Positions 1 to 64,000 of a stretch of 64,000 nt of DNA are shown here, one piece after another. The notes under the pieces were generated by a model. It saw only the letters and a program-made list of their open reading frames with translations, had not been told where the DNA came from and did not search any database. This DNA comes from an uncultured Verrucomicrobia subdivision 3 bacterium (GTDB lineage: Bacteria > Verrucomicrobiota > Verrucomicrobiia > Limisphaerales > UBA11358): contig CAIXUZ010000022.1 in assembly GCA_903922735.1 (NCBI GenBank), forward strand, positions 8,997-72,996, written 5' to 3'. The position numbers and the translations under genes were made by a program. Each line of letters starts with the position of its first letter. Within the stretch, counting starts at the first letter, position 1.

Positions 1-38
1 TTGGCCGCTTTCGTCAAGCCAGAAAACGGGGAACGTCA

Positions 39-72
39 CCCCCTCTCCCAGCGGGAGAGGGCGGGGTGAGGG
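39..72. repeat. REP-like palindromic element, copy 1 (ccccctctccc-N3-gggagaggg-cggggtgaggg)
   Basis: Read directly. Contains the inverted repeat ccctctccc/gggagaggg. A near-identical string occurs at 63837-63871. Confidence 0.7.
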
Positions 73-295
73 AGAACGCTCGGTCACTTAAAAATTGGCC
101 GCAGAAATAGTTAAACCGCTCTATGGTTAATAAGCATTCAGTCTGGCCGGCCGGCCCAAGAAAAAAGCCAATCCGACGTTTGGGTTCAAATTTCGAATGA
201 AACCCATGGGCATATGAGGTTGGCGCTTATGCCCGCTGGCACACTGGAGAAACGGATGGAAATTTTAAAACCCCATTAAAAAAACGTTTTGAAAG

Positions 296-388
296 TGGCG
301 GAGAGAGGGGGATTCGAACCCCCGATAGAACTTTTGGTCCTATACCGGTTTAGCAAACCAGCGCCTTCAGCCACTCGGCCATCTCTCC
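296..388 (-). tRNA. tRNA-Ser (anticodon GCU), class II with long variable arm, CCA encoded
   Basis: The reverse complement reads GGAGAGATGGCCGAGTGGCTGAAGGCGCTGGTTTGCTAAACCGG...GGGGGTTCGAATCCCCCTCTCTCCGCCA. It has a 7-bp acceptor stem, anticodon loop TTGCTAA, a long extra arm and the T-arm GGTTCGAATCC. Confidence 0.92.
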
Positions 389-390
389 AA
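347..390. repeat. 44-bp direct repeat, copy 1 (tRNA-Ser 5' half plus 2 nt; putative att core of island 1)
   Basis: ggtttagcaaaccagcgccttcagccactcggccatctctccaa is identical to 32288-32331 in the same orientation. Confidence 0.9.
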
Positions 391-398
391 ACCATTTG

Positions 399-426
399 AT
401 TTTATTGGCGATTTGTTGTGTTGCAA
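399..426 (-). promoter_or_regulatory. Candidate sigma70-type promoter for tRNA-Ser, located in island-side DNA
   Basis: On the minus strand: TTGCAA (426-421), 16 nt spacer, TAAAAT (404-399), about 10 nt upstream of the tRNA 5' end. Motif reading only. Confidence 0.3.
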
Positions 427-476
427 TACTGCCAAATCGTGCGCCAAGTTGACAAGTTGCAACACTTGTGCAACAG
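418..476. promoter_or_regulatory. Cluster of GTTGCAA(C/T) / GTGCAACAG motifs, left end of island 1 (possible integrase arm-type sites)
   Basis: gtgttgcaata (418-428), gttgcaacac (456-465) and tgtgcaacag (467-476). The same 9-10-mers recur at 32059-32167. Confidence 0.45.
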
Positions 477-485
477 TGGACACGC

Positions 486-896
486 ATGAAAGCTACCGCG
501 TCACGAAAGACGAAACAAGCGGAAAACAACGTTTGGCCGCGGGAAGTTCCCTTTGGCCGCGAAATCGTCAGAGTTTATCGTCGCAAGACTCCGCTGGGCA
601 ACTTCGCTTACATGGTTGCCAACTACAGCGGCGAGAAACGCCGGTTTGACAGCTATGCGGACGAAGCCCTTGCCCTTGAAGCCGCGCTAAAGCTCGCTCG
701 ACAGATGAGCGAGCGCGAAGTCCTCGCCGCGGCCATGACCAATGAGCAGGCGAGCGAATATGCGGCTGCCGTCCAATTACTCGCCCCGTTCAAAGTCGGC
801 TTGCTCTCGGCTGCTGACGCCGTAGCGAACGCCTTAAAAACCATTGGCGGATTTGAAAATATGGAAAAGGTGAAGCAAGCGGCAGGGCAGGGGTAA
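486..896 (+). pseudogene. N-terminal fragment of a site-specific (tyrosine) integrase; catalytic domain missing
   Basis: The translation REIVRVYRRKTPLGNFAYMVANYSGEKRRFDSYADEALALEAALKLARQM...MTNEQASEYAAAVQLL resembles integrase N-terminal arm-binding regions. The ORF stops after about 137 aa with no R..HxxR..Y domain, and it lies directly beside the tRNA/att. Confidence 0.5.
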
Positions 897-1156
897 CCGG
901 TATCGCATTTCACGAACCGCTGAGGTTCGCCGAGCATTGCCTCAAGATGTTGGCGGGTCTCCTGACGCTGGGTTTTCAAGGCTTCATCCAGTAATTTCTG
1001 GTTTTCCTCGCGATCAGGAATTTTGCGCCCTTTGCTCAAGCGATGATGATCCGCTGGCACGAGCGGATAAAGCTTCAGGACATGCAATAGCCGGAGCATT
1101 TCCCCTCTGCTCAGTTTAAACTGGAATTGATCCTGGTCTGCTCGAATGAGTTTCAT
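653..1156 (-). CDS. Hypothetical protein co-transcribed with clpS; only the first ~87 codons (1156 to ~897) look coding, and the 3' part reads antisense through the integrase fragment
   Basis: Its ATG overlaps the clpS stop (ATGA at 1153-1156). The N-terminal sequence MKLIRADQDQFQFKLSRGEMLRLLHVLKLYPLV... looks protein-like. The C-terminal A/S-rich tail looks like read-through past a deletion junction near 897. Confidence 0.4.
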   Translation of the reverse strand: MKLIRADQDQFQFKLSRGEMLRLLHVLKLYPLVPADHHRLSKGRKIPDREENQKLLDEALKTQRQETRQHLEAMLGEPQRFVKCDTGYPCPAACFTFSIFSNPPMVFKAFATASAAESKPTLNGASNWTAAAYSLACSLVMAAARTSRSLICRASFSAASRARASSA

Positions 1157-1512
1157 TTCGAATCGCTCTCCATGGTCGCGTGCAGGTTGTATTTCTGGAG
1201 CTGGTGGACGTAAAATTCGGCCTTTTCCAAGCTCTCTCGCGTAAGCAGGCTTTTTCCTTCGTTGTGAACCTCCATCATCTTTTTCTCGGCCTTCTTTCGT
1301 TCCCAGCCAAAGACGACTTGAAATACATGCGTCACATAAACCATCAAGTTCACCGGGTCATTCCAGCAAATGACGAGGTAGCCCGGATCCAGGTCGTCAT
1401 CAGATTTGGGCTTCTTCGTGATGACGGGCTTCACGACTGGTTCCAAAGTTGTCGGCATGAAAATATGATAAGGTGCTTGTCTAGGGGTTGAGGGGTTTGG
1501 TGTTTTTTTCAA
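1153..1512 (-). CDS. clpS: ATP-dependent Clp protease adaptor ClpS
   Basis: The core YLVICWNDPVNLMVYVTHVFQVVFGWERKKAEKKMMEVHNEGKSLL is typical of ClpS. The start is TTG at 1512, with an alternative ATG at 1458. Confidence 0.85.
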   Translation of the reverse strand: MKKTPNPSTPRQAPYHIFMPTTLEPVVKPVITKKPKSDDDLDPGYLVICWNDPVNLMVYVTHVFQVVFGWERKKAEKKMMEVHNEGKSLLTRESLEKAEFYVHQLQKYNLHATMESDSK

Positions 1513-1539
1513 ATAAATATCGGTTTTTTCGGATGCCTA

Positions 1540-1617
1540 TTGACAATTAAATGAAGCGGGTTTTTAATCCCTGTCCCTCGGCCGAAAGGCCTTGGGAAAC
1601 GGTTCCTCAAACCTTCC
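1540..1617 (+). promoter_or_regulatory. Repeat family A, copy 1: TTGACA-N17-TTTAAT promoter-like box plus conserved hairpin leader (ggcc-gaaa-ggcc)
   Basis: About 63 nt (agcgggtttttaatccctgtccctcggccgaaaggccttgggaaacggttcctcaaaccttcc) are nearly identical to 4790-4852. Both copies lie upstream of plus-strand genes. Confidence 0.5.
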
Positions 1618-1718
1618 ATCCTGACAGCAGGGTAGTGCCTTAATATGAAATCCCACAGCCATTAAATAAGTTGAAAAATTCACTTGCTATATCGGTCCTA
1701 TCGACTATAAATGGTCAC

Positions 1719-2657
1719 ATGACTAAACTAATTCTAGAAGATGGGGCTGTCCTGAAGGTTTTTAACGCCACCTATCGCGGCTACGTTAAAATCGGGAATG
1801 TAGAAATTCCGTGCGCCGTGCTGGAAAACGGAAAACGCGTTATTTCACAAACTGGGCTGTTTCAATGTTTTGAACGCCCGCGCAAAGGGGAAGTCCGACA
1901 GGAGGGCCTTCCCAGTATTCTGGGAGCAAAAAACTTGCTGCCGTTTGTGACCGACGACGTGCGCGAAAAGTGCGTCGTGATACCATTTCTTCATTCCAAC
2001 GGTAAAATCGCTTATGGCTACGACGCAGAGTTGATTCCGTTGGTTTGCGAAGTCTATTTGAAGGCTCAAGACGAACCCGATGTGCTTCATGCCACTCAAA
2101 TCAAAATTGCGGCAGTTTCTCAAATAATTATTCGGTCCCTTGCCAAGCTGGGAATTATAGCGCTGATTGATGAAGCCACTGGGGCTCAATATGATCGAGA
2201 AAAAGACGCCCTTCAAAAGATTCTTTCAGCGTACATCTCCGAAGATTTTCTGAAATGGCAGTCTAGGTTTCCTCGAAAATACTACCAAGAATTATTCCGG
2301 CTTTATAAATTGAAATATGATCCCATTTCGTTAAAACGCCCACAATTTATCGGAAAATTTACAAATAAATATGTCTATAAAATGATGCCGCCGGGAATTT
2401 TAGAGGAACTACAAAAGCGAAATCCTATTACAGAAAAAGGAACGCGAAGCCGAAAGCACCACCAACTTCTTACCGAAGAAATTGGTATTACCCATTTAGA
2501 GAGGCACGTTACGAAGCTAGTGACGGTGATGGAATTGTCAGAATCTCCTAGGGATTTTGATAATAAATTTCAAAAGGTTTTCCATGGCGCATACCAAGAA
2601 CTGCTTGCGTTTGAAGAAAACAAGAATCAAAGCCCAGAAATGGAGCGGACCAAATAG
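1719..2657 (+). CDS. P63C-domain-like protein (phage/mobile-element associated)
   Basis: The N-terminus GNVEIPCAVLENGKRVISQTGLFQCFERPRKG...LLPF...IPFLHSNGKIAYGYDAELIPLVCEVYL matches my recollection of the P63C family. The gene is low in GC. The ATG at 1719 lies inside the track ORF 1671-2657. Confidence 0.55.
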   Translation: MTKLILEDGAVLKVFNATYRGYVKIGNVEIPCAVLENGKRVISQTGLFQCFERPRKGEVRQEGLPSILGAKNLLPFVTDDVREKCVVIPFLHSNGKIAYGYDAELIPLVCEVYLKAQDEPDVLHATQIKIAAVSQIIIRSLAKLGIIALIDEATGAQYDREKDALQKILSAYISEDFLKWQSRFPRKYYQELFRLYKLKYDPISLKRPQFIGKFTNKYVYKMMPPGILEELQKRNPITEKGTRSRKHHQLLTEEIGITHLERHVTKLVTVMELSESPRDFDNKFQKVFHGAYQELLAFEENKNQSPEMERTK

Positions 2658-2909
2658 GTGTATTTTTAGTTGAAAATGAGCGCAATATGCTTATTTTTAA
2701 CTATTTAACCAGCGGACCACTTTAATTTCACCGCAGTCCGCATTGAAAATGGCGATTTAAAGTGACATCAAGCGGGAGAAATTAAAACCATTGCCGTGAA
2801 CAGCGCATTGCAGTATATTAACTGCAAGTCCCGGAGGACTGTGACGGTTTTCCTATGGAAAGCTATCATAAACGCGATGTAAGCGCGTCGGCTCCGGGCA
2901 AATTTTTTT

Positions 2910-3551
2910 ATGCAGGTATATCTGGATGAAAGTGGTGATACCGGCTGGCAATTTTCCTTTCCATATCGTAGAGGTGGCTCCAGCAGGTTCCTTTCTTTGG
3001 CTTTTTTATTTGTTCCTAAAATCCATCGTAAAGCCACAAAGCAAATTGTGGTGGAAATGTATAAAAAATATGGATGGAAAAATGAAAAAAAAGCCGCAGA
3101 TGCTTCAATAAATCAAAAGCTTGAATTTGCGGGTTCATTAAATGCGGTTTTACAAAAGTTTCCAGACATTAAAATTGCCTGCATCACTGTAAAAAAAGAG
3201 AACGTTCAGTCCCATATTCGTCCCGATCCGAACAAGTTGTATAATTACATGTGCAAACTTGTGACATGCGATTACGTTGACCAAATCAATGAAATCGAAT
3301 TTATCCCAGACAAAAGGACAATAAGGGTTGAAAGCGGAAACTCGCTTTCTGATTATCTTCAAACGGTTTTTTGGTTTGAGTGTTCTGCCAAAACGAAGCT
3401 AATAAACAACCCGCAAGAAAGCGACAAAAACTACAATTTGCAATTTGTGGACTGGGTTGCTCATTGTGTGTGGAGTCATTTTGAAGATGGAGAAACTGTT
3501 GTGTTTTCCGAAATCAGCAAGCAGATCAAACAAAGACAGCTTTTCTTTTAA
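2910..3551 (+). CDS. DUF3800-like protein
   Basis: It starts MQVYLDESGDTG, the characteristic DUF3800 N-terminal DESG motif. The gene is low in GC. Confidence 0.55.
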   Translation: MQVYLDESGDTGWQFSFPYRRGGSSRFLSLAFLFVPKIHRKATKQIVVEMYKKYGWKNEKKAADASINQKLEFAGSLNAVLQKFPDIKIACITVKKENVQSHIRPDPNKLYNYMCKLVTCDYVDQINEIEFIPDKRTIRVESGNSLSDYLQTVFWFECSAKTKLINNPQESDKNYNLQFVDWVAHCVWSHFEDGETVVFSEISKQIKQRQLFF

Positions 3552-3604
3552 TTTTCAAATTAAGGCACTACCGACAGTAGCCGGATTTTGCTTAATCTTT
3601 CCAG

Positions 3605-4696
3605 ATGTCGAACAATCTGAATTTGCATCCTGCAGCCAGCCCAATCACCTTGCAGTCACCGATACGAATCGGGGCATGGGATCTGCCCAATCGCATTGTG
3701 TTGGCGCCATTGACCCGCGCCCGGGCCGGGGCCGAGCGAATCCCCAATGCCCTGATGGCTGAATACTATGTCCAACGATCCTCGGCCGGCTTGATCATCT
3801 CCGAAGCCACGGCCGTGACCCCCATGGGCGTGGGGTATGCCGACACGCCCGGCATCTGGTCGGAAGAACAGGTGGCTGGCTGGAAGCTGGTGACTGAAGC
3901 GGTTCACAAAGCGGGTGGACGAATTGTCATGCAGCTGTGGCATGTCGGGCGCATCTCCGACCCGATGTTTTTGAACGGAGCCTTGCCGGTGGCTCCCAGC
4001 GCCATTGCCGCCGCCGGCCATGTCAGCCTGGTTCGTCCGCTAAGACCGTTTGTCACGCCGCGAGCTCTGGAGTTGCCGGAAATTTCCGGCGTGATTGAAG
4101 CCTACCGCAAAGGGGCGGAGAATGCCCAGCGCGCAGGCTTTGATGGCGTGGAAATCCATGGTGCCAACGGCTATCTGCCGGACCAATTTTTGCAGGACAA
4201 GACGAATCACCGCACCGATGAATATGGCGGTTCGATTGAGAATCGCGCCCGACTGATGTTGCAAATCACCGATGCCACCATTGCCGTCTGGGGAGCCGAA
4301 CGGGTGGGCATGCATCTGGCTCCGCGGGGGGATGCCCATGACATGGGAGACTCCAATCCACTGGCCACGTTCGGCTATGTGGCGAAGGAGCTGAAGCGGC
4401 GCCGGATCGCCTTCATCTGCGCCCGGGAATCACTGGGCGAGAAGCGCATCGGACCGCAATTGAAGGCGCTTTTTGGCGGAGCCTACATCGCCAACGAAAA
4501 ATTCACCCTTGCCACGGGCAATCAGGCATTGGCGGCCGGTGAAGCGGATGCCGTGGCTTATGGGGTGCCCTTCATCGCCAACCCCGACCTGCCGGAACGA
4601 TTCAAACAGAATGCGCCGTTAAATCCGCCGGACCAGTCGACTTTTTACGCCGCGGGAGCCAAGGGTTATACGGACTACCCCTTTTGGAAAAGCTGA
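3605..4696 (+). CDS. NADH:flavin oxidoreductase / alkene reductase, Old Yellow Enzyme family (NemA-like)
   Basis: PNRIVLAPLTRARA, MQLWHVGR and GFDGVEIHGANGYLPDQFLQDKTNHRTDEYGGSIENRARL are classical OYE motifs. Confidence 0.9.
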   Translation: MSNNLNLHPAASPITLQSPIRIGAWDLPNRIVLAPLTRARAGAERIPNALMAEYYVQRSSAGLIISEATAVTPMGVGYADTPGIWSEEQVAGWKLVTEAVHKAGGRIVMQLWHVGRISDPMFLNGALPVAPSAIAAAGHVSLVRPLRPFVTPRALELPEISGVIEAYRKGAENAQRAGFDGVEIHGANGYLPDQFLQDKTNHRTDEYGGSIENRARLMLQITDATIAVWGAERVGMHLAPRGDAHDMGDSNPLATFGYVAKELKRRRIAFICARESLGEKRIGPQLKALFGGAYIANEKFTLATGNQALAAGEADAVAYGVPFIANPDLPERFKQNAPLNPPDQSTFYAAGAKGYTDYPFWKS

Positions 4697-4774
4697 TCGC
4701 CTTCCAAAAACATTGATTCGAACGGGGAAACGCGGAGCGGTGAATAACTATTCTGGTTTTTTGGCTTATCCCGT

Positions 4775-4852
4775 TTGACATTTTTCCACAGCGGGTTTTT
4801 AATCCCTGCCCCTCGGCCGAAAGGCCTGGGTAAACGGTTCCTCAAACCTTCC
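4775..4852 (+). promoter_or_regulatory. Repeat family A, copy 2: TTGACA-N17-TTTAAT plus conserved hairpin leader, upstream of ftsA
   Basis: See 1540-1617. The two copies differ by only a few substitutions and one indel. Confidence 0.5.
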
Positions 4853-4907
4853 TGCACCGCTCCGGCGTGGGCGCGTGCTGACACAATCTAGTGTCGCGTC
4901 CCTGAAC

Positions 4908-6134
4908 ATGTTTAACGGAACCAACATCATTGCCGGCCTTGAAATCGGCACTACGAAAATCTGCGTCGTGATTGGCGAACTGAAAGCCGACGGCTCGATG
5001 AACATCCGCGGCCTTGGGCAAGCCCCCTCCAACGGCGTGCGCAAGGGCGAGTTCATCAATCCGAAGGAAGTCGCGGAGGATGTGCGCGCGGCGCTGGCCC
5101 AGGCGGAAAAGATGGCCGACGTGGAGATCCGGAGCCTTTACGTCGGGGTGACTGGCGGGCACATCCGATGCTTCAACAACCGGGGCATTCACCATGTCTA
5201 TTCCGCCGATCGGGAGATTACCCAGGAGGATGTCGAGGACGTGATCCAGAATGCCAAGGCTGTCAACCTGCCCTTCGACAACTCAATCCTCCACTCCATC
5301 CGGCAGCATTTCATCGTCGACGGGGAAGACGGGGTGACTGATCCCGTCGGGATGCATGCCGCGCAGTTGCAGGTGAATCTCCATGTCATCCACGGGAAAA
5401 CCAACCGCCTGCAAAATGTCATGCGGCTGGTCCAGACCACCTCATTGCAGGTGGATGATGTGGTCTTTAACGGGCTCGCCTCATCGCTGGCGCTGCTCAC
5501 CGCCGAACAGAAGGACCTGGGCGCGCTGGTCATCGACATGGGCGGCGGCACCACGGAATACGCGGTTTATTCGGAGGGGGTCATCCGCCACTCCGGCGTG
5601 CTGGCGGTCGGCGGCGACCATATCACCAACGATCTGGCTTATGGCTTGAAAATATCCCTGAGCCGGGCGGAAAAACTGAAAAAGGCGCACGGCTCCGCCC
5701 TCGTCAATGAAGAGATCGGGGACCAGACCATCAGCGTGACGGACGAACTGGGCTTGGAGATCAAACGGGTGAAGGCTGGGCATGTGCATTTGATCATGTC
5801 GGCGCGGATCGAGGAAGTTTTCAAGATCATCGCCGAGGAGGTGGAGAAAGCCGGCTTGATGAATCTCCTGCGCGCCGGAACGGTTCTTGGCGGCGGCTGC
5901 ACGCATATGCCGGGCATCGTGAAGCTGGCGGAAAAAGTTTTCCAGATGGATGTCGTCATCGGTCGCGTCCAAAACACCGGCGGTCTGGTCGAGGCGCTGG
6001 AAGAGCCGGAATTCGCCACCGCCATCGGCCTGGTCAGGTACGGCGCGATCTACCAGCGCAAGCCGGTGGCGCAGCCGGGCTGGTGGTCCCGCTTCACTGA
6101 GTTCATCAAAAAGCTGATGTCGCTCGTGCGGTAG
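4908..6134 (+). CDS. ftsA: Cell division protein FtsA (actin-like ATPase), solitary copy
   Basis: IAGLEIGTTKICVVIGE, PVGMHAAQLQVNLHVIHG, LVIDMGGGTTEYAVY and VGGDHITNDLAYGL follow the FtsA pattern. The ATG at 4908 lies inside the track ORF 4875-6134. Confidence 0.85.
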   Translation: MFNGTNIIAGLEIGTTKICVVIGELKADGSMNIRGLGQAPSNGVRKGEFINPKEVAEDVRAALAQAEKMADVEIRSLYVGVTGGHIRCFNNRGIHHVYSADREITQEDVEDVIQNAKAVNLPFDNSILHSIRQHFIVDGEDGVTDPVGMHAAQLQVNLHVIHGKTNRLQNVMRLVQTTSLQVDDVVFNGLASSLALLTAEQKDLGALVIDMGGGTTEYAVYSEGVIRHSGVLAVGGDHITNDLAYGLKISLSRAEKLKKAHGSALVNEEIGDQTISVTDELGLEIKRVKAGHVHLIMSARIEEVFKIIAEEVEKAGLMNLLRAGTVLGGGCTHMPGIVKLAEKVFQMDVVIGRVQNTGGLVEALEEPEFATAIGLVRYGAIYQRKPVAQPGWWSRFTEFIKKLMSLVR

Positions 6135-6173
6135 GCTGCCGACGGCAGAGATTTCATGGTAATACTTTCCCGG

Positions 6174-6239
6174 ATGCACCTTCCGCTTGAAGTTGCGGGC
6201 GGGCGGGCGCAGACTCGCGGGGTGCATTCGCTGGCGGAC
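6174..6239 (+). repeat. Repeat family B, copy 1 (~65 nt) downstream of ftsA
   Basis: atgcaccttccgcttgaagttgcgggcgggcgggcgcagactcgcggggtgcattcgctggcggac is about 90 percent identical to 13162-13227. The ends atgcacc/ggtgcat can pair. Confidence 0.6.
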
Positions 6240-6408
6240 ATGGCGGGGGTATTAGCAATGGGTTAACTCTGAATAAAACCAGAAATTTGCCGCTCTACAA
6301 TGAATCGGGATCATGGGCTTGAAGACGGGAAAGCGAATTGAAGATTGACCGCCTTGGCGTTTTTGCTACAACCTCACTCTGTTTCCAGAGTCAGTTTGGC
6401 TCCGGGCG

Positions 6409-7572
6409 ATGGCACAAATGCCACGCACTTTTACGATTATGAAAAGTTTTTGCCTTTCGGTTTTTTTGGGCCTCTGTTTGACCGCGCTGTTTTTTAGCGT
6501 CAACTGCAAAAGAGAGGATGCCTCGTCAATTAACAATCAACCTATCGAAATCGGCGCGACTCTCCCCTTGAGCGGTGACGCAGCGGTATTTGGCAAAAAC
6601 TCCCAGAAGGGAATTGATCTCGCTTTAGAGGAAATCAACAGTTCTGGTGGAATTCTCGGCCGCAAAGTGAAGATTGACTACGAGGATACCAAGGCTTTAG
6701 CAAAGGAGGGAGTAACCGCCTACCAGAAGCTTGTATCTTTTAACAAGGTCACTGCAATCATTGATGACAGTGTCAGCAGCGTCACGCTGGCTATGGCCCC
6801 GCTTGCCGACAAGGATCACATTGTGGTTTTAGCGACAGGTGCGACTGCTCCCCAGATCTCAGGCGTGAGCAAATATGTGTTTCGCATTTGGAATTCCGAC
6901 GCTTATGAGGGTGAAGTCATCGCAGACTACGCGGCGAATCAAGCCCACCTGACCAATGTTGCCATCCTTTACATAAACAACGAATACGGGAAAGGGCTTG
7001 AACGCGTATTTCGCTCTCAATTTACTGCTCGGCACGGAAAAGTTTCAGGCAGCGAGGCATTTGATCAGGGAAGTTCAGACTTGAGAGCACAAATAACGAA
7101 AATCAAAGCAACCTCCCCAGAAGGTATTTACCTTATTGCATATCCGAAAGAGGCTGCGTCGGCTCTGCGCCAAATTAAGGAACTTGGAATAGATTCGAAA
7201 TTGCTCGGCACGGTGGCCTTAAACGACCAGCAGGTGATTGACAATGCGGGCGGTGCGGCTGAAGGGTTGGTGTTTCCATTTCCAAAGGACTCAACAGGCA
7301 CTCAAGTGGATGCTTTCAAAAAAGCGTTTGAGGCCAAATATGGAACGCCACCCCCAGTGCTTGGAGATGTCGGATACGACGCTTTGCACATGATCGCCAA
7401 GGCCGCCGAAATTTCTAAAGGCATTTCGGGGCAGCAAATACAAGAAGGCCTGAAAGCACTAAAAGATTACGCCGGGGCATCCGGCGTTATGACTTTTGAC
7501 GATAAGGGTGATGTGCATAAACCAATGGGTATCAAAGTAATCCACAATGGTAAATTTGAGTGGCATGAATAA
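6409..7572 (+). CDS. Branched-chain amino acid ABC transporter substrate-binding protein (LivJ/K-like)
   Basis: It has a signal peptide, then IEIGATLPLSGDAAVFGKNSQKGIDLALEEINSSGGILGRKV, typical of the periplasmic binding protein type 1 Leu/Ile/Val family. It lies upstream of livHMGF. Confidence 0.85.
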   Translation: MAQMPRTFTIMKSFCLSVFLGLCLTALFFSVNCKREDASSINNQPIEIGATLPLSGDAAVFGKNSQKGIDLALEEINSSGGILGRKVKIDYEDTKALAKEGVTAYQKLVSFNKVTAIIDDSVSSVTLAMAPLADKDHIVVLATGATAPQISGVSKYVFRIWNSDAYEGEVIADYAANQAHLTNVAILYINNEYGKGLERVFRSQFTARHGKVSGSEAFDQGSSDLRAQITKIKATSPEGIYLIAYPKEAASALRQIKELGIDSKLLGTVALNDQQVIDNAGGAAEGLVFPFPKDSTGTQVDAFKKAFEAKYGTPPPVLGDVGYDALHMIAKAAEISKGISGQQIQEGLKALKDYAGASGVMTFDDKGDVHKPMGIKVIHNGKFEWHE

Positions 7573-7595
7573 GCAAGAGCTACACGTTCTTTTTT

Positions 7596-8534
7596 ATGAG
7601 CGAAAGCAAAAATCCAATCGGAACCATCTTTAGACGATACTTTCTTGATGTTATCGCAGCTCTAGTATCGGGCGGATTTTCTCTCTTTTTTGGTTTTGAG
7701 ATTCGGAACGTAAAGGATATTCCTTCCTGGTGGTTTCCCACTTTCTTTGCAGTGTTAGGGGTAGTTTTCTCTTTTACCATTACTGCGATGGTTCGCCTCT
7801 CATATTCACGCGGCGAACATGAGGATATGCTTGAAAAACAACGACAAGAGTTGGTTAGTATTCGGAAGGAAATTGGCGTCACTTTATCCCACATTTCATT
7901 AATCTCTGGATTTGATTCCAAACTTCAAAAACATTCGAATGTTTTTGAAATACTAGAAAAATACGCCAATGAAATAGTAAGCCACATAACTGGGGGACAT
8001 GAAAATGTCTCTTTAGAAGAGTATTTAAACCTTCTTAACTTATCTTTAGAAAGAGCAAATACCTGTGTTTTCGCCACAAGCCTGATTAAGCCCAGCGTCT
8101 TTCTAAATGACCCTGAAGTCATGCGCTATCTAGATAAACAAGGTGAAAGAAAAAAAGAATTAGGTGATAAATTAACAATTAAGAGGGTTTTTCTTTTAAA
8201 GAAAGCAATCATTGAAACCGATGTGCCAATGATTCAAAAGCTAATAAAGGAACATATAGACAGAGGCTTGGAAATTGGATTTTGTGATGAAGATATTCTT
8301 GCAAGATTAGGTGATCGCTATTGCAAAGATTTTGTATTCTTCGAATCGGGAGTCGAAAAATGGGTGGTTGATGCAGGAAACATTGAAGGCGCACACACGT
8401 CCAAAGACGTTGCAAAGATCCAATTGAATCACAATGCAAACTACATAAATAACAACTGGACAACCACCATAACCGGGATCGAAAAGAGAACCTGTTGGGT
8501 GCATTCGATCAAAGATCTAAAAAATCATTTCTAA
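7596..8534 (+). CDS. Hypothetical membrane-anchored protein (two N-terminal hydrophobic segments, unassigned C-terminal domain)
   Basis: 312-aa ORF, clearly lower in GC than its neighbours. Its stop abuts the ATG of the next gene (TAAATG at 8532-8537). I recognise no motif. Confidence 0.6.
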   Translation: MSESKNPIGTIFRRYFLDVIAALVSGGFSLFFGFEIRNVKDIPSWWFPTFFAVLGVVFSFTITAMVRLSYSRGEHEDMLEKQRQELVSIRKEIGVTLSHISLISGFDSKLQKHSNVFEILEKYANEIVSHITGGHENVSLEEYLNLLNLSLERANTCVFATSLIKPSVFLNDPEVMRYLDKQGERKKELGDKLTIKRVFLLKKAIIETDVPMIQKLIKEHIDRGLEIGFCDEDILARLGDRYCKDFVFFESGVEKWVVDAGNIEGAHTSKDVAKIQLNHNANYINNNWTTTITGIEKRTCWVHSIKDLKNHF

Positions 8535-9587
8535 ATGGATCTTCATACCGGCAATTTTCCGCAAATTGATATGGTTCGCGATAATGACATCCTAACACTA
8601 TTGAAAGCCACTACTGCGGAGGTGGAAATCGAGATGAAAAAGATCATATCCAATGATCTGATAGCTAACCCTGAATTAGCATCCGAAGCCCTATTATGCG
8701 TAACGGACAACGGACATCGGATGCTTTCGACTTTAATGCGAACGTCGTATGAAATGAATCAGCGACCATATCAGGACGTCTTACCAATGTGTGCCGGGAC
8801 GGAATTGCTTCAGGTGTCTGCACTGTTGGTCGATGACATTCTTGATAATGCGATGTTGCGTAACGGCAATAGTTCAGCTTTATCTCGGCTTGGGACAAAG
8901 GAATCCACTGTTGTCGGTTTTGTTCTTGCTTCGTTAGGGATGAAAACCATGTTGCGTTTTTTGCGACAATATGCTTCGACCGAGCAGGCGTGCATGATCA
9001 TGGAAATATTTGAAAATGTTCAAAACGACGTATATGTGGGACAGTTCATGGACCTCCAATCCACAAGTAAATTGAATTTCACTGAGGAGCAATTTCTTGA
9101 AATGATTTCAAAGACGACGGCAACCTTCATCAAGGCCCCGCTTGTCGCTGGAGCAATACTTTCGGGGGCACCACGAGAGATAATTAATAAGCTTGATGTT
9201 ATCGGCCTGAATCTCGGACTCGCTTATCAACTTCGAGACGATGTGATTGACTGGCTGGGTGACTCAAGCGAAACTGGAAAACCCCGGTTTGGAGATTTAG
9301 AGCAGCGCCGGATGCGATTGCCGCTTATTCATGCCCTTCGCACGCTCCCACCCACAGACAAAGCATGGCTGGAAGAGCTTATCACTAGGGAATCGCCCAT
9401 TTCGGATCCAGAAAAACAAAAAACATTTCAATTGCTAATAGATGCTGGATCCATTGATTACGCGATCGGCAAGACTGAAGCCCACGCCCATAAGGCCGTT
9501 GCGCTTCTTGACGGATTGCAAAATGTGGACAATAATCTCCGGCAACGGTTGGGCGACATTGCTGGACTGGTCGCCACGTTTGATTAA
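8535..9587 (+). CDS. Polyprenyl synthetase family protein (trans-isoprenyl diphosphate synthase-like)
   Basis: Both aspartate-rich motifs are present: LLVDDILDN (DDxxD) and YQLRDDVIDWLGD (DDxxD). The gene is low in GC. Confidence 0.8.
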   Translation: MDLHTGNFPQIDMVRDNDILTLLKATTAEVEIEMKKIISNDLIANPELASEALLCVTDNGHRMLSTLMRTSYEMNQRPYQDVLPMCAGTELLQVSALLVDDILDNAMLRNGNSSALSRLGTKESTVVGFVLASLGMKTMLRFLRQYASTEQACMIMEIFENVQNDVYVGQFMDLQSTSKLNFTEEQFLEMISKTTATFIKAPLVAGAILSGAPREIINKLDVIGLNLGLAYQLRDDVIDWLGDSSETGKPRFGDLEQRRMRLPLIHALRTLPPTDKAWLEELITRESPISDPEKQKTFQLLIDAGSIDYAIGKTEAHAHKAVALLDGLQNVDNNLRQRLGDIAGLVATFD

Positions 9588-9791
9588 AATTTAATTTAAA
9601 AGACTAAATATGGGCCAGTTTTTTACAAAATTCCGCAAGACGCCCGCTGCTAAACCGGCAGTGCAGGGTGTGTCATGTGACGTTCGTCCGGCACGGGCGG
9701 AGTCCAGTGGTCAGCCTGCCACGCGGAGGGAAATTCCAAATACAACCCCCTCTTTTTCCCCAGTCGGTTTGCAGCCCATCCCTGCTTTCCA

Positions 9792-10670
9792 ATGCTCTGG
9801 CAGTTCACACTGAATGGACTTGTCGCAGCCGCCATACAAATTCCTTTGGCCCTTGCATGCGCCATCGTTTATTGCGTTGGCGGATTCTTTGATTTTTCCC
9901 TAGGCGCTTCTTTAATCGGAGCGGCTTATTTTGTTTTTTTCTTAATCCAGATCTGCCATTTTCCCCTGCTGTTGGCGTTAACCGGCGGTGTTTTTGCAGG
10001 CGCAGTTTTAGAATACCTGGTCCGGATAACCATATACAGCCCATTGCAAAGCAGGCGGGCAAATCATTTGCTTCTCCTATTGGCATCACTCGGATTTTAC
10101 ATCGCTTTTCAAAATGGCATTGCTTTGATAGCGGGTGATTCAGGCAGGTTCCTACAGCCTGGCGTGGTTGGAGCCGGGCTTGAAATCTTTGGCGGCAGAA
10201 TTACGCAAACTCAAATGGTTACTGTGTTATTTAGCATTGCGTTGGCAATCAGTTTGGAGATTTTACAAAGCCGGACTCAAGGTGGAAGAATATTAAAAGC
10301 CGTAGCCAATGATCCACAACTTGCTGATACGCTGGGCATACGTTCAAAACTCTGGGTGAGTGCTGGTCATGCCATTGCTGGCGGCTTGGCTGGACTGACG
10401 GGAGTGTTTTGGGCACTGAATGTCGATTTTTCTCCAGCAATCGGGATGAATTCTTTCATGTTGGCAACTGTTGCCGTTATTGTGGGCGGCGCGGGCAGTT
10501 TAGGGGGAGTGGCTGGCGGGACGGTTTTGGTCGCTCTGGTCAGCCAGCTAGCTGTATGGAAAATTGGCTCACAGTGGCAATCTGCTGTGACGTTTTTGAT
10601 GCTTCTGGGATTTCTCCTTTTCTGTCCGAAAGGAATTTCTGGAAAGCCGTCTCGGAAAACACATGGCTAA
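9792..10670 (+). CDS. livH: Branched-chain amino acid ABC transporter permease (LivH-like)
   Basis: Polytopic membrane protein with the LivH-type pattern (GGAGSLGGVAGG near the C-terminus) in operon context. Confidence 0.8.
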   Translation: MLWQFTLNGLVAAAIQIPLALACAIVYCVGGFFDFSLGASLIGAAYFVFFLIQICHFPLLLALTGGVFAGAVLEYLVRITIYSPLQSRRANHLLLLLASLGFYIAFQNGIALIAGDSGRFLQPGVVGAGLEIFGGRITQTQMVTVLFSIALAISLEILQSRTQGGRILKAVANDPQLADTLGIRSKLWVSAGHAIAGGLAGLTGVFWALNVDFSPAIGMNSFMLATVAVIVGGAGSLGGVAGGTVLVALVSQLAVWKIGSQWQSAVTFLMLLGFLLFCPKGISGKPSRKTHG

Positions 10671-10678
10671 AATGGCAT

Positions 10679-11551
10679 ATGGATTACATATTACATGTAT
10701 TCATCATTTTCGGCATATACGCCGTGATGGTCGTTGGCCTTGATTTATTGATTGGTCACACGGGACTTCTCTCGATTGCTCCAGCAGCATTTTGTGGCTT
10801 GGGAGCATATACTTCGGCTTTGTTAGCTGTTCACTTTGGCGTCCCATTTTACGCGGGTGTTTTGGCAGGCATGGGAGTTGCGGTTCTAGTTTCATTTATT
10901 GTATCGGTGCCGTCATTGCGTTTGCAGGATGACTATTTTGTCATCGCCACGTTCGGTTTTCAGACGATTCTTTTCAGCGTTTTCAACAATTGGACGGACC
11001 TGACGCGCGGACCGCTAGGCATTACCAGCATTCCCCGGCCGGTCATTTTTGGTTGGCAGGTTAAATCGCATCTGGATTTCTTGATTCTGGCGGCTTGTTT
11101 TGCGTGTGTCGCATATTTCGTGGTTTATCGTCTCACGTCCTCGCCGTTTGGCCGGGTATTGCATGCGGTTCGGGAAGATGAAGTTTTTGCCAAGGCACTC
11201 GGAAAAAACACATTCTGGTTCAAAGTCAAAGCATTTGCCGTGAGCGCCGCGCTCGCCGCGTCCGCAGGGAGCCTTTATGCGCACTACATCAACTACATTG
11301 ATCCCACGAGTTTCACCGTCATGGAATCCATTCTAGTCATATCCATGGTGATTCTAGGTGGAGCGGGCAATTTGTGGGGGCCGCTGGTTGGTGCGCTTGT
11401 GTTGGTGACGCTACCGGAAGCGTTGCGGTTTGTCGGACTACCCAGCGCCGTTGCCGCCAACCTGCGCCAAATTATTTACGGTAGTTTGCTGGTTTTAATG
11501 ATGATGTTTCGCCCGCGCGGACTCGTTGGTAAATATGGGTTCACCAAATGA
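10679..11551 (+). CDS. livM: Branched-chain amino acid ABC transporter permease (LivM-like)
   Basis: MDYILHVFIIFGIYAVMVVGLDLLIGHTGLLSIAPAAF is a typical LivM start. The ATG at 10679 comes just after the livH stop. The track ORF start at 10409 is an out-of-frame overlap with livH. Confidence 0.8.
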   Translation: MDYILHVFIIFGIYAVMVVGLDLLIGHTGLLSIAPAAFCGLGAYTSALLAVHFGVPFYAGVLAGMGVAVLVSFIVSVPSLRLQDDYFVIATFGFQTILFSVFNNWTDLTRGPLGITSIPRPVIFGWQVKSHLDFLILAACFACVAYFVVYRLTSSPFGRVLHAVREDEVFAKALGKNTFWFKVKAFAVSAALAASAGSLYAHYINYIDPTSFTVMESILVISMVILGGAGNLWGPLVGALVLVTLPEALRFVGLPSAVAANLRQIIYGSLLVLMMMFRPRGLVGKYGFTK

Positions 11552-12294
11552 TTTTACGTTGCGAACATTTGAACAAGGCATTTGGTGGCGTCCACGCATT
11601 GGCTGGGGTGAGCGTGGAATTTCCGCCAGCTGGTGTCATCGCCATAATTGGTCCAAACGGGGCTGGCAAAACCACGCTCATAAATGTGCTCACCGGCTTT
11701 CTACGTGCGGATTCGGGAGGGTTCTTCCTCGGTGAGCAGGAGTTGACTGGGCTGGCACCACACCACATAGCTAGGTTCGGCGTTGCCCGCACGTTTCAAG
11801 ACTTGCGATTAATTTCGCAGGTTTCGGTTTTAGAAAATGTTCTGCTAGCCAGGCCGAATCAAAAAGGGGAACGATTACTGCCCGCGTTGTTGCGCTTTGG
11901 GGTTGGCCATGAGGAGACATCCAACCGTGAGGCTGCAATCAAGCTGCTGAATTTTGTCGGCTTGACAGGCAAGGCTGACGAGCCAGCAGGCGAATTATCC
12001 TACGGCCAGCAGAAATTGCTGGCGCTGGCCTGTTGCCTCGCCACCGAAGCCCAAATTCTCCTGCTCGATGAACCGGTGGCTGGCGTTCATCCAGAATTGA
12101 TTCAGAAAATCCTCGGTCTGTTGTCGCAGTTGCGTGACCAGGGCAAGCTGGTCATTTTCATTGAGCACGACATTGCCGCCGTTCGGCAAATTGCCGATCA
12201 GGTGATTGTCATGGATGAGGGCAAAATCATCGCGAAGGGAAAACCGGCCGAGGTTTTGGAGCGACCTGAAATCATTGAGGCGTATGTCGGATAG
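11548..12294 (+). CDS. livG: ABC transporter ATP-binding protein (LivG-like)
   Basis: Walker A GPNGAGKTT, signature LSYGQQKLL, Walker B ILLLDEP. Confidence 0.85.
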   Translation: MILRCEHLNKAFGGVHALAGVSVEFPPAGVIAIIGPNGAGKTTLINVLTGFLRADSGGFFLGEQELTGLAPHHIARFGVARTFQDLRLISQVSVLENVLLARPNQKGERLLPALLRFGVGHEETSNREAAIKLLNFVGLTGKADEPAGELSYGQQKLLALACCLATEAQILLLDEPVAGVHPELIQKILGLLSQLRDQGKLVIFIEHDIAAVRQIADQVIVMDEGKIIAKGKPAEVLERPEIIEAYVG

Positions 12295-13060
12295 CGTTAC
12301 AGACATCTTTTCACCCGAAGAAGTGAAACGCCAGATAATGGCGCTTCCCGATAAATGGATACTGCGCTTCGACGGTTTGATTGCCGGCTACGGCAAGAAG
12401 CAGGTGCTCAATGGCGTGAGCCTTGAAGTCGCGTCCGGCGAAATTGTGGCGTTGATTGGCCACAACGGCGCGGGGAAATCTACCTTGCTCAAGGCGGTAT
12501 TCGGGCTAATTCCCATCTGGCATGGACAGATTTTCTACGACGGTGCGGCGCTGGCGTCGCCCAAACCGCGCGAACTGCTTCGTTCCGGCATCGCCTATGT
12601 GCCGCAGGGCAACCGTGTGTTTACCGATCTGACAGTGCAGGAAAATCTGGAAATGGGTGGCACCACATTGCCAACAAAAAAGGCCATCAGTGAAGGCATG
12701 GAACGGGTGTTCGCGCTTTTTCCCGCCTTGAAGGAGCGGCTGAAACAACGCGCGGGAACTCTGTCGGGCGGTGAAAAACAGATGCTGGCACTGGGAAATG
12801 CGCTGATTTTGGCTCCCAAATTATTGCTGTTGGATGAACCGTCTCTGGGTCTGGCTCCGCCGATGGTTTCGCAAGCGTTTGGCAGGATCCAGCAGATCAG
12901 CAGGGATTCGGGCATGACCGTAGTGATCGTGGAGCAAAAAGTTCGTGAGGTCTTAAAGATTGCTAATCGGGTTTATGTTTTACGGACGGGGCAGATTTCG
13001 TTTACCGGGGCAGCGGATGCCCTAAATGATGAAGCCAAGCTGCGTGAGGTTTATTTGTAG
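12284..13060 (+). CDS. livF: ABC transporter ATP-binding protein (LivF-like)
   Basis: Walker A GHNGAGKST, signature LSGGEKQML, Walker B LLLLDEP. The start is taken at the ATG at 12284 (MSDSV), with an alternative at 12341. Confidence 0.85.
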   Translation: MSDSVTDIFSPEEVKRQIMALPDKWILRFDGLIAGYGKKQVLNGVSLEVASGEIVALIGHNGAGKSTLLKAVFGLIPIWHGQIFYDGAALASPKPRELLRSGIAYVPQGNRVFTDLTVQENLEMGGTTLPTKKAISEGMERVFALFPALKERLKQRAGTLSGGEKQMLALGNALILAPKLLLLDEPSLGLAPPMVSQAFGRIQQISRDSGMTVVIVEQKVREVLKIANRVYVLRTGQISFTGAADALNDEAKLREVYL

Positions 13061-13161
13061 TTGGCTTTCAAACCGTCGCGCCAAAAGAGCGGCGTAATTA
13101 TCGAAATTACCCGATGCGAGTTGACCGAGCTTCATTCGAGCCACAACGGAAGATCAGGCTC

Positions 13162-13227
13162 ATTCACCTTCCGCTTGAAGTAGCGGGCGGCCGGGATCAG
13201 ACTCGCGGGGTGCATACGCTGGCGGAC
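13162..13227 (+). repeat. Repeat family B, copy 2, downstream of livF
   Basis: See 6174-6239. Confidence 0.6.
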
Positions 13228-13268
13228 GCAAAGAAAAAGCGGAAACGCTGAAACCTGAAGTTTGAAAA

Positions 13269-13793
13269 ATGTATTCATTGAACCAGATGGCCACGGTTCT
13301 GAACCGTTCGACGATCTATCTGTCGGGATTGCAAAAGCGGTTTGCATTGCCGACTTGCGAGGGCGCAACCTACCCAGACGCCTATCTGGAATTTTTTCGC
13401 ACGGTGGTCTATCTCCGCACATTCGGCATTAGCGAAGAGTCACTGCGTGACCTTTGGGTGCTGGAAAAGAAACTGCTGACGTTGCTGCATGTGGATTCTA
13501 CCGGCAGCCCGACATGGTTTCTAGATGCGTGCGGACGCACCACGCATCGGGAGCGGCGCTTGATGCTCAGTAATTTTGATCTCGGCATCCCACTGGCTGC
13601 TCGCGAGGTGCAAACCGGCCTGGATTTCAGCGACCGGTTACCGGAATTGTTTGAGGGCAAAGCGATGGGCGAGGATGCACTGCGTGTGCTGGACGAATGT
13701 CTGAAGATTGAAAAAGGCATTCTCAAGGACGTGAGGTCAGAATTGCCGCAATTACGGGCGGCGACGAAATGGGCGGGACGTTTGCCGAAATAA
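13269..13793 (+). CDS. Hypothetical protein with possible N-terminal MerR-like helix-turn-helix
   Basis: YSLNQMATVLNRSTIYLSGLQKRFAL loosely follows the MerR HTH pattern. It lies directly upstream of the PurA-like gene. The assignment is weak. Confidence 0.4.
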   Translation: MYSLNQMATVLNRSTIYLSGLQKRFALPTCEGATYPDAYLEFFRTVVYLRTFGISEESLRDLWVLEKKLLTLLHVDSTGSPTWFLDACGRTTHRERRLMLSNFDLGIPLAAREVQTGLDFSDRLPELFEGKAMGEDALRVLDECLKIEKGILKDVRSELPQLRAATKWAGRLPK

Positions 13794-13809
13794 AGCCTAG
13801 GCATCATGA

Positions 13810-13841
13810 TTTTGTTTGTGGTTACGTGGCAACAAACAAAA
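13810..13841. promoter_or_regulatory. Operator-like palindrome upstream of the PurA-like gene
   Basis: ttttgtttgt (13810-13819) and acaaacaaaa (13832-13841) form a perfect 10-bp inverted repeat around ggttacgtggca, 43 nt upstream of the ATG at 13884. Confidence 0.45.
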
Positions 13842-13883
13842 TTGTGGACATTGAATTCCCAGAAAACCAGAATAGGTTAAATT

Positions 13884-14942
13884 ATGTCTGTAACAATTGT
13901 TGTCGGCGGCCAATACGGGTCCGAAGGCAAGGGCAAAGTGGTTGCCCTGTTGGCGAAAGAATCAACCTCTCCCTGGCTCGTCCGTTGCGGCGGCCCCAAT
14001 TCCGGTCACACCGTCACGATCGACGGGAAGCCCGTCATCATGCGCCAGGTTCCGTCCTGCTCCGAGCCGGATAAAGCGACTTTTTGCGTGGCGGCCGGCT
14101 GCGTGGTGGACGAGGAAATCCTCCTGCGTGAACTGGATTTACTGAAAATTCCACGAGAACGAATCATTGTGGATCCGCGCAGTGTTTTGGTGACGGAAGA
14201 AGATCGGATGGCTGAAGCCGGCTCTTTGGTCCGAATTGGCAGCACCTGCTCCGGGACGGGGGCAGCCCTGCTGCGTCGGATGTCGCGGGCAAAAGACGTG
14301 CGGCTTTCAAAAGACTCGGCAGCCATCAAGGCGCGCTGTCGCGTTGAAACTGTGGCGACGTTGCTGCATAGCCGGATTGAAGATGGTGGCGACATTATCG
14401 TGGAGGGAACGCAAGGTTTCGCCCTCTCACTTTTGCATGGCCCCGATTATCCCTATGTAACCTCCCGGGACACCACAGCCGCTGGGTTTGCCATGGAAAT
14501 TGGGCTCTCGCCTCGCCAAATCGACAAAATCGTGATGGTCATCCGGACATTCCCGATCCGGGTGGCTGGAACAAGCGGGCCATTCGCCAACGAGTTTTCA
14601 TGGGAACACATTCAAGCCATTTCCGGTGCACCACAAGTGTTGCCAGAATACACGTCGGTGACGAAGCGGTTGCGTCGCGTCGCGCGATTCGATCTCGATC
14701 TCGTGAAGCTCGCTTGCAATTACAATTGCCCAACCAGCTTGGCAGTGATGGGGCTCGACCGGCTTGATTATGCCAACACTGGCTTAACTGCTATCGACGC
14801 ATTGACCTCCAAGGCGCATGTGTTTTTGACTCAAATAGAGCAGGCGACTGATATTCCAATAGAGTTCATTGGCACTGGGTTTGGCACTTTTGACGTGATT
14901 CATGCATTGGTTCCAACCATAAAAACTGATTCACATGGCTGA
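13884..14942 (+). CDS. Adenylosuccinate synthetase family protein, short archaeal/PurZ-like type, with Ser replacing the P-loop Asp
   Basis: Motifs: VVGGQYGSEGKGKV, GGPNSGHTV, IGSTCSGTGAA, VEGTQGFALSLLHGPDYPYVTSRDTTAAG, TFPIRVAG, SVTKRLRRVARFD. At 352 aa it is shorter than bacterial PurA (about 430 aa). Confidence 0.8.
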   Translation: MSVTIVVGGQYGSEGKGKVVALLAKESTSPWLVRCGGPNSGHTVTIDGKPVIMRQVPSCSEPDKATFCVAAGCVVDEEILLRELDLLKIPRERIIVDPRSVLVTEEDRMAEAGSLVRIGSTCSGTGAALLRRMSRAKDVRLSKDSAAIKARCRVETVATLLHSRIEDGGDIIVEGTQGFALSLLHGPDYPYVTSRDTTAAGFAMEIGLSPRQIDKIVMVIRTFPIRVAGTSGPFANEFSWEHIQAISGAPQVLPEYTSVTKRLRRVARFDLDLVKLACNYNCPTSLAVMGLDRLDYANTGLTAIDALTSKAHVFLTQIEQATDIPIEFIGTGFGTFDVIHALVPTIKTDSHG

Positions 14943-17547
14943 AATTAAACTGAAGGAGCTACGAGAAATTCGTCGACGAGCACAAGAATTGCTCAGGTCT
15001 GTCGATACTGACATAAAGCCTTTTCTACACCAAAAGGATAAGGAGACTTTTCGTCGCAAACCTGAATCAGAATCAATAGAAGGAGATGTGAATGTCACTT
15101 CTAGCTGTTCGTGCCTAATGTCATTGGCACTTTCTAATTCCTTTTGTAAGTTTTACGACGTCGAAGATGCAACCAAAGCCAATCAAAAAGCAAAATCAAT
15201 TCTTGACCGCATTATAGATGCTCCGTGGATGAGTTCCGGTCTTACTGCTAATAATGCCTTCTCAACAGCTTTAGTTCTTCGCACTTATGGCTTTTTAAAG
15301 CAAGAAGGCTTGCTGAAGTTGGCCGACATTAAGCGAAAAGCATGGGAATTAAATTTTGGTTTGAAGCAGGAGAAGATTAGCGATTTTGCCATTTATTTGC
15401 AGACACAGAGTAACGAAACCTCTAAATACTTATATTCCTCACTTTCTGACGGGAGTCGAAGCCTTCTTGCGACTGCTTTACCATCTGCTGCGGAAGAAAA
15501 AGAAAAACATGAAAAGAGGCTTAGCCGATTAATTACTTTAGATCTCCGTCGATTGGTTCAATCCGGGTGGATTTATACAAAAGAAAGATTTCCAAATATT
15601 TCCTCTCCACTCGTTGACGACATAGGCAAACGGCCAACGGGTTATTTGTTAGCGAGGACGAATAAAAGACTATTTGATGAGCAGCTTAAAGAATATTTTA
15701 CAGGTTCATCAGAACAAAACCTTGAGGAAATAGCAGTTCAAATGGCAAAAGACCCAGACAATTTTGCTATTAACCAATATTCAGCGTCAGCAACTGTTCT
15801 TTACTGGTTTGTAGACGGGTTAGAGCGCGGACAAATTCATTTAGACGGGAAAGATTGGGGGCGGTTGTGTGAATGGGCTTGTAACGAATTTAATCACGAG
15901 CGATCTCTTGTGTTGGCCGAGCATGATGCAATGATGGATCCTATCGCTTTGGCTATGGCTGCTTGTCTATGTGCAAAAATACGCAACCTGGCTACGCGGG
16001 ATGATCTTGGCACAGGCAAAGGGCATCGAGAAATGTTACCGTCAATGGCAGAACTCGAGCATTCAATTCTGGAACTTTTCAGGCACCAAGCCACGAGTGG
16101 TATTTGGCCTAAGTATTTCCCACTTTTCCATTATCAAGATGCCGGTTCCAATTTTTGTTTTACTTTTGAAATGCTGGAAGCCGTTTTGAATGAGTTCGGG
16201 CATTCAGAAAACAAATTACTAGATCACGAAGATTTTATTAATGGCATCAAAGCCTCAGTTTTATGGTGCGAGGAGAATCGACTGAAATGCTCTGAAGGCA
16301 AGTCAACATACAGCGGATGGAATTCAGGTGGTGATCTGGAATCACTCGAAAAAGAACGTCCAGAATCGTGGGCCACAGCGGTTGTTCACATGTTTCTTTG
16401 GGAGTTAACAAGTGTTCTCTCACAACATATTCAAAAACGAGTTCTGCAAAAATATGGTGCTCGACAGCCAAAAATGTCCGCTGGGCAGATTCAAGAAGCA
16501 ATCAACAATGACGCCAAATGGAGGGAGCAAAATTTCGGAAGTGCCTTGAGTAAGCTTCAAGACATCGAACTTTTTATCGATCGAAAGCATGACAGCTTAA
16601 TTCGAGTTCTGAAAGAGGAGCTTTTAGATGCCAATTTCGTTAAAACGGAATTGCAGGTTCGCCGAGAAAAAGCAAGTGCTCCTATATCGGCTTTGTTATT
16701 TGGACCACCAGGAACTTCCAAAACACAAATAACAAAAGCTGTCGCCGAAGATTTAGGCTGGCCTATGCTTGTGATTAATCCATCAGAGTTTGTTAAAGGC
16801 AGCTTTGAAAATGTATATTTACAGGCAGAGGACATTTTTACGGACTTAATGGATCTGTCTGCGGTCGTTGTCCTTTTCGATGAAATGGATGCTTTGACAC
16901 AAAAGCGGTCGGATGGCAGCAGCGAATCAGGTGGCAATCATCTTGATACAGCAACGCAATTCTTGACCACCTCAATGTTGCCAAAACTTGCCGACTTACA
17001 TGACAATGGAGGAGTTGTTTTTTTCATGGCGACCAATTTCCAAGAAAACTTCGACCCGGCTATTAAACGTGCTGGTCGCTTTGATCTTCTTCTTTGCATG
17101 GGGCCGCCAAAGCTCTGTGAAAAGATCGAAAAACTGAAGCTGTTTCTAAAGCTGTTTCTAAATCCTGTTCCCCAAAATGACAGCATCGAAGCAGCAAAAT
17201 TAAGACTATACGCGATCTTAGCTAAATCCCCCCCCCATCGCGATATGTTGGAATTGTTTACGTTTGGCGAGTTTAAATCGTTTTTACGGCTCTTTGGAAA
17301 GACTGGTAGCGAAGTTTGTGAAAAGCTTAAGACTTGCAATGAGACAAATTTTTTAGAGCAAGTTGATGATTACAGTAAATCGATTGGTCTAAAGTTTGAA
17401 GACTTAAAACTTTTACTAAAAAATCCAACTGACATTAGCCCCCTCAGTAAGATTGACAAACTGCTGATAACTGACTTAGATAAAATTAAAGGCAAGGAAA
17501 TCGGCAAGTATTTTTACGAACGCCGCTTATCGAAGCGTCAGTTTTGA
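14935..17547 (+). CDS. 870-aa protein: unassigned ~580-aa N-terminal region plus C-terminal classical-clade AAA+ ATPase
   Basis: Walker A LLFGPPGTSKTQ, Walker B VVVLFDEMDAL, sensor-1 MATN, arginine-finger region KRAGRFD. Its ATG overlaps the upstream stop (ATGGCTGA). The gene is low in GC. Confidence 0.8.
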   Translation: MAEIKLKELREIRRRAQELLRSVDTDIKPFLHQKDKETFRRKPESESIEGDVNVTSSCSCLMSLALSNSFCKFYDVEDATKANQKAKSILDRIIDAPWMSSGLTANNAFSTALVLRTYGFLKQEGLLKLADIKRKAWELNFGLKQEKISDFAIYLQTQSNETSKYLYSSLSDGSRSLLATALPSAAEEKEKHEKRLSRLITLDLRRLVQSGWIYTKERFPNISSPLVDDIGKRPTGYLLARTNKRLFDEQLKEYFTGSSEQNLEEIAVQMAKDPDNFAINQYSASATVLYWFVDGLERGQIHLDGKDWGRLCEWACNEFNHERSLVLAEHDAMMDPIALAMAACLCAKIRNLATRDDLGTGKGHREMLPSMAELEHSILELFRHQATSGIWPKYFPLFHYQDAGSNFCFTFEMLEAVLNEFGHSENKLLDHEDFINGIKASVLWCEENRLKCSEGKSTYSGWNSGGDLESLEKERPESWATAVVHMFLWELTSVLSQHIQKRVLQKYGARQPKMSAGQIQEAINNDAKWREQNFGSALSKLQDIELFIDRKHDSLIRVLKEELLDANFVKTELQVRREKASAPISALLFGPPGTSKTQITKAVAEDLGWPMLVINPSEFVKGSFENVYLQAEDIFTDLMDLSAVVVLFDEMDALTQKRSDGSSESGGNHLDTATQFLTTSMLPKLADLHDNGGVVFFMATNFQENFDPAIKRAGRFDLLLCMGPPKLCEKIEKLKLFLKLFLNPVPQNDSIEAAKLRLYAILAKSPPHRDMLELFTFGEFKSFLRLFGKTGSEVCEKLKTCNETNFLEQVDDYSKSIGLKFEDLKLLLKNPTDISPLSKIDKLLITDLDKIKGKEIGKYFYERRLSKRQF

Positions 17548-17556
17548 GCATCGTGC

Positions 17557-20463
17557 CTATTTTACAAGTTGGATCATCTCGAATAGTGAATCATCCACGC
17601 GCCAACGGAGGTCTTCGAGTGAAGAATCATTTTTGAGACAATGGTGGGCATTGGTTTTAAGAAGGTTGGATTTTTGATCGATGCGGTTTTCATTACCGAT
17701 AGGTCGCCCGCCCTTTTTTTGCCGTGCCACTAGACGGTTTCGAATCGCTGATTCAGGTGCATCCACATACCAGAGTTTAGGCTCGTTTCCAAATTGGGAA
17801 AGCGATAGGAAATCGCTGAGATCACGAACGGCATCCACTACCACCGGTCGCTTGATGACAGCCACCATTTCATCGAGTTTACGAATCAAAGGCTCCTGCT
17901 GGTATTGTTCCAAAACAATGATCCCGAAATCTCTCAAGATGGCATCCGTAATTACATTATCAGCGACTTCCTTTTTATACATGCGCTTGGCAAATGGAAG
18001 TTTTAGGTCATCTACCAACAAAGCACGGATAATGTCCCGTGTTCGCAACCAGTGGAACCCGTAAAAGAGTGACAGATAGCGCGCAGCCACTGATTTTCCG
18101 GCCCCGGTCTTGCCCGACAGGCAGATGATTGGAAGTTTTTCGTAAATCAGCGGATGCAGTTTTGGTATGATCAGTTGAGCCTCGGACGGAATTCCCATCG
18201 GCTCAAATTCATTTGCTTCGTAGAAACGTCCCACGATGGCCGAAGTGATCGCGTCCATTTCATCGTGGGATTCCGTTTTCAGGCCAGGTCCCTTCAAACC
18301 CAATTCAGTCAATCCGGCACGCAGAAATTCAAGGCCCTTTTGTTTACGCGGGATGCAAAGCACGTCCTGTGCGGCCCCGGGATAGGATTCGATCACCTTG
18401 GGACCATTGGGTATGGCCTCAATTTCTCGACGCAATTTGATGCCGCGCAAGGTAAGCGGCTTCATCGAGTCAATCAGAGCGGGATATGCGGAAATTCCCA
18501 CGCTATTCAAATCGTATTCGGCGACCCGCATGATGCCAGCGGATTTGGAAACTTCGGATCCGCCACCCGGAAGGCCAAGCGGTGAATCGATACTGACGAT
18601 GGCGGGTTTTGTTTCCGCAATATAAGCCATGATGTCTTCGTCGGATTCGAGCGAGCAGGTTTTGACCTGCATCCCATCCAGAACGGCCGCGCCGGTGGGT
18701 TTAACCTTGCTGGCCGTCAGATCAAGACCAACAACCCGCGATCCAGCGGGAATACAGCCGTGGGTCGCCACACGCACAATGGTCGGCTTTGAGCGGACGG
18801 CAGGCTTGGCCTCGCCAAATAAATCCAAATCTCCCTGGGCCACGGGCCGAAATTCCGGCTCGTTCTGGGAACGGATATTCCGGGCGGTTTTCAACCACTT
18901 CTTTAACTCGCCATAGCCAAGCAGATTCAAAACCCGACTGGAATCGATATGGGGCAAAACCCTTTGGGCAATTTTGAGGTGTTCCAAATGCGCACGGCTA
19001 TGAGCGTCACTACCAAATGAAATCCAACAGCCAGTTGAAGATGCCTGGCGGAGCAACGGCAAAAGCAAATCCAGCCGGGAGGGAAAACAATTGAATTCCA
19101 GAGCCACCCGCCATTTCTTGCAAGCTGCAAAAACCCGGTCCCAATCCACCGCCACCGGAGTACGGTGATAGTTCGGCACGCCCGGTTTCCCCAGAATCGT
19201 TGCCGTAGGGTGGCCTAAAATATCAATAAGACCCGACTCAATGGCTCGCAAAATCCGGTTGGTATTTACCGTGTGATCAGCACTCCATGAACTGTGAACC
19301 GACCCCACCACAATATCCAGGCCGGCCAGCAGGCCAGGTGGAAGATCCACAGCACCATCCACCAAAATGTCGGCTTCTACCCCGTGAAGAATCTTGATGC
19401 CTGGCCGCACTAATGACAGTGAAACGGCCTGCCGAATCCAAGCAACCGGAGTGACCCCGCCTTGCAATTTGCTCGACCGGCTGTGATCGGTAATAGCCAG
19501 ATATTCCAAGCCCATTTTTTTGGCCGCATCGGCCATGGTTTGGAGCGCGGCTGCGCCGTCAGACCAATTGGTGTGCGAGTGCAGGTCGCCCCGCAAACTG
19601 AAGCCTCCCGAATTTAATAGAGGGTCAGCTTGTAAAGCTAGAGCGGCAATTGATTGGGGTTGGCCGGCAAAATATTCGGCGGTTTCGATAAAAGCCGTCC
19701 ATCCCAATATATGCTTAATGGAAACCTTGTTTTCAGAGATGCGCTTAAACCGGAAAAAGTGATCTTTACTCACCGCTTTCTTCACCACCTTCACCAGCGA
19801 GGTGCCCTCGGGCAGTTTGGTTTGAACGCAAAGGCCACCCATAATTGGTTCGAGACCGTCACCTAATTTGGGGGCAGCCCACAAGCATGGCTGGCCGACA
19901 AGGTTTTCAATTTCGTGAAGCAACCGCATCAACGGCGGAACCACATGCGCCGCCTCCCATAATGAATTCGCTTTACCCTCCCAAATTTCCAGCAGTGCCG
20001 GGGCTTTGAGGGTGGTTGACTTGACCGCATTGGAAAGCCAATCCTCTGGGGGCCTATTTTTGGATAAGGCTTCCGCCACCTGTTTGAGGCCCAAACCACG
20101 AACAGAGCGAAGACGCAAACACGCTTGGTGCACCGGAGTGCTTAATGCCTCAAGTTCTGGAATTGTGCCCGTCGCCTCAATTTTCAATAAATGGTCTTTA
20201 ATCCGGGTTGAGGGATCGCTATCGAGGGTATCTTCGTCAGCATCACCACGAAGCCACCGATTCACATTCGTGGTGTAGCCATCGAGACTCAGAGCCGCTT
20301 TCCAGAGCGCAAAAACTCGATATTCTGGAATATCTACGTTCTTGGCGAGGGCATCAATTTGAAGCAGATACGCCAAATCATACAATGGTTGAACGTGTTC
20401 AAAATCACGCGGACGAAAATAATCCGAACCCAAAGTGAGCAAGTGTTTTTTGGGGTTGTTCAT
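17557..20463 (-). CDS. 968-aa fusion: PolX-like HhH N-terminus (palm degenerate), PHP phosphoesterase, DUF429-like RNase-H-fold domain, P-loop nucleotide-kinase-like domain
   Basis: HhH: LRSVRGLGLKQVAEAL. PHP: DLHSHTNWSDG, ITDHSRS, GVEADIL, VGSVHS, ILGHP, FGSDAHS. DUF429-like: VVGLDLT, IVSIDSPLGLPGG, HDEMDAITSA. Kinase: ICLSGKTGAGKS. Confidence 0.7.
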   Translation of the reverse strand: MNNPKKHLLTLGSDYFRPRDFEHVQPLYDLAYLLQIDALAKNVDIPEYRVFALWKAALSLDGYTTNVNRWLRGDADEDTLDSDPSTRIKDHLLKIEATGTIPELEALSTPVHQACLRLRSVRGLGLKQVAEALSKNRPPEDWLSNAVKSTTLKAPALLEIWEGKANSLWEAAHVVPPLMRLLHEIENLVGQPCLWAAPKLGDGLEPIMGGLCVQTKLPEGTSLVKVVKKAVSKDHFFRFKRISENKVSIKHILGWTAFIETAEYFAGQPQSIAALALQADPLLNSGGFSLRGDLHSHTNWSDGAAALQTMADAAKKMGLEYLAITDHSRSSKLQGGVTPVAWIRQAVSLSLVRPGIKILHGVEADILVDGAVDLPPGLLAGLDIVVGSVHSSWSADHTVNTNRILRAIESGLIDILGHPTATILGKPGVPNYHRTPVAVDWDRVFAACKKWRVALEFNCFPSRLDLLLPLLRQASSTGCWISFGSDAHSRAHLEHLKIAQRVLPHIDSSRVLNLLGYGELKKWLKTARNIRSQNEPEFRPVAQGDLDLFGEAKPAVRSKPTIVRVATHGCIPAGSRVVGLDLTASKVKPTGAAVLDGMQVKTCSLESDEDIMAYIAETKPAIVSIDSPLGLPGGGSEVSKSAGIMRVAEYDLNSVGISAYPALIDSMKPLTLRGIKLRREIEAIPNGPKVIESYPGAAQDVLCIPRKQKGLEFLRAGLTELGLKGPGLKTESHDEMDAITSAIVGRFYEANEFEPMGIPSEAQLIIPKLHPLIYEKLPIICLSGKTGAGKSVAARYLSLFYGFHWLRTRDIIRALLVDDLKLPFAKRMYKKEVADNVITDAILRDFGIIVLEQYQQEPLIRKLDEMVAVIKRPVVVDAVRDLSDFLSLSQFGNEPKLWYVDAPESAIRNRLVARQKKGGRPIGNENRIDQKSNLLKTNAHHCLKNDSSLEDLRWRVDDSLFEMIQLVK

Positions 20464-20479
20464 TGTTATCGACTTTGAA

Positions 20480-21118
20480 TTATCGACCGGGCCAACTAGC
20501 CGCGAAAGAATCGATCACGGAACTGACCTGAGCTAAGGCCGTTGGATCATTTATACAATCGAAATGGTCCGCATCAATAATGTGAATATTTTTCGCCCCA
20601 CGCAAAAACGCCTCGTGATAGGCCCGATTCAGCCTTTTAAAATATTCCACGTCGATAACTTGCTCGATGGAACGGTTGCGTTTCCGAATCCGGTCGATAA
20701 TGAGATCGTCACTCCCTTTCAAATAAATAATAAGATCGGGAGCCGGGAGCCGCGCTCGCAGGAACTCGTAGAGCTGAATAAATACTTTCTTTTCAGATGC
20801 CACCTGAAAATTCAAATCTCCAAAAATTAAATCCTTGGCAAAAGTGAAATCGGTAATCGATTCTTGGGCGGAATTGGTCAGCCCCTTTAATTGATGATAA
20901 TGCACCAACAGGAACTGCATTTCCGTTTCAAAAACGTTCCCAACGGGATCTCGATAAAAAGCGCTCAAAAAGGGGTTTTTCTCAAAATCCTCCAAAACCA
21001 GAGCAGCCTTGCGGAAATCGGCCAGCATGGTTGCGAGGGTCGTTTTGCCGACACCGATGCAGCCATCAACCGCGATATGTAATTTTGAACCGCCGCTCAT
21101 GCGGAAAAGTCTTAACAT
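20480..21118 (-). CDS. Deoxynucleoside kinase family protein (variant: DFT in place of the (D/E)RS motif)
   Basis: HIAVDGCIGVGKTTLATML, LEDFEKNPFLSAFYRDP, QFLLVHY, and the LID-like IDRIRKRNRSIEQ. The start is taken at the ATG at 21118 (alternative 21100). The track ORF extends to 21367 and overlaps the upstream gene. Confidence 0.7.
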   Translation of the reverse strand: MLRLFRMSGGSKLHIAVDGCIGVGKTTLATMLADFRKAALVLEDFEKNPFLSAFYRDPVGNVFETEMQFLLVHYHQLKGLTNSAQESITDFTFAKDLIFGDLNFQVASEKKVFIQLYEFLRARLPAPDLIIYLKGSDDLIIDRIRKRNRSIEQVIDVEYFKRLNRAYHEAFLRGAKNIHIIDADHFDCINDPTALAQVSSVIDSFAASWPGR

Positions 21119-21222
21119 TTTTGCTAGAAAAAAACACCTGAATTTGTCTTCGATTTCGATTATCTCACCTAGAATGCTAGGTTGAGTTGAATGCGAAGCG
21201 TAAAAGAATCGTTTTAAAACGA

Positions 21223-21930
21223 CTAGATGTTTCGCCCCATGTATGCCGGGCGATTCGGTTTCCGAGGTGAATCGGTAATGCGCAAAGTAGCGTAGCCACG
21301 TTTCATTGAGAGATCGTAGTGCTGCCAAGACGCAACCTTCGCATGACGTTTCATTCGTTTTCTCCATTCCCTGTGGTTATAGAGTTTTGATCCGATGAAG
21401 TGAAAACCCGACAACGTCCGGAAAACAAATCCCGGTTCGCCTTTTAAGGCATGCGCAGGAAAGCTGCTGATGTTGTCAAAGTCCAGCATGATGAGGTGTT
21501 TCTCGGCATACTGGTTGACCCGGCTATTCAGGCCCAGAACATAATCTGTAGCCTCCTTCACACGAAGCCCCACCAAGGTGCGCCCCATGCTGTTGCGCAA
21601 CTGCTCCAGCCATTTGTCAGTCACGCGCCCCTTGGGGGACCAAACCGTGAAGCGCGTATGGTGGTAGTAGGATTTGGGGCAATAAATGTCGAAAGAGTAA
21701 TCGCGTATTTCCGGGTTTTCCTCGTCCAGAATTTCCAGAATGCGGGCCAATGAAACGGGAGGAATTTCGCGGGAGACCCGGGCAATGAATTTCCTTACCT
21801 GCCGGATACGGGCGCCAATATCCTTTTCCATGGAAGGAATGAACTCCCCGTAATCAGCCTTGTCTCGCTCGGAAAAAAGGCGCCGGAGCAACTTGGCATA
21901 TCCGCGAGGGAAGGTGACCGGCTGCCGCAA
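21223..21930 (-). CDS. Hypothetical protein with weak archaeo-eukaryotic primase (AEP)-like motif pair
   Basis: HLIMLDFDN (hhhhDxD) followed about 20 aa later by FRTLSGFHFIG (sGxH). The start is uncertain: TTG at 21930 or ATG at 21831. The track ORF start at 22209 runs antisense into the AIPR gene. Confidence 0.45.
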   Translation of the reverse strand: MRQPVTFPRGYAKLLRRLFSERDKADYGEFIPSMEKDIGARIRQVRKFIARVSREIPPVSLARILEILDEENPEIRDYSFDIYCPKSYYHHTRFTVWSPKGRVTDKWLEQLRNSMGRTLVGLRVKEATDYVLGLNSRVNQYAEKHLIMLDFDNISSFPAHALKGEPGFVFRTLSGFHFIGSKLYNHREWRKRMKRHAKVASWQHYDLSMKRGYATLRITDSPRKPNRPAYMGRNI

Positions 21931-21954
21931 GCCTTTGGGCGCTGGTTTGCAACG

Positions 21955-23577
21955 ATGTTTTTCCAAGGGGTAACGCAGGTTACCATTCCGGATGGTGCGG
22001 GAGATGGTAAGGTGGATATCCTTGTCGCCTGCCAGGTGGGCGACAAGGTCCGCTACAAAATTCTCAACACCAAGTTTACCAACGAATATGACCGCAGCTC
22101 CCCGGTAGCATTCTACGACGAAATTACGCGTTTCTGGCAGGCCTTTGAAAACAAGGGGAATCGCAATGACTATCTGAACAATGTGGTGCGGCAGACACTC
22201 CGTGAGCATTACAAAAAACTGTTCAAACTATATGACGAAGGGAAGGCCGAACTGTTCTTTGTCACCAACCACAGAATCAATGAAAACCAGTATCGCAGCG
22301 TGCAGCGGTATGGCATGAGCATCCTGCACTTGGAAGATATTCTCCAATATGTGGCTGAGAATACTGAGGGCGCGATGCCTGAGACAGAATCTTTGCTTTT
22401 AAATGGCATTTCAAATGTTTTAACCCCGGCGACAAACGAAACGGAGGTGCCGACCTCCATCGTGTTTGCCCGGTTGATTGACTTTATTCACTACATGGAA
22501 GAGGACCCGCTTGACCTACTCTTCGCCCGGAATGTCCGACTTTGGCTGGGGAACACGGAAACGAATCAGGAGATACAAAAAACCTTCAAAGTTGCCCCAA
22601 AGGAATTCGCCTACAGCAACAACGGAATTACCATCTTGTGCAAGAAACATACGCACAACCCAGGCAAGCAAGAGTTGTCATTGGAAAATCCACGGGTAGT
22701 GAACGGATCTCAGACGTTGCACAGTATTAGACAAGTCGACAGCCCCTCCTCCAATGCCCGCGTGATGGTTCGGATTATTGAAGTGCCGGCCAACGGTCAC
22801 GGGGATCTGCCGGCTCAAATCGAAAAACGTAAGGAGATCATCCATAAAATATCCATCCGCTCAAACCAACAAAACCCAATCAAACGATGGAACCTAGTTT
22901 CGAATGATGATTTTCAAAACGAACTGGCCCGGAATTTTTGGTCGAAACATCTTTATTACGAACGGCGCCAAAACGAATGGAAGGTGCGAAAATTAGAATT
23001 GTGGGGAGTGGGTATTGAGCGGGGGCCAGATTTACGTTGGATGGTGCAGCTGATCGCGGCCTCGCACTATGGCTCACGAAAACTTGGGGCGGCGGTGGCG
23101 CAAGGGCAAATTAATCTGCTGTTCGAGGAGGAACCCTACGCCGTGATCCGAAGCACCAGCCCAGAAAAAGCATATCAGTTGTTTCTGCTCGGAGAAATCA
23201 TGTCGTTGTCACTGAGGCGTCTACGCGGCAGCAAGCGCTATATCGCGAACTTAAAAACCTACATCGACCTGGCCATATTTTCTTTTATTTGCAAAGCGCT
23301 ATATGAGGCCGGTATCAGCCTAGGGAAAGAGGCCCTGAATGAAAAACTAGAAGCATTACGGAACAGTGGGACAGTGGAATTTGACAAACCGATCAAGGCG
23401 CTCATTGATATTTTCTGCAAAGAATATGAGGCTGAGAAAGCAAGAATATACCGGAAAGAAGGCAAAGAATTGAGCGTTGCCAATTATGTCAAAAGCCGCA
23501 ACTACATTGCGAATTTGTTGGAAGTAGCAATTCCAAAATCAATAGTCAAGGCGCTCACGGAAACCATGAGTGACTAA
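21955..23577 (+). CDS. AIPR (abortive infection phage resistance) family protein, possibly 5'-truncated
   Basis: PDGAGDGKVDILVA...KILNTKFT is nuclease-like, and the central NPRVVNGSQTLHSIRQ with RIIEV... is typical of AIPR as I recall it. Only about 12 codons precede the GDG motif. Confidence 0.6.
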   Translation: MFFQGVTQVTIPDGAGDGKVDILVACQVGDKVRYKILNTKFTNEYDRSSPVAFYDEITRFWQAFENKGNRNDYLNNVVRQTLREHYKKLFKLYDEGKAELFFVTNHRINENQYRSVQRYGMSILHLEDILQYVAENTEGAMPETESLLLNGISNVLTPATNETEVPTSIVFARLIDFIHYMEEDPLDLLFARNVRLWLGNTETNQEIQKTFKVAPKEFAYSNNGITILCKKHTHNPGKQELSLENPRVVNGSQTLHSIRQVDSPSSNARVMVRIIEVPANGHGDLPAQIEKRKEIIHKISIRSNQQNPIKRWNLVSNDDFQNELARNFWSKHLYYERRQNEWKVRKLELWGVGIERGPDLRWMVQLIAASHYGSRKLGAAVAQGQINLLFEEEPYAVIRSTSPEKAYQLFLLGEIMSLSLRRLRGSKRYIANLKTYIDLAIFSFICKALYEAGISLGKEALNEKLEALRNSGTVEFDKPIKALIDIFCKEYEAEKARIYRKEGKELSVANYVKSRNYIANLLEVAIPKSIVKALTETMSD

Positions 23578-23588
23578 CGAAGAATCGA

Positions 23589-24665
23589 TTAACTTTCTGT
23601 GCTAGTTACGGCACTTTTAAGGAATTCCCAGCCGACATATTCCTGGGCAAGACGCTGTTTAGCAGTGAACAACTGGCGGGCGGGTTCAGCGCAGTCGCCG
23701 AGCCAATCGCAAAGGGTCGGGGATGGCGGTTCGCCGTCATACGGCTGGCCGCGGCCAGCGCCAAGTTTCAATAACTGACGATAGCTCCAGAGGTGCGGCT
23801 CGACGGAGGGAATTCCCGGTTTGGTTGCGAACTGGGGAATGCGCAAGCCTTGGGGATCGAGATCACCAAAATACAGGATGCGGCGCACCCCGCCGATTTC
23901 CGCGAAGATGTCCGAAAGATAACGAACACCGTCCAAGAAACGATTGCCATCGCCGTAAAGAACGGCACTGAACAGCTTGCGCTCGGCGTTCCAGCGGCAA
24001 TATGAGTGCCAAGTGGCCGCGTTTTCGATGACGATCAGCGGTTGAGCGGAAGCGCAGGCCGGGCCGCGTTTCCAAGCGAGAGGCACACCGATGATCTCAC
24101 ACGCCAAGTCACTTTTGGCGTCCAGATGGTTTGGCCGAAACAGCACCGATGAAAGCAGAGAGTCGAGCCGTTTTTCATCACCAAAAATCTGAAGAGAGCG
24201 TTCTTTAATGGGGACCACCGGGCTATTTATTTCATGGGCGGACAAAAAGGCATTCAATTTGAGCAAATCCTCAAGCTCCACATTCACGCGGGTATGGGTG
24301 AGAAACTGCAATTTTTGAACCCAAGGAATTGACGCCAGTTCCACGCTTTTATCCGACACGTCAGCGGGATGAATCCGGCGAAACGCCGCGAACCATTCTC
24401 GCTCGGAACTCAACGGAAGCGCAAATCTTTGAATGCGCTCGCCATCGCGCCGTAAACGCAGTTCCAAAAATCCATCCAGAGCCAACAGTTTGGCGATCCG
24501 GCGGGCTTCAGCCTCGTCCTCGGCCGTTTGCAAACCACTCTCATCCAAAAAAGTTTCCCAATCCTGACTCCACGCCGTTTTGGGATGAGGATTGCGTTCC
24601 CGAAGACGCGAGAACCGAGCAAAGATTGCCTCAGTAAATGATGCTTCAGTGAGGGCTAATTTCAT
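23589..24665 (-). CDS. jetD: Wadjet JetD (DUF2220/Toprim-like nuclease subunit)
   Basis: The C-terminal ILYFGDLDPQGLRIP motif and its position after jetC. The ATG at 24665 is 2 nt after the jetC stop. The track start at 24695 would overlap jetC. Confidence 0.8.
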   Translation of the reverse strand: MKLALTEASFTEAIFARFSRLRERNPHPKTAWSQDWETFLDESGLQTAEDEAEARRIAKLLALDGFLELRLRRDGERIQRFALPLSSEREWFAAFRRIHPADVSDKSVELASIPWVQKLQFLTHTRVNVELEDLLKLNAFLSAHEINSPVVPIKERSLQIFGDEKRLDSLLSSVLFRPNHLDAKSDLACEIIGVPLAWKRGPACASAQPLIVIENAATWHSYCRWNAERKLFSAVLYGDGNRFLDGVRYLSDIFAEIGGVRRILYFGDLDPQGLRIPQFATKPGIPSVEPHLWSYRQLLKLGAGRGQPYDGEPPSPTLCDWLGDCAEPARQLFTAKQRLAQEYVGWEFLKSAVTSTES

Positions 24666-24666
24666 C

Positions 24667-27600
24667 TTAGCTCTCCAATTCCGCCAAGGTGTCATGGGCG
24701 CGAGCCGGATGCGCCCAATTTTCGATCACCACCCGCCCGTCCGGACCAATGGATTTATGAATGGTAATCATCAGAATAGTGTTGGCACCCCGCAAGGCTG
24801 AAGGGGCATCTTTATCCGGCATGGCGAGGACAAGTTGCAATCCCAGCGCGTCCGCTGTGCTCATGCAACTGGAGACGCCCTCGCCGGACAACTTAGAAAA
24901 AGCCTCATCCATCGCCACCAGTCCCAGCGTATCCCGGCGCGAAAGGCTGCCCGGTTCGGCGCGATGATAAGCGCGCAGGAAAGACGCCAACATCGCGAGG
25001 AAAAAGGGTGACTGGCTTTCACCGCCGCTCAATTTACCAGCATGGCGATTCAATGAACTCCACCCGGTATCCTCCGGCAACCGCTGATCCTTGGCCTTCA
25101 TATCGAACTTGAAATACTCACGATAGTCCAAGCGCAAACGCAGCGGGCTATCCGCCGGCGACTTGAGGGCTTCCATCAATTTGGCCTTGGCCGCTTCAAT
25201 CTCGGGATCATGGATGGCAGCGACCAACGGGTCGGTCACCTCCAGCCCGTTTTTCAGAAGTTTCCAGAGCTGGTCAAAATCTGAATCATGGCGTTGATCC
25301 CATGAAATACGGTAATGGTTATGGCCGATGGGTTCGTCAATGCTGGAGTTCAACTGCTTGATGTCTTTCACGACTTGATCCGTTCGACGCTTCAGCTCGC
25401 TCATGACATGCTGTTTGAGGCGGTCCTCCCAGTCTTTTTTACTCTCGTCCGATTTAAGCCGATATTCTTCAACCTTTTGATCTTCCAACAGCCGCCGCTC
25501 CGCATCGTAATCATCGTTACTATCATCCAATTCGTTGAACCGGGAAAATTCGGCAAACTGCTGACGAAGAAGTGCCCGCTCACGGATCTTTTCTCCCCGC
25601 GCCGTTTCCGCCTTTTTAGCTTCTTCCCCGCGCAATTCAATAGCTCGTTTGATTCGGTCATCCCAATTGCGATAATCGGACAAAAACACGGCCGCACTTT
25701 CTTCCCGAATCTGGGAGGGCAAACCTTGACCAAAGTGAGCCACACACTCTTCAAAGTTAAGACGCCGTTCAGACTCGGTGGTTAGCAACGACGTATGCCT
25801 CTCTTCCTGATCACGGATGCGTTTGACGGTATCCTTATCTTTGAGGCGTGCTTCCAGGGCGACGAGCTCGGTGTGCTCTGAATCGAGCCGCTGCACCTCG
25901 GCCACACGTTCCTCCAAATCCGGTTTGGCCAACACGGCTAATTGGTTTTTTACCGAGGCCAATTCATTTTGTTTCGTCTCCAACAAAGCAAATCCTTCTG
26001 CGCCGGAAACCAAAACCGCAGCGCCAAGGTGCAACTCTTCCCCGCCCTCAATCCAGCGGGTCAACCGCTGGGATACTTCCTGAGCTTTGAGCAAATCAGC
26101 AGATTTTTCGGCAAGGATCTTCAGCTTGCGCTGCTTCATGGCTTCCAAGCCTTTGATACCAATGACCGGATCAAAATCAGCAGTGCGTCCCAATTTGGAA
26201 GTCACCGGCCGGTTCCAGAGAACCGCATTGACCGTGATGGCCCGAGGTTTGCCCTTGAACTGTGACGGCGAATCAACGCAGACCACCCGGCCCAGTAAGT
26301 GATCCAGAAAAGCGCGGGCGACAGGATGGGACGCGGTCACTTTCTCAGCCAAGGAATTGGGGAGCACCTGAGCATCCAACTTCAAGGCCTCGTCCGGATC
26401 CACTAGCGGTTCGCGACGGGTTTCCCGGTCGAACTCCTTATCCAAAAGCTGCTGCGCGAGCAAGTGACGCTGGGGGTCTAAAATCAAAGAGAATCGGTTA
26501 TTCCGCAGGAACAATTCCAGCGCAGGCCGCCATTGCTCCGCCTCCGGCTTAATCTCTGTCAGACGGCATAACTGCTCCGGCCCAAAAGCGCCGGGGGTGC
26601 GGGGTAACTTTTTTTCAAAGTAATCGCGCAAGGGAAAATCGCCATGAGTCCGATTGGAATCCAGTTTGCGCATATCCTCTTTAAGCGCATTTACCTCGCG
26701 AGTCAGACTGGTCACTTTGCCCGAATAAATGCTCTGCTCGGTTGCGGCTTTGACACGCAAACCATTGAAGTGATCGGCCAGAGCAGGCAAGGCCGCAAGG
26801 CCAGACTCAACCGTGCCAGAGAAAATTGACGACAGCAAATCGGCGCGCGGCTCGATCCCATCGGCCAACAATCCCCCGGGCAGTTGCCGACCCAATTGGA
26901 GCCATCGTTTCCAAGACTCGGCCCGCTCGCGCAACTGGCTCAGAGTATCGGTGCGCCGTTGAGTCAAGCCCACGACTTCGGCATGAAGCTGCTTCTGCCG
27001 ATTGCGAAGATTCAGCAACTCATCCCCGCCTTCTTTAGACAAAAGGACGCGGGCGGCGTCCATTGCCAGTTTGGCCGCCTCGCGTTTGGAAGACGTAGCG
27101 GATAAATTACGTTGCTCGTCCTCTGCCTGGGATCGTAACGAGATGAGTAACTCGGCCGCCGCTTCCCGCGCCTCCACGGTGCGCTTCAATTCGAAATCCT
27201 TTTCCAAAACCCGCATCAATCGAGCCTGTTTATCGGCGGCGAGCTGATCCTCGTGATGGCTGGCGATTCGTTTTAGAAACAGCAGCTGATTTTCATACCG
27301 CTGCAATTTGCGGGCATAATCCTCATGAACCTCCAGACTCCGACGAACCGCATCAATTTCGAGCGGCGTTTCAGCCAACAGCCGTTCGCGAATAAATTCA
27401 TCGAACCGAGTAATCCGTTGAAAAGCCAAAGACTCAGGCAACGTCTTAAGAAGCGACTTGAGATTAAAGTTTAAACTTGCTGCATGCGAAAGGTTGTCCA
27501 GATAGGACTCCTCACGATCCCAAACATCTCCACCCTCGCGTTTGAGCCAAGCACGAAACGGAGCTTCCTCCAGAAAGTCGCCTTGCTCATCACATGTTTG

Positions 27601-28029
27601 GGCAAGATCCAAGCGGTCCGGGTAACAAAAATAGAGCAGTGTAGGCCGACTAGACGGACTTTCAAATTCGATACGCTGGCCCCAAGTCTGCTTCCGCTTT
27701 CCATCCGGCCAAGTGAACTCAAGGCCAATGAAGGTCACTACCTGATCACGAGCAAATTCTTCGGCACTGTCCGTGCCGGTATTGGTATCACACAAGCAAT
27801 ACCCCTTAAGGAGACGTTTGGAAGCATCGCCCGTGGCCGCCCGGTTAAAACGCGCATGACTCCCCAACAGGACGCGTTGAATCAAATCCAACAGGGCGGA
27901 TTTACCAGAACCATAATCACCCGTGATGAGCAGGTTGCTGTTCACTTCCATCACCTGATTAAAGCCATACCAGTTCACGGCAATAATCCGCGTGAGCCGG
28001 ATCGGATGCTTAAGATTGTTGCGTTTCAT
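24667..28029 (-). CDS. jetC: Wadjet JetC (SMC/MukB-like ATPase)
   Basis: 1120 aa. N-terminal Walker A ITGDYGSGKSALLD, long coiled-coil middle, C-terminal LSGGESQSPFFLAMLAS signature and LVAMDEAFSKL Walker B. Confidence 0.88.
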   Translation of the reverse strand: MKRNNLKHPIRLTRIIAVNWYGFNQVMEVNSNLLITGDYGSGKSALLDLIQRVLLGSHARFNRAATGDASKRLLKGYCLCDTNTGTDSAEEFARDQVVTFIGLEFTWPDGKRKQTWGQRIEFESPSSRPTLLYFCYPDRLDLAQTCDEQGDFLEEAPFRAWLKREGGDVWDREESYLDNLSHAASLNFNLKSLLKTLPESLAFQRITRFDEFIRERLLAETPLEIDAVRRSLEVHEDYARKLQRYENQLLFLKRIASHHEDQLAADKQARLMRVLEKDFELKRTVEAREAAAELLISLRSQAEDEQRNLSATSSKREAAKLAMDAARVLLSKEGGDELLNLRNRQKQLHAEVVGLTQRRTDTLSQLRERAESWKRWLQLGRQLPGGLLADGIEPRADLLSSIFSGTVESGLAALPALADHFNGLRVKAATEQSIYSGKVTSLTREVNALKEDMRKLDSNRTHGDFPLRDYFEKKLPRTPGAFGPEQLCRLTEIKPEAEQWRPALELFLRNNRFSLILDPQRHLLAQQLLDKEFDRETRREPLVDPDEALKLDAQVLPNSLAEKVTASHPVARAFLDHLLGRVVCVDSPSQFKGKPRAITVNAVLWNRPVTSKLGRTADFDPVIGIKGLEAMKQRKLKILAEKSADLLKAQEVSQRLTRWIEGGEELHLGAAVLVSGAEGFALLETKQNELASVKNQLAVLAKPDLEERVAEVQRLDSEHTELVALEARLKDKDTVKRIRDQEERHTSLLTTESERRLNFEECVAHFGQGLPSQIREESAAVFLSDYRNWDDRIKRAIELRGEEAKKAETARGEKIRERALLRQQFAEFSRFNELDDSNDDYDAERRLLEDQKVEEYRLKSDESKKDWEDRLKQHVMSELKRRTDQVVKDIKQLNSSIDEPIGHNHYRISWDQRHDSDFDQLWKLLKNGLEVTDPLVAAIHDPEIEAAKAKLMEALKSPADSPLRLRLDYREYFKFDMKAKDQRLPEDTGWSSLNRHAGKLSGGESQSPFFLAMLASFLRAYHRAEPGSLSRRDTLGLVAMDEAFSKLSGEGVSSCMSTADALGLQLVLAMPDKDAPSALRGANTILMITIHKSIGPDGRVVIENWAHPARAHDTLAELES

Positions 28030-28672
28030 TAGCGGCTAGCGGTTCGGCCGGTTCGGCCGGCTCGGCTTGGTTAAACTTTTCCATCTGAACAGACCAGGCT
28101 TCCAGCCCAGCAAAGGGCATCACATATAGCACCGTGGGCAGCACCTGCAATTCTGACTGACCAGGAGTGGACTCGCTCCAGGAATACCTGACCAGATTAC
28201 GCCTTTGAAGCGCCGCCAAAACACGATTATAGGTTCCGGGCTTCGGAGGAGTCTGGAGCAAATTCGGAAGATACGATTTCAATTTGGTAAAAAAGTCATC
28301 CAGAGAAAGAATGACAGCCCCACCCTTACCAGCCTGCCGATGCTCATCGTAAATTTTCCATAGGGCGAGCACAAACAGGGACTCCGTCTGGTCAAAACGT
28401 CGTTGCAAGGCGCAGGTGTCCAAGGGCCGGGCTTGGAGAACCAAACGCTCATCATCGTTAATTAAATCCATGTCCAGCAAGCCCAACACAGACCGAAGCG
28501 GTTCAAACCACACACCGGACGCGCGCTGATATAGATCACGCGAGCGGGGTTCAAAACCAAGCACGGAACCGCGATCTAATAGTTCGGCAAGGGCGTCCTT
28601 AAAGCCCCGCTGATCCGCCTCCGGCAAGGTGAGAATAGAAACAAGAGAATGTGACGTCGTATCCATGTTCAT
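28010..28672 (-). CDS. jetB: Wadjet JetB (DUF4194, MukE-like)
   Basis: 220-aa protein between jetA and jetC with overlapping junctions. Size and position fit JetB. Confidence 0.75.
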   Translation of the reverse strand: MNMDTTSHSLVSILTLPEADQRGFKDALAELLDRGSVLGFEPRSRDLYQRASGVWFEPLRSVLGLLDMDLINDDERLVLQARPLDTCALQRRFDQTESLFVLALWKIYDEHRQAGKGGAVILSLDDFFTKLKSYLPNLLQTPPKPGTYNRVLAALQRRNLVRYSWSESTPGQSELQVLPTVLYVMPFAGLEAWSVQMEKFNQAEPAEPAEPLAANETQQS

Positions 28673-30312
28673 GCAATTCGCTCAAGGGTGAATCTTTCAA
28701 TCTGAAGCCCGTGGTGCTGATCTAACGGAACATTTTCCGGGTGCCATGGATCGTTGCGATTAGCAGGAGTGACTAGCCACCGCATCGTTCCGTAATGCTG
28801 ATGCAGCACCGAAGCAAGCAAATCAAACATGTCATCCTCCGTTCGCGAGCGAAACTCGTTAGTCGCGCAATGGTCACCAACCTTTGGCAGCCGGGTGCGG
28901 ATAAATTTGGCAGCGCGCATTGGGCTCAAAGACTCATTATATCGCTTACGCAGGCGCTCCAGCGCCTGATTATCGCCAGCCCGTAAAACCCTAATTGCCC
29001 CGGACATTTTTACTGGCTCTCGCCGCTGGCGAGGAAACAGCAATGATTCCACACCCGAAAAAGATTCCAACTCCGGCACCAATGGGCCTGGCAATTTAAG
29101 ATCCGGCAAAGAGGTGAAACTCCGATCCTTTGCCTGCAAGTCCACTTGCTCAAACACACGTTTAATCAGGTCAGCATGCCGCCCACTGCGATCATTGACG
29201 TAACTAAACCGTTCGTAAGAAACTTTATGAAAATGCGACACCCGGCCATCGATTTGCCTGGCCATGGCCGTGATACTACCCAAGGTGTCAGCAAGATGGT
29301 CCAAGAGAGCATTCACCTGCTCGCGGGCCTCTGGCTCCTCCGTTTCACTTCTTGCCGCCAAGGCCGAGGCCAGATGTTGTTTAACCCCATAATCCCAACG
29401 AAAATCATCAACCTTTCGACGAGCATCATCCAAACGATTGACTAAACCTTTTGCAAACAGTTCGTCATAGCAAACCTGATGTTGTCCTGCGCCAAATTCG
29501 TCAAAGAAAATACGGAGGTTATCTTTTCCCGTAGCAGCTTTTCCTTGTCGATCAATAAACTGACGAAGAATCAAATAGACATGGCTCAATTGGTTGGTAG
29601 CAGACTCGGCCCGGCGAGATAAATCGGACAGCTTGGAAAACATTTCATCCGATGACCGATACCGCGGATCAAATGCCCCCGGTTCGGTCAACGCCTCACA
29701 AACTCCACGCAACGTGTCGGCAAATGAATGCACCTCAGCCCGACCGACGGATGACATTTTACGAAAGGCATCAAGCAACCACCGGATAGTCGGTTCAACG
29801 ACAACGCGTCGGTCGTCAATGCCAAGATCGCGCTCGTCCAACCACCCCGCAGCATAAAGCCGGTTGAATACATGATTAGCCTTGGCCTTAGCGTCAATCA
29901 AGGAGGTCTCAACTTGGCCATCAGGCTGCTCCCAATCAACTTCACGATGAAAAGCGATACTTTCCGCAATCAAATGCAGCGCATCAGAACGTAATAACTC
30001 CCCCGCACTGGCTGCGCTTTCACGATCCAAACGATCAATGCAGTCAATCAAAGCGGGGGCCGTCCTGCGATCTGCCAATGGATTAAAAAACGCAGGGGAA
30101 GTAACAGCCAATAGTGCGGCGGAAAGCGGAGGGGGTTGCGCTGGTGGTTTGGCCATATCTATTGAGACCTGATGAGCCTCATCACGAGTTGCTACGGTCA
30201 TTTCCAGGAGCGACATGGCGGAATTATGAAGGGAGTTGGGCGTAACGCCAAGTGTGAAGGGTGATGCGGTTTGAGGTGAGCAAATATTGGACGCCCTTTT
30301 GAGTTTCGACAA
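28669..30312 (-). CDS. jetA: Wadjet JetA (DUF3375, MukF-like kleisin)
   Basis: About 515-547 aa and first in the four-gene operon, with an ATGA overlap to jetB. TTG start at 30312, alternative ATG at 30216. Confidence 0.75.
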   Translation of the reverse strand: MSKLKRASNICSPQTASPFTLGVTPNSLHNSAMSLLEMTVATRDEAHQVSIDMAKPPAQPPPLSAALLAVTSPAFFNPLADRRTAPALIDCIDRLDRESAASAGELLRSDALHLIAESIAFHREVDWEQPDGQVETSLIDAKAKANHVFNRLYAAGWLDERDLGIDDRRVVVEPTIRWLLDAFRKMSSVGRAEVHSFADTLRGVCEALTEPGAFDPRYRSSDEMFSKLSDLSRRAESATNQLSHVYLILRQFIDRQGKAATGKDNLRIFFDEFGAGQHQVCYDELFAKGLVNRLDDARRKVDDFRWDYGVKQHLASALAARSETEEPEAREQVNALLDHLADTLGSITAMARQIDGRVSHFHKVSYERFSYVNDRSGRHADLIKRVFEQVDLQAKDRSFTSLPDLKLPGPLVPELESFSGVESLLFPRQRREPVKMSGAIRVLRAGDNQALERLRKRYNESLSPMRAAKFIRTRLPKVGDHCATNEFRSRTEDDMFDLLASVLHQHYGTMRWLVTPANRNDPWHPENVPLDQHHGLQIERFTLERIA

Positions 30313-30561
30313 TCTGCTCGATAAAATCTTTAAATATCATGAATCAACTATAACGGATGGGGTGGGACAAATACGGGGTAAGGGGCGAAATATTCCAAAA
30401 ATTCTTGGGCTGGGTTGTGAATAAGTTTTGCACCTTATAAACAGTGGTGGGTTTGCATTTGTTCTACCTCTTCTACCAGGCTGGATGCATGAAAAAAACT
30501 GAAAAATTAACCGTTTAAACTTGGTTCGATACTGGATTATGACTAGTAGTACCACTAATTC

Positions 30562-31221
30562 TTAATCCTCGTTCGGTGTTGAGCGGGCAATTACCCAAGC
30601 AGGCAAGGCCATTGGCAAAAAACCAGCGGCAGAAGTAAATATTCCTTGAGATGGGGCGCTTGTGCAATGCGAGACGATCCCAATCAATTCACCCGCATGG
30701 TTGACTACGGGACCGCCGCTGGATCCATTGGGAATTTCGCTTTCTGTATCAAATGAAAAGGTGGAGTTTCCTAAAAAATAAGTCGCTGTCCCAGCCACCC
30801 AAGATTCACGATGTGTCCAAACCCATACTGGAAACCTTTCCCCCAGTTTTAAATTTGGAATGTTTTTCAATAATTTAACGGGGATGACTGGTTCACACGA
30901 TTCATCAAAGGCGACTGATTCATAATAATAATTTTGAGGGTCGGGACTGCCAAGCACAGCGATGTCGCTTACCGCTTCAACTGCCAGCGTGGTGGCAAGG
31001 AAATCGCCGACTTTGGTTTTGATATTGTTCAAGTAACCCTCCCCGTTTGTGACCATATTTCCGGTCGAATCCCAATTCGCACAATGAGATGCCGTGATTA
31101 CAAGGTCGCCTTCGATCAACACACAAAGACCTTTGCCGCGATCTCTTGAATGGATTTTGAACGTGGCTCCAGCAACGAGTTTTTTTATTTCCTCAGAAAT
31201 GATCATGGCTCGAAATGGCAT
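30562..31221 (-). CDS. Cytoplasmic trypsin-like (S1 family) serine peptidase
   Basis: His motif VITASHCANW and Ser motif IPNGSSGGPVVNHAGELIGI. No signal peptide. Confidence 0.75.
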   Translation of the reverse strand: MPFRAMIISEEIKKLVAGATFKIHSRDRGKGLCVLIEGDLVITASHCANWDSTGNMVTNGEGYLNNIKTKVGDFLATTLAVEAVSDIAVLGSPDPQNYYYESVAFDESCEPVIPVKLLKNIPNLKLGERFPVWVWTHRESWVAGTATYFLGNSTFSFDTESEIPNGSSGGPVVNHAGELIGIVSHCTSAPSQGIFTSAAGFLPMALPAWVIARSTPNED

Positions 31222-31553
31222 CGCGACCGTTTCACGGCAAGCCCCAACCGCGGTAGGCGCCGGCGACTTCCAAGAGAAGGCAAAAGGTGAAATCGCATGC
31301 GCTCATGAGTTGATCAAATCGGATTTGCGATTTTCTTTCAAGGACTTTAATCACAACAAAAATCGTAAAAATCCGCTTGTGCGGTTTTTTTCATTAGCAA
31401 CCACCAAGATTTGTGATAAGATGCTTTCAACATTAGGAGCGTCAGCCGTAGAGCTGACCGGCAACCGAGCGAAAGCTACGGTGCCTAGAGCCAGAGAGGA
31501 TTTTCTGGTTCGATGAGCGGAACTCACAGTTCCGAACAACATCTGTAAAGATG

Positions 31554-31590
31554 AACCGCCCTGATGTCATGTTTGGGCGGTTTTTTATTT
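31554..31590 (+). terminator. Rho-independent terminator-like hairpin
   Basis: aaccgccc (31554-31561), 13-nt loop, gggcggtt (31575-31582), running into a T-tract (ttttttattt, 31581-31590). Confidence 0.6.
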
Positions 31591-31624
31591 GCAGGCTTCT
31601 GGTGTGTTTGAAAGCAGGCACACA

Positions 31625-31924
31625 ATGAAAATCAATACCGACCGTAAGGCGTGGCTGGATGATCAAAAGAGAATCAGCAGCAAATCCATCCGCGTGAAGC
31701 GTTCCGACGTGGACGTGTTTAAGAACAGCCGCGCCCACGGCATCCTCGCTCAACCAGCCATCCTGCAAGGCGAAGTGAAGAACCACGACCAGCTGTTCGA
31801 CTACGTTCGCATATTTGCGGGTGGCGAACCGGTAATCGTGGTCGGCCACGGCTGGAATCCAACGGAGCAGTTTGTTGCGCAGATGACGGTCAAGGAGTTC
31901 ATCCGGCATTGGCAAGGGGACTGA
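31625..31924 (+). CDS. Hypothetical protein (99 aa)
   Basis: MKINTDRKAWLDDQKRISSKSIRVKRSDVDVF... looks protein-like, whereas the overlapping minus-strand ORF 31442-31915 does not. Confidence 0.45.
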   Translation: MKINTDRKAWLDDQKRISSKSIRVKRSDVDVFKNSRAHGILAQPAILQGEVKNHDQLFDYVRIFAGGEPVIVVGHGWNPTEQFVAQMTVKEFIRHWQGD

Positions 31925-32058
31925 TAATTGACATTCCTAATCTGCCCTTGTCAGGCCAAGCCAAAAGGCTCAAAGCAGGCGAAATTCGAACGCAGAATTG
32001 ATGGGATAGAATGGGGGCACGAGTCCGCCAACTGACATGAAACCGGTATAGTAAACGA

Positions 32059-32167
32059 GTGCAACAAATAGGTGTTGCAACCGTGGGTTGCACCGAAAAA
32101 ACAGAAAATGTTTCAGCTGTATTGCGGAGCGAAAACCAATGGCCTTCCGTGCAACAGATTGCAACAC
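32059..32167. promoter_or_regulatory. Cluster of GTGCAACA(G/A) / (G/A)TTGCAAC motifs, right end of island 1 (possible arm-type sites)
   Basis: gtgcaacaaa (32059-68), gtgttgcaacc (32072-82), gggttgcacc (32085-94), cgtgcaacag (32148-57) and attgcaacac (32158-67). They match the motifs at 418-476. Confidence 0.45.
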
Positions 32168-32287
32168 CCTAAGTGTGAAATGGTGCATGAAACGGGCGTT
32201 TCGTGAGTTTTCGGCGAAGTGCGATTATCGCTTTTATTCATGCGTGGAAGGGGTGTGTTTAGGGGGTCGTCGCGCAAGGGAAGTTTT

Positions 32288-32331
32288 GGTTTAGCAAACC
32301 AGCGCCTTCAGCCACTCGGCCATCTCTCCAA
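32288..32331. repeat. 44-bp direct repeat, copy 2 (orphan 5' half of tRNA-Ser)
   Basis: Identical to 347-390. The sequence to its left does not continue the tRNA 3' half. Confidence 0.9.
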
Positions 32332-32568
32332 CCTGTTGACGATTAGAATGCGGTATTCCGGCCGAATACCTTGCGTTTCGTCGCGCGTGAATTTTGCAGG
32401 ACTTCGCCTTGGTGGCAAGCGGATTCGTAATGGCATCAATCCGATGGGCTGACGCGGAACGGCATTTGAAAGGAGGGAGGCTGAACTTTCGCTGTGGATG
32501 AAAGTATGGCGCCCGCGAGCTTTTCATTCTGCTTTGTGTCCGGGCGTCTTCGTGGTTATTTTATCCGC

Positions 32569-33891
32569 ATGAATCGCATCCAATCCGACCAGCTTTTTGT
32601 CGAGGCGTTGAAATACATCCCCGGCGGCGTCAATTCGCCGGTGCGCGCCTTTCGCGCGGTGGGCGGCAATCCCTTTTTCGTCAACCGGGCCAGCGGCTCC
32701 AGGGTCTGGGATGTGGACGGCAATGAGCTGATTGATTATGTGCTCACGTGGGGGCCGGCCATCCTCGGCCATGCGCACCCGAAAATCATTGCCGCCGTCA
32801 AGGCCGCCGCCGAATTGGGCACGAGCTTCGGCATCCCGAATCCGCTCGAAGTCACGATGGCCAGGCTCATCTGCGGGCTGGTGCCGAGCGTGCAGAAGGT
32901 GCGCATGACGAGCAGCGGCACGGAGGCGTGCATGAGCGCCATCCGGCTGGCGCGCGGGTTCACGAAGCGCGACAAGATCATCAAGTTCGACGGCTGCTAC
33001 CACGGCCATGTGGATTCGCTGCTGGTGCGGGCGGGCAGCGGCGCGCTGACGTTCGGCCACCCGGACAGCGCCGGGGTGCCCGCGGCTTTTACGTCGCACA
33101 CCATCGTCGCGCCCTACAATGACGTGGACGCGGTGAAGGCGATTTTCGCGGCGAACCAGGGCCAGATCGCCGGCATCATCGTGGAACCGGTGCCGGGCAA
33201 TGCGGGCTTGTATCTGCCCCGGCCGGGCTATCTGGAGTTTTTGAGTGAGATCACCAAAGCCCACGGCGCACTGTTGATTTTCGATGAAGTGATGACGGGC
33301 TTCCGCCTGGCCCGCGGCGGCGCGCAGGAGCGGTTCGGCATCACGCCGGACTTGAGCACGTTCGGCAAGGTCATCGGCGGCGGGCTGCCGGTGGGCGCGT
33401 TCGGCGGCCGCGCGGAGATCATGGATTGTCTCGCGCCGCTCGGTCCGGTGTATCAGGCGGGAACCTTGAGCGGCAACCCGGTGGCGATGGCGGCGGGGCT
33501 GGCGAATCTGCAAGAACTCGGGGCAGGTAGGGACGCCGCGCTGCGGCGTCCGGACAGCGCGGCGCGCTGTCCCTACCAGCAACTCGAGGAGCGCGGCGCG
33601 CAGCTCGAAGCGGGAATGAAAGACGCGGCGAAATCCGCCGGTGTTCCCGTAACCTTCAACCGCTGCGGCTCGATGTTCTGCGGCTACTTCACGAGCCAGC
33701 CGGTTCACAACGTGGCGGACGCGATGCACAGCGACCGCGAGAAGTTTAAGAAGTTTTTCCACGGCATGCTGGACGCGGGGGTTTACCTCGCGCCGTCGCA
33801 GTTCGAATCCGGATTCCTTTCCACCGCGCACACGGCGGCGGACATCGAAAAGACCGTCGGCGCGGCGGCGAAGGTCATGCGGACGCTGTAA
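32569..33891 (+). CDS. hemL: Glutamate-1-semialdehyde 2,1-aminomutase
   Basis: [49 protein letters not shown]. The ATG at 32569 lies inside the track ORF 32494-33891. Confidence 0.93.
33526..33577. repeat. Compound palindromic element inserted in frame in hemL
   Basis: ggtag + ggacgccgc-gct-gcggcgtcc + ggacagcgc-ggc-gcgctgtcc + ctacc: two 9-bp-stem hairpins flanked by ggtag/ctacc. It encodes an extra ~17 aa ([18 protein letters not shown]) in a loop that is shorter in the E. coli HemL sequence I recall. Confidence 0.7.
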
Positions 33892-33970
33892 CCTTTTCGA
33901 TAATGGCTCGTCTTATCACCTATCCGCCACCAACCAAAACCGGCGGTTTACACCCATAACCAAAGGAAAT

Positions 33971-34369
33971 ATGATGAAAATGACCAAAACATTCGCAATT
34001 GTGACCCTTGTGGCCGGCAGCCTGTTTGCCGGCAGCCTCGCGCTGCAAGCGGAAGATGCCCCCAAGACCCCGTCGGCTGGCGGTGGTGCTCATGCCCGCC
34101 AGGGCGGTGACATGATGAAGGATCTGGGCCTCACCCCCGACCAGGAAACCAAGGTCAAGGCGGCCCGGGAAGAAATGATGACCGCCATGAAGGCGCTGGC
34201 GCCGGAAGACCGGAAAACAAAGGGGAAGGAAATCCGTGAGGCCTTTGCGGCCAAGTTGAAGACCATCCTCACGCCGGAACAGTTCGAGAAATGGCAGAAG
34301 CACATGCAGCAAAACCGTCCTCAAGGGGCCGGTGGCGGCGAGAAGGCCAAAACTCCGGCCACGCAATAA
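33971..34369 (+). CDS. Small secreted LTXXQ-motif (Spy/CpxP-like) protein
   Basis: Signal peptide MMKMTKTFAIVTLVAGSLFAGSLALQA, and LTPDQ / LTPEQ motifs in a helical K/E-rich protein. Confidence 0.6.
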   Translation: MMKMTKTFAIVTLVAGSLFAGSLALQAEDAPKTPSAGGGAHARQGGDMMKDLGLTPDQETKVKAAREEMMTAMKALAPEDRKTKGKEIREAFAAKLKTILTPEQFEKWQKHMQQNRPQGAGGGEKAKTPATQ

Positions 34370-34398
34370 TCATTTTCTGACCTGATGGAAAATTTCAC

Positions 34399-34427
34399 GG
34401 GACGGCTCCGGCCGTCCCTTTTTATTT
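34399..34427 (+). terminator. Rho-independent terminator
   Basis: gggacggc-tccg-gccgtccc followed by tttttattt. Confidence 0.8.
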
Positions 34428-34502
34428 CGCCTGCTGCCATTTGCCGTAAATGCGTAAATTGACATTGAGCAAACGGGCGGCGGCGGTTAATGTGTCGCCA
34501 CT

Positions 34503-34579
34503 GCGCGCGTAGCTCAACTGGATAGAGCGTCGGTCTCCGAAGCCGAAGGTTGTGGGTTCAACTCCCGCCGCGCGCACCA
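34503..34579 (+). tRNA. tRNA-Arg (anticodon CCG), CCA encoded
   Basis: GCGCGCGTAGCTCAACTGGATAGAGCGTCGGTCTCCGAAGCCGAAGGTTGTGGGTTCAACTCCCGCCGCGCGCACCA. The 7-bp acceptor stem GCGCGCG pairs with CGCGCGC, the anticodon loop is CTCCGAA, and the T-loop is TTCAACT. Confidence 0.92.
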
Positions 34580-34581
34580 TG
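34535..34581. repeat. 47-bp att repeat, copy 1 (attL; 3' part of tRNA-Arg from the anticodon loop to CCA plus 2 nt)
   Basis: ctccgaagccgaaggttgtgggttcaactcccgccgcgcgcaccatg is identical to 45493-45539. Confidence 0.92.
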
Positions 34582-35109
34582 TCAAACAACTTCTTTCCGT
34601 TGTAAAACATCAAAGGAATCAATCATTTTAGGAGAATCCGCCTTTTCCACTCGGTTGGGGTGGTCATCTGAAAATGGATTGAATCACCCTTAAAACCAGA
34701 ACAGAAACCAGAACAATTCACGGGACTGAAGAAAATGGGAATTCAAGCCGTCTGGCTTGGTTTTAGGCGTTTTGGGGGGATTCAAGACCCCTTTGGGGAC
34801 GGAAAACACGCCCCTGACCGTTTGGCGCAAGAATCCGACCCCATTCCGATGAATAGTTAAACCGTCTTGGACGGGCCGTCCATCCATCATCGGATTTTGA
34901 CTGGAATGACTACCTTCCAAAAAAATCGTCAGCGAATCCGAGCCAGATTTCAAAACCGGTTTGACGGCCTTTTCAGTCACCCCTAGATGTGAGGGAGAGT
35001 TGGATTGATTTTTATTATTACGGCGCAACTTGTCCACTTGTCTGAGTGATGAAGTGGCTTTGAAACCGTAACTTGCTCCGCACGACTTTCGTTTGTTACG
35101 CTCCGCGTC

Positions 35110-37506
35110 ATGCCGAACGGCCAAAACGAAGCCTTCTCTCGTGTCTTGATTGACAAGGCATTAGAGTTTAGCGGGTGGAACCTGCTCGACCCGCATGAGG
35201 TTCGGTTTGAACTTAATAGCGAATCAGGCCGTGCCGATTATGTTTTGATGGCCCAACGCGGAACGCCGTTATGCGTTCTGGAAGCCAAACGCGAGGACGT
35301 TGACCCTTACGATGCCAAGGAGCAGGCACGCGGCTACACCGAAAATTTACACGCTCCGTTCATCATTCTTTCCAACGGCAAGGAGCATTGGTTTTGGAAC
35401 TTCACCCGTAAAGACCAAGACGCCTACCGCATTGAACGATTGCCGTCACGGGCGGATTTGGAACGGTTGCTTCTCAAAAATCTCCAGCCACCACGCCCTT
35501 TGATGAGCGAAATCATCACGCCGGATTATCTGCGGGCGTTCAAATCAGATTTCAAGGTGCGCCGTTATCAAATCAATGCCTTGGACACCGTATCGTCTCA
35601 GTATGACGAACAGCGCAAACGGAAATTCCTATTGGAAATGGCGACCGGCACCGGCAAGACAATGTTGTGTGCGGCGTTGATTCGTCGTTTTCTCCAGACA
35701 CGAAACGCCGAACGTGTCTTGTTCATCGTTGACCGGATTGAACTGGCGAAGCAAACGCTGGAAGATTTCAACGTCGTGCTTGCCGAGTTCAAGCCGGTGT
35801 TGTTCAAGACGGCCCGCCGTAAGCCTGCCGAGTTGCTCGGTTCAAGCGTCGTGGTCGCCACGATTCAATCACTCATGGTTGACCGTCGTTACCGTGAGGA
35901 ATTTACGCCGTTCTTTTTTGACCTCGTGGTCAACGACGAGGCCCACCGTTCCATTTACGGCGATGCCCGCGAAGTGGTTCAATTCTTTCAGGCAACACGC
36001 ATCGGCCTGACGGCCACGCCCAAGGCGTATCTGAAAAACATCAACGTCGCGGCATTGCAGGAAGAAAACCCGAAGGCACTGGAAGCACGGTTCCTGCGTG
36101 ACACCTACCATTACTTCGGCTGCGAACCCGGCTTTCCAACTTTCCGCTACGACATCATCGATGCGGTCAAAGACCCCGAAGGCCCGTTCTTGTGTCTGCC
36201 AAAGATTTTAGACCTGCGTTCTGACATCACCACCAAAGCCCTTGAAGAATCAGGTTGGGCTGTCATGGTAAATGAGCAGGAGGAAAGTTTCAAAATCCAA
36301 GACCTTGAACGGAAAATTTTCACGCCGACCCGCAATCGTGTCATGTGTGAGGCGTTCTTGAAAGAGGCGCAACGTGACCCGACGGATAAAATCGGCAAAT
36401 CCATTGTGTTCGCGGTGAACCAAAATCACGCCACCGCCCTCACCAAAATATTCAACGACATTCAGCCAGGCATCGCCGTCACCATCACCAGTCGGGTTCA
36501 AGATGCTTCATCCATCGCCAAGGAATTCCGTGACGGCAAACGCAGTGAACGCATCGCGGTATCAGTGGATATGCTTTCCACCGGTTACAATTGCCGTGAT
36601 GCCCTCAACATCGGCTTGATGCGTCCGATTTTCTCGCCGACGGAATACATTCAAATCAAAGGGCGAGGCACACGGCTTTTTACGTTCAAGGTCGGCAACA
36701 CCGAATACGAAAAGAAAAATTTCTTCATCCTCGATTTCTGTGCCGTCGCTGAATACTTCGAGGAAAAATACGATTACACGTTGCCGCTGAAAATCCCTCG
36801 CGAGAAAAAAGAACTGCCGCCGCCGATTCCATATCCACCTCTCACTGGTGGCGGTGAACCGATTCACGAGCCGGGCGGTACTACCGAACCACCGCCGCCG
36901 CGAATCATTCCGACATGGGAAGGCGTGGACACACTGGTCAGCCGTGAAATAACGATTGTCGGGCCGGACGGCGAAAAGGTGGACGTGATGACATTCCGTG
37001 GCGGCTACGAGCGTGACATCCGCGATTTCGTTGACCGCACGCCCGATTTGAAAGCCGCAATTGAAGCCGAGGACGACGACACGGTTGAAACCATCGTCAA
37101 CGAGCAGTTTTATCACCGGCCAAAAATGTATTATTCGTCGGACAAACTCGTCCAGTCCTACGGCGTTCCGGCCAGCACACCGGCATTCGTGTATAATGCC
37201 GTCGGGCGGAAACCGTTGCCGACCCGTGATGCGATTGTGACTGACACCGTGGACAGCATCGCCGCTCGGTTCAATCTTCGATACAACGAACAGAAATGGG
37301 TGGACACCACCGCCCAATTAATTGCCGAGGATTCCACGGCGTTGCGGCGTTTTATGACGGGCGACATCACCGTTTTTACGGCCAATCAGTTTCGCACGCT
37401 TGGCGGGCTGGATGCTTTGGCACGGTTTGACCACCGTGATGAAGTTTTTGAAGCCCTGCGCCAGTCAACCCTTGTCCGTCAATCCATGCTCACATCAAAT
37501 AGCTAA
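35110..37506 (+). CDS. hsdR: Type I restriction endonuclease subunit R
   Basis: N-terminal nuclease-like GRADYVLM...LCVLEAKRE. Helicase motif I LLEMATGTGKT and motif II VVNDEAHRS. Operon with hsdM and hsdS. Confidence 0.88.
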   Translation: MPNGQNEAFSRVLIDKALEFSGWNLLDPHEVRFELNSESGRADYVLMAQRGTPLCVLEAKREDVDPYDAKEQARGYTENLHAPFIILSNGKEHWFWNFTRKDQDAYRIERLPSRADLERLLLKNLQPPRPLMSEIITPDYLRAFKSDFKVRRYQINALDTVSSQYDEQRKRKFLLEMATGTGKTMLCAALIRRFLQTRNAERVLFIVDRIELAKQTLEDFNVVLAEFKPVLFKTARRKPAELLGSSVVVATIQSLMVDRRYREEFTPFFFDLVVNDEAHRSIYGDAREVVQFFQATRIGLTATPKAYLKNINVAALQEENPKALEARFLRDTYHYFGCEPGFPTFRYDIIDAVKDPEGPFLCLPKILDLRSDITTKALEESGWAVMVNEQEESFKIQDLERKIFTPTRNRVMCEAFLKEAQRDPTDKIGKSIVFAVNQNHATALTKIFNDIQPGIAVTITSRVQDASSIAKEFRDGKRSERIAVSVDMLSTGYNCRDALNIGLMRPIFSPTEYIQIKGRGTRLFTFKVGNTEYEKKNFFILDFCAVAEYFEEKYDYTLPLKIPREKKELPPPIPYPPLTGGGEPIHEPGGTTEPPPPRIIPTWEGVDTLVSREITIVGPDGEKVDVMTFRGGYERDIRDFVDRTPDLKAAIEAEDDDTVETIVNEQFYHRPKMYYSSDKLVQSYGVPASTPAFVYNAVGRKPLPTRDAIVTDTVDSIAARFNLRYNEQKWVDTTAQLIAEDSTALRRFMTGDITVFTANQFRTLGGLDALARFDHRDEVFEALRQSTLVRQSMLTSNS

Positions 37507-38387
37507 TGATTATGGCAAAAACCAAGGAAAAGCCAAAATCATGGAAAGATAAGCGCAAAATTGCCCGGCACAGTTGGACTCTCCCGTTTGTGTGGTTCGA
37601 ATGGTGTTGCGAGTGGATTTCCTATTGGTTTAGCCATTGGGCATTTCTTGAGGTTTTAGAGTATCTCGGAAAACTTTCTCTACTAGGTGCGCTATTCGTT
37701 TATATTTTTAGTGCGGGAGAAAGACGAGAAGCAGCCAATAATCAAAAGAAAGCAAAGCAATACCAAGCGTGGCAAATGATAAATTCTGCGTCTGGTTTAG
37801 CTGGTGACGGGGGGCGAAAATTAGCCTTGGAAGACCTCAATGGAGATGATGTTAGGTTAGATGGAATTAATTTGAACAATGCCGTGCTTCATTCGGTCGT
37901 GCTTAAATGCGCAATCATGAAAAATGGCAACCTTAATAATACTGACCTCTCATCTGCAAATATTAGCCTCTCGACGTTTTATAAGGCTACATTCCTAAAA
38001 TCATATTCAGTTGGAGCTTGGTTTCGTGAAAATTCGTTCATAGGAGCGGTCGCAAAACAAGCAGTTTTCATTAATTGCCATTTTAAAGATTCTACATTTG
38101 AAGGCGCTGACCTTCGCGGAGCAGAGTTTGCAGACTGTGAAATTAAAAATTCACGTTTTAATTTTTCAGATTTACGCAACGCTACGTTTTCCTCCAACCT
38201 TGAAACCAACCATAATTATTTTTACGGAGCAAATATTCAGGGAATCAAGGCTTCGCCATCACTTCAGGCGACAATGATAGCTCAAGGAGCCGTGATGATT
38301 GAAAAAGACGCACTTTGGGAAAAATATAAGCGTGAGCAAGGTTTTGACCTAGAATTGCAAGAAATGCGTTTTGAAATGCGACCTTAA
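37506..38387 (+). CDS. Membrane-anchored pentapeptide-repeat protein embedded in the type I R-M operon
   Basis: Hydrophobic N-terminus (WTLPFVWFEWCCEWISYWFSHWAFL, LSLLGALFVYIF), then tandem A(D/N)LxX-type pentapeptides (ADLRGAEFADCEIKNSRFNFSDLRNATF). TAATG overlap with hsdR. Confidence 0.8.
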   Translation: MIMAKTKEKPKSWKDKRKIARHSWTLPFVWFEWCCEWISYWFSHWAFLEVLEYLGKLSLLGALFVYIFSAGERREAANNQKKAKQYQAWQMINSASGLAGDGGRKLALEDLNGDDVRLDGINLNNAVLHSVVLKCAIMKNGNLNNTDLSSANISLSTFYKATFLKSYSVGAWFRENSFIGAVAKQAVFINCHFKDSTFEGADLRGAEFADCEIKNSRFNFSDLRNATFSSNLETNHNYFYGANIQGIKASPSLQATMIAQGAVMIEKDALWEKYKREQGFDLELQEMRFEMRP

Positions 38388-38394
38388 ATATTTT

Positions 38395-39894
38395 ATGGAT
38401 ATAGACTCTTCAAAATCCAATTTCTTTTCCTCTGGTCTGCGTCAGAAAGTTGACCAGTTGATGGACATTCTTTACGCGGGCGGCGTGAACAACCCGATGG
38501 ATTCCATCGAGCAATGCTCCTACCTGCTGTTTCTGCGGCTGTTGACGGAGAAAGACGATACGCTGGCACGGCTCGACAAAAAATACACCCGTATCTTTTC
38601 CGGCAACTGGTCACGTTATGCTTGGGGCAATTTCGTCACGCTCGCGGGGGACAATCTTTTCAATGCCGTCCGTGATGCGATTGAAAAACTTCACGAACTC
38701 CCCGGCCTCACTGACACCGGCAAACTTTTGTTCAGCCGTGCCACGTTGAAAATTTATGACCGGCCCACGCTCCGTGCGGTCATCCAAGGCATTCACGAAA
38801 TGGATTTGGCCGCCCACGACGGACACGATTTCAAGGGCGATATGTATGAATATCTGCTCTCGAAACTCGCGGCGTCCGGCACGAACGGTCAATTCCGCAC
38901 GCCACGCCATATCATTGACTTGATTGTTGAATTGGTGAATCCGCAGCCCGTCCAGCGTATCTGCGACCCGGCTTGTGGCACGGCTGGCTTTTTGATTTCA
39001 GCACTGGTCCATATCCTGCGCCAGAACACCAAACCCGCCGACCTCAAACGTGGCCTTGCGGATGGCTCGATGCTCAAACCGGCACAGTGGAAATTTCTGG
39101 AAGAACAGGCGTTCACTGGTTTCGACAATGACGCCAACATGGTCAAGATTGCCATTCTCAATCTCTACCTTCACCAGTTGGAACGTGCCAAGATTGACCA
39201 TTTCAATGCGCTGACCACCGGCTTCGGCGGCAATTATCCCGGCAAAATGTTTGATTGTATCCTCGCGAACCCGCCATTCTCCGGCAAGGTTCAGGACGAA
39301 AGTATTCTGGCCGACCTGAATTACAAGTTGGATACCCGTGCCACCGAATTGCTCTTTTTGAAATGGTTTGTTGACCATCTTGCGCCAAATGGAAGGGCGG
39401 GCGTCATCGTGCCGAATGGCGTTCTGTTTGGCTCAACCAACGCCGCGACTAAACTGCGTGAAATGCTAATGACGGAATGTGATTTACAAGCCGTCATCAG
39501 TTTGCCGAGCGGAGTTTTCAAGCCCTATTCAGGCGTCGGCACTGCCGCCCTCATTTTCCAAAAAGGCAAACCGACGCAATCCGTCTGGTTCTATGACATG
39601 ACCGCCGACGGATTCAGTCTCGACGACAAACGCGGGCCAATTGAAGCCAATGACATTCCCGACGTGGCAGTAAAGTGGCCGGGCCGTGATGAAGGTGCAA
39701 ACAGTTACCGTGTGCCGATTGAGAAAATTAAGGCGAATGATTGGAGTCTCGCGGCGGGCCGTTACAAGCCGGTGACAACGGTAGCGGTGAACCATGACGA
39801 CGCAGCGGATATTCTTGGCGACGTGCTGAAACTGGAAAGCGAAATCATCAAACGCGGCAACGCTCTACTCGCTCAAATCAGCGGTAAGAAATGA
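38395..39894 (+). CDS. hsdM: Type I R-M N6-adenine DNA methyltransferase subunit M
   Basis: FRTPRHII, ICDPACGTAGFL (motif I) and ILANPPFSGK (NPPF, motif IV). The ATG at 38395 lies inside the track ORF 38371-39894. Confidence 0.92.
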   Translation: MDIDSSKSNFFSSGLRQKVDQLMDILYAGGVNNPMDSIEQCSYLLFLRLLTEKDDTLARLDKKYTRIFSGNWSRYAWGNFVTLAGDNLFNAVRDAIEKLHELPGLTDTGKLLFSRATLKIYDRPTLRAVIQGIHEMDLAAHDGHDFKGDMYEYLLSKLAASGTNGQFRTPRHIIDLIVELVNPQPVQRICDPACGTAGFLISALVHILRQNTKPADLKRGLADGSMLKPAQWKFLEEQAFTGFDNDANMVKIAILNLYLHQLERAKIDHFNALTTGFGGNYPGKMFDCILANPPFSGKVQDESILADLNYKLDTRATELLFLKWFVDHLAPNGRAGVIVPNGVLFGSTNAATKLREMLMTECDLQAVISLPSGVFKPYSGVGTAALIFQKGKPTQSVWFYDMTADGFSLDDKRGPIEANDIPDVAVKWPGRDEGANSYRVPIEKIKANDWSLAAGRYKPVTTVAVNHDDAADILGDVLKLESEIIKRGNALLAQISGKK

Positions 39895-41003
39895 AACGCT
39901 GGCCGACAAAACCGCTGGGTGAAGTGGCACAAGTATCTGCTGGCGACCCAGCCCCGCAACGACCCGAAGATTTCTCGGACGATGGTTTTCCGTTCGTGCG
40001 GATGCAGGATGTTGGTCGTTTTGGGCAAACAACGAATCTGGTTGAAACGAAAGACAAGGTTTCAGCTTCGGCTTCATCAAAATTAAAACGCTTTCCCGCT
40101 GGCTCAATTCTTGTCCCGAAAAGTGGTGCGTCCATCCGACTTAATCATCGGGCAATTCTCGGCATCGAAGCACACGTCGTAAGTCACCTTGCAGTCATTG
40201 TGCTAAAGGCATCAATGGTGCCACGCTTTGCTTACTATTGGCTTTGCGGAATAGATTTGTCCGGCGTTGCTCACGATGCGGACTTACCTTCCATGAAAAC
40301 ATCGGAGTTGGCAAAACTCCAAATTCCCGTTCCGCCGCTGGTGGAGCAGGAACGGATTGTGAAATTGCTGGATGAAGCAGACGAGTTGCGGAAAATCCGT
40401 GCCAAAGCCGACAACCGCACCGCCAATTTAGTTCCCGCGCTGTTCAACGAAATGTTCGGCGACCCGGACACTAACCCCAAGAAGCTACCTATCGTTTCCT
40501 TGGGCAACCTTCTCTCATTCAAAACTGGCAAGCTCGATTCAAACGCAGCAGTCAAAAATGGAGCATACCCATTCTTTACCTGTTCCCGTGAGGATTTCAA
40601 AATTGATAGATACGCATTCGATTGTGAGGCTCTTCTACTTGCAGGAAATAACGCCGTCGGGGAATACTCGGTGAAGCACTACAAAGGAAAATTTAACGCC
40701 TACCAGCGAACCTACGTTTTGCAACTTCTCAATGCCGACCACTCATACGGGTTTATGCAACAAGCCTTACAACTTAGGCTTCGAGAATTAAAACGACTCT
40801 CGCTGGGGACGAACACCAAATACCTGACGATGGGTATTCTGACGAATATCAAAATTCCTCTGCCAGATTCCACGCTGCAACTTGAATTCGCCCAACGTGT
40901 GGCGGAAATCCGTGAGTTGGAAGCCGCACAAGCCGCCAGTCGTCAACGCCTCGAATCCCTCTTTCAATCCATGCTTCACCGTGCCTTCAACGGAGAACTT
41001 TGA
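39891..41003 (+). CDS. hsdS: Type I R-M specificity subunit S
   Basis: ATGA overlap with hsdM. Two target-recognition halves are separated by the conserved IPVPPLVEQERIVKLLDEA helix, with a C-terminal LESLFQSMLHRAFNGEL helix. Confidence 0.88.
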   Translation: MKRWPTKPLGEVAQVSAGDPAPQRPEDFSDDGFPFVRMQDVGRFGQTTNLVETKDKVSASASSKLKRFPAGSILVPKSGASIRLNHRAILGIEAHVVSHLAVIVLKASMVPRFAYYWLCGIDLSGVAHDADLPSMKTSELAKLQIPVPPLVEQERIVKLLDEADELRKIRAKADNRTANLVPALFNEMFGDPDTNPKKLPIVSLGNLLSFKTGKLDSNAAVKNGAYPFFTCSREDFKIDRYAFDCEALLLAGNNAVGEYSVKHYKGKFNAYQRTYVLQLLNADHSYGFMQQALQLRLRELKRLSLGTNTKYLTMGILTNIKIPLPDSTLQLEFAQRVAEIRELEAAQAASRQRLESLFQSMLHRAFNGEL

Positions 41004-41004
41004 T

Positions 41005-41886
41005 ATGGACGATATACGCTATTCCGAATTTCTGTTTTTACAGGCTGTTGCCAACCGGAAAATTGACCTGTTTATCTCCTGTGACGGCGGGGTGCAGGCA
41101 AAATCTATTGGCATCAAGCATGGAATGTATTCTGAAATGGCGGCTTCATTACTTGAAGATTTCTACATCCAATTTACAGACAGTTCGATTCAACTTTTTG
41201 TAGCACGGCTGCGGGGAGAACTGTTTGGCGACCACAAGACACCGGCACACTTTCACGATTACGAATGGAGCAATCCTCGTAGCACCATTCACAGTATTCT
41301 CACGCAGAGTTCTCTGCGGCAAATCGCCATCACATATCGAGGGTTACGACGAATCGAAGAACTAAGAGATTTGCTCAAGGCTGACCGCATTCTTGAAGAT
41401 TTTGGCGTTTTGTTGAGCATCCGTTATTTCCGCAGAGATTTTCAGGACGCCATCCAACGGGATGCCTCTGTCCCGGTGTCGGTGCTGTATGCCGACATGG
41501 ATGATTTCGGAAAAATTAACAAGCAATACGGGCAGGATGCTGGCGACGTTGTGATGAAATCATACCTCGAAGCATTTAGGGATGGCCTTGGTTCTTTTGG
41601 AGCTGGCTATCGCGGTGTCGGCGACGAAACATGTGCGTTGATTGTTGGTCAAGACCATCAACGTGTCTTGGAAATAGCGGAAAAAATCCGTAAGACGGTT
41701 GAAGCGATGCAATGCACGCATAACGGAAAGGCATTGCCTAAAGTCACCGCCAGCATTGGAGTTGCCACCACTCCATCACTGCCAAGAACGATGGAAGTCG
41801 AAACCGTTGCACAGGACAGACAGCGGCAAGCAAAACGCGAGGGAAAGAATCGCGTGGTAGGCACGTCGTTGCTTACCCCACCATAA
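41005..41886 (+). CDS. GGDEF-type nucleotidyl cyclase with variant signature (RGVGDET) and unassigned N-terminal domain
   Basis: VLYADMDDFGKINKQYGQDAGDVVMKSY, GYRGVGDETCALIV, TASIGVAT, AKREGKNRVV. It starts 1 nt after the hsdS stop. The track start at 40882 is an out-of-frame overlap with hsdS. Confidence 0.75.
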   Translation: MDDIRYSEFLFLQAVANRKIDLFISCDGGVQAKSIGIKHGMYSEMAASLLEDFYIQFTDSSIQLFVARLRGELFGDHKTPAHFHDYEWSNPRSTIHSILTQSSLRQIAITYRGLRRIEELRDLLKADRILEDFGVLLSIRYFRRDFQDAIQRDASVPVSVLYADMDDFGKINKQYGQDAGDVVMKSYLEAFRDGLGSFGAGYRGVGDETCALIVGQDHQRVLEIAEKIRKTVEAMQCTHNGKALPKVTASIGVATTPSLPRTMEVETVAQDRQRQAKREGKNRVVGTSLLTPP

Positions 41887-41895
41887 AAACAGTCT

Positions 41896-42483
41896 ATGAA
41901 ACCATACATAATTTACCTCGACACCTCGTTCATTGTAGAAATGTATGAGTCTGTGAAAGGCATCAATGTGCCAGTCCGTGTTGTTAAAAAAACAAACATT
42001 TCAGGCAATGTTTCGGGCGGGTTCATAAGCGGTGGAGCAACTATGGAAGAGGAAAAGGAATTTCCAATTCAATCCACCAAAATGTATGACGAATTATTTT
42101 CTGAATTGGAAAAAATTCCGTTAATCGATTTGGAAAAAGTCAAAAATGATGAAATTCCTGAATTGTTCTGGATAGAGGGCGTCTTTGGGGGTAGCCATTC
42201 ATCCATTGTGTCCGGCTCAGAAACCACATCTGCAACCGATATTTTTCTCTACCAGAATGCAATCGGAAATCCGACTCGGACAATGCCGCTTGTCACCAAT
42301 GATGCCTATTTCGTGAGTGGCTACGACCAAATTGCTAAACATGGTTGGGCGTTGACATGCGGATTTGGCATTCAAGCGCGAATGTTAAGTCGGCTTTTAT
42401 GTTTGAATAAACACAGGCCCATTGCGGCACCAATGGTTATCCTTAAAACAAGCAACGACGTGTCTCCGCTCGAAAGAAAATAA
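41896..42483 (+). CDS. Hypothetical protein (195 aa), partner of the GGDEF gene
   Basis: It starts 9 nt after the GGDEF stop and is low in GC. I see no recognisable motif and no obvious transmembrane segment. Confidence 0.6.
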   Translation: MKPYIIYLDTSFIVEMYESVKGINVPVRVVKKTNISGNVSGGFISGGATMEEEKEFPIQSTKMYDELFSELEKIPLIDLEKVKNDEIPELFWIEGVFGGSHSSIVSGSETTSATDIFLYQNAIGNPTRTMPLVTNDAYFVSGYDQIAKHGWALTCGFGIQARMLSRLLCLNKHRPIAAPMVILKTSNDVSPLERK

Positions 42484-42495
42484 AAGGATAAACTT

Positions 42496-42684
42496 TTATA
42501 CAGCAAGCGAGATTTTGGCAACCCATGCAGTTTTCTCGTTGCCCATGACAACGGAAAATCCCCTGCGCCGATACCAGTCCGGCAAATCCGGGTTGTCTCT
42601 GAAATCATGGTGTTTCACTTCGCCCTCAATCCTCTTCACTGATGCCGTTACGTCAACGTGTGATTCTTCGAATAAAGTATTCAT
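42496..42684 (-). CDS. Small hypothetical protein (62 aa), second of two tandem small ORFs
   Basis: MNTLFEESHVDVTASVKRIEGEVKHHDFRDNPDLPDWYRRRGF... It lies 33 nt downstream of the 52-aa ORF. Confidence 0.35.
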   Translation of the reverse strand: MNTLFEESHVDVTASVKRIEGEVKHHDFRDNPDLPDWYRRRGFSVVMGNEKTAWVAKISLAV

Positions 42685-42717
42685 AGATTTTAGATTGGTT
42701 AACCCCGGTCAGCGATG

Positions 42718-42876
42718 TCACCGCCGTCGCCGTGGTAATTTTAGAATGCCAACGTTCAGCGGAAACGCAATGTCTCCAACATCTCCAATGGTTATGAGTG
42801 TTTCGTGATGTTTACGCACTTTTTTACGAAAATTATCACCGGAAATATTTTGGCGTGTCAGTGATGAATTTTTCAT
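42718..42876 (-). CDS. Small hypothetical protein (52 aa), not in the ORF track (below 60 aa)
   Basis: Hand translation of the minus strand gives MKNSSLTRQNISGDNFRKKVRKHHETLITIGDVGDIAFPLNVGILKLPRRRR-stop. Confidence 0.3.
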   Translation of the reverse strand: MKNSSLTRQNISGDNFRKKVRKHHETLITIGDVGDIAFPLNVGILKLPRRRR

Positions 42877-42983
42877 GGCGATTTCAGTAAATCATATCGC
42901 CAAATGAAGTCACTATTCGCAACATCTGCAATGGTTATAGGGTCTTTGTTGAAACTTCGCCCTCTTCTGAATACGCTGACGGT

Positions 42984-43544
42984 ATGAGAGAAGATGAAAC
43001 CGAAGCCGAAATTGCCGCCATTCGAAAGCGACTACCGCAATACCGAGAATCACAGATTGCCTTTGATAAGCAGAGACAGCGCATAGCAGAGGAAAAAGCT
43101 CGAATTGAACAACAGGAGCGGGTTTTGCTGGAGGAAAAGGAAAAGTTGCAGCAGCAGGAGCAAGAGGAACAACGGCAACGGGAACTACTAAAGAAAAAAG
43201 AACAGTTGAAGCAGCAGAGGTTTGAGGAAAGAATCGCTTTCTTGTTGTCTCATCCATTGGAATCCGCAACGCAAGCGGAACGGCGGGAATTGAAACGGAG
43301 GATGAAGCAAGCAGATATAGGACGGGCAGAACTGACTCAGCAGAACATTCTCGACGAATGCAGTTCGCAGGGGCAATGCAAAGTCACTGAGGCCGACCTA
43401 AAACATGCGTTCCCGAAGGAGGTTTCACTCATTGATAAAAACATTTTTAGGCCGCAGGTTGACATCAAAGAATTCAACAAATTCTTGCTGGCAAAAAAAC
43501 TCTCTTTTTCGCTCCCCGACTACGTTTTCAAGAAATTGAAATAA
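42984..43544 (+). CDS. Hypothetical E/Q/K-rich coiled-coil protein
   Basis: 186-aa ORF with a long EEKARIEQQERVLLEEKEKLQQQEQEEQRQRELLKKKEQLKQQ stretch. The low complexity makes the coding call tentative. Confidence 0.45.
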   Translation: MREDETEAEIAAIRKRLPQYRESQIAFDKQRQRIAEEKARIEQQERVLLEEKEKLQQQEQEEQRQRELLKKKEQLKQQRFEERIAFLLSHPLESATQAERRELKRRMKQADIGRAELTQQNILDECSSQGQCKVTEADLKHAFPKEVSLIDKNIFRPQVDIKEFNKFLLAKKLSFSLPDYVFKKLK

Positions 43545-43638
43545 AAGAGGCTCTGGCAATTTGTCGGAGCCTAGTGATTTTCAATAACGCAACAAGTTGC
43601 GTATTTGATTCAATCGAGTGTTACGTCACCGCACAAAG

Positions 43639-43658
43639 AACCCGCCCGAAGGCGGGTT
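43639..43658 (-). terminator. Hairpin downstream of the 133-aa gene (possible terminator)
   Basis: aacccgcc-cgaa-ggcgggtt. On the minus strand it is followed by only a weak U-tract (tctttgtg). Confidence 0.35.
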
Positions 43659-43759
43659 GTGGCAGTTCGTTTGCAATTGTCTGAGCCGATTCCGAATCCA
43701 CCTACCCAAAGAACTGGCACAGAAACAATATCGGCGAATCGGAATTTTTGAGACCCCGA

Positions 43760-44161
43760 TTACGCGGCCTTCAAACTGTAATTGCCATCGACTAAGGTGA
43801 AAATGGCTTTGGGACCAGTGGACTTCTTTTTGAGGACGTTCTTAATCTTCCACGGACTGAACACACTGCCCACCGCCTCAACGATGGATTCAACCGTCAT
43901 CGGTTGGCCGTTCGTGGTGAGAACTTCGGCGATTTTGTCGTCCACCTTGGGCCGGAGTGAAGCCGGTTTCCACGTCGGGTCTAGTTCTTTCACTTCGATT
44001 TCCAAGGCCAGCAGTTCGCCGGTCAATTCCGTGTGACGGGCCTTGAGCGGTTCAGACAGGCCAATTCGCTGTTGCTTCAAAGCTTCAATCTGAAGATTGA
44101 TTTCGGCGAGGGCTGCGGTTGCGGTTTTGGTTCCAGTTTTCTTCGTGTCAGTCGTTTTCAT
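43760..44161 (-). CDS. Hypothetical protein next to the integrase (N-terminal coiled coil; possible DNA-binding or recombination-directionality role)
   Basis: The ATG at 44161 (MKTTDTKKTG...) lies inside the track ORF 43760-44173. The functional suggestion rests on position only. Confidence 0.45.
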   Translation of the reverse strand: MKTTDTKKTGTKTATAALAEINLQIEALKQQRIGLSEPLKARHTELTGELLALEIEVKELDPTWKPASLRPKVDDKIAEVLTTNGQPMTVESIVEAVGSVFSPWKIKNVLKKKSTGPKAIFTLVDGNYSLKAA

Positions 44162-44268
44162 GGTCGTTGTCAATTTGTTGTTTCAAGGTGTCGAGTTGTT
44201 CGGCACGTCTGGATTGCTGACAGGAAATCCGCACCCCGGCAACGAGCGGCGCAAAAAAGTTTATGGGG

Positions 44269-45381
44269 CTAAAATGTGAGTTTGCTTGCCATTTTCTTCA
44301 TGTGCTCGCGGTTCAAATGTCCGTAAGTTTTGCCAATCAAAACGCCCCCGTCCTTGTGGCCGGCCCACTTGGCAATCGTCATGTAGTCAATCCCCGTCAT
44401 TACGCAGGTTGAAATGAAATAGTGTCTGGTCAGGTGAAGGGTGAAATCTGGCATCTCCACGACAGCGCGAACGCCTTCGACCATTTTCTGAAACGACTGA
44501 ACAGCATTGGATGTCCGATGCGGTTTGCCCAATCGATATGACGGGAACAGAAATTTAATATCTGGCAGAGCCTTTTCCTTCATGCACAGCAGGTGATTTT
44601 CCAGATTGGCACTGAAATCAACCCGACGGCTCTCAAAATTCTTGGTGGTGTCACCTTGAAACGCGAGTTGCTTATTTTCCCAGTCCACATTCTCCCATTT
44701 CAAATTCGCCACTTCCGATTTGCGTCCACCTGAATACATGCACAGCAGCAAAAAATCCGCGAACTGTTCGCCAGTAATGGGGCGGCTTCGCAGGGCTTCG
44801 GTTCCAATTTTCAAGATGTCATCGCCGGAAAACAATTTCCGCTCCACGGATTTGACCTTCAAATGGGTGATGCCTTCCATCGGCAATTTAGAAATGTATT
44901 TTTCCGTCTTTGCTAACTTCAACATAGCCCGAAGTGCCTTAACGTGGTGGTTCGCTGTGCTCGGTGTAAGCCCCCGTTTGAGCAATTGTCCGCGATACGC
45001 GAGAATTTGTTGGGTCGTGATTTTGCCAATTTTGAGGTCATCCCCAAGAAATCGTTCCCAATGTTTTAAGCAATTGTCCTCGCGAATCGTTGATACCGGA
45101 GACTTGCCGCACACCTTGACGTAATGCTCCCTGAACGTCTTGAAATCCGGCCCTGATTTTAGGCTCGTGATTTCTCCGTCCTTGATGCTTTTCAAAAGGT
45201 CATACATGGCCTTGATGGCATCATTTCTTTCGGTCACTCCTTTCAGCCTGATTTTGCTGAGTTTTCTGAGGCCCGTATCAGCATCGGCAATCATCGTCTG
45301 AACGTAAAATGAGCCATTCCGTTCCCATAAACCGCGAATTCTCCGGCTTGAACGGTCAAAAACTTGATGGAATGAACTCAC
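44269..45381 (-). CDS. Tyrosine-type site-specific integrase
   Basis: GGRKSEVANLKWENVDW (Arg box) and HLTRHYFISTCVMTGIDYMTIAKWAGHKDGGVLIGKTYGHL (HxxR ... Y). GTG start. Adjacent to attR. Confidence 0.88.
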   Translation of the reverse strand: MSSFHQVFDRSSRRIRGLWERNGSFYVQTMIADADTGLRKLSKIRLKGVTERNDAIKAMYDLLKSIKDGEITSLKSGPDFKTFREHYVKVCGKSPVSTIREDNCLKHWERFLGDDLKIGKITTQQILAYRGQLLKRGLTPSTANHHVKALRAMLKLAKTEKYISKLPMEGITHLKVKSVERKLFSGDDILKIGTEALRSRPITGEQFADFLLLCMYSGGRKSEVANLKWENVDWENKQLAFQGDTTKNFESRRVDFSANLENHLLCMKEKALPDIKFLFPSYRLGKPHRTSNAVQSFQKMVEGVRAVVEMPDFTLHLTRHYFISTCVMTGIDYMTIAKWAGHKDGGVLIGKTYGHLNREHMKKMASKLTF

Positions 45382-45492
45382 CCTTGGACCAGAACAAATT
45401 CCAGAACATTTGGCGAATGCTTGTCCTGTTAAACCGGGTATGCTATTTCTGGCCTTGTGCTAACGTAGTTGGGTTGGATTTAACCGTCGTAG

Positions 45493-45539
45493 CTCCGAAG
45501 CCGAAGGTTGTGGGTTCAACTCCCGCCGCGCGCACCATG
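45493..45539. repeat. 47-bp att repeat, copy 2 (attR; orphan tRNA-Arg 3' fragment)
   Basis: Identical to 34535-34581. Confidence 0.92.
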
Positions 45540-46163
45540 CTTATGAACGCGAAACGCTGGTTTGCCTGGGTTTGCCTCGCCCTGATGCTGGTCGCGGAAA
45601 TTTTTCTCTACCGCGCCAATCACGAGCGCGATGCGGCCGTGACGGATTGCCGCGATGCGCAGAACCAGTTGCGGCAGGCGCAGACGGAGCTGGAGGAATT
45701 GAAAAGTTCCAACGCCGGTTTGCAGGCGGCGGAAAATTCCCGGCTCCGCAAGCAGAACGAGATTCTCACCAACAAACTCGCCACCCTGCAACGCCAGGCG
45801 GACCAGATCCGGGCGGAAAATCAGCTGACGGCGCAAAACCTCAACACGGCGCGCACGGCGCTCCAGCTGCAGCAGGATCATCTACAGCAGTTGTCGGCGG
45901 ACAAGCAGCGGCTGGCCGCCGCCGGCGCGGCGGTCATCCATCAAAACACCTGTCTCAATAATCTCCGGCAGATTGACGCCGCCAAGCAGCAATGGGCCTT
46001 GGAAAAGAATAAAACGGACGAAGCCGTGCCGGCGGCGCAGGATTTGCTTCCCTACTTGAAAAATGGAATTTTTCCTTCCTGTCCCGGCGGCGGGCTGTAT
46101 TACATTAATGCCGTCGGCCTGCTGCCAGCCTGTTCGATTTCCGGCCACGTCCTCCCGCCATAA
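45537..46163 (+). CDS. Membrane-anchored coiled-coil protein with Cys-containing C-terminal domain
   Basis: MLMNAKRWFAWVCLALMLVAEIFLY (transmembrane segment), then coiled coil, then NTCLNNLRQIDAAKQQWALEKNK...SCPGGGLYYIN. The ATG lies inside the att core. Confidence 0.6.
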   Translation: MLMNAKRWFAWVCLALMLVAEIFLYRANHERDAAVTDCRDAQNQLRQAQTELEELKSSNAGLQAAENSRLRKQNEILTNKLATLQRQADQIRAENQLTAQNLNTARTALQLQQDHLQQLSADKQRLAAAGAAVIHQNTCLNNLRQIDAAKQQWALEKNKTDEAVPAAQDLLPYLKNGIFPSCPGGGLYYINAVGLLPACSISGHVLPP

Positions 46164-46229
46164 TTTCTGCTTCCCTTTTCAGGTTTGGATTTTATATTTC
46201 CCGCCGGTTTTTTAACAAGCACTAATCTT

Positions 46230-48305
46230 ATGGCCGCTGATACTTCTGTCGTCAAAGCCGTGGAAGCCCCACCGCTGAAACCTCTCGTTATCAAATCCAA
46301 GCTCGCGCCCACGCCCAAAGCCGCGCCGAAATATTCCGTGGTGGTGAAAAACGCCGCCGGCGCGGACGTCCTGCTCGCCGACCCGCGCGCCAGCCGCGCG
46401 CTCGTGGCGCTCATGGATTTGCACGCCGTCATCGGCGGCGCGGCCTCGCACTGGGGCGGCCCGGCGGCGTTCGCGGAAATCATGTCCGCCATCCACGGCG
46501 TGATGTTCTCCGTCAAGGACCGCCCCTGGCACGAGGCCTATAATTTTGTCAACGACGCCGGCCACTGCGAAAACGGCGTCTATGCCGTGCGTGCGCTTTA
46601 CGGCTTTGACGGCATGACCACCGCGTCCGTCAAAGGGTTTCGCGGCATCCACAGCAAGCTCACCGGCCACGGCGAATCGCATCTGAATCCCGAAGGCGTC
46701 TTGCTGAGCAACGGCCCGCTCGGCAGCTCGCTGCCGCAGGCGCAGGGCCTCGCCATCGGCGACCGGCTCGCGCAGAACGACCGCGTCACCATCTGCGTCG
46801 TGTCCGACGGCGCGAGCATGGAAGGCGAAGCCAAGGAAGCCTTCGCCGCCATTCCCGGCCTCGCCGCCAGGGGCAGGCTGAATCCGTTCGTGATGATCGT
46901 TTCTGACAATGACACCAAGCTGTCCGGCCGCGTGTCGAAGGACTCGTTCAGCATGGCGCCGACGTTCACCAGCAAGACTGCGCTCGGCTGGCACGTCATC
47001 AACGTCGCCCAGGGCAACCATCTGCACGACGTTTATCTCGCGCTGGAAAAAGCCATTGCCGCGGCGAAGGCCGATCCGGCGAAGCCGGTCGCGATCCTCG
47101 CCAAAACCGTGAAGGGCTTCGGCGTGAAATCCACGATGGAAAGTTCCTCCGGCGGCCACGGCTTCCCGCTGGCCAACGGCGAAAAAATTGTCGAGTTCGT
47201 GGACGAAATCTGGGGCGGCCAGACGCCCAGGGAATTCGCCGACTGGGCCAGGACTTTCCGCACCGATTGGGAAAAGCAGGTAGCCGCGAAAAAGGCGGAA
47301 AGCGGGAAAGCGGAAAGCGGAAAAACCGCGCCCGCGAAGCCCAAGACCGACAAGGTGCAGTCCGGCCTCGCCCGGGCCGCCGTGCGCGCCGCGCAGGCAG
47401 GCCTGCCGGTGTTCTCGGTTTCGTCGGATGTGCAAGGCTCCACCGGCATCAGTCTTTTCCATAAAAGTTTTCCCGATCGTTGGATCGAAGTCGGCATCGC
47501 CGAATCAAACATGATCAGCACCGCCGCCGGCCTGGCGAAGTGCGGCTTCATTCCCATCGTGGATACGTTTGGCCAATTCGGGGTGACGAAAGGAAATCTT
47601 CCGCTCACGATGGCGGCGCTGTCGCAGGCGCCGGTCATCGCGATGTTTTCGCATGTCGGTTTCCAGGATGCGGCGGACGGCGCGAGCCATCAGGCCACGG
47701 CGCATTTTGCCGCCGTATCGGCGATTCCGCACACCTGCGTCATCGCGCCGAGCTGCCCGGATGAAGCCGAATCGCTGATGTATCAGGCCATCCAGAAATA
47801 CGCCGCCGACCGGGCGGCGGGCCGGGACGGCGAAAATTACCTCTTCTTCGTCGGCCGCGAAAATTATCCGCTGTCCTGGATCGAAGGCGCGCAATATCCG
47901 TGGGGCCGGGCGCAGATCCTGTCCGCCGGCAGCGACGTGGTGCTGATCGGCTGCGGCGTGCTGGTGAACAAGGCGATTGAAGCCGGCCGGCTGCTCGCCG
48001 CGAAAGGCATCCGGGCCACGGTCATCAATAATCCGTTCGTGAACCAGGTGGACCTCGAAACCATCGGCGCCGCGGTGAAGCAATGCGGCAAAGTCGTGAC
48101 CATCGAGGATCACCAGGTCATCGGGGGCATGGGCGCGCAGGTTTCGCACGCGTTGTCCGACGCCGGGATCGCGCACACGCTGAAATCGCTCGGCATCCGC
48201 GGCGAATTCGGCCAGTCGGCGTATCTGGCGGAGGAGCTTTATGTGAAGCACGGTTTGACCGCGCCGAAAATGGCCGAAGCCGCGCTGGCGCTGCTGGGAA
48301 AATAA
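46230..48305 (+). CDS. Divergent transketolase-family (ThDP-dependent) protein with a K/A/E-rich inter-domain linker
   Basis: LLSNGPLGSSLPQAQGLA, VVSDGASMEGEAKEA (GDG-like ThDP motif), and a Pyr-domain EVGIAESNMISTAAGLA. The ATG at 46230 lies inside the track ORF 46185-48305. Confidence 0.7.
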   Translation: MAADTSVVKAVEAPPLKPLVIKSKLAPTPKAAPKYSVVVKNAAGADVLLADPRASRALVALMDLHAVIGGAASHWGGPAAFAEIMSAIHGVMFSVKDRPWHEAYNFVNDAGHCENGVYAVRALYGFDGMTTASVKGFRGIHSKLTGHGESHLNPEGVLLSNGPLGSSLPQAQGLAIGDRLAQNDRVTICVVSDGASMEGEAKEAFAAIPGLAARGRLNPFVMIVSDNDTKLSGRVSKDSFSMAPTFTSKTALGWHVINVAQGNHLHDVYLALEKAIAAAKADPAKPVAILAKTVKGFGVKSTMESSSGGHGFPLANGEKIVEFVDEIWGGQTPREFADWARTFRTDWEKQVAAKKAESGKAESGKTAPAKPKTDKVQSGLARAAVRAAQAGLPVFSVSSDVQGSTGISLFHKSFPDRWIEVGIAESNMISTAAGLAKCGFIPIVDTFGQFGVTKGNLPLTMAALSQAPVIAMFSHVGFQDAADGASHQATAHFAAVSAIPHTCVIAPSCPDEAESLMYQAIQKYAADRAAGRDGENYLFFVGRENYPLSWIEGAQYPWGRAQILSAGSDVVLIGCGVLVNKAIEAGRLLAAKGIRATVINNPFVNQVDLETIGAAVKQCGKVVTIEDHQVIGGMGAQVSHALSDAGIAHTLKSLGIRGEFGQSAYLAEELYVKHGLTAPKMAEAALALLGK

Positions 48306-48326
48306 TCGCAGCCAACCGGATTCAAC

Positions 48327-48359
48327 CGCCCGCGGGCAAAAAGTGCGCGGGCGTTTTTT
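48327..48359 (+). terminator. Rho-independent terminator
   Basis: cgcccgcg, 11-nt loop, cgcgggcg, followed by tttttt. Confidence 0.8.
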
Positions 48360-48517
48360 ATTGTTTCGGAGGGACGAGCTCTGCGAGTCCCCGAATAAAT
48401 AAATGGGAATCGCATGCCTTGGCCATCCGGCTTGCGCGGATGCTCGCCCCACCGGCGCATGTCCGATTTCCGTCTTGGCTTTGGCCGTTGGTCGGCTAAT
48501 CTCTGCGTTCTAAATTT

Positions 48518-50350
48518 ATGATTGAAACGGACATTGAACTGCTGAAAGGCATCGCCAACCAACTGCGCATCCACTCCATCACCTCCACCACGGCGGCCGG
48601 CAGCGGCCACCCGACTTCCTGCCTCTCGGCGGCGGATGTCGTCGCCGCGCTGTTCTTCGGCCACATGAAGTATGACGCGAAGAACCCGCATTTCCACAAC
48701 AACGACCGCTTCATTCTCTCCAAAGGCCACGCCGCCCCGCTGCTTTACTCCGCGTGGGCGGAAAATGGTTTGGTGCCCGTCGCGGAACTCGCCAAGCTCC
48801 GCCAGTTCGGCAACGACCTCGAAGGTCATCCCACCCCGCGCCTCGCGTTCGCCGATGTGGCGACCGGTTCGCTCGGCCAGGGTCTCGGCGTCGGCGTCGG
48901 CATGGCGCTCGCCGCGCGGCAGGATCAGCTGGATTACAGCACCTACGTCTTGCTCGGCGACGGCGAGATCGCCGAAGGCGCCGTTTGGGAAGCGGCGAAC
49001 CTGGCGGGCTTTTACAAGTTGAGCAACCTCATCGCGATCGTTGACGCCAACCGCCTCGGCCAGAGTCAGGCCACCATGTTCGGCCACGATATCGGCGTTT
49101 ATGTGAAGCGCTTTGAATCCTTCGGCTGGCGCGTGGAAACGCTTGACGACGGTCATGACATGGAAGAAATCATGGAGGTTTTGAGCGGCGTCGGCCTCGA
49201 CGAACGCCCGCTCGCCATCATCGCCAAGACCTATAAAGGTGCCGGCGTTTCATTTTTGCAGGACAAAGACGGCTGGCACGGCAAGCCGCTCAACGCGGAA
49301 GAAGCCGCCAAGGCCATCGCCGAGCTTCAGCCCAGCGCGAAGTCGGGTCTCGGCGTCGCGATTCCCGCGCCGACCGCGCTGCCGGCCCCGAATCTCGCCG
49401 CCCCCGCGAGCTATCCGGCCATCAGCTATAATCTCGGCGACAAGATCGCCACGCGCGAAGCCTACGGCGCGGCGCTCGTCCGCGTCGGCGGCGCCAATCC
49501 GGCGGTCGTCGCCATGGACGGCGACACGAAGAATTCCACCTACGCGGAAAAATTCTTCAAGCAGTTTCCGGAACGCTTCACCGAATGTTTCATCGCGGAA
49601 CAGAATCTCGTTGCCGTCGCCATCGGTTTTGGCACCCGCGGCCACGTGCCGTTCGCCTCGACGTTCGCGACGTTTTTCACCCGCGCCGCCGACCAGATCC
49701 GCGTCGCCGGCATCTCGTCCGCCAACCTGAAGCTCGTCGGTTCGCACGTCGGCATCAGCATCGGCGAGGACGGCCCGTCGCAGATGGCGCTGGAAGACAT
49801 CGCGCTGTTCCGCGCCGTGCAGGGCAGCTCCGTGCTGTATCCCGCGGACGCGGTGGCCACCGAAAAATTGCTCGAAGAAATGGCCAAGACGCGCGGCATC
49901 CAGTTCCTCCGCACCTCGCGCCCGAAGACGCCCGTGATTTACGGCAACGACGAACGATTCCCCATCGGCGGCGCGAAAGTGCTGCGCGAAGGCACCAAGG
50001 CCACCATCGTGGCCGCCGGCGTGACGCTGTTCGAAGCCTTGAAAGCGGCGGATACGCTGAAGGCCGAAGGCATCAGCGTCACGGTCATTGACGCCTATAG
50101 CGTGAAGCCGCTCGGCAAAAAAGAAATTCTGGCCGCCGCGAAAAAGACCGGGAACACGGTCATCACGGTGGAAGACCATTATCCCGAAGGCGGCCTCGGC
50201 GACGCGGTCGCGGGCGAATTGTCCAGCGAAGGCGTGAAAGTTCACAAGCTCGCCGTCAACGGCCTGCCCCGTTCCGGCCAGGCGGCGGAACTGATGGCGG
50301 CCTTCGGCATCGACGCCGCGGCGATCGTGAAGAAGGTCAAGTCGCTGTAA
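48518..50350 (+). CDS. tkt: Transketolase (fused N- and C-terminal halves, 610 aa)
   Basis: TTAAGSGHPTSCLSAADVVAALFF, LSKGHAAPLLYS, VLLGDGEIAEGAVWEA, ECFIAEQNLVAVAIG. Confidence 0.88.
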   Translation: MIETDIELLKGIANQLRIHSITSTTAAGSGHPTSCLSAADVVAALFFGHMKYDAKNPHFHNNDRFILSKGHAAPLLYSAWAENGLVPVAELAKLRQFGNDLEGHPTPRLAFADVATGSLGQGLGVGVGMALAARQDQLDYSTYVLLGDGEIAEGAVWEAANLAGFYKLSNLIAIVDANRLGQSQATMFGHDIGVYVKRFESFGWRVETLDDGHDMEEIMEVLSGVGLDERPLAIIAKTYKGAGVSFLQDKDGWHGKPLNAEEAAKAIAELQPSAKSGLGVAIPAPTALPAPNLAAPASYPAISYNLGDKIATREAYGAALVRVGGANPAVVAMDGDTKNSTYAEKFFKQFPERFTECFIAEQNLVAVAIGFGTRGHVPFASTFATFFTRAADQIRVAGISSANLKLVGSHVGISIGEDGPSQMALEDIALFRAVQGSSVLYPADAVATEKLLEEMAKTRGIQFLRTSRPKTPVIYGNDERFPIGGAKVLREGTKATIVAAGVTLFEALKAADTLKAEGISVTVIDAYSVKPLGKKEILAAAKKTGNTVITVEDHYPEGGLGDAVAGELSSEGVKVHKLAVNGLPRSGQAAELMAAFGIDAAAIVKKVKSL

Positions 50351-50374
50351 TCGCCGAAAAGAAAAATCAAATTA

Positions 50375-50424
50375 GGAAAGCAGGAACGCAGGATATTATT
50401 CCGGTTCCTGCTTTCTTGTTTTCC
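50375..50424 (+). terminator. Rho-independent terminator after tkt
   Basis: ggaaagcaggaac ... gttcctgctttct forms a 13-bp stem, followed by tgttttcc. Confidence 0.7.
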
Positions 50425-50496
50425 TAATTCAATTCGTATCGGCCGGCGGTTTTATTTTTGCCAGTCGCACCAACTTGAGGCACATTCTCTTCAGCG

Positions 50497-51060
50497 ATGG
50501 CGGAAAAACGAAAATCATTGCAGGGGCAGCTGCTGCTCGATAGCGGGCAGCTGGGCGGCTCCTTTTTTCAGCACACGGTCCTGCTCATCTGCAAGCACGA
50601 TGCCGAGGGCGCGTTTGGCCTGGTCTTGAACCGCACCGTGGGCAAGACCGTCGGCGACCTGATCATCGCCGACCTGCCGGAAACGCTCAAGACCGCGCCG
50701 CTCTTCCTCGGCGGTCCGGTGCAACCCGGCGCGTTGAGCTATCTCCACACGGACAGTTTCATCCCCGACGCCGACGTGCTGCCGAACCTCGCGCTCGGCC
50801 ATTCGCTCGATGATTTGCTGGAGATTGGCGAGAGCTTTTCTCCGGCCAGGAAAGTGCGGATGTTCGCCGGCTATGCCGGCTGGAGTCCGGGGCAATTGGA
50901 AAGCGAAATGAAAAGGAAGGCGTGGCTCACGTTTCCCGCTTCGCTAAAACTCGTCTTTGAAACCCCGCCGGATCAACTCTGGCAAAAAGTCCTGCAAAGC
51001 AAGGGCGGCTGGAAAAACAAACTGCTCGCGCAGACGCCGGAGGACTTGTCGTGGAATTGA
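50497..51060 (+). CDS. YqgE/AlgH family protein (UPF0301)
   Basis: LQGQLLLDSGQLGGSFFQHTVLLICKHDAEGAFGLVLNR...FLGGPVQPG...FAGYAGWSPGQLESEM is the typical AlgH pattern. Confidence 0.85.
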   Translation: MAEKRKSLQGQLLLDSGQLGGSFFQHTVLLICKHDAEGAFGLVLNRTVGKTVGDLIIADLPETLKTAPLFLGGPVQPGALSYLHTDSFIPDADVLPNLALGHSLDDLLEIGESFSPARKVRMFAGYAGWSPGQLESEMKRKAWLTFPASLKLVFETPPDQLWQKVLQSKGGWKNKLLAQTPEDLSWN

Positions 51061-51141
51061 TTTTTGTTCTTGTCGGAGCCGGCGGGAGGGGGCTCCAAAT
51101 AAAAAATGTTTGAGCCTCGTCACCTCGGCTCCTACGAAAAA

Positions 51142-52122
51142 TCAATTCGCCTCGACGCAGAGGCATGTGGTTCGGGGCCGGGCTTTGATTTCCACGCCTT
51201 TCAAACTCGCGGGAATCAGGCAAAAATCGCCCGGTTTCAGTTGCACAAATATTCCGCTGCGGTCGTCGGCGATGGTCGCCGTGCCTTGGGTCGCCGCGAT
51301 GATGCGCAAGTATTGGCCCGATAGCGTCAGCGAGCCGCCGTTTTCGAAAACCATTTCCTGGACGTGAAACAGCGGATCCTGCACCAGATGCCGGAATTTA
51401 AAACTGCCGGACTGGATATAGTTGGCGGGCACCAGCTTTGGCTCGAAATCGTTGAAATCAATGCTCGCCAGCGATTGCGCGATGTGCAGTTCGCGCGGCC
51501 GGCCGTCCAGGCCGGTGCGGTTCCAATCGAACACGCGGTAGGTGGTGTCGGAATTCTGCTGGATTTCAAAAATCACCAGGCCGTCGCCGATGGCGTGGAC
51601 GCGGCCGCTCGGCAAAAACATCGTGTCGCCGGCTTTGACCGGAATCCGGTGAAAACAATCCGCCACGCTGCCGTCGGTGATTTTTCGCTCGAATTCTCCC
51701 CGCGTGACTCCGTGCTGGAGGCCGACATACAGGCTCGCGCCCGGCGCGGCGTCGGCGATGTACCACATCTCCGTCTTCGGTTCGCCTTTGAGGTCCGCCG
51801 CCTTGCTCGCGGGGGGATGGACTTGCAGCGACAATTTTTCCCGCGCATCAAGAATTTTGCAAAGCAGCGGGAAGCGGCCTGCCGCCGCGGGTTTGGCGTC
51901 GCCGAGAATTTCGGCCGCGTGGTTTTCCATCAGCCAGCGCAAATCTTTTCCGGCCAGCGGACCGTTGGCGATGACGCTGGCGTCGCCGGGCCGGTCGGAG
52001 ATTTCCCAGGCCTCGCCGATGGGCTGGCCGGCCGGAATCTTTTTGGCGTAAAGCCGTTCCAGTTCGCGCCCGCCCCAGATGCGTTCCTTGAAAATGGGCG
52101 AAAATATCAGCGGATAGAGCAT
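51142..52122 (-). CDS. manA: Mannose-6-phosphate isomerase, class I (short bacterial type)
   Basis: MLYPLIFSPIFKERIWGG, EAWEISD, KLSLQVHP, LPSGRVHAIG. Confidence 0.85.
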   Translation of the reverse strand: MLYPLIFSPIFKERIWGGRELERLYAKKIPAGQPIGEAWEISDRPGDASVIANGPLAGKDLRWLMENHAAEILGDAKPAAAGRFPLLCKILDAREKLSLQVHPPASKAADLKGEPKTEMWYIADAAPGASLYVGLQHGVTRGEFERKITDGSVADCFHRIPVKAGDTMFLPSGRVHAIGDGLVIFEIQQNSDTTYRVFDWNRTGLDGRPRELHIAQSLASIDFNDFEPKLVPANYIQSGSFKFRHLVQDPLFHVQEMVFENGGSLTLSGQYLRIIAATQGTATIADDRSGIFVQLKPGDFCLIPASLKGVEIKARPRTTCLCVEAN

Positions 52123-52126
52123 GGCC

Positions 52127-53143
52127 TCAAGCGGCGACCGGTTCGGCGTCTTTGACGGATTTCATTCCGCCGGCATCCGCGGCTTGTTCGGTGAAATGGC
52201 CGTGCGTGCGGAATTTGGCGTAGCGCATCTTCAGGCGTTCCGGAATCGGCATGGCCAGCACGGCTTCGAGGTTTTTGAGCAGGCACGTTTTCAGATTGGC
52301 CGCCGTGGCCGCGCCATTCGTGTGGGCGCCGCCCAGGGGTTCCGGCACGATTTCATCCACGAGCTTGAGTTCCAGCAGATCGTTGGCCGTGATGCGCAAG
52401 GCGGCCGCGGCTTTGGCGGCATTGGCGCGGTCTTTCCAGAGAATAGCCGCGCAGCCTTCCGGGCTGATGACGGAATAATACGCGTTCTCGAGAATCAAAA
52501 CCCGGTCCGCCACGCCGATGCCCAGCGCGCCGCCGGAACCGCCTTCGCCGATGACCGCGGTGATGATGGGAACTTCCAGCAGCGTCATTTCGCGCAGATT
52601 GACCGCAATCGCCTCGGCGATGTGGCGTTCTTCCGCCGCGACGCCGGGATAGGCGCCCGCCGTGTCAATCAGCGTGATGATGGGCAGGCCGAATTTATTC
52701 GCCAGCCGCATCAGGCGCAGCGCCTTGCGGTAGCCTTCCGGATGGGCGGAACCGAAGTTGCGCAGAATGTTTTCCTTGGTATCCCGGCCTTTTTGCGTGC
52801 CGATGACCATCACGCGATGTTCGCCGAGCCTGGCAAAACCGCCGACCATGGCGCGATCCTCGGCATACAGCCGGTCGCCGTGCAATTCCTCAAAATGGGT
52901 GAAGGCTTTCTGGATGTAATCGAGGGTGTAAGGGCGGCGCGGATGGCGCGCGAGCTGGACCCGCTGCCAAGCGGACAGGTTCAGGAACACCTGCCGGCGA
53001 GTTTCCTCCAGCTTTTTCTCGATAATCTGGATTTCCTCTTCAAAACTGATGCCGAGCGAGTGCTTCTCCGGATGGGCCCGGAGTTCGTCCAGCTTGTTCT
53101 GCAATTCCGTGATCGGCTTTTCGAAATCGAGCTGATGCTTCAT
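52127..53143 (-). CDS. accA: Acetyl-CoA carboxylase carboxyltransferase subunit alpha
   Basis: LDFEKPITELQNKLDELR, ARHPRRPYTLDYI, LIDTAGAYPG, ITAVIGEGGSGGALG. Confidence 0.93.
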   Translation of the reverse strand: MKHQLDFEKPITELQNKLDELRAHPEKHSLGISFEEEIQIIEKKLEETRRQVFLNLSAWQRVQLARHPRRPYTLDYIQKAFTHFEELHGDRLYAEDRAMVGGFARLGEHRVMVIGTQKGRDTKENILRNFGSAHPEGYRKALRLMRLANKFGLPIITLIDTAGAYPGVAAEERHIAEAIAVNLREMTLLEVPIITAVIGEGGSGGALGIGVADRVLILENAYYSVISPEGCAAILWKDRANAAKAAAALRITANDLLELKLVDEIVPEPLGGAHTNGAATAANLKTCLLKNLEAVLAMPIPERLKMRYAKFRTHGHFTEQAADAGGMKSVKDAEPVAA

Positions 53144-53193
53144 GCGTGCGGAATTTTAATGGGTTTCATCATGTAATCAATGCGGAATTCCGG

Positions 53194-53229
53194 CTAAAAA
53201 GCTAAAGGCCGGACTCGCGTCCGGCCTTT
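53194..53229 (-). terminator. Rho-independent terminator downstream of pgl
   Basis: aaaggccggac-tcgc-gtccggccttt. The minus strand continues agcttttt. Confidence 0.65.
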
Positions 53230-53434
53230 GCGGTGATAAGGTTTATACGCCTTCACCGAGGCGCTCAGAAGTGTGACGCGGCCAACTTGGAAGCGCTGTC
53301 CGGACCGCGCCACGAGCAAAACCTCTCTGCCAACCCTAAAACGGACAGCGAAATTCAAACTTCTATGGAATCAGACGCTGCGGTTGGAAATATGTTCAAA
53401 GATTTCTAAATTTTTTCGAGCCGGGTGCTACCGG

Positions 53435-54220
53435 TCAAAATCCGGCGAGATCCGTGAATACTTTTACCGGCGACTGCGGCGGGCGGGATTGGATGACGCG
53501 GGCCAGCGGGGTTCGGCCGGATGGTTGGATGGATTCCCGGAACGCCGCTTCCTTGCCGGCGCCGGAAACCAAAGCCCAAACCTGCCGGGCGTCGGCGATC
53601 GCGGTGTAGCTTAATGAAATCCGGCGCGGCGGCGGCTTGGGTGAGTTTTCCACCGGCAAAAATGGGGCCGGGGAGTTCAGCGTTTTTGGATCCGCGTTCG
53701 GAAATTGCGAGGCGATGTGTCCGTCCTCGCCCATGCCTAACAAAACCAGATCGAGCCTGGAAGCGCCGGCATCCTTGCCGGCGAGAAGCCGCGTCTCACT
53801 TCCCGACTCGCCGGCAGGGATGCCGGCGCTCCCGGCGAAGCGGCGAAGTTCCGCTTCCGCAATTTTCACCGCCTCGGCGGGCAGAATTTCTCCGCGCAGC
53901 CGGTGAATCTTTTCGGCGCCAATCTTCAGCGGCAAAAGTAAAAGCTCGTTCGCCAGCTTGAAATTGCTGTCCGGATCGGTCGGCGGCACGCAGCGTTCGT
54001 CCGCCCAGAAAAAATGGACGTTGCCGAAAGAGATCTGCCGCTGTCCGGCTAGCTCGACGGCGGCGGTGAAGCATCGTTGCAGGATCCGCCCGCCGGAAAG
54101 CGCGACGCAAGGCGGCTTGCCCGCGCGGTTGGCCGTTTCGATTTCATCCAGCCACGCGCTGGCGGCCGCGCGGGCCAGTTCATCCGCGCTGGCGAAGGAA
54201 AGGAGATCAAAATTTGTCAT
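53435..54220 (-). CDS. pgl: 6-phosphogluconolactonase (DevB type)
   Basis: VALSGGRI, DERCVPPTDPDSNF, LVLLGMGEDGHIASQFP. It is located directly downstream of zwf. Confidence 0.85.
   Translation of the reverse strand: MTNFDLLSFASADELARAAASAWLDEIETANRAGKPPCVALSGGRILQRCFTAAVELAGQRQISFGNVHFFWADERCVPPTDPDSNFKLANELLLLPLKIGAEKIHRLRGEILPAEAVKIAEAELRRFAGSAGIPAGESGSETRLLAGKDAGASRLDLVLLGMGEDGHIASQFPNADPKTLNSPAPFLPVENSPKPPPRRISLSYTAIADARQVWALVSGAGKEAAFRESIQPSGRTPLARVIQSRPPQSPVKVFTDLAGF
53763..53829. repeat. 67-nt palindromic element inserted in frame in pgl
   Basis: The 23-nt arms gcgccggcatccttgccggcgag and ctcgccggcagggatgccggcgc match at 22 of 23 positions and are separated by 21 nt. The element encodes the extra segment AGSAGIPAGESGSETRLLAGKDAGAS. 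Confidence 0.65.
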
Positions 54221-54226
54221 CGGGAT

Positions 54227-55783
54227 TCATTTGATCGCCTGCGGTTCATGCCAGGTGTGTCCGAGTTGCGACAGCAAATCGTCGGCGGCAATCGGGCCCC
54301 AGGTGCCGGCGGCGTAAAATTCGCGATTCGTCAGCGCCTTGCCTTCCCAGCCGGCGCGGATGGAGTCCACGATCTGCCAGGCCGTCTCCACCTCGTCGCG
54401 GCGGATGAAGAGCGTGGCATCGCCGGCGATGGCTTCGAGCAGCAACCGCTCGTAAGCTTCCGGCGTATAGGCGCCGAACTCGGTGTTATAGCTGAAATTC
54501 ATCCGCACCGGTCGCGCGCCCAGGGTGGTGCCGGGAATTTTGCCGTTGAACCGCAGGGAAATCCCTTCATCCGGCTGGAGCCGGAGCGTCAGGGCATTGG
54601 CGTCCAGATTGTTTCCGCACTGCGCGGCGAACAGGACGTTCGGGGTCGGACGGAATTGGATCCGCACTTCGCTCGCGCTCAGGGGAAGATTCTTTCCGGT
54701 GCGGAGATAAAACGGCACGCCGCTCCAGCGCCAGTTGTCGATGAGCAGCTTCATGGCGACGTAGGTTTCCACGTTGGAATCCGGCTTCACCTTCGTTTCC
54801 TGCCGGTAGCCGGGGCGGGGGTCCCCGCCGACGTTGCCGGCGAAGTATTGGCCGCGCACAATCTGCTTCGCCACGTCCGCCGCCGAAAGCGCGCGGATGG
54901 ATTTGAGCAGCTTCACTTTTTCGTCGCGCACGGCCTCGGCCTCGAGCGACACCGGCGGTTCCATGGCGATGAGCGACAGCACCTGCAGCATGTGGTTCTG
55001 CACCATGTCGCGCAGCGCCCCGGCCTCCTCGTAATAGCCGCCGCGCTCGCCCACGCCGAGCTTTTCGCTGACGGTGATCTGGACGTGATCCACGGAATTG
55101 CGGTTCCAGAGCTTCTCGAAAATGGAGTTGGAAAACCGGAACATCAAAATGTTCTGCACCGTTTCCTTGCCCAGATAATGGTCGATCCGGAATACCTGCT
55201 GCTCGTGCGCGTAGCGCGTCAGTTCGCGGTTGAGCGCGTGCGCCGACGCCAGGTCGTGGCCGAACGGCTTCTCCACCACGATGCGCTGCCAGCCGGTGCT
55301 TTCCTTGTTCAACAAGCCGGTGTGGTGGATTTGTTCGACCACGTCGCCGAACTGGCTCGGGGAAACGGCCAGGTAAAATAAAATGTTTTCGCGCAATGGC
55401 CCGCTGCCGAAGGAGGTTAACTGCGCCTCCAGCTTCTGGTACGCGGCCTCATCGGTCAGGTCGCCCTGGCAATAGGAAAGATTTTCGGCGAAGGCGTGCC
55501 AGACCTTGTCATCCACCGGCTTGGTGCGGGAAAACTGGTCAAGCGCCGCGCGCAGTTCCGCGCGCCACGAGGCATCGGTCTTTTCGCGCCGGGCGAAGCC
55601 GATGACCCGGAACGACGGCGGCATCTGCTTGTCCTTGAACAGATGGTAGAACGCGGGAATCAGCTTGCGCGCGGTCAGATCGCCGCTCGCACCGAAGATG
55701 ACAATGGTGCAGGGCATAAGCGGTTTGCGCTCGGACCCAATGTCGCCGTGGCAAAATTCAACCTCCGGATTCGCGTTTATCAT
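54227..55783 (-). CDS. zwf: Glucose-6-phosphate 1-dehydrogenase
   Basis: IVIFGASGDLTARKL, FRIDHYLGKETVQNI, EKPFGHDL. The ATG at 55783 lies inside the track ORF 54227-55966. Confidence 0.92.
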   Translation of the reverse strand: MINANPEVEFCHGDIGSERKPLMPCTIVIFGASGDLTARKLIPAFYHLFKDKQMPPSFRVIGFARREKTDASWRAELRAALDQFSRTKPVDDKVWHAFAENLSYCQGDLTDEAAYQKLEAQLTSFGSGPLRENILFYLAVSPSQFGDVVEQIHHTGLLNKESTGWQRIVVEKPFGHDLASAHALNRELTRYAHEQQVFRIDHYLGKETVQNILMFRFSNSIFEKLWNRNSVDHVQITVSEKLGVGERGGYYEEAGALRDMVQNHMLQVLSLIAMEPPVSLEAEAVRDEKVKLLKSIRALSAADVAKQIVRGQYFAGNVGGDPRPGYRQETKVKPDSNVETYVAMKLLIDNWRWSGVPFYLRTGKNLPLSASEVRIQFRPTPNVLFAAQCGNNLDANALTLRLQPDEGISLRFNGKIPGTTLGARPVRMNFSYNTEFGAYTPEAYERLLLEAIAGDATLFIRRDEVETAWQIVDSIRAGWEGKALTNREFYAAGTWGPIAADDLLSQLGHTWHEPQAIK

Positions 55784-55815
55784 GACCGCCACTCTCGCGC
55801 AAAAGACGGCGGATT

Positions 55816-56055
55816 TCAACCTTGCTTGTGAACGGGGGTCACGTCGGCGAGGGGGGCGGGTTTTTCCTGCAGGCGGCGGAGCTGGTTTTCCAGTTGCGTC
55901 ACGCGGCTGCTGAGCCGCTCCAGAATTTTTCGCGTCTCGGCGGGAACGGTCACGCAGTCTTCGCAATGGTGGCGCGTGGCGGCGCTGCCCTTGACGGGAT
56001 ATTCAAATTTCTTGCCGCAGGCGCGGCAGGTGCGTTGGCGTTCTCCAGAGGCCAT
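55816..56055 (-). CDS. Small zinc-ribbon-like protein (79 aa)
   Basis: Contains CRACGKKF...HHCEDC (CxxC ... CxxC). Coding status is uncertain. Confidence 0.4.
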   Translation of the reverse strand: MASGERQRTCRACGKKFEYPVKGSAATRHHCEDCVTVPAETRKILERLSSRVTQLENQLRRLQEKPAPLADVTPVHKQG

Positions 56056-56059
56056 AAAA

Positions 56060-57631
56060 TTATCTTTGCCGCTTTTCCAGATCGGTGACGGCGCTGGTCA
56101 CGCCGCCGTCCATCAGCAGGCGGCGTTCCTTGGAGCGCGTTTCGCCCACGGCGGTGACGCGGATCGCCGCTTCATCGGTCACCGGGCATTCGTGCTCGCA
56201 AATCCCGCAGCCGATGCACAGCGCCGGGTCCACGTAAGGCCGGCGCAGCGTGATGGGATTCCCGTCGCGCTTGGTGATGGTGACTTCCCGCGAATAAATC
56301 GCCTTGGGCGACACCGGGCAAACTTCCTCGCAGACCACGCACGGCGTTTCCATGCTCCACGGCAGGCAGCGGCCATAATCGTAAAACGCGGTGCCCAGCT
56401 TGATCGGACCTTCCTTCTCGAACGGGCCGGTGCCGGTCTTCTCTTCAATCGTGATGCGCTGGATCGCGCCGGTCGGACACACCTGGCCGCAGAGCGTGCA
56501 GTTCACTTCGCAGAAGCCGAGCTTCATGTTGAGGATCGGCGTCCAGATGCCTTCGATGCCGGATTCCATCAGCGCGGGCTGCAGCACGTTCGTCGGGCAG
56601 GTGCGGATGCATTGGTCGCATTTGATGCAGCGGTCGAGAAAATCCTTTTCCGCCACCGAGCCGGGCGGGCGGATGACCTTCTTGTCGTAGTTGCGGTCGC
56701 TCGCGCCGGAGGTCCGGCCGAAGGCATAAAAACCGAGGCCGATCAGCGTGCCCAGAAATGCGCGGCGGCCCGGCACCACGGGCGCGGTGACTTCGCGTTT
56801 TAACTCCGGCATGAACTTGAACGAGATCGCATCTTCCGGGCAGTCCTCAATGCAGTTGAAGCAGACAAAGCACTCGCTCTTGCGCAATTGCGTGTGCGGG
56901 TCGGACGCGCCTTCGCAGCTTTTCAGGCACAGGTCGCAATCCACGCATTTGGTCGGGTCCCGGTCGATGCGCCAGAGCGAGGCCACCGACAGCGTGCCGA
57001 GAAACGCGCCGAGCGGACACAGCACGCGGCAGAAAAAGCGCGGGATGATGACGTTCATGCCGACCAGGAACAGGAGGATGAAGCCGATGATCCACGCGCC
57101 GACATGGAAATATTGCCGGACGTAGATGCTTGACGGCACCAGCAGGTTGATGAGCGGCAGGATCACCGTGCTCATCGAGCGGTGAAACAGGCAGATGGGA
57201 TCGAGCCAGCCGATTTGGAGCGTGCCGCCGATGGCCGCCGCGATCATCGCGATGAGGATGACGTATTTCAGCGAATACAATTTCTGGTAGCGGTTGGCCT
57301 CGATGCGCTCGCGCTCCTCCGCGCGGCGCTTGCCGAGCAGCCAGCCGGTGACGTGATGCAAAATGCCGTAGGGGCAGATCCAGTTGCAGAAAATCCGGCC
57401 GAACAGCAGCGTCGGCAATATCAGCAGCAGACTCCACAACAGGCCCATGTAGACCGTGTGCGTGGTGATGGCCGTGGCGAAGGCGACCAGCGGATCGAGT
57501 TCAAGGAACAGCGAGACCGGATAGCCTTTCAAATAGCGCAGGTCGGTGATGAAGACAAAAAACAGGAACAGGCTGAAAAAGAAAACCTGCGCCACGCGCC
57601 GGGTGTTGCGAAGGGTGAGCAGGTTTTTCAT
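56060..57631 (-). CDS. Membrane-bound polyferredoxin (NapH/MauN-like 4Fe-4S binding protein)
   Basis: Several transmembrane segments plus at least six CxxCxxCxxxCP-type motifs (CVDCDLCLKSC, CFVCFNCIEDCP, CIKCDQCIRTCP, CTLCGQVCP, CVVCEEVCP, CIGCGICEHECP). ATG at 57631. Confidence 0.8.
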   Translation of the reverse strand: MKNLLTLRNTRRVAQVFFFSLFLFFVFITDLRYLKGYPVSLFLELDPLVAFATAITTHTVYMGLLWSLLLILPTLLFGRIFCNWICPYGILHHVTGWLLGKRRAEERERIEANRYQKLYSLKYVILIAMIAAAIGGTLQIGWLDPICLFHRSMSTVILPLINLLVPSSIYVRQYFHVGAWIIGFILLFLVGMNVIIPRFFCRVLCPLGAFLGTLSVASLWRIDRDPTKCVDCDLCLKSCEGASDPHTQLRKSECFVCFNCIEDCPEDAISFKFMPELKREVTAPVVPGRRAFLGTLIGLGFYAFGRTSGASDRNYDKKVIRPPGSVAEKDFLDRCIKCDQCIRTCPTNVLQPALMESGIEGIWTPILNMKLGFCEVNCTLCGQVCPTGAIQRITIEEKTGTGPFEKEGPIKLGTAFYDYGRCLPWSMETPCVVCEEVCPVSPKAIYSREVTITKRDGNPITLRRPYVDPALCIGCGICEHECPVTDEAAIRVTAVGETRSKERRLLMDGGVTSAVTDLEKRQR

Positions 57632-58298
57632 GGGGCGAATTTTCACCAGCTGGCCCGGCAAATCAAATCATTTTTCTGACATTACTTTGGGCGCACGTTC
57701 CGGTTCTGGACAAAAACACAGCCATGAAACATCATCGGTTTGTTCCCGGAATAGGCCGACCGGCTTGCCATGGATCTTTATCAACATAGGAATCCACACG
57801 CGCTGGTGAGTTGGACCCGCATGGCTCGCTACTTGGATCTGGCGTTCGAATTCAAAAAGTTGGCGCTGGGGCTGGACTCACCCAACCCTCTGCCCGAAAA
57901 GATCACCTACGACTATGAGTTAACCGGCCTCAAGCGCGGCTATGCCCATTTGCTGGATCCCGCGCCGCCCGCCGCCGCCCCGGTGTTGCCGGTGGTTCCA
58001 GTTGGCCCGCCCGCAGTTATTATTGGTGGGGCGAGTGTCCCCGCGAGCCGTCTTCCCTCGAACTCCGCTGCGATGCCCCTCCCGCGCTGCGATGCCTGGA
58101 GCCGCTGGGCCAGACAAATGCGGCAGCAAAGCGGATACGGCTGAGGCCTTCTTTGGCCGGCCGGAACCCAACGGGGTTTATTGGGTGGATTAACCAAAAA
58201 ATAAGCGTCAAATGTCAAATAATGGTTGGTTGAAATCAGGATTCGATGTCAGTGGTTAAGGGTTCATTTTATGATGTAAAAACCAGCTTGTAAGCCAA

Positions 58299-60035
58299 GT
58301 GATGAAAAAGCATTTCCCCTCCATTTATCAGCGGTTTTTCGTAATCCCCTGGGTTGGTTTCGTCGCGCTTCTGGCTTTGGGTTCCGGCGTCTGGGTGTCG
58401 TCCGTCGGGGCCAGCGATCCCCCGCATGATACCGTGGCCGGTTGTGGTAGTTGCCACATGGCGCACCATGCTGCCGGACCAACGCTGACGACCAATGCCG
58501 TTATTGCTAATTTGTGCATGAGTTGCCATACGTCCGGCGGCTCGGCCTCAGGCCGGGCGTTTGCGTCCGTGGATCAAGCTCTGACCTGGCCTGGGGCGGG
58601 GACCAATGCCGCGGGCACCTCCCATCGGTGGGATTCCGGTGCGGCCGGGCGCCTGCAATTCGTTGGCGGCGCGGTGACGCCCTCAACGGGAATGATTACG
58701 CCGGCTGGCGCTTATGCCGGCTATTACGCCCGGACTTACACGATTCAAATCCAGTCGTCCGGCATGGTCGGCGCCGCGCAGTTTTCCTGGTCCGCCGCCG
58801 CGTTCGGCGGCGGTGCCGGAACCAATCTGACTGGCACCAACGTGCTGCTGGATTCGGGTATTTACCTCTCGTTTGCCGACGGCACCAACACTTCATTTTC
58901 GGCCGGCGATCAATGGAATTTATTTGTCCGTCCCGATCTGCGGAATCCGACGAACACCGATTTGCTGGTGCGCTTGCTGAATGGCACGGCGGCCTGTTAC
59001 ACCTGCCATGATCAGCACAGTGAGGCCCTGCCGCCGTTTGATCCTCTGGCACAGCCTTACACCACGAATCTGGCCGGCACCTTCATTGGCACCAACCGCC
59101 ATTTCATGCGCATTGCCAACGACACGCACCAGATGTGCAACGACTGCCACGCCTCGCGTGCGGTGACGAATGCCATTTTGGGATCGCATCCGGTGGGGAT
59201 TTTCTTCGCCACCAACGCCTATTACCAGCGGCCCGCACTGCTGCCGGTCGAAGTCGGCACCACCAATCTGGGTTGCCTGACCTGTCATAAAATTCACCGC
59301 GCTCCGGATGGCGACGGCAAATTGCTTCGGCTGGTCGGCAGCATTTCCCTCTGCACCGACTGCCATACGCTTGCGGCCACCAATTCGGCGCATTTTTCCG
59401 CGACCAACATCGCGACTCTCTGGCCCGGTGGCAAATACGGCTCGCTCATGCCGGCGCGCACCGATGTGAATGACCAGGGCACCTGCTTGAATTGCCATGC
59501 GGTTCACGGCTGGCCGGATGCGGCGAATCCCACGAATCATTACCCGCATTTGCTCGCCGATTATCAGGAGAATTTCTGTTACACCTGCCACGGCACCAAT
59601 GCCGCCGCCGGCGTCAAAGTGGTGCAAACCGCCTTCACCAATATTTATCACCATCCCGTGGCCAATAACGATCCGTATCGCCGGCCCGGCCGGTCGGTGG
59701 AATGCGTGGACTGCCACAATCCCCATAAAGCGAGGGCCGGGTCGCATGTTTACTCCGCTACCGCCACCCAATACCGTAACGCCATCACCAACACGCCTTC
59801 GCTCCTTGGGGTGGACGGCGTCGCCTTTAATTACAGCGCCCTGACCAACTATCAGGGGGTGATGACGAATCTTTACACTTACATTACAGACACCACTGGG
59901 GCGAGTTTCGAATACCAAATCTGTTTCAAGTGCCATACCGGTTACAGTTTTCCCGGCTACACGGCTGGCACCGCTAACTTCACCAATGGCAGTGCTGTGG
60001 TTACTGGCAACAGCACGGCTTGGACCACGAACTGA
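58299..60035 (+). CDS. Secreted decahaem c-type cytochrome; its 3' end is apparently cut by a frameshift
   Basis: Signal/transmembrane segment plus ten CxxCH motifs (CGSCH, CMSCH, CYTCH, CNDCH, CLTCH, CTDCH, CLNCH, CYTCH, CVDCH, CFKCH). Confidence 0.85.
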   Translation: MMKKHFPSIYQRFFVIPWVGFVALLALGSGVWVSSVGASDPPHDTVAGCGSCHMAHHAAGPTLTTNAVIANLCMSCHTSGGSASGRAFASVDQALTWPGAGTNAAGTSHRWDSGAAGRLQFVGGAVTPSTGMITPAGAYAGYYARTYTIQIQSSGMVGAAQFSWSAAAFGGGAGTNLTGTNVLLDSGIYLSFADGTNTSFSAGDQWNLFVRPDLRNPTNTDLLVRLLNGTAACYTCHDQHSEALPPFDPLAQPYTTNLAGTFIGTNRHFMRIANDTHQMCNDCHASRAVTNAILGSHPVGIFFATNAYYQRPALLPVEVGTTNLGCLTCHKIHRAPDGDGKLLRLVGSISLCTDCHTLAATNSAHFSATNIATLWPGGKYGSLMPARTDVNDQGTCLNCHAVHGWPDAANPTNHYPHLLADYQENFCYTCHGTNAAAGVKVVQTAFTNIYHHPVANNDPYRRPGRSVECVDCHNPHKARAGSHVYSATATQYRNAITNTPSLLGVDGVAFNYSALTNYQGVMTNLYTYITDTTGASFEYQICFKCHTGYSFPGYTAGTANFTNGSAVVTGNSTAWTTN

Positions 60036-60373
60036 TTGGCATGTGGCTGGCCAATACGAATGACACCCGGACGTATGTCGTCGCCGGGGTCGCGAGTGCC
60101 ACGAGTCTGACCATCACTCCGGTCTATGCCGGCGCCAATGTCGCCGGGCAGTCTTATTTCCTGCAAAATCCCACCGCCGGCCTGACCACTTATTACAGCG
60201 CGGGCACCACGACTTTCACGCCCGGTAGCACCGCCGTGACCGGCAGCGGCACCAGTTGGAATAGCGGCATGATTGGTTCCTGGATTTACGGCAGCAACAA
60301 TCCGGCGGTGCTCTATAAAATCATCGCCGTCGGCAGTCCCACCACCCTGACCATTTCCCCGGCCTACAAATGA
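60020..60373 (+). pseudogene. Out-of-frame continuation of the cytochrome gene (C-terminal repeat domain)
   Basis: The repeat FTxGSxxVTGxxTxW..(L/M)IGxW...LTI(T/S)PxY occurs once intact (FTPGSTAVTGSGTSWNSGMIGSWIYG...LTISPAYK) and once split across the 60033 stop (FTNGSAVVTGNSTAWTTN* / ELIGMWLAN...LTITPVYAG). Confidence 0.6.
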
Positions 60374-62616
60374 AAAGCGCCATGTGTATCCCAAAACCAA
60401 TGAATCGCCCCGTCAGCATGTTGAATCGCCTTGCCTGCTGCCTGGTGATGGCGATGGGAGTTGGACTGTTTGCTGGAAATCTTCAGGCGGCGATCGCCCA
60501 GCGGGGAACGGCGACGACGGCCACCGTCACCACCGGCACGAGTTTGACGGTCAATAAGCCGTCCGGTGTGGTGGCCGGTGATGTGATGATTGCCAGCATC
60601 GCGCAATACGCCGGCAGCGCCGGCAGCGCGGCCGGTTTGTCTGGTTGGACCGCCGTCACCAACGGCTCGCTCGGCGGCTCCACGTCACGCTACGGCACCC
60701 TCCTGTATAAAGTCGCCGGCGCTGCGGAACCCTCCAGCTACACGTTCACCCTGACGCCGAGCGTCAGCGGCGCCGTCGGTGATATTGTGGCATTTTCCGG
60801 TGTGGATAACGCCAGTCCGCTGGATGTCCCCGTGGCCGGTTTTACTTCCTCCACCACGTCGAATATCACCGCCACCGCCATCACCACGGTGACGCCCGGC
60901 GCGGCGGCCATCATGTTCGGCCTGACCGCGAGCATGGCCTCCAGCACCACGGGCGCGACATGGAACAATTCCGGCTGGTCGGCCGGGCTGACGGAAATAT
61001 TTGACAGTCAGGGGAGTGGCACCGGCACCAGCGCCACCTCGATCGGCGCGGCTTGGAAAACCCTCATCGCCGCCGGCACCACCGGCGCGGGGGCGGCGGT
61101 GACCTCCACCAATATGCAGCGCGGCGCCGGCGTGTGGGTCGCGTTGCGGGCGCAGGCCAACGCCGCCAACGCCGCCAATTCCACCGTGGCCGCCGCGCCG
61201 GCTACCGTGGCCGCCGATGGGGTCACCGCCTCCACCGTCACCGTCACCTTGAAGGACAGCGGCGGCGCGGCAGTTTGGGGCAAGACCGTGTCGCTCATTT
61301 CGAGCCGGGGCGCAGCGGATGCGGTTTCGCCGGGATCAGGCGCATCCGGTGTGAACGGCGTGATCGCTTTCGCCGTGAGATCCGCGACCCCCGGCTCATC
61401 GGTGTTCACCGCCACCAATGCGACCGACGGCCTGACGGTCAACCAGACCGCCTCGGTGAACTTTCTGGCGGGCACCAACAAGGACTTTCTGGTTTTCGGC
61501 GCCAACTACCTCGGCAGCAGTGCCGTCATCAATCCCGGCGCCGCGACGGTCGCGTGGACGGTTCCGAATGGCTCGACGGTAAGCAGTCTGTCCCCGGCTT
61601 ATGTGCTTTCCACTTCCGCAACCGGTTCGCCGGTGTCCGGGTCGGTTTTGGATTTCACCACGCCGCAGAATTACACCCTCACGGCGCAGGACGGCTCGAC
61701 CAGGATTTACACCGTCGCCGTCACCGTGGCTCCGCCGAGTCCGGCCAAGGATATTCTGGCGTTCGGCACCAATTACGCCGGCAGCAGCGCCGTCATCAAT
61801 ACCAACGCGGGCACCATTGCGTGGACGCTGGCGGCGGGTTGGCCGCTGACGGGTCTCTCGCCGGTTTATACCATTTCATTGTTTGCGTCGGGCGCGCCCG
61901 CGTCCGGCACGACCCGCGATTTCACTTCACCGCAGATTTATGCCATCACGGCGCAGGATGGTTCCTCCAAGAATTACACGGTGACGGCCTCCAATGCCAT
62001 CGGCGCGCAGACCTATGGTATTTCTCTGGACACGGACCTCGCCCAGGAATTTAGCCCGATGAATCGCTCCGGTCATCCGATTATGACCGGTTTGACCAAC
62101 TATCCGAATTCGCTCGCCCCCAAGGCGCTCGGCACGAATGCGATGAAAGCCCCGTGGATCGTCAACGTCGGCTCCCAGACCATGCTCTGCTCCGATTGCC
62201 ATGACGCCACCACGACGAATTACAATCCCGCCGCCGCGCAAGGCCCGCACGGATCTGCCGGCCAGTACATGCTGCGCGGTCCGAACGGCAACAACTGGCC
62301 CGCCGTCACCCTGGCCAACATCTCCCAGAGTTGGTGCGCCAATTGCCACAATAGCTCCAATGCCGCCCACAGCGAGGGCAATCACAGCGGCTTCTTTTGT
62401 TACCAGTGTCACATCGTGGTCCCGCACGGCGGCAAGGTGTCGCGGCTCATGGCCACCCGGGGCAGTAGCTTGCCCGCTCGCTACGCCTGGCAGAACAATA
62501 CTAATAACGTGTCAATCAGCGTCTTTCGTAAGGCCGCCACCTACGGCCAGAACGGTTATTGCAACGCCTCATGCTATCACGGTAATGCGGTAACCGTGAA
62601 CCCGGAGAACTGGTGA
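60370..62616 (+). CDS. Secreted 748-aa protein: Big_1-like Ig domain, two ~88-aa tandem beta-sandwich repeats, C-terminal trihaem module
   Basis: It has a signal peptide. The Ig-like region reads NSTVAAAPATVAADGVTASTVTVTLKD. The tandem repeats read KD(F/I)L.FG.NY.GSSAVIN...YT.TAQDGS..YTV. The CxxCH motifs are CSDCH, CANCH and CYQCH. Confidence 0.75.
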   Translation: MKSAMCIPKPMNRPVSMLNRLACCLVMAMGVGLFAGNLQAAIAQRGTATTATVTTGTSLTVNKPSGVVAGDVMIASIAQYAGSAGSAAGLSGWTAVTNGSLGGSTSRYGTLLYKVAGAAEPSSYTFTLTPSVSGAVGDIVAFSGVDNASPLDVPVAGFTSSTTSNITATAITTVTPGAAAIMFGLTASMASSTTGATWNNSGWSAGLTEIFDSQGSGTGTSATSIGAAWKTLIAAGTTGAGAAVTSTNMQRGAGVWVALRAQANAANAANSTVAAAPATVAADGVTASTVTVTLKDSGGAAVWGKTVSLISSRGAADAVSPGSGASGVNGVIAFAVRSATPGSSVFTATNATDGLTVNQTASVNFLAGTNKDFLVFGANYLGSSAVINPGAATVAWTVPNGSTVSSLSPAYVLSTSATGSPVSGSVLDFTTPQNYTLTAQDGSTRIYTVAVTVAPPSPAKDILAFGTNYAGSSAVINTNAGTIAWTLAAGWPLTGLSPVYTISLFASGAPASGTTRDFTSPQIYAITAQDGSSKNYTVTASNAIGAQTYGISLDTDLAQEFSPMNRSGHPIMTGLTNYPNSLAPKALGTNAMKAPWIVNVGSQTMLCSDCHDATTTNYNPAAAQGPHGSAGQYMLRGPNGNNWPAVTLANISQSWCANCHNSSNAAHSEGNHSGFFCYQCHIVVPHGGKVSRLMATRGSSLPARYAWQNNTNNVSISVFRKAATYGQNGYCNASCYHGNAVTVNPENW

Positions 62617-64000
62617 ATGAGCTTGATGCCCCATATCCTAGCCCTCCTTCGTTCGCCCAAATTCATCGTCGGCGAGTTGGTCGGATTGGCCTTATTCGGG
62701 GCTGTGGGCGCGGCGCGCGAAAACTGGCATGTCTTTAAAACCCCGGGTTTCACGGCGCTGGCGGCGCTCATGGCGGCCAGCCTCAGCCTCGTCGTCGGGG
62801 AACAGTTTCGCCGGCTGCGCGCGGGCTGGACGCGTCCGCTTGCGGAATCCTCGTTCCAATCCGCGCCGTTCCGCGCCGAATTTGAACGGCCCGCCACGTT
62901 TTCGCGGCCGGAGAAAAAAATCTGGAGCGAGCGGCGTCTTGGGCTCGCCGGTTCGTTCGTTTTTCATTCCGGTCTGCTCCTCCTTATCCTCGCCGGAATG
63001 TTGCGGGCTTTGTTTGCCGCGGATGCCATGACGGATGTTTTGGAAAATGAAACCCTCGCCCCGCAGGCCTCCGCTTGGGGCGGTCAGTTTCCCGGCGTTG
63101 CCGCCAGACCGTTCGCGCTCGACCGCGAAATGACGCTGCGCGAAGTCAAGGCCGCGCGTTATGCCGGCGGCGACCTGCAATCGCTCTCGCTGCGAATCGG
63201 CGTGGACGGCGCGGATCGGGAAATCTGCGTCAATCAGGAACTCCGGCTCGGGGGCAACCGGATTTTTTCCGCCCGCGAGTTTGGTCCGGCCGTCCTGGTG
63301 GAATCTTTGCATGCGGGTAACACTACCCGCTGCGCCGTGCTCCTCGCCGAGAACGGTGCTGGAAATTACGAAGGCGAACTGGCCCTTGCCAATAATTTGC
63401 GTGCCCACTTCCGTTCATATGTTGACCGGAACGGCACCCGTCCCGGCATTGTCGAGTTGCGGGTAATGCGCGGCCACGCCCTGCTCGCCGTTGAAAGTAT
63501 GCCGGCGGGGGCGTCGTTGGCGTTGCCGGATGACGTGAAGATCACGCTGCAAGGCTTGCCCTTTTGGGCGCGTCTCCATGGCAGCCGTGATGCTGCGCTC
63601 TGGCTGGCCTACCTCGGCATGTTGCTGACGATGACTGGCGCGGCCATGATGTTCTGTCTGGTCAAACTGGATTTCTGCGTGGTCGTCACGCCGCTGGGCA
63701 AACGGGAAAAAGTCTTCGTCGCCCTCAAGCCGCAGCGCTTCGCCCCGCTGTTTCAGGAGCGGTTTGAAAAACTCATTTGTGAATTCGGCGGCAATCATTC
63801 AATTGCAGGAATCTTGCAGCAACCGGTCGGGCGTTTCCCCCTCTCCCTGGGAGAGAGGGCCGGGGTGAGGGCGGACGTACCTCCCCCAATCCATCCATCC
63901 TCCATCCTCCATTCTCTATCCTCGTCTCCGGCTCGCACGGCTAGCTGGCTCTTGTTCGCCGCCTGTCTCGCTTTGACCTCCGGCTGCGACCGCCGCGTTT
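62617..64000 (+). CDS. ResB-like cytochrome c biogenesis protein (partial; open to the window end; not in the ORF track)
   Basis: I hand-translated this frame from the ATG at 62617 (TGAATG junction) and found no stop to 64000. The pattern of an N-terminal transmembrane segment, a second one at GSFVFHSGLLLLILAG and a C-terminal one at LWLAYLGMLLTMTGAAMMF fits ResB. The 3' part may be a read-through or a second gene. Confidence 0.5.
   Translation, partial: MSLMPHILALLRSPKFIVGELVGLALFGAVGAARENWHVFKTPGFTALAALMAASLSLVVGEQFRRLRAGWTRPLAESSFQSAPFRAEFERPATFSRPEKKIWSERRLGLAGSFVFHSGLLLLILAGMLRALFAADAMTDVLENETLAPQASAWGGQFPGVAARPFALDREMTLREVKAARYAGGDLQSLSLRIGVDGADREICVNQELRLGGNRIFSAREFGPAVLVESLHAGNTTRCAVLLAENGAGNYEGELALANNLRAHFRSYVDRNGTRPGIVELRVMRGHALLAVESMPAGASLALPDDVKITLQGLPFWARLHGSRDAALWLAYLGMLLTMTGAAMMFCLVKLDFCVVVTPLGKREKVFVALKPQRFAPLFQERFEKLICEFGGNHSIAGILQQPVGRFPLSLGERAGVRADVPPPIHPSSILHSLSSSPARTASWLLFAACLALTSGCDRRV
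63837..63871. repeat. REP-like palindromic element, copy 2
   Basis: ccccctctccctgggagagagggccggggtgaggg; compare 39-72. It lies inside the open frame of the ResB-like ORF (PLSLGERAGVRA). Confidence 0.7.

What the first reader, a model, noticed from the sequence alone, without database searches (positions are those of the whole stretch)
13269..21930. Convergent 8.6-kb nucleotide/DNA-metabolism cluster whose parts parallel phage 2-aminoadenine (Z-genome) gene sets, in a chromosomal defence island
Seen: two operons converge with 9 bp between their stops (17547 and 17557). The plus strand carries the HTH gene, the PurA/PurZ-like gene and the AAA+ gene. The minus strand carries the small AEP-motif protein, the dNK-like gene and the PolX-like/PHP/DUF429-like/kinase fusion. 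The whole block is lower in GC than the backbone and abuts AIPR and Wadjet. Established knowledge: phage Z-clusters combine PurZ with nucleotide phosphohydrolases (MazZ, DatZ) and a dedicated polymerase (DpoZ, or a PrimPol in cyanophage S-2L), and they rely on kinases to reach the triphosphate. Inference: this cluster has no virion genes, yet it contains a PurZ-like synthetase, a PHP phosphoesterase, two nucleoside/nucleotide-kinase modules and a possible primase-polymerase. That is enough to salvage, convert and phosphorylate a non-canonical purine deoxynucleotide. Alternatives are self-DNA modification, production of a toxic or chain-terminating nucleotide as an antiviral, or two unrelated systems that merely abut.
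Basis: inference. Interest (0 to 1): 0.8.

Follow-up and report, generated by a model that had tools for sequence, protein, structure and literature searches.

The report
Bacterial PurZ-like nucleotide defence system
Four genes in a bacterial defence island form one conserved, widespread and apparently undescribed system, built around a cellular relative of the phage enzyme that makes the precursor of 2-aminoadenine ("Z") DNA, so bacteria may use Z-type nucleotide chemistry against phages.

Summary
Two operons converge with 9 bp between their stops. They encode a short PurA-like enzyme, an AAA+ ATPase, a PolX-like/PHP/RNase-H-like/kinase fusion and a deoxynucleoside kinase, next to AbiU, Wadjet and a type I R-M system.

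These four genes travel together across many phyla, sometimes as a single operon, so they are one system. The "HTH" gene and the AEP-like ORF are not conserved and are not part of it.

The synthetase carries the PurZ hallmarks: Asp13→Ser, an IGST…GAA motif, a loop insertion after Val273, and TVTKRLRR. None of its 150 nearest cluster representatives has Asp at position 13. A PurA paralogue in a toyocamycin-like cluster keeps Asp.

The family is modular. The synthetase pairs with a CoaE/adenylate-kinase-like kinase, which is fused to it on some plasmids. It also pairs with one of several alternative partners: the AAA+ protein or a catalytically degenerate dCTP-deaminase-like membrane protein, which never co-occur, or two proteins of unknown function.

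PADLOC has no model for it, and I found no paper describing it.

Best reading, inferred and untested: the system converts deoxyguanosine nucleotides into succino-/2-aminoadenine deoxynucleotides on infection. The product acts either as an alarm nucleotide read by the partner protein (about 0.35) or as a direct corruption of the dNTP pool (about 0.30).

The parts
13884..14942 (+). PurZ-like succino-(amino)deoxyadenylate-synthetase homologue. It is a short PurA fold of 352 aa with P-loop GGQYGSEGKG (Ser in place of PurA Asp13).
   Evidence: Pfam Adenylsucc_synt 4.9e-50. It falls below the NCBIfam cutoffs for both PurA (294 vs 368) and PurZ (211 vs 300). Signature motifs are shared with PurZ/PurZ0. 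Ser13 is invariant in A1. None of the 150 nearest representatives has Asp.
14935..17547 (+). AAA+ ATPase of 870 aa. It has a conserved all-alpha N-terminal domain (1-~560) of unknown fold family, then a classical-clade AAA module with intact Walker A/B and arginine residues. It is the exchangeable partner of the synthetase.
   Evidence: Pfam AAA 3.4e-20. The AF2 model has pLDDT 85. Foldseek matches only p97/Rpt/Vps4-type AAA. The N-domain has no PDB or Pfam hit. It overlaps the synthetase gene by 8 bp and has 41.6% GC. It is present in 19 of 54 full loci and never occurs with Dcd-TM.
17557..20463 (-). Four-domain fusion of 968 aa. Domains are a PolX-like Pol-beta core without a conserved catalytic triad (~1-285), a PolX-type PHP phosphoesterase with all metal ligands invariant (~290-530), an RNase-H-fold DUF429-like domain (~560-775), and a CoaE/adenylate-kinase-like nucleotide kinase (~776-968).
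   Evidence: AF2 pLDDT 83. Foldseek hits T. thermophilus and D. radiodurans PolX at E 1e-25 to 1e-19 and adenylate-kinase-related proteins at 5e-05. The profile against PDB aligns the PHP domain 291-531 to ttPolX 335-573 at 183 bits. Invariant columns are listed. DUF429 is E 0.016.
20480..21100 (-). Deoxynucleoside kinase of ~206 aa. The ORF extends to 21367, but homologues and orthologues support the shorter form.
   Evidence: Pfam dNK 1.9e-28. The best PDB match is Mycoplasma deoxyguanosine kinase 2jaq/2jas at 3e-16. The L086 orthologue is 214 aa. It co-occurs with the system in 23 of 54 full loci.
13269..13793 (+). It may be a lineage-specific regulator and is not a conserved part of the system.
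   Evidence: It has no hit in any family library. Jackhmmer finds it only in the identical metagenome contig L001. Close relatives have an unrelated 84-aa ORF instead.

Best explanation
Genes 13884-21100 are one accessory, horizontally mobile four-gene system. It belongs to a large modular family of bacterial systems whose constant core is a PurZ-type (Ser13) adenylosuccinate-synthetase homologue, usually with a CoaE/adenylate-kinase-like kinase.

Proposed mechanism, with the status of each step:
1. During phage infection, deoxyguanosine nucleotides become available. Sources would be DNA breakdown, helped here by the PHP and RNase-H-like nuclease domains of the fusion protein bound to DNA ends through its dead PolX core, and deoxyguanosine phosphorylated by the dNK. 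This step is inferred.
2. The PurZ-like enzyme condenses dGMP with aspartate, probably using GTP, to give N6-succino-2-amino-dAMP. The chemistry is inferred from active-site signatures. It is not shown.
3. The fused kinase, and possibly host PurB and Ndk, convert this product to di- or triphosphate succino- or 2-aminoadenine deoxynucleotides. This step is inferred.
4. This non-canonical purine deoxynucleotide acts as an alarm metabolite read by the exchangeable partner protein encoded next to the synthetase. Here the partner is the AAA+ ATPase with its conserved N-terminal pocket domain. In other variants it is a catalytically degenerate dCTP-deaminase-fold protein with transmembrane helices, a ~260-aa unknown protein, or DUF7002. 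The partner then arrests the cell or blocks phage replication. This step is inferred by analogy with Kongming.

My estimates for separate claims:
- One system: about 0.95.
- PurZ-type chemistry on a guanine deoxynucleotide: about 0.65.
- Anti-phage role: about 0.6.
- Alarm-nucleotide read-out specifically: about 0.35.
For: One system:
- PurA-like, AAA+, fusion and dNK genes co-occur in the same layout in L002-L013, L015 and L017. They lie on one strand in L014 (all four) and L025 (three; no dNK) and recur in L086/L087.
- In distant relatives the DUF429-kinase gene sits directly upstream of the synthetase and dNK downstream.
- On plasmids of Burkholderia, Ralstonia, Agrobacterium, Rhizobium and Methylobacterium the kinase is fused to the synthetase. 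27 of 150 cluster representatives carry the same N-terminal extension.

PurZ-type chemistry:
- Four signatures are shared with PurZ/PurZ0 and not with E. coli or P. horikoshii PurA: Asp13→Ser, IGST..GAA, a two-residue insertion after the Val273 equivalent, and TVTK(R)LRR.
- Asp13 is 99% conserved in PurA and is Ser in 100% of phage PurZ (PMC12884076).
- S23, T273 and Q308 and the loop at V241 determine PurZ selectivity (PMC8342488).
- None of the 150 nearest 50%-cluster representatives has Asp.
- As a control, a short PurA paralogue in a toyocamycin-like cluster keeps Asp.
- The associated kinase is a deoxynucleoside kinase closest to deoxyguanosine kinase.

Exchangeable partner:
- In 54 loci with full flanks, AAA+ occurs in 19 and Dcd-TM in 31. 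They never occur together, and the other 4 loci carry c5.
- DUF7002 fills the same position on plasmids.
- Dcd-TM has lost the RSS serine pair and the catalytic Glu138, has no dUTPase motif V, and carries 1-4 predicted TM helices in most copies (4 of about 50 bacterial copies have none). That is the look of a ligand-sensing membrane effector.
- In Kongming a base-modified dNTP (dITP) is sensed by a pyrophosphatase-fold subunit (10.1101/2024.12.20.629578; PMC13454610).

Defence context:
- The window has AbiU, JetABCD and a type I R-M system.
- Neighbours elsewhere hit LmuB, DrmC/D, BrxH, TIR-TM, HEC-07, Cas1 and MTase_I. L086 has an IetAS-like pair.
- The distribution is sporadic across phyla: at least 476 loci in 185,579 species genomes.
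- The AAA+ allele appears to have been swapped by recombination.
Against: - Nothing has been tested experimentally.
- The enzyme scores below NCBI's PurZ cutoff (211 vs 300 bits) and is overall closer to archaeal PurA (199 bits) than to PurZ0 (128) or PurZ (110). Its substrate could therefore be another 6-oxopurine nucleotide.
- A signalling role does not obviously need nuclease domains or a dNK. Those fit a salvage-and-conversion pathway better.
- I know of no AAA+ unfoldase that acts as a nucleotide-activated effector. The AAA+ could instead be the infection sensor, as RdrA is thought to be in RADAR.
- The Dcd-TM argument comes from relatives, not from this window.
- The defence-island association was sampled, not tested against a background.
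- The 80 genome loci are the nearest of 476 and were found with Ser-containing patterns. Only the plasmid and representative searches are unbiased in that respect.
Confidence: 0.35

Rival explanations
1. Same enzymes and same PurZ-type chemistry, but the product is not a signal and the system corrupts the dNTP pool directly. dG and dGMP from DNA breakdown, and indirectly dGTP, are drained into succino-/2-aminoadenine deoxynucleotides. With host PurB and Ndk and the fused kinase these become dZTP. Phage replication is then starved of dGTP and/or poisoned with Z. The AAA+ protein, or Dcd-TM, c5 or DUF7002 elsewhere, is the infection-sensing gate that keeps the enzyme off.
For: - Nuclease, dNK, synthetase and NMP-kinase together form a linear salvage-and-conversion pathway like the phage Z pathway.
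- The Z-cluster is toxic when expressed in E. coli (PMC8342488).
- Kinase domains of relatives match the kinase part of the defensive dCTP deaminase (PADLOC dCTPase, 1.6e-15).
- RADAR pairs an AAA+ ATPase with a purine-nucleotide-modifying enzyme (PMC9994260).
- The synthetase and AAA+ genes overlap, which suggests a complex.
- The AAA+ allele is swapped and divergent, as expected for a phage-contacting sensor.
Against: - Four unrelated, mutually exclusive partners, one of them a membrane-anchored pseudo-enzyme, look more like effectors than like gates.
- Known depletion systems are single proteins.
- PurA-type enzymes are not obviously fast enough to drain a pool.
- No DatZ-like dATPase is conserved, so Z would compete with A rather than replace it.
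Confidence: 0.3
2. The system partially replaces A by Z, or makes another modified purine, in the cell's own DNA or in the DNA of the mobile element that carries it. The purpose would be protection against restriction or nucleases.
For: - PurZ-type signatures.
- Occurrence on conjugative plasmids.
- A weak YfbR-like HD gene, the DatZ fold, next to the S. medicae copy (E 5e-4, below cutoff).
- The PolX-like/PHP DNA-end-processing module.
Against: - No conserved dATPase, no dedicated polymerase, and a dead PolX palm.
- Sporadic accessory distribution inside defence islands.
- An AAA+ unfoldase or membrane pseudo-enzyme partner has no role in constitutive modification.
- Z incorporation is toxic to E. 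coli.
Confidence: 0.08
3. The genes are a specialised purine-nucleoside salvage or antimetabolite (natural-product) pathway unrelated to phages, comparable to the PurA paralogue ToyG in toyocamycin biosynthesis.
For: A short PurA paralogue does sit in a deazapurine nucleoside cluster on a Rhizobium plasmid. The gene set consists of kinases and phosphoesterases.
Against: - That paralogue keeps Asp13, whereas this family never does.
- No tailoring, export or resistance genes are conserved.
- Neighbours are defence genes.
- Modular swapping of partners is typical of immune systems.
Confidence: 0.07
4. The enzyme is an ordinary adenylosuccinate synthetase (IMP to adenylosuccinate) that happens to lie next to a PolX-type DNA-repair gene.
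For: The best family and structure matches are to archaeal-type PurA.
Against: - The catalytic Asp13 is replaced in every member.
- The protein is below both PurA equivalog cutoffs.
- It is found at only about 476 loci among the 185,579 species genomes (pattern-based scan).
- Its partners are conserved, and the PolX palm is degenerate.
Confidence: 0.03
5. Two unrelated systems merely abut at the convergent junction.
For: The genes are convergently transcribed with separate promoter regions.
Against: The genes are linked in many phyla and on one strand in L014 (all four) and L025 (three of them). The kinase part of the minus-strand gene is fused to the plus-strand gene's homologue on plasmids.
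Confidence: 0.01

Closest known systems
Phage PurZ / PurZ0 (succino-amino-deoxyadenylate synthase) and the Z-genome gene cluster
   Same: Both are short PurA folds. They share Asp13→Ser, IGST..GAA, the insertion after Val273 and TVTK(R/K)hRR. Like PurZ0, the window enzyme keeps the Asp333 equivalent of the guanine-nucleotide pocket. It is accompanied by enzymes that supply or phosphorylate deoxynucleotides.
   Different: Identity to any phage copy is at most 39%, and the protein is below the NCBIfam PurZ cutoff. It is cellular or plasmid-borne and lies in defence islands. No DatZ, MazZ/DutZ or DpoZ accompanies it. Its partners (AAA+, Dcd-TM, c5, DUF7002, nuclease-kinase fusion) are absent from 80 viral contigs. 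Those contigs instead carry a true ~144-aa dUTPase next to their PurZ-like gene.
Archaeal short PurA (P. horikoshii, PDB 2d7u/5k7x; NCBIfam NF003295)
   Same: This is the highest overall sequence similarity (199 bits; 294 bits to NF003295). Length and deletions match.
   Different: PurA keeps Asp13, IGTT..GPA, RVGAGPFP and TGRRRR. In the NJ tree both PurAs separate from the bacterial family plus PurZ/PurZ0 in 99.8% of 500 bootstraps. Only two PurAs were included.
Kongming (KomABC): immune signalling by a base-modified deoxynucleotide (dITP)
   Same: A purine-base-converting enzyme plus nucleotide kinases make a non-canonical dNTP. A degenerate nucleotide-hydrolase-fold subunit senses it. This is the concept I favour for the present system.
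   Different: There is no homology. Kongming uses a deaminase and phage-encoded kinases and has a SIR2 effector. Here the enzyme is an adenylosuccinate-synthetase homologue, the kinases are host-encoded, and the effectors differ. Signalling has not been shown here.
RADAR (RdrA AAA+ ATPase + RdrB adenosine deaminase)
   Same: Both pair a large ATPase of about 870-900 aa with an enzyme that modifies purine nucleotides, encoded side by side in defence islands.
   Different: There are no PADLOC RdrA or RdrB hits. The AAA+ here belongs to the classical p97/Vps4 clade and has a different N-domain. The chemistry also differs (C6 amination through aspartate rather than deamination), and there are two extra genes.
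Defensive dCTP deaminase (kinase-Dcd fusion; nucleotide depletion, 10.1101/2021.04.26.441389)
   Same: Kinase domains of relatives match the kinase part of the PADLOC dCTPase model (1.6e-15 and 6.8e-07). Many variants include a Dcd-fold protein.
   Different: The window's own kinase did not reach that model, and the window has no Dcd gene. In relatives the Dcd-like protein lacks the catalytic Glu and carries TM helices.
Bacterial PolX (Pol-beta core + PHP 3'-5' exonuclease/phosphoesterase)
   Same: The fold matches over ~590 columns. The PHP domain is homologous at sequence level with all metal ligands (183 bits).
   Different: No conserved acidic residues remain in the palm, and the core is not detectable by sequence. 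The protein is fused to an RNase-H-fold domain and a kinase. In other variants the whole PolX/PHP part is replaced by a DEDDh RNase_H_2 exonuclease.

Membership tests
PurZ / PurZ0 (succino-amino-deoxyadenylate synthase) | Catalytic Asp13 of PurA replaced by Ser | tested here: met
   The P-loop is GGQYGSEGKG. Ser is invariant in A1. Among the 150 nearest representatives the position is Ser, apart from 4 Gly and 1 Leu among readable N-termini (about a dozen are N-terminally truncated fragments); none has Asp. The criterion comes from PMC12884076.
PurZ / PurZ0 (succino-amino-deoxyadenylate synthase) | Substrate-pocket changes: the loop after Val273 and the TTGRRRR motif altered | tested here: met
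   The window has PIRVAGTSGP against PurA TRVGAGPFP, and TSVTKRLRR against TTGRRRR. Both match PurZ0/PurZ. The loop's role is described in PMC8342488.
PurZ / PurZ0 (succino-amino-deoxyadenylate synthase) | Scores above the curated NCBIfam PurZ model cutoff (NF038379, 300 bits) | tested here: not met
   The score is 211.3 bits.
PurZ / PurZ0 (succino-amino-deoxyadenylate synthase) | Falls inside the PurZ+PurZ0 clade in a phylogeny | tested here: inconclusive
   The NJ tree separates {E. coli, P. horikoshii PurA} from {bacterial family + PurZ0 + PurZ} in 99.8% of 500 bootstraps. The family's position relative to PurZ is unresolved (37% support). Only two PurAs and three phage enzymes were used.
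PurZ / PurZ0 (succino-amino-deoxyadenylate synthase) | Uses dGMP + Asp to make dSMP | not testable with these tools
   This needs an enzyme assay.
Phage Z-genome cluster | PurZ accompanied by DatZ and/or MazZ/DutZ and a dedicated polymerase, in a viral genome | tested here: not met
   No such genes are conserved in 80 genome loci. The AEP-like ORF is not conserved. The context is a bacterial defence island.
Canonical adenylosuccinate synthetase PurA | Asp13 general base, and a score above the equivalog cutoffs | tested here: not met
   Position 13 is Ser. Scores are NF003295 293.8 against 368 and TIGR00184 214.4 against 395.55.
Canonical adenylosuccinate synthetase PurA | Housekeeping, near-universal distribution | tested here: not met
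   The pattern-defined family occurs at 476 loci among 185,579 species genomes. It lies in variable regions and on plasmids.
Bacterial DNA polymerase X | Pol-beta-like core plus C-terminal PHP domain | tested here: met
   Foldseek matches 3auo and 2w9m over ~590 columns at E 1e-25 to 1e-19. The PHP profile match is 183 bits.
Bacterial DNA polymerase X | Conserved catalytic carboxylates in the palm | tested here: not met
   No invariant or nearly invariant Asp or Glu lies between residues 182 and 280 across 22 homologues. The core is not detectable by sequence. No residue-level structural superposition was done.
Defensive dCTP deaminase (PADLOC dCTPase) | Kinase domain fused to a catalytically competent dCTP deaminase | tested here: not met
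   The window has no Dcd domain, and its kinase does not hit the model. Relatives' Dcd-TM has Glu138→Pro and has lost the RSS motif.
RADAR / IetAS / other PADLOC systems | Hits to the system's signature proteins with the signature partner present | tested here: not met
   Only the generic AAA module hits IetA or TRIP13 (4e-14, 7e-08), and no S8 protease partner is present. There is no RdrA or RdrB hit. The synthetase, Dcd-TM, c5, DUF7002 and the kinase-synthetase fusion have no PADLOC hit.
Archaeo-eukaryotic primase (AEP) for ORF 21223-21840 | Significant match to an AEP family, and linkage to the system | tested here: not met
   The Pfam AEP-like hit is E 0.003, 17.7 bits against a cutoff of 27. 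There is no PHROG hit and no homologue in any related locus.
Kongming-type base-modified-nucleotide signalling | An infection-dependent non-canonical nucleotide that binds and activates an effector | not testable with these tools
   This is an analogy only. It needs metabolomics and binding assays.

The most novel reading that the evidence does not exclude
Bacteria, and some archaea, possess a large and previously unrecognised immune family that uses PurZ-type chemistry. On infection it makes succino-/2-aminoadenine deoxynucleotides, either as an alarm signal for interchangeable effectors or as a replication poison. This cellular clade would be the evolutionary source, or sister, of the phage PurZ0/PurZ enzymes that build Z-genomes. 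Phages and hosts would then be using the same unusual purine chemistry on opposite sides of the arms race.
Probability: 0.35. Interest if true: 0.9.

Novelty: new variant of a known kind. Interest (0 to 1): 0.8.

Why it matters
PurZ and the 2-aminoadenine pathway are known only from phages, where they help escape host restriction. A cellular Ser13 clade with its own conserved partners would matter in three ways.

- It would extend Z-type purine chemistry to cells. The clade spans well over a hundred 50%-identity clusters and is present on plasmids and in defence islands across many phyla.
- It would add an adenylosuccinate-synthetase-like enzyme to the short list of nucleotide-converting immune enzymes (viperins, dCTP deaminase, RADAR, Kongming).
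- It would offer a candidate for the missing link between archaeal PurA and phage PurZ0.

The system is directly testable because variants exist in cultured bacteria: Paludibaculum fermentans, a Pirellulaceae isolate, Sinorhizobium medicae, Burkholderia thailandensis and Ralstonia solanacearum. New enzymes that make Z or succino-purine nucleotides would also be of practical interest for making modified DNA.

Tried and rejected
- **AEP-like ORF and 'HTH' gene as parts of the system.** Rejected, because neither has a homologue in any related locus. Close relatives carry other small ORFs in those positions.
- **Dcd-TM as an orthologue of phage DutZ.** I considered this because many IMG/VR contigs have a dUTPase-fold gene right after their PurZ-like gene. 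I rejected it after alignment. The viral genes are true dUTPases with GRSS and motif V. Dcd-TM lacks these and lacks the deaminase Glu.
- **Active PolX polymerase.** Rejected, because no conserved palm carboxylates remain.
- **Known defence system.** PADLOC gives only generic AAA, kinase or DUF429-like partial hits.
- **N-terminal domain of the AAA+ protein and the c5 protein.** No Pfam, NCBIfam, PDB-sequence or PHROG match was found. Foldseek output was dominated by the AAA module.
- **Promoter and terminator scan.** Counts were at shuffle level, so it was uninformative.
- **Biopython bootstrap.** It timed out and was replaced by my own NJ script.
- **Literature.** Nine searches combined PurZ, adenylosuccinate, diaminopurine or DUF429 with defence terms. 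None found a paper describing such a system. Subscription-only papers are not covered. The bare 'PurZ' search mostly matched surnames.

Full report
**Observation**

- Plus strand: a 174-aa ORF (13269-13793), a 352-aa PurA-like gene (13884-14942), and an 870-aa AAA+ gene (14935-17547) that overlaps the PurA-like stop by 8 bp.
- Minus strand: a 968-aa fusion gene (17557-20463), a dNK gene 16 bp upstream of it (20480-21100 or 21367), and a further ORF (21223-~21840).
- The two stops are separated by exactly nine bases.

Pfam, NCBIfam and PADLOC confirm Adenylsucc_synt, AAA, PHP, kinase and dNK domains. They also confirm AbiU/AIPR and JetD next door, followed by JetC/B/A and a type I R-M system. 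The block is a real feature of a defence island. Its GC is 0.484 against 0.612 for the last 18 kb of the window, but it is uneven. The AAA+ gene is 0.416 and the synthetase gene 0.552.

**One system, not two**

A search of one genome per species found 476 loci encoding a close relative of the synthetase, and I fetched 80.
- tblastn with the window proteins shows synthetase, AAA+, fusion and dNK together in the same convergent layout. This holds in Acidobacteriota, Verrucomicrobiota, Binatia, Planctomycetota, Spirochaetota and a Saccharimonadales bin.
- In L014 all four, and in L025 three of them (no dNK), lie on one strand.
- A metagenome relative (L086/L087) has the same four genes, tightly spaced.
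- In more distant loci, a gene equivalent to the C-terminal half of the fusion sits directly upstream of the synthetase on the same strand, with dNK downstream.
- On plasmids of Burkholderia, Ralstonia, Agrobacterium, Rhizobium and Methylobacterium, the kinase is fused to the N-terminus of the synthetase. 27 of the 150 nearest cluster representatives carry such an extension.

The two operons travel together. The 174-aa 'HTH' ORF and the AEP-like ORF have no homologue in any related locus and no significant family match. They are not part of the system.

**The synthetase is PurZ-like at the active site**

Overall it is most similar to archaeal short PurA: 199 bits to P. horikoshii PurA, against 128 to PurZ0 (7vf6) and 110 to phiVC8 PurZ. 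It falls below NCBI's cutoffs for both PurA and PurZ.

An alignment with real E. coli PurA, P. horikoshii PurA, one PurZ0 and two PurZ sequences shows four signatures shared with PurZ/PurZ0 and absent from PurA:
- GSEGKG instead of GDEGKG (Asp13→Ser).
- IGST..G.GAA instead of IGTT..G.GPA.
- A two-residue insertion after the Val273 equivalent (RVAGTSGP against RVGAGPFP).
- TVTKRLRR instead of TTGRRRR.

The literature supports reading these as PurZ hallmarks. Asp13 is 99% conserved in PurA and is Ser in all 147 phage PurZ/PurZ0 sequences (PMC12884076). The Ser, the T273 region and the loop at the conserved Val are implicated in dGMP and deoxyribose selectivity (PMC8342488).

An exhaustive search of 1.84 billion cluster representatives, not biased by any pattern, gave 150 nearest representatives. 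None has Asp at this position. All readable N-termini (about a dozen are truncated fragments) have Ser except 4 Gly and 1 Leu.

A useful control came from a plasmid search. A short PurA paralogue inside a toyocamycin/sangivamycin-like deazapurine cluster keeps Asp (GGQWGDEAKG). The six other plasmid copies examined have Ser together with the partner genes described below. So Ser13 is not a general feature of 'PurA paralogues for odd purines'.

The family keeps the Asp333 equivalent of the guanine-nucleotide pocket, as PurA and PurZ0 do. PurZ has Asn there. I therefore infer GTP as the phosphate donor.

A small NJ tree puts both true PurAs on one side and the bacterial family plus PurZ0 and PurZ on the other in 99.8% of 500 bootstraps. 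It does not resolve the order within that side. The associated nucleoside kinase is closest to Mycoplasma deoxyguanosine kinase.

**The fusion protein**

The AlphaFold model (pLDDT 83) matches complete bacterial PolX from T. thermophilus and D. radiodurans over about 590 columns. Its C-terminus matches adenylate-kinase-related proteins.
- At sequence level only the PHP domain is PolX-like (183 bits). Its metal ligands are invariant.
- No acidic residue is conserved in the palm. The polymerase is probably dead and serves as a binder of DNA ends or gaps.
- The middle domain is a weak DUF429 / RNase-H-fold match.
- In other variants the PolX/PHP part is replaced by a DEDDh RNase_H_2 exonuclease. 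This is a functionally equivalent 3'-5' exonuclease module. Across 54 loci the two forms never co-occur.

**Modularity**

I counted domains in the 54 loci with at least 5 kb on both sides.

| Module | Loci (of 54) |
|---|---|
| Kinase | 41 |
| DUF429-like domain | 36 |
| DEDDh exonuclease | 24 |
| PolX/PHP | 12-13 |
| dNK | 23 |

The gene immediately downstream of the synthetase is either the AAA+ protein (19 loci) or a ~345-aa dCTP-deaminase-fold protein with C-terminal TM helices, which I call 'Dcd-TM' (31 loci). The two never occur together. The four loci with neither carry a ~260-aa protein of unknown family (c5). On plasmids the same position is occupied by DUF7002.

Dcd-TM has lost three features found in active relatives: the RSS serine pair, the catalytic Glu138 of E. 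coli Dcd (replaced by Pro), and dUTPase motif V. Most copies have 1-4 predicted TM helices.

The AAA+ protein has intact Walker motifs and belongs to the classical p97/Rpt/Vps4 clade. Its 560-residue all-alpha N-domain is rich in invariant aromatic and polar motifs, and no known relative was found for it.

In the window this gene looks recombined in. Its GC is 14 points lower than that of the overlapping synthetase gene. Its identity to relatives is incongruent with the other three genes. L002 shows 85/82/72% for synthetase, fusion and dNK but 43% for AAA+. L004 shows 73/51/43% but 59% for AAA+.

**Context and relation to phages**

- Of 115 immediate neighbours in other genomes, several match LmuB, DrmC/D, BrxH, TIR-TM, HEC-07, HmaA, PD-Lambda-2, Cas1 and R-M methylases.
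- L086 is flanked by an S8-peptidase/AAA pair.
- Plasmid copies lie near TA modules, UvrD-like helicases and transposases.
- No phage copy is more than 39% identical.
- IMG/VR holds 146 contigs with a QYGSEGK-type enzyme at ≤44% identity. Many have a true ~144-aa dUTPase next to it, which fits PurZ0-DutZ phages (PMC12884076). None has the DUF429, PolX/PHP, DEDDh, c5 or dNK modules.

The multi-gene system is therefore cellular.

**Mechanism (inferred)**

All variants share an enzyme that should attach aspartate to C6 of a guanine deoxynucleotide, plus kinases able to supply the substrate or phosphorylate the product.

I favour a model (about 0.35) in which infection raises dGMP or dG, for instance through DNA breakdown aided by the nuclease domains. 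The synthetase and kinases then make a succino-/2-aminoadenine deoxynucleotide, and the exchangeable partner reads it out.

Three observations support this model:
- There are at least four unrelated partners. AAA+ and Dcd-TM are mutually exclusive, and Dcd-TM is a membrane-anchored pseudo-enzyme of a dNTP-binding fold.
- Kongming provides a precedent, where dITP is sensed by a pyrophosphatase-fold subunit.
- The AAA+ N-domain has a conserved, pocket-like set of motifs.

The main rival (about 0.30) keeps the chemistry but makes it the weapon itself. dG nucleotides are drained and dZTP accumulates, with the partner acting as an infection-sensing gate as in RADAR. The salvage-like gene set, the known toxicity of the Z-cluster in E. 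coli and the kinase's relation to the dCTP-deaminase defence protein favour this rival.

Self-DNA modification, natural-product synthesis, ordinary PurA function and chance adjacency are less likely, for the reasons listed under the rival explanations.

**Novelty and limits**

PADLOC (2023) has no model for the synthetase, Dcd-TM, c5, DUF7002 or the fusion. Nine full-text searches found no paper linking a PurA/PurZ-like enzyme to bacterial defence. The library does not cover subscription-only papers.

I rate it a new variant of a known kind. That kind is nucleotide-converting immune systems. It is also a new cellular clade of the PurZ lineage.

Limits:
- No function has been tested.
- The genome loci are the 80 nearest of 476 and were found with Ser-containing patterns.
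- The phylogeny is minimal.
- The defence-island association was not tested statistically.
- The AAA+ N-domain, the DUF429-like domain, c5 and DUF7002 remain unassigned.

Noticed in passing
window 21223-21840 (-), within ORF 21223-22209: A ~205-aa ORF between dNK and the AbiU/AIPR gene has DxD- and SGxH-like motifs and a sub-threshold Pfam AEP-like hit (E 0.003). It has no homologue in any related locus and no PHROG hit. The long form overlaps the AIPR gene start. It may be a remnant or an independent small gene.
   Followed up: partly
window 21955-30312 and 35110-41003: The flanking defence genes are AbiU/AIPR (21955-23577), a complete Wadjet JetD/C/B/A operon on the minus strand (23589-30312), and a type I R-M system with R, M and S subunits (35110-41003).
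   Followed up: partly
window 30562-31221 (-): A 219-aa ORF matches only the C-terminal third of PADLOC 'RT-Protease_XI' models (1e-09). It may be a fragment or a stand-alone domain.
   Followed up: no
window 14935-17547 (+): The AAA+ gene is 41.6% GC and the synthetase gene it overlaps is 55.2%. Its similarity to relatives is incongruent with the other three genes. This indicates allele replacement by recombination inside the operon.
   Followed up: partly
L169-L174 (plasmids of B. thailandensis, R. solanacearum PSI07, A. rubi, Rhizobium sp. NLR16a, M. bullatum): These carry a two-gene variant. A kinase fused to the PurZ-like enzyme (~530-575 aa) is followed directly by a DUF7002 protein (PF22531, 2e-63). 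Neither has a PADLOC hit. These hosts are culturable and suited to experiments.
   Followed up: partly
L168 (S. medicae ml29 plasmid pMl5) 7302-10063: This is a minimal PurZ-like + Dcd-TM pair on a conjugative plasmid. A divergent upstream 200-aa gene gives a weak YfbR-like HD hit (E 5e-4, below cutoff). That is the fold of phage DatZ.
   Followed up: no
L170 (R. leguminosarum OyaliB plasmid p3) 7375-15721: This is a toyocamycin/sangivamycin-like deazapurine cluster: FolE, an Asp13-type short PurA paralogue, PurB, QueE, an IMPDH/GMP-reductase-like gene, nitrile hydratase, QueC, HAD, PRTase and QueD. I used it as a control for the Ser13 signature.
   Followed up: partly
L086 4602-9447: Next to a close relative of the system is another base-modification-looking cluster: a Dam-like methyltransferase, Ogg-HhH glycosylase, a PfkB + nucleoside 2-deoxyribosyltransferase fusion, QueC and a nitroreductase. 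Downstream lies an S8 peptidase + AAA pair (IetAS-like).
   Followed up: no
L088-L167 (IMG/VR contigs): 146 viral contigs encode a QYGSEGK-type PurZ-like enzyme (≤44% identical to the window). In 38 of the 80 fetched contigs a ~144-aa true dUTPase is also encoded, in most directly downstream of it. Two of the 80 (L132, L143) instead have a kinase and DUF7002, like the plasmid variant.
   Followed up: partly
L030, L024 and 21 other loci (c5 genes, e.g. L030:11999-12787): A conserved ~260-aa partner protein (N-terminus ...YVGDLGDFGKFGLL..., motif FIDPDNG) has no Pfam, NCBIfam, PADLOC or PHROG match. It occurs with either AAA+ or Dcd-TM, or alone with the synthetase.
   Followed up: partly

What the first reader, a model, noticed from the sequence alone, without database searches (positions are those of the whole stretch)
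17557..20463. Unusual 968-aa four-domain fusion: catalytically degenerate PolX-like head, intact PHP phosphoesterase, DUF429-like RNase-H-fold domain and P-loop nucleotide kinase
Seen in the translation, with approximate residue ranges. Residues ~25-135 resemble the helix-hairpin-helix 8-kDa/fingers part of bacterial PolX (LRSVRGLGLKQVAEAL), but the following palm region lacks the GSxRR and DxD signatures. Residues ~295-525 carry all the PHP metal-binding motifs (HSHTNWSDG, ITDHS, GVEADI, VGSVHS, LGHP, GSDAH). Residues ~570-760 look like DUF429 (VVGLDLT, IVSIDSPLGLPGG, HDEMDAITSA). Residues ~790-968 are a small P-loop kinase (LSGKTGAGKS ... VVDAVRD ... NRLVARQKKGG). I know of no described protein with this combination. 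The gene lies immediately downstream of a dNK-like gene in a defence island. Inference: the protein targets a DNA end or gap through the HhH/PolX scaffold and combines phosphoesterase/nuclease activity with nucleotide phosphorylation.
Basis: partly seen in the sequence, partly recalled or inferred. Interest (0 to 1): 0.7.

Follow-up and report, generated by a model that had tools for sequence, protein, structure and literature searches.

The report
Nuclease-kinase fusion of a PurZ-like operon
The 968-residue four-domain protein is real, and it is the large subunit of a widespread, undescribed bacterial gene cluster found in defence islands, whose hallmark partner resembles the phage enzyme that makes 2-aminoadenine (Z) DNA precursors.

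Summary
It is not an assembly artefact. More than 100 full-length homologues with 50-90% identity exist, conserved along the whole length. AlphaFold gives pLDDT 86 and pTM 0.84.

The four domains are:
- a PolX-derived head without catalytic residues or thumb;
- an intact PHP phosphoesterase;
- a RuvC/DUF429-like RNase H-fold nuclease with invariant carboxylates;
- a dNMP-kinase-like P-loop domain.

The main new result is the genomic context. Among the 54 related loci (of 78 fetched) with at least 5 kb of flank on both sides, 53 carry a short PurA homologue. Its catalytic Asp13 is replaced by Ser, which is the signature of phage PurZ/PurZ0. The same 53 loci carry either an AAA+ ATPase or a dCTP-deaminase/dUTPase-fold protein, and 24 carry a deoxynucleoside kinase.

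In Proteobacteria the PolX-PHP head is replaced by an unrelated DEDD 3'-5' exonuclease. In some Acidobacteria the kinase is a separate gene.

The family is rare among species. It is absent from the phage, plasmid and viral collections searched, and it often sits beside known defence systems.

The function is inferred, not shown. I propose a defence-linked module that couples DNA breakdown to deoxynucleotide conversion, possibly towards 2-aminoadenine nucleotides.

The parts
19594..20463 (-). Residues 1-290 of the 968-aa protein: PolX-derived head. It has an 8-kDa-like domain, HhH fingers and a degenerate palm. The thumb is absent and there are no catalytic Asp residues.
   Evidence: Foldseek matches bacterial PolX. 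A MAFFT alignment with canonical PolX shows a conserved HhH ('LRLRSVRGLG'). GSxRR, DxD and the third Asp are absent and the thumb is deleted.
18874..19593 (-). Residues 291-530: PHP metal-dependent phosphoesterase / 3'-5' exonuclease domain, predicted active.
   Evidence: Pfam PF02811 E 2e-11. The profile matches the PolX PHP domain in the PDB at 5e-52. Nine metal ligands (H295 H297 D302 H327 E363 H390 H418 D486 H488) are invariant in 36 homologues.
18139..18783 (-). Residues 561-775: RuvC/DUF429-like RNase H-fold nuclease domain.
   Evidence: The domain model has pLDDT 85.6. The best PDB folds are MOC1 resolvase, terminase nuclease and the SPT6 YqgF-like domain. The Pfam DUF429 hit is sub-threshold and PADLOC PDC-S44 scores 1e-5. 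D581, D626, E692, D734 and D737 are invariant.
17560..18138 (-). Residues 776-968: P-loop (d)NMP-kinase-like domain.
   Evidence: Walker A G784-S791, D877, R880 and R910 are invariant. The fold matches adenylate-kinase-related proteins and many phage dNMP kinases. The PDB profile hit is uridylate kinase.
20480..21367 (-). Deoxynucleoside kinase gene directly upstream in the same operon. The true start is probably Met84 or Met90 of the listed ORF.
   Evidence: Pfam dNK 1.9e-28 over residues 98-286. Homologues lie next to the family in 24 of 54 loci.
13884..14942 (+). PurZ-type short adenylosuccinate-synthetase homologue (Ser13 in place of the catalytic Asp13). It is the near-universal partner gene.
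   Evidence: NCBIfam scores fall between archaeal PurA and PurZ, below both cutoffs. PDB hits: P. horikoshii PurA 7e-58, PurZ0 3e-36, PurZ 1e-30. 'GSEGKGK' is invariant. An NJ tree groups it with phage PurZ/PurZ0, with shared D13S, GTT>GST and R304>hydrophobic changes. It is present in 53 of 54 loci.
14935..17547 (+). 870-aa AAA+ ATPase (Cdc48/FtsH-type single AAA domain, residues ~580-740) with a conserved N-terminal region of ~570 aa and unknown fold. It is convergent with the target gene; the stop codons are 9 nt apart.
   Evidence: Pfam AAA 3.4e-20. PADLOC IetA-like 4e-14. It is linked to the family in 17 loci. The N-terminal region matches nothing in Pfam or the PDB.

Best explanation
The gene encodes the large nuclease-kinase subunit of a conserved system of three or four genes.

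SHOWN:
- The protein is a real fusion of an inactivated PolX DNA-binding head, a PHP domain with all metal ligands, a RuvC/DUF429-like RNase H-fold domain with invariant carboxylates, and a dNMP-kinase-like domain.
- Across many phyla its gene is linked to a PurZ-type (Asp13->Ser) adenylosuccinate-synthetase homologue.
- It is also linked to either an AAA+ ATPase or a DCD/dUTPase-fold protein, and often to a deoxynucleoside kinase.
- The system is patchily distributed and frequently lies in defence islands.

INFERRED MECHANISM:
1. The PolX-like head docks the protein on nicked, gapped or 3'-ended DNA.
2. The RuvC-like domain nicks the DNA, and the PHP domain (a DEDD exonuclease in the proteobacterial versions) chews 3'->5', releasing dNMPs.
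3. The fused kinase and the separate dNK push deoxynucleotides and deoxynucleosides towards the di- and triphosphate level.
4. The PurZ-like enzyme condenses aspartate with a guanine deoxynucleotide, as phage PurZ does with dGMP. Host PurB and kinases could turn the product into 2-aminoadenine (dZ) nucleotides.
5. The net effect during infection would be to degrade DNA and to distort or poison the dNTP pool. The AAA+ or DCD-like subunit would act as regulator or effector.

This would be a nucleotide-manipulating anti-phage system.
For: The protein is real and conserved:
- Full-length homologues are conserved in all four domains.
- The AlphaFold model is confident, pTM 0.84.
- Fold matches are PolX, YcdX and adenylate kinase, RuvC-like resolvases and phage dNMP kinases.

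The polymerase is dead and the PHP site is intact:
- The polymerase motifs and the thumb are lost.
- The PHP ligands are invariant.

The gene cluster is conserved:
- Among loci with at least 5 kb of flank, the PurA-like gene is present in 53 of 54, an AAA+ or DCD-like gene in 53 of 54, and dNK in 24 of 54. Gene order varies but the linkage is preserved.
- The PolX-PHP head is replaced by the unrelated DEDD exonuclease PF13482 (3.6e-25) in Proteobacteria. This points to 3'-5' exonuclease activity as the shared requirement.
- In some Acidobacteria the kinase is a separate adjacent gene.

The partner enzyme carries PurZ signatures:
- Ser13 is invariant in 66 locus copies and in 116 of 116 scorable metagenomic copies.
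- The GTT->GST and R304->hydrophobic changes are shared with PurZ and PurZ0, and the NJ tree groups the family with them.
- In the literature, Asp13 is 99% conserved in PurA and is Ser in 100% of phage PurZ. PurZ0 phages always carry a dUTPase-fold DutZ (PMC12884076).
- Expressing the Z-cluster is toxic and puts Z into E. coli DNA (PMC8342488).

The context suggests defence:
- The window holds AbiU, Wadjet and type I R-M.
- Other loci hold type IIG R-M, LmuB, CapP-like and McrB-like genes, and type I R-M in 8 loci.
- The system lies inside a 46-kb region of low, heterogeneous GC.
- The kinase domain of a homologue matches the kinase part of the defence dCTP-deaminase model at 3.8e-8.
- Only 322 of 185,579 species genomes have a relative.
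Against: - No activity has been measured. Every mechanistic step is an inference from homology.
- The PurA-like protein scores below NCBIfam's trusted cutoffs for both PurZ (211 against 300) and archaeal PurA (294 against 368). Its substrate is therefore unknown.
- No DatZ, MazZ or Z-selective polymerase is present.
- The window's own system has an AAA+ ATPase instead of the Dut/DCD-like protein. The third component is therefore not a fixed metabolic step.
- The DCD-like partner in other loci lacks the deaminase Glu, by my manual alignment to E. coli Dcd recalled from memory.
- Several proteobacterial loci are flanked by housekeeping genes (topoisomerases, GlnE, HemB, AccD). The defence association is suggestive and has not been quantified.
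- The middle domain matches RuvC-like folds only weakly (TM 0.36-0.5), and Pfam DUF429 is below threshold.
Confidence: 0.45

Rival explanations
1. Signal-generating module. The nuclease-kinase protein senses or processes foreign DNA. Together with the PurZ-like enzyme and dNK it makes an unusual (succino- or 2-amino-) purine nucleotide. That nucleotide acts as a second messenger and switches on a variable effector: the AAA+ ATPase, or the membrane-anchored DCD-fold protein.
For: - The third gene is swapped between two unrelated families, AAA+ and DCD-like with a C-terminal hydrophobic helix and coiled coil. The rest of the system stays constant, as is typical of sensor/effector modularity in defence systems.
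- The DCD-like protein lacks the deaminase Glu but keeps the nucleotide-binding DPGF motif (sequence; alignment by eye).
- dNMPs derived from DNA breakdown can be immune triggers (abstract of bioRxiv 10.64898/2026.01.15.699771, found).
Against: - No cyclase-like or other known signalling enzyme is present.
- Neither third-gene family has a known ligand-sensor domain.
- The AAA+ N-terminal region matches nothing.
- The idea is purely architectural.
Confidence: 0.2
2. Stand-alone end-healing or DNA-repair enzyme. The PolX-like head binds gaps, PHP removes 3' blocks or acts as AP endonuclease/exonuclease, the RNase H-like domain incises, and the P-loop domain is a 5'-OH polynucleotide kinase, analogous to PNKP. 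The neighbouring genes would be incidental.
For: - The head and PHP domain derive from bacterial PolX. By established knowledge, the PolX PHP domain has 3'-5' exonuclease, AP-endonuclease and 3'-phosphatase activities.
- P-loop kinases of this superfamily include polynucleotide kinases.
Against: - The kinase's nearest folds and sequences are (d)NMP, adenylate and uridylate kinases. No PNK appears among the top matches.
- The family is linked to a PurZ-like gene in 53 of 54 loci and often to dNK, which a repair role does not explain.
- It occurs in only ~0.17% of species genomes with no conserved synteny, and it lies in defence islands.
Confidence: 0.15
3. Self-DNA modification system. The nuclease and exonuclease domains open short gaps in the host chromosome. 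These are refilled with a modified purine nucleotide (dZ or a relative) made by the PurZ-like/kinase pathway, marking self DNA.
For: - A gap-binding head, an endonuclease, an exonuclease and a supply line for a modified dNTP occur together in one locus.
- RlmJ-family N6-adenine methyltransferase genes lie beside the system in 12 loci.
Against: - No active polymerase, ligase or cognate restriction component is found in the conserved set.
- No bacterium is known to carry Z in its DNA.
- Expression of the Z-cluster is toxic in E. coli (PMC8342488).
Confidence: 0.08
4. Assembly chimera or frameshift fusion of separate genes, or an ordinary housekeeping salvage enzyme.
For: In a few Acidobacteria the kinase is a separate gene, so the domains can exist apart.
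Against: - More than 100 independent full-length homologues come from many assemblies, including closed chromosomes. They align without breaks across every junction.
- The AlphaFold model of the whole chain has pTM 0.84.
- The distribution is patchy, which argues against a housekeeping role.
Confidence: 0.02

Closest known systems
Bacterial family X DNA polymerase (PolX: Pol-beta-like core + C-terminal PHP, e.g. T. thermophilus and B. subtilis PolX)
   Same: - The order of 8-kDa-like, HhH fingers, palm and PHP domains is the same.
- The PHP domain is ~35-40% identical, with all metal ligands present.
- Foldseek gives E 1e-25 over ~590 columns.
   Different: - GSxRR and all three catalytic Asp residues are missing and the thumb is deleted, so it cannot polymerise.
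- It carries two extra C-terminal domains, a RuvC-like nuclease and a kinase.
- It is not a housekeeping gene.
Phage Z-genome cluster (PurZ/PurZ0 + DatZ/MazZ or DutZ + DpoZ)
   Same: - The partner gene carries the PurZ signature Ser13 and two further PurZ-type substitutions, and it groups with PurZ/PurZ0.
- Many loci add a dUTPase/DCD-fold protein, as PurZ0 phages add DutZ (PMC12884076).
- Kinases and a 3'-5' exonuclease are in the same locus.
   Different: - The system is bacterial, chromosomal and absent from viral collections.
- There is no DatZ, MazZ or Z-selective polymerase.
- The PurZ-like score is below NCBIfam's PurZ cutoff.
- The product and the presence of Z have not been tested.
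Nucleotide-depletion defence enzymes (kinase-dCTP deaminase of Tal et al. 2022; AvcD)
   Same: - A P-loop nucleotide-kinase domain is combined with a DCD-fold protein in a defence-island setting.
- The kinase of a homologue hits the PADLOC dCTPase model at 3.8e-8.
   Different: - Here the kinase is fused to nucleases and not to the deaminase.
- The DCD-like partner lacks the catalytic Glu and is missing from this window.
- A PurZ-like synthetase is the constant partner.
DUF429 / RuvC-YqgF-terminase clade of RNase H-like nucleases (Majorek et al. 2014, PMC3985635)
   Same: - The fold and the carboxylate pattern agree.
- DUF429 is already known to fuse with nucleotide-metabolism domains (NUDIX, RelA/SpoT).
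   Different: - The Pfam DUF429 score is below threshold.
- The fusion with PolX-PHP or DEDD exonuclease and a kinase is not listed in that survey.
Polynucleotide kinase-phosphatase end-healing enzymes (T4 Pnk, bacterial Pnkp)
   Same: A phosphoesterase and a P-loop kinase sit in one polypeptide that may act at nucleic-acid ends.
   Different: - The kinase is closest to (d)NMP kinases.
- The phosphoesterase is PHP, not HAD or calcineurin-like.
- No ligase or Hen1 partner is present.

Membership tests
Bacterial PolX (family X polymerase) | N-terminal 8-kDa-like domain and HhH fingers | tested here: met
   A MAFFT alignment with 11 canonical PolX sequences shows 'YRxxxLWxAA' and HhH2 'LRLRSVRGLG' aligned. 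Foldseek matches PolX. HhH1 (GIG) is degenerate.
Bacterial PolX (family X polymerase) | Palm GSxRR motif and the three catalytic aspartates (DxD + D) | tested here: not met
   Canonical 'AGSLRRGKETIGDIDIL' aligns with 'APKLGDGLEPIMGGLCV'. The third Asp ('DLRVV') aligns with 'AFIET'. No GSxRR occurs in the protein.
Bacterial PolX (family X polymerase) | Thumb subdomain | tested here: not met
   The ~70 thumb columns are gaps in all 12 family members aligned.
Bacterial PolX (family X polymerase) | C-terminal PHP domain | tested here: met
   The PDB profile hit to the ttPolX PHP domain is 5.5e-52. NCBIfam PolX PRK08609 matches only in the PHP part, 161 bits against a cutoff of 426.
PHP phosphoesterase superfamily (PF02811) | Pfam score above the gathering threshold, and the nine metal-binding His/Asp/Glu residues | tested here: met
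   The score is 44.9 bits against 26.4. H295, H297, D302, H327, E363, H390, H418, D486 and H488 are invariant in 36 sequences.
DUF429 (PF04250) / RuvC-like RNase H clade | Pfam DUF429 score above the gathering threshold | tested here: not met
   The window domain scores 14.7 bits and a proteobacterial homologue 15.7 bits, against a cutoff of 23.
DUF429 (PF04250) / RuvC-like RNase H clade | RNase H-like fold with conserved acidic residues on strand 1, strand 4 and the C-terminal helix | tested here: met
   The domain model has pLDDT 85.6. The best PDB folds are MOC1, terminase nuclease and the SPT6 YqgF-like domain, E from 6.6e-4 and TM 0.36-0.5, so the fold match is weak. D581, D626, E692, D734 and D737 are invariant.
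(d)NMP kinase P-loop family | Walker A, a LID/arginine residue, and an NMP-kinase fold | tested here: met
   GKTGAGKS, D877/R880 and R910 are invariant. Folds match 3lw7 and adenylate kinases and phage dNMP kinases. The Pfam AAA_18/33/17 hits are only sub-threshold.
Polynucleotide kinase-phosphatase (PNKP) | Kinase domain of the PNK type acting on 5'-OH ends | tested here: inconclusive
   No PNK appears among the top 50 PDB or BFVD fold matches. Substrate preference cannot be tested in silico.
Phage PurZ / Z-cluster (for the linked gene 13884-14942) | Catalytic Asp13 replaced by Ser | tested here: met
   'GSEGKGK' is invariant. The literature criterion is from PMC12884076.
Phage PurZ / Z-cluster (for the linked gene 13884-14942) | NCBIfam PurZ model NF038379 above its cutoff | tested here: not met
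   The score is 211.3 bits against a cutoff of 300. The archaeal PurA model scores 293.8 against 368.
Phage PurZ / Z-cluster (for the linked gene 13884-14942) | Accompanying dATP/dGTP hydrolase (DatZ, MazZ, DutZ) and Z-selective polymerase | tested here: not met
   None is present in the window. Other loci carry a DCD/dUTPase-fold protein with only weak matches (Pfam DCD 0.0027; TIGR02274 1.3e-7). No polymerase is found.
Phage PurZ / Z-cluster (for the linked gene 13884-14942) | dGMP + Asp -> dSMP activity; Z in DNA | not testable with these tools
   This needs enzymology and LC-MS.
Known anti-phage systems (PADLOC-DB v2) | Significant full-length match of the components to a catalogued system | tested here: not met
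   Only partial hits were found: PDC-S44 over 58 residues, VakA for dNK, and generic AAA (IetA). The PurA-like gene has none.

The most novel reading that the evidence does not exclude
Bacteria from at least six phyla carry a chromosomal immune or DNA-modifying system built around a PurZ-type enzyme. The system converts guanine deoxynucleotides, released from DNA by its own nuclease-kinase subunit, into 2-aminoadenine (dZ) nucleotides. This bacterial family may also be the evolutionary reservoir from which phages obtained PurZ/PurZ0.
Probability: 0.2. Interest if true: 0.92.

Novelty: new variant of a known kind. Interest (0 to 1): 0.74.

Why it matters
If the inferred function is right, a pathway so far seen only as a phage counter-defence trick (PurZ-based purine replacement) would also be used by bacteria. 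It would be physically coupled to DNA degradation. That would add a new mechanism to nucleotide-based immunity and bear on the origin of Z-genomes.

Even without the Z hypothesis, the results give three concrete things:
- They define a conserved and experimentally tractable cassette of 3-4 genes. It is present in cultured strains such as Paludibaculum fermentans, Pirellulaceae SH501, Nitrosomonas, Bradyrhizobium, Mesorhizobium and Mariprofundus.
- They show that thousands of database entries labelled 'adenylosuccinate synthase' lack the catalytic Asp and are probably not PurA.
- They give a clear example of non-homologous exonuclease displacement (PolX-PHP against DEDD) inside one system.

Tried and rejected
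- Two literature searches for the PADLOC name 'VakA', which the dNK gene hits, returned nothing relevant.
- Searches combining PurZ, adenylosuccinate synthetase or 2-aminoadenine with anti-phage and defence terms found no description of such a bacterial system. A 2026 domain-centric defence survey mentions none of the domains.
- I tested whether the N-terminal region of the AAA+ partner hides a DCD-like domain, which would unify the two alternative third genes. hhalign gave probability 0.3%, so this was rejected. That region also matches nothing in the PDB sequences or Pfam.
- I looked for the family in IMG/VR viral contigs, GenBank phages and PLSDB plasmids. Only PHP-domain hits to ordinary PolX were found and no full-length relatives. 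A prophage or plasmid origin is therefore not supported.
- The ORFs at 13269-13793(+) and 21223-22209(-) gave no tblastn hit (E <= 1e-5) in the related loci, so I did not count them as parts of the system.
- The chimera/frameshift explanation was rejected.
- A second large protein search with the PurA-like protein returned only close family members and added little beyond the Ser13 count.

Full report
**1. The observation**

The window holds an ATG-to-stop ORF of 968 codons at 17557-20463 on the minus strand. No GSxRR motif exists anywhere, and no DxD lies in the palm region.

Independent tools agree with the four-domain reading.
- Pfam finds a PHP domain above threshold, and only weak P-loop kinase matches at the C-terminus.
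- NCBIfam and a profile search of PDB sequences match the PHP part to bacterial PolX, E 5e-52.
- An AlphaFold model built on 36 homologues is confident: pLDDT 86.3, pTM 0.84, and only the 541-554 linker is disordered.
- Foldseek aligns residues ~1-530 with T. thermophilus and D. radiodurans PolX, and the C-terminal domain with adenylate-kinase-like proteins.
- In the viral structure library the C-terminal domain matches many phage dNMP kinases.
- A separate model of residues 555-775 (pLDDT 85.6) is closest to the RuvC-like resolvase MOC1, to terminase nuclease domains and to the YqgF-like domain of SPT6. The match is weak. This is the RNase H-like clade in which DUF429 was placed by Majorek et al. 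2014 (PMC3985635). Pfam DUF429 itself is only a sub-threshold hit.

**2. It is not an artefact and not a one-off**

The large protein database returns over 2,300 hits. The best 120 are nearly all 955-1009 aa, 48-90% identical, and come from many independent assemblies. JGI pipelines label them 'PHP family hydrolase / predicted nuclease with RNAse H fold / dephospho-CoA kinase'.

A 36-sequence alignment is conserved through all domain junctions. Invariant positions include:
- the nine PHP metal ligands (H295, H297, D302, H327, E363, H390, H418, D486, H488);
- the RNase H-type carboxylates (D581, D626, E692, D734, D737);
- the kinase Walker A (G784-S791) with D877, R880 and R910.

Aligned with canonical PolX, the head keeps the 8-kDa-like helices and the second helix-hairpin-helix. 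It lacks GSxRR and all three catalytic aspartates, and the thumb subdomain is absent. 'Catalytically degenerate PolX-like head' is therefore correct.

**3. The context is the real finding**

A scan of one genome per species found 322 relatives in 185,579 species, and 78 loci were fetched. They fall into the following architectures:
- full-length proteins like the query, in Acidobacteriota, Verrucomicrobiota, Planctomycetota, Spirochaetota and Desulfobacterota;
- Clostridia/Sedimentisphaerales forms, which have a more PolX-like but equally Asp-less head;
- proteins of ~640-700 aa in Alpha-, Beta- and Zetaproteobacteria, Bacteroidota and a cyanobacterium, which share only the RNase H-like and kinase domains with the query;
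- a short form in some Acidobacteria, where the kinase is a separate adjacent gene of ~185 aa.

In the 640-700 aa proteins the N-terminal part is a DEDD 3'-5' exonuclease (Pfam RNase_H_2 PF13482, 3.6e-25), unrelated to PolX or PHP.

I searched the loci with the window's neighbouring proteins and clustered all locus ORFs. Among the 54 loci with at least 5 kb of flank on both sides:
- a PurA-like gene is present in 53;
- either an AAA+ ATPase like window 14935-17547 or a ~350-aa DCD/dUTPase-fold protein with a C-terminal hydrophobic helix and coiled coil is present in 53;
- a deoxynucleoside kinase is present in 24.

Gene order and orientation vary, but the linkage persists. This is the signature of a functional system. 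In the window the arrangement is PurA-like > AAA+ > < target < dNK. The AAA+ and target stop codons are 9 nt apart, and 16 nt separate dNK from the target.

**4. The PurA-like partner is of the PurZ type**

- It is a short (352 aa) archaeal-type enzyme. The best PDB hit is Pyrococcus horikoshii PurA (7e-58), followed by PurZ0 of Gordonia phage Archimedes (3e-36) and phiVC8 PurZ (1e-30).
- It scores below NCBIfam's cutoffs for both archaeal PurA and PurZ.
- Its P-loop reads GSEGKGK, where PurA, including the Pyrococcus enzyme, reads GDEGKG.
- The Ser is invariant in 66 locus copies and in 116 of 116 scorable metagenomic homologues. All of those are annotated simply as 'adenylosuccinate synthase'.
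- A 2026 study reports that Asp13 is 99% conserved in PurA and is replaced by Ser in 100% of 147 phage PurZ/PurZ0 sequences (PMC12884076).
- Two further substitutions are shared with PurZ/PurZ0 and not with either PurA: GTT->GST near Thr128, and TGRRRR->T(K/N/Q)x(hydrophobic)RR around Arg303-304. That segment is implicated in 2'-OH recognition (PMC8342488).
- A simple neighbour-joining tree groups the bacterial family with PurZ0/PurZ. The tree is small and carries no support values.
- PurZ0 phages invariably carry a dUTPase-fold dATP/dGTP pyrophosphatase, DutZ. The DCD/dUTPase-fold partner in most bacterial loci recalls this.

**5. The setting**

In the window the four genes lie next to AbiU (21955-23577), a Wadjet JetABCD operon (23589-30312) and a type I R-M system (35110-41003). 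They sit within a 46-kb stretch of low, heterogeneous GC against ~0.60-0.63 further right.

In other loci the flanks include type IIG R-M, Lamassu LmuB, CapP/RmrA-like and McrB-like genes, and type I R-M in eight loci. Several proteobacterial loci are flanked by housekeeping genes.

No full-length relative exists in IMG/VR, GenBank phages or PLSDB plasmids. The PurA-like gene and the whole set of components are not catalogued in PADLOC v2. The searchable literature holds no description of such a system.

**6. How it most likely works**

Shown: the domain composition, which sites are intact and which are dead, the conserved gene partnership, and the patchy distribution in defence-island-like regions.

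Inferred:
1. The dead PolX head serves as a DNA nick, gap or end-binding module.
2. The PHP domain acts as a 3'-5' exonuclease or 3'-end phosphoesterase. Its replacement by a DEDD 3'-5' exonuclease in other members supports exonuclease activity as the shared requirement.
3. The RuvC-like domain supplies endonucleolytic cuts.
4. The dNMP-kinase-like domain, together with dNK, phosphorylates the released or salvaged deoxynucleotides.
5. The PurZ-like enzyme diverts guanine deoxynucleotides towards succino-2-aminodeoxyadenylate and hence, with host PurB and kinases, possibly towards dZTP.

Expression of the phage Z-cluster is toxic and replaces A by Z in E. coli DNA (PMC8342488). An infection-triggered version could therefore abort phage replication by poisoning or unbalancing the dNTP pool.

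I give this composite model 0.45. The specific claim of Z synthesis gets about 0.2.

The interchangeable AAA+ and DCD-like third genes fit a regulator or effector role. They keep a 'nucleotide signal plus effector' model alive (0.2). A stand-alone end-healing or repair role (0.15) does not explain the obligatory PurZ-like partner or the (d)NMP-kinase-like fold. A self-modification role (0.08) lacks a polymerase or ligase and a restriction partner.

**7. Comparison and novelty**

The protein is PolX-derived but fails the defining polymerase features, so it should not be filed as PolX. It is a bona fide PHP-domain protein. Its middle domain belongs to the RuvC/DUF429 clade by fold and by its carboxylates, but not by the Pfam threshold. 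Its kinase is NMP-kinase-like.

The system resembles the phage Z-cluster and the kinase-dCTP-deaminase defence enzymes in parts, but it matches neither. I rate it a new variant of a known kind (nucleotide-manipulating, nuclease-containing defence-island systems). There is a realistic chance that it is something categorically new.

**8. Verdict**

- The finding is upgraded from 'odd fusion protein' to 'subunit of a conserved, undescribed, PurZ-type multigene system'.
- Interest is 0.74.

Noticed in passing
L026, L039, L041, L045, L049, L052, L054, L066, L073, L074, L076, L077 (genes adjacent to the system): An RlmJ-family N6-adenine methyltransferase gene (Pfam PF04378, 1e-81) lies within one or two genes of the system in 12 proteobacterial loci from the alpha, beta and zeta classes. 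Its orientation varies. It could be a shared insertion site or an accessory component.
   Followed up: partly
L030, L032, L038, L039, L043, L046, L050-L052, L056, L073, L074, L077 (e.g. L032:12324-13067): An uncharacterised ~247-aa protein (N-terminus 'NRYVGDVGDFAKYGLLR') accompanies the system in 13 loci. It has no Pfam, PADLOC or NCBIfam match.
   Followed up: partly
window 14935-16644 (+): The N-terminal ~570 residues of the AAA+ partner are conserved in 17 loci, with motifs such as 'SGIWPKYFPLFHY', 'GWNSGG' and 'PESWATAVV'. They match nothing in Pfam or PDB sequences, so the fold and role are unknown.
   Followed up: partly
window 1-46000 versus 46000-64000: GC content is 0.43-0.55 and heterogeneous over the first 46 kb, against 0.59-0.64 afterwards. 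There is a tRNA-Ser at 296-388(-) and a tRNA-Arg at 34503-34579(+). Within the operon the AAA+ gene has GC 0.416 and the PurZ-like gene 0.552. The whole left part looks like a mosaic of acquired DNA.
   Followed up: partly
window 20480-21367 (-): The dNK ORF as listed (295 aa) probably starts at Met84 or Met90. Homologues are ~200 aa and the Pfam dNK match begins at residue 98.
   Followed up: partly
window 21223-22209 (-): This 328-aa ORF overlaps the AbiU gene on the opposite strand by ~255 nt and the 5' end of the listed dNK ORF on its own strand. It has no family hit and no counterpart in the related loci, so it is probably not a gene.
   Followed up: partly
window 30562-31221 (-): A 219-aa ORF matches only the C-terminal part of PADLOC 'RT-Protease_XI' models (1e-9). 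It may be a remnant or a stand-alone domain next to the Wadjet operon.
   Followed up: no
L080 (Bacillus phage vB_BpsS-140, locus positions 5950-7071): A phage 'purA' with the Ser-type P-loop (GSEGKGK) gave the best E-value among phage hits to the window's PurA-like protein (2e-45). It groups with phiVC8 PurZ in the NJ tree.
   Followed up: partly
L010 (Candidatus Aquilonibacter MAG): This is the only locus with full flanks that has a 933-aa relative of the target and none of the partner genes. It may be a decaying or orphan copy.
   Followed up: no
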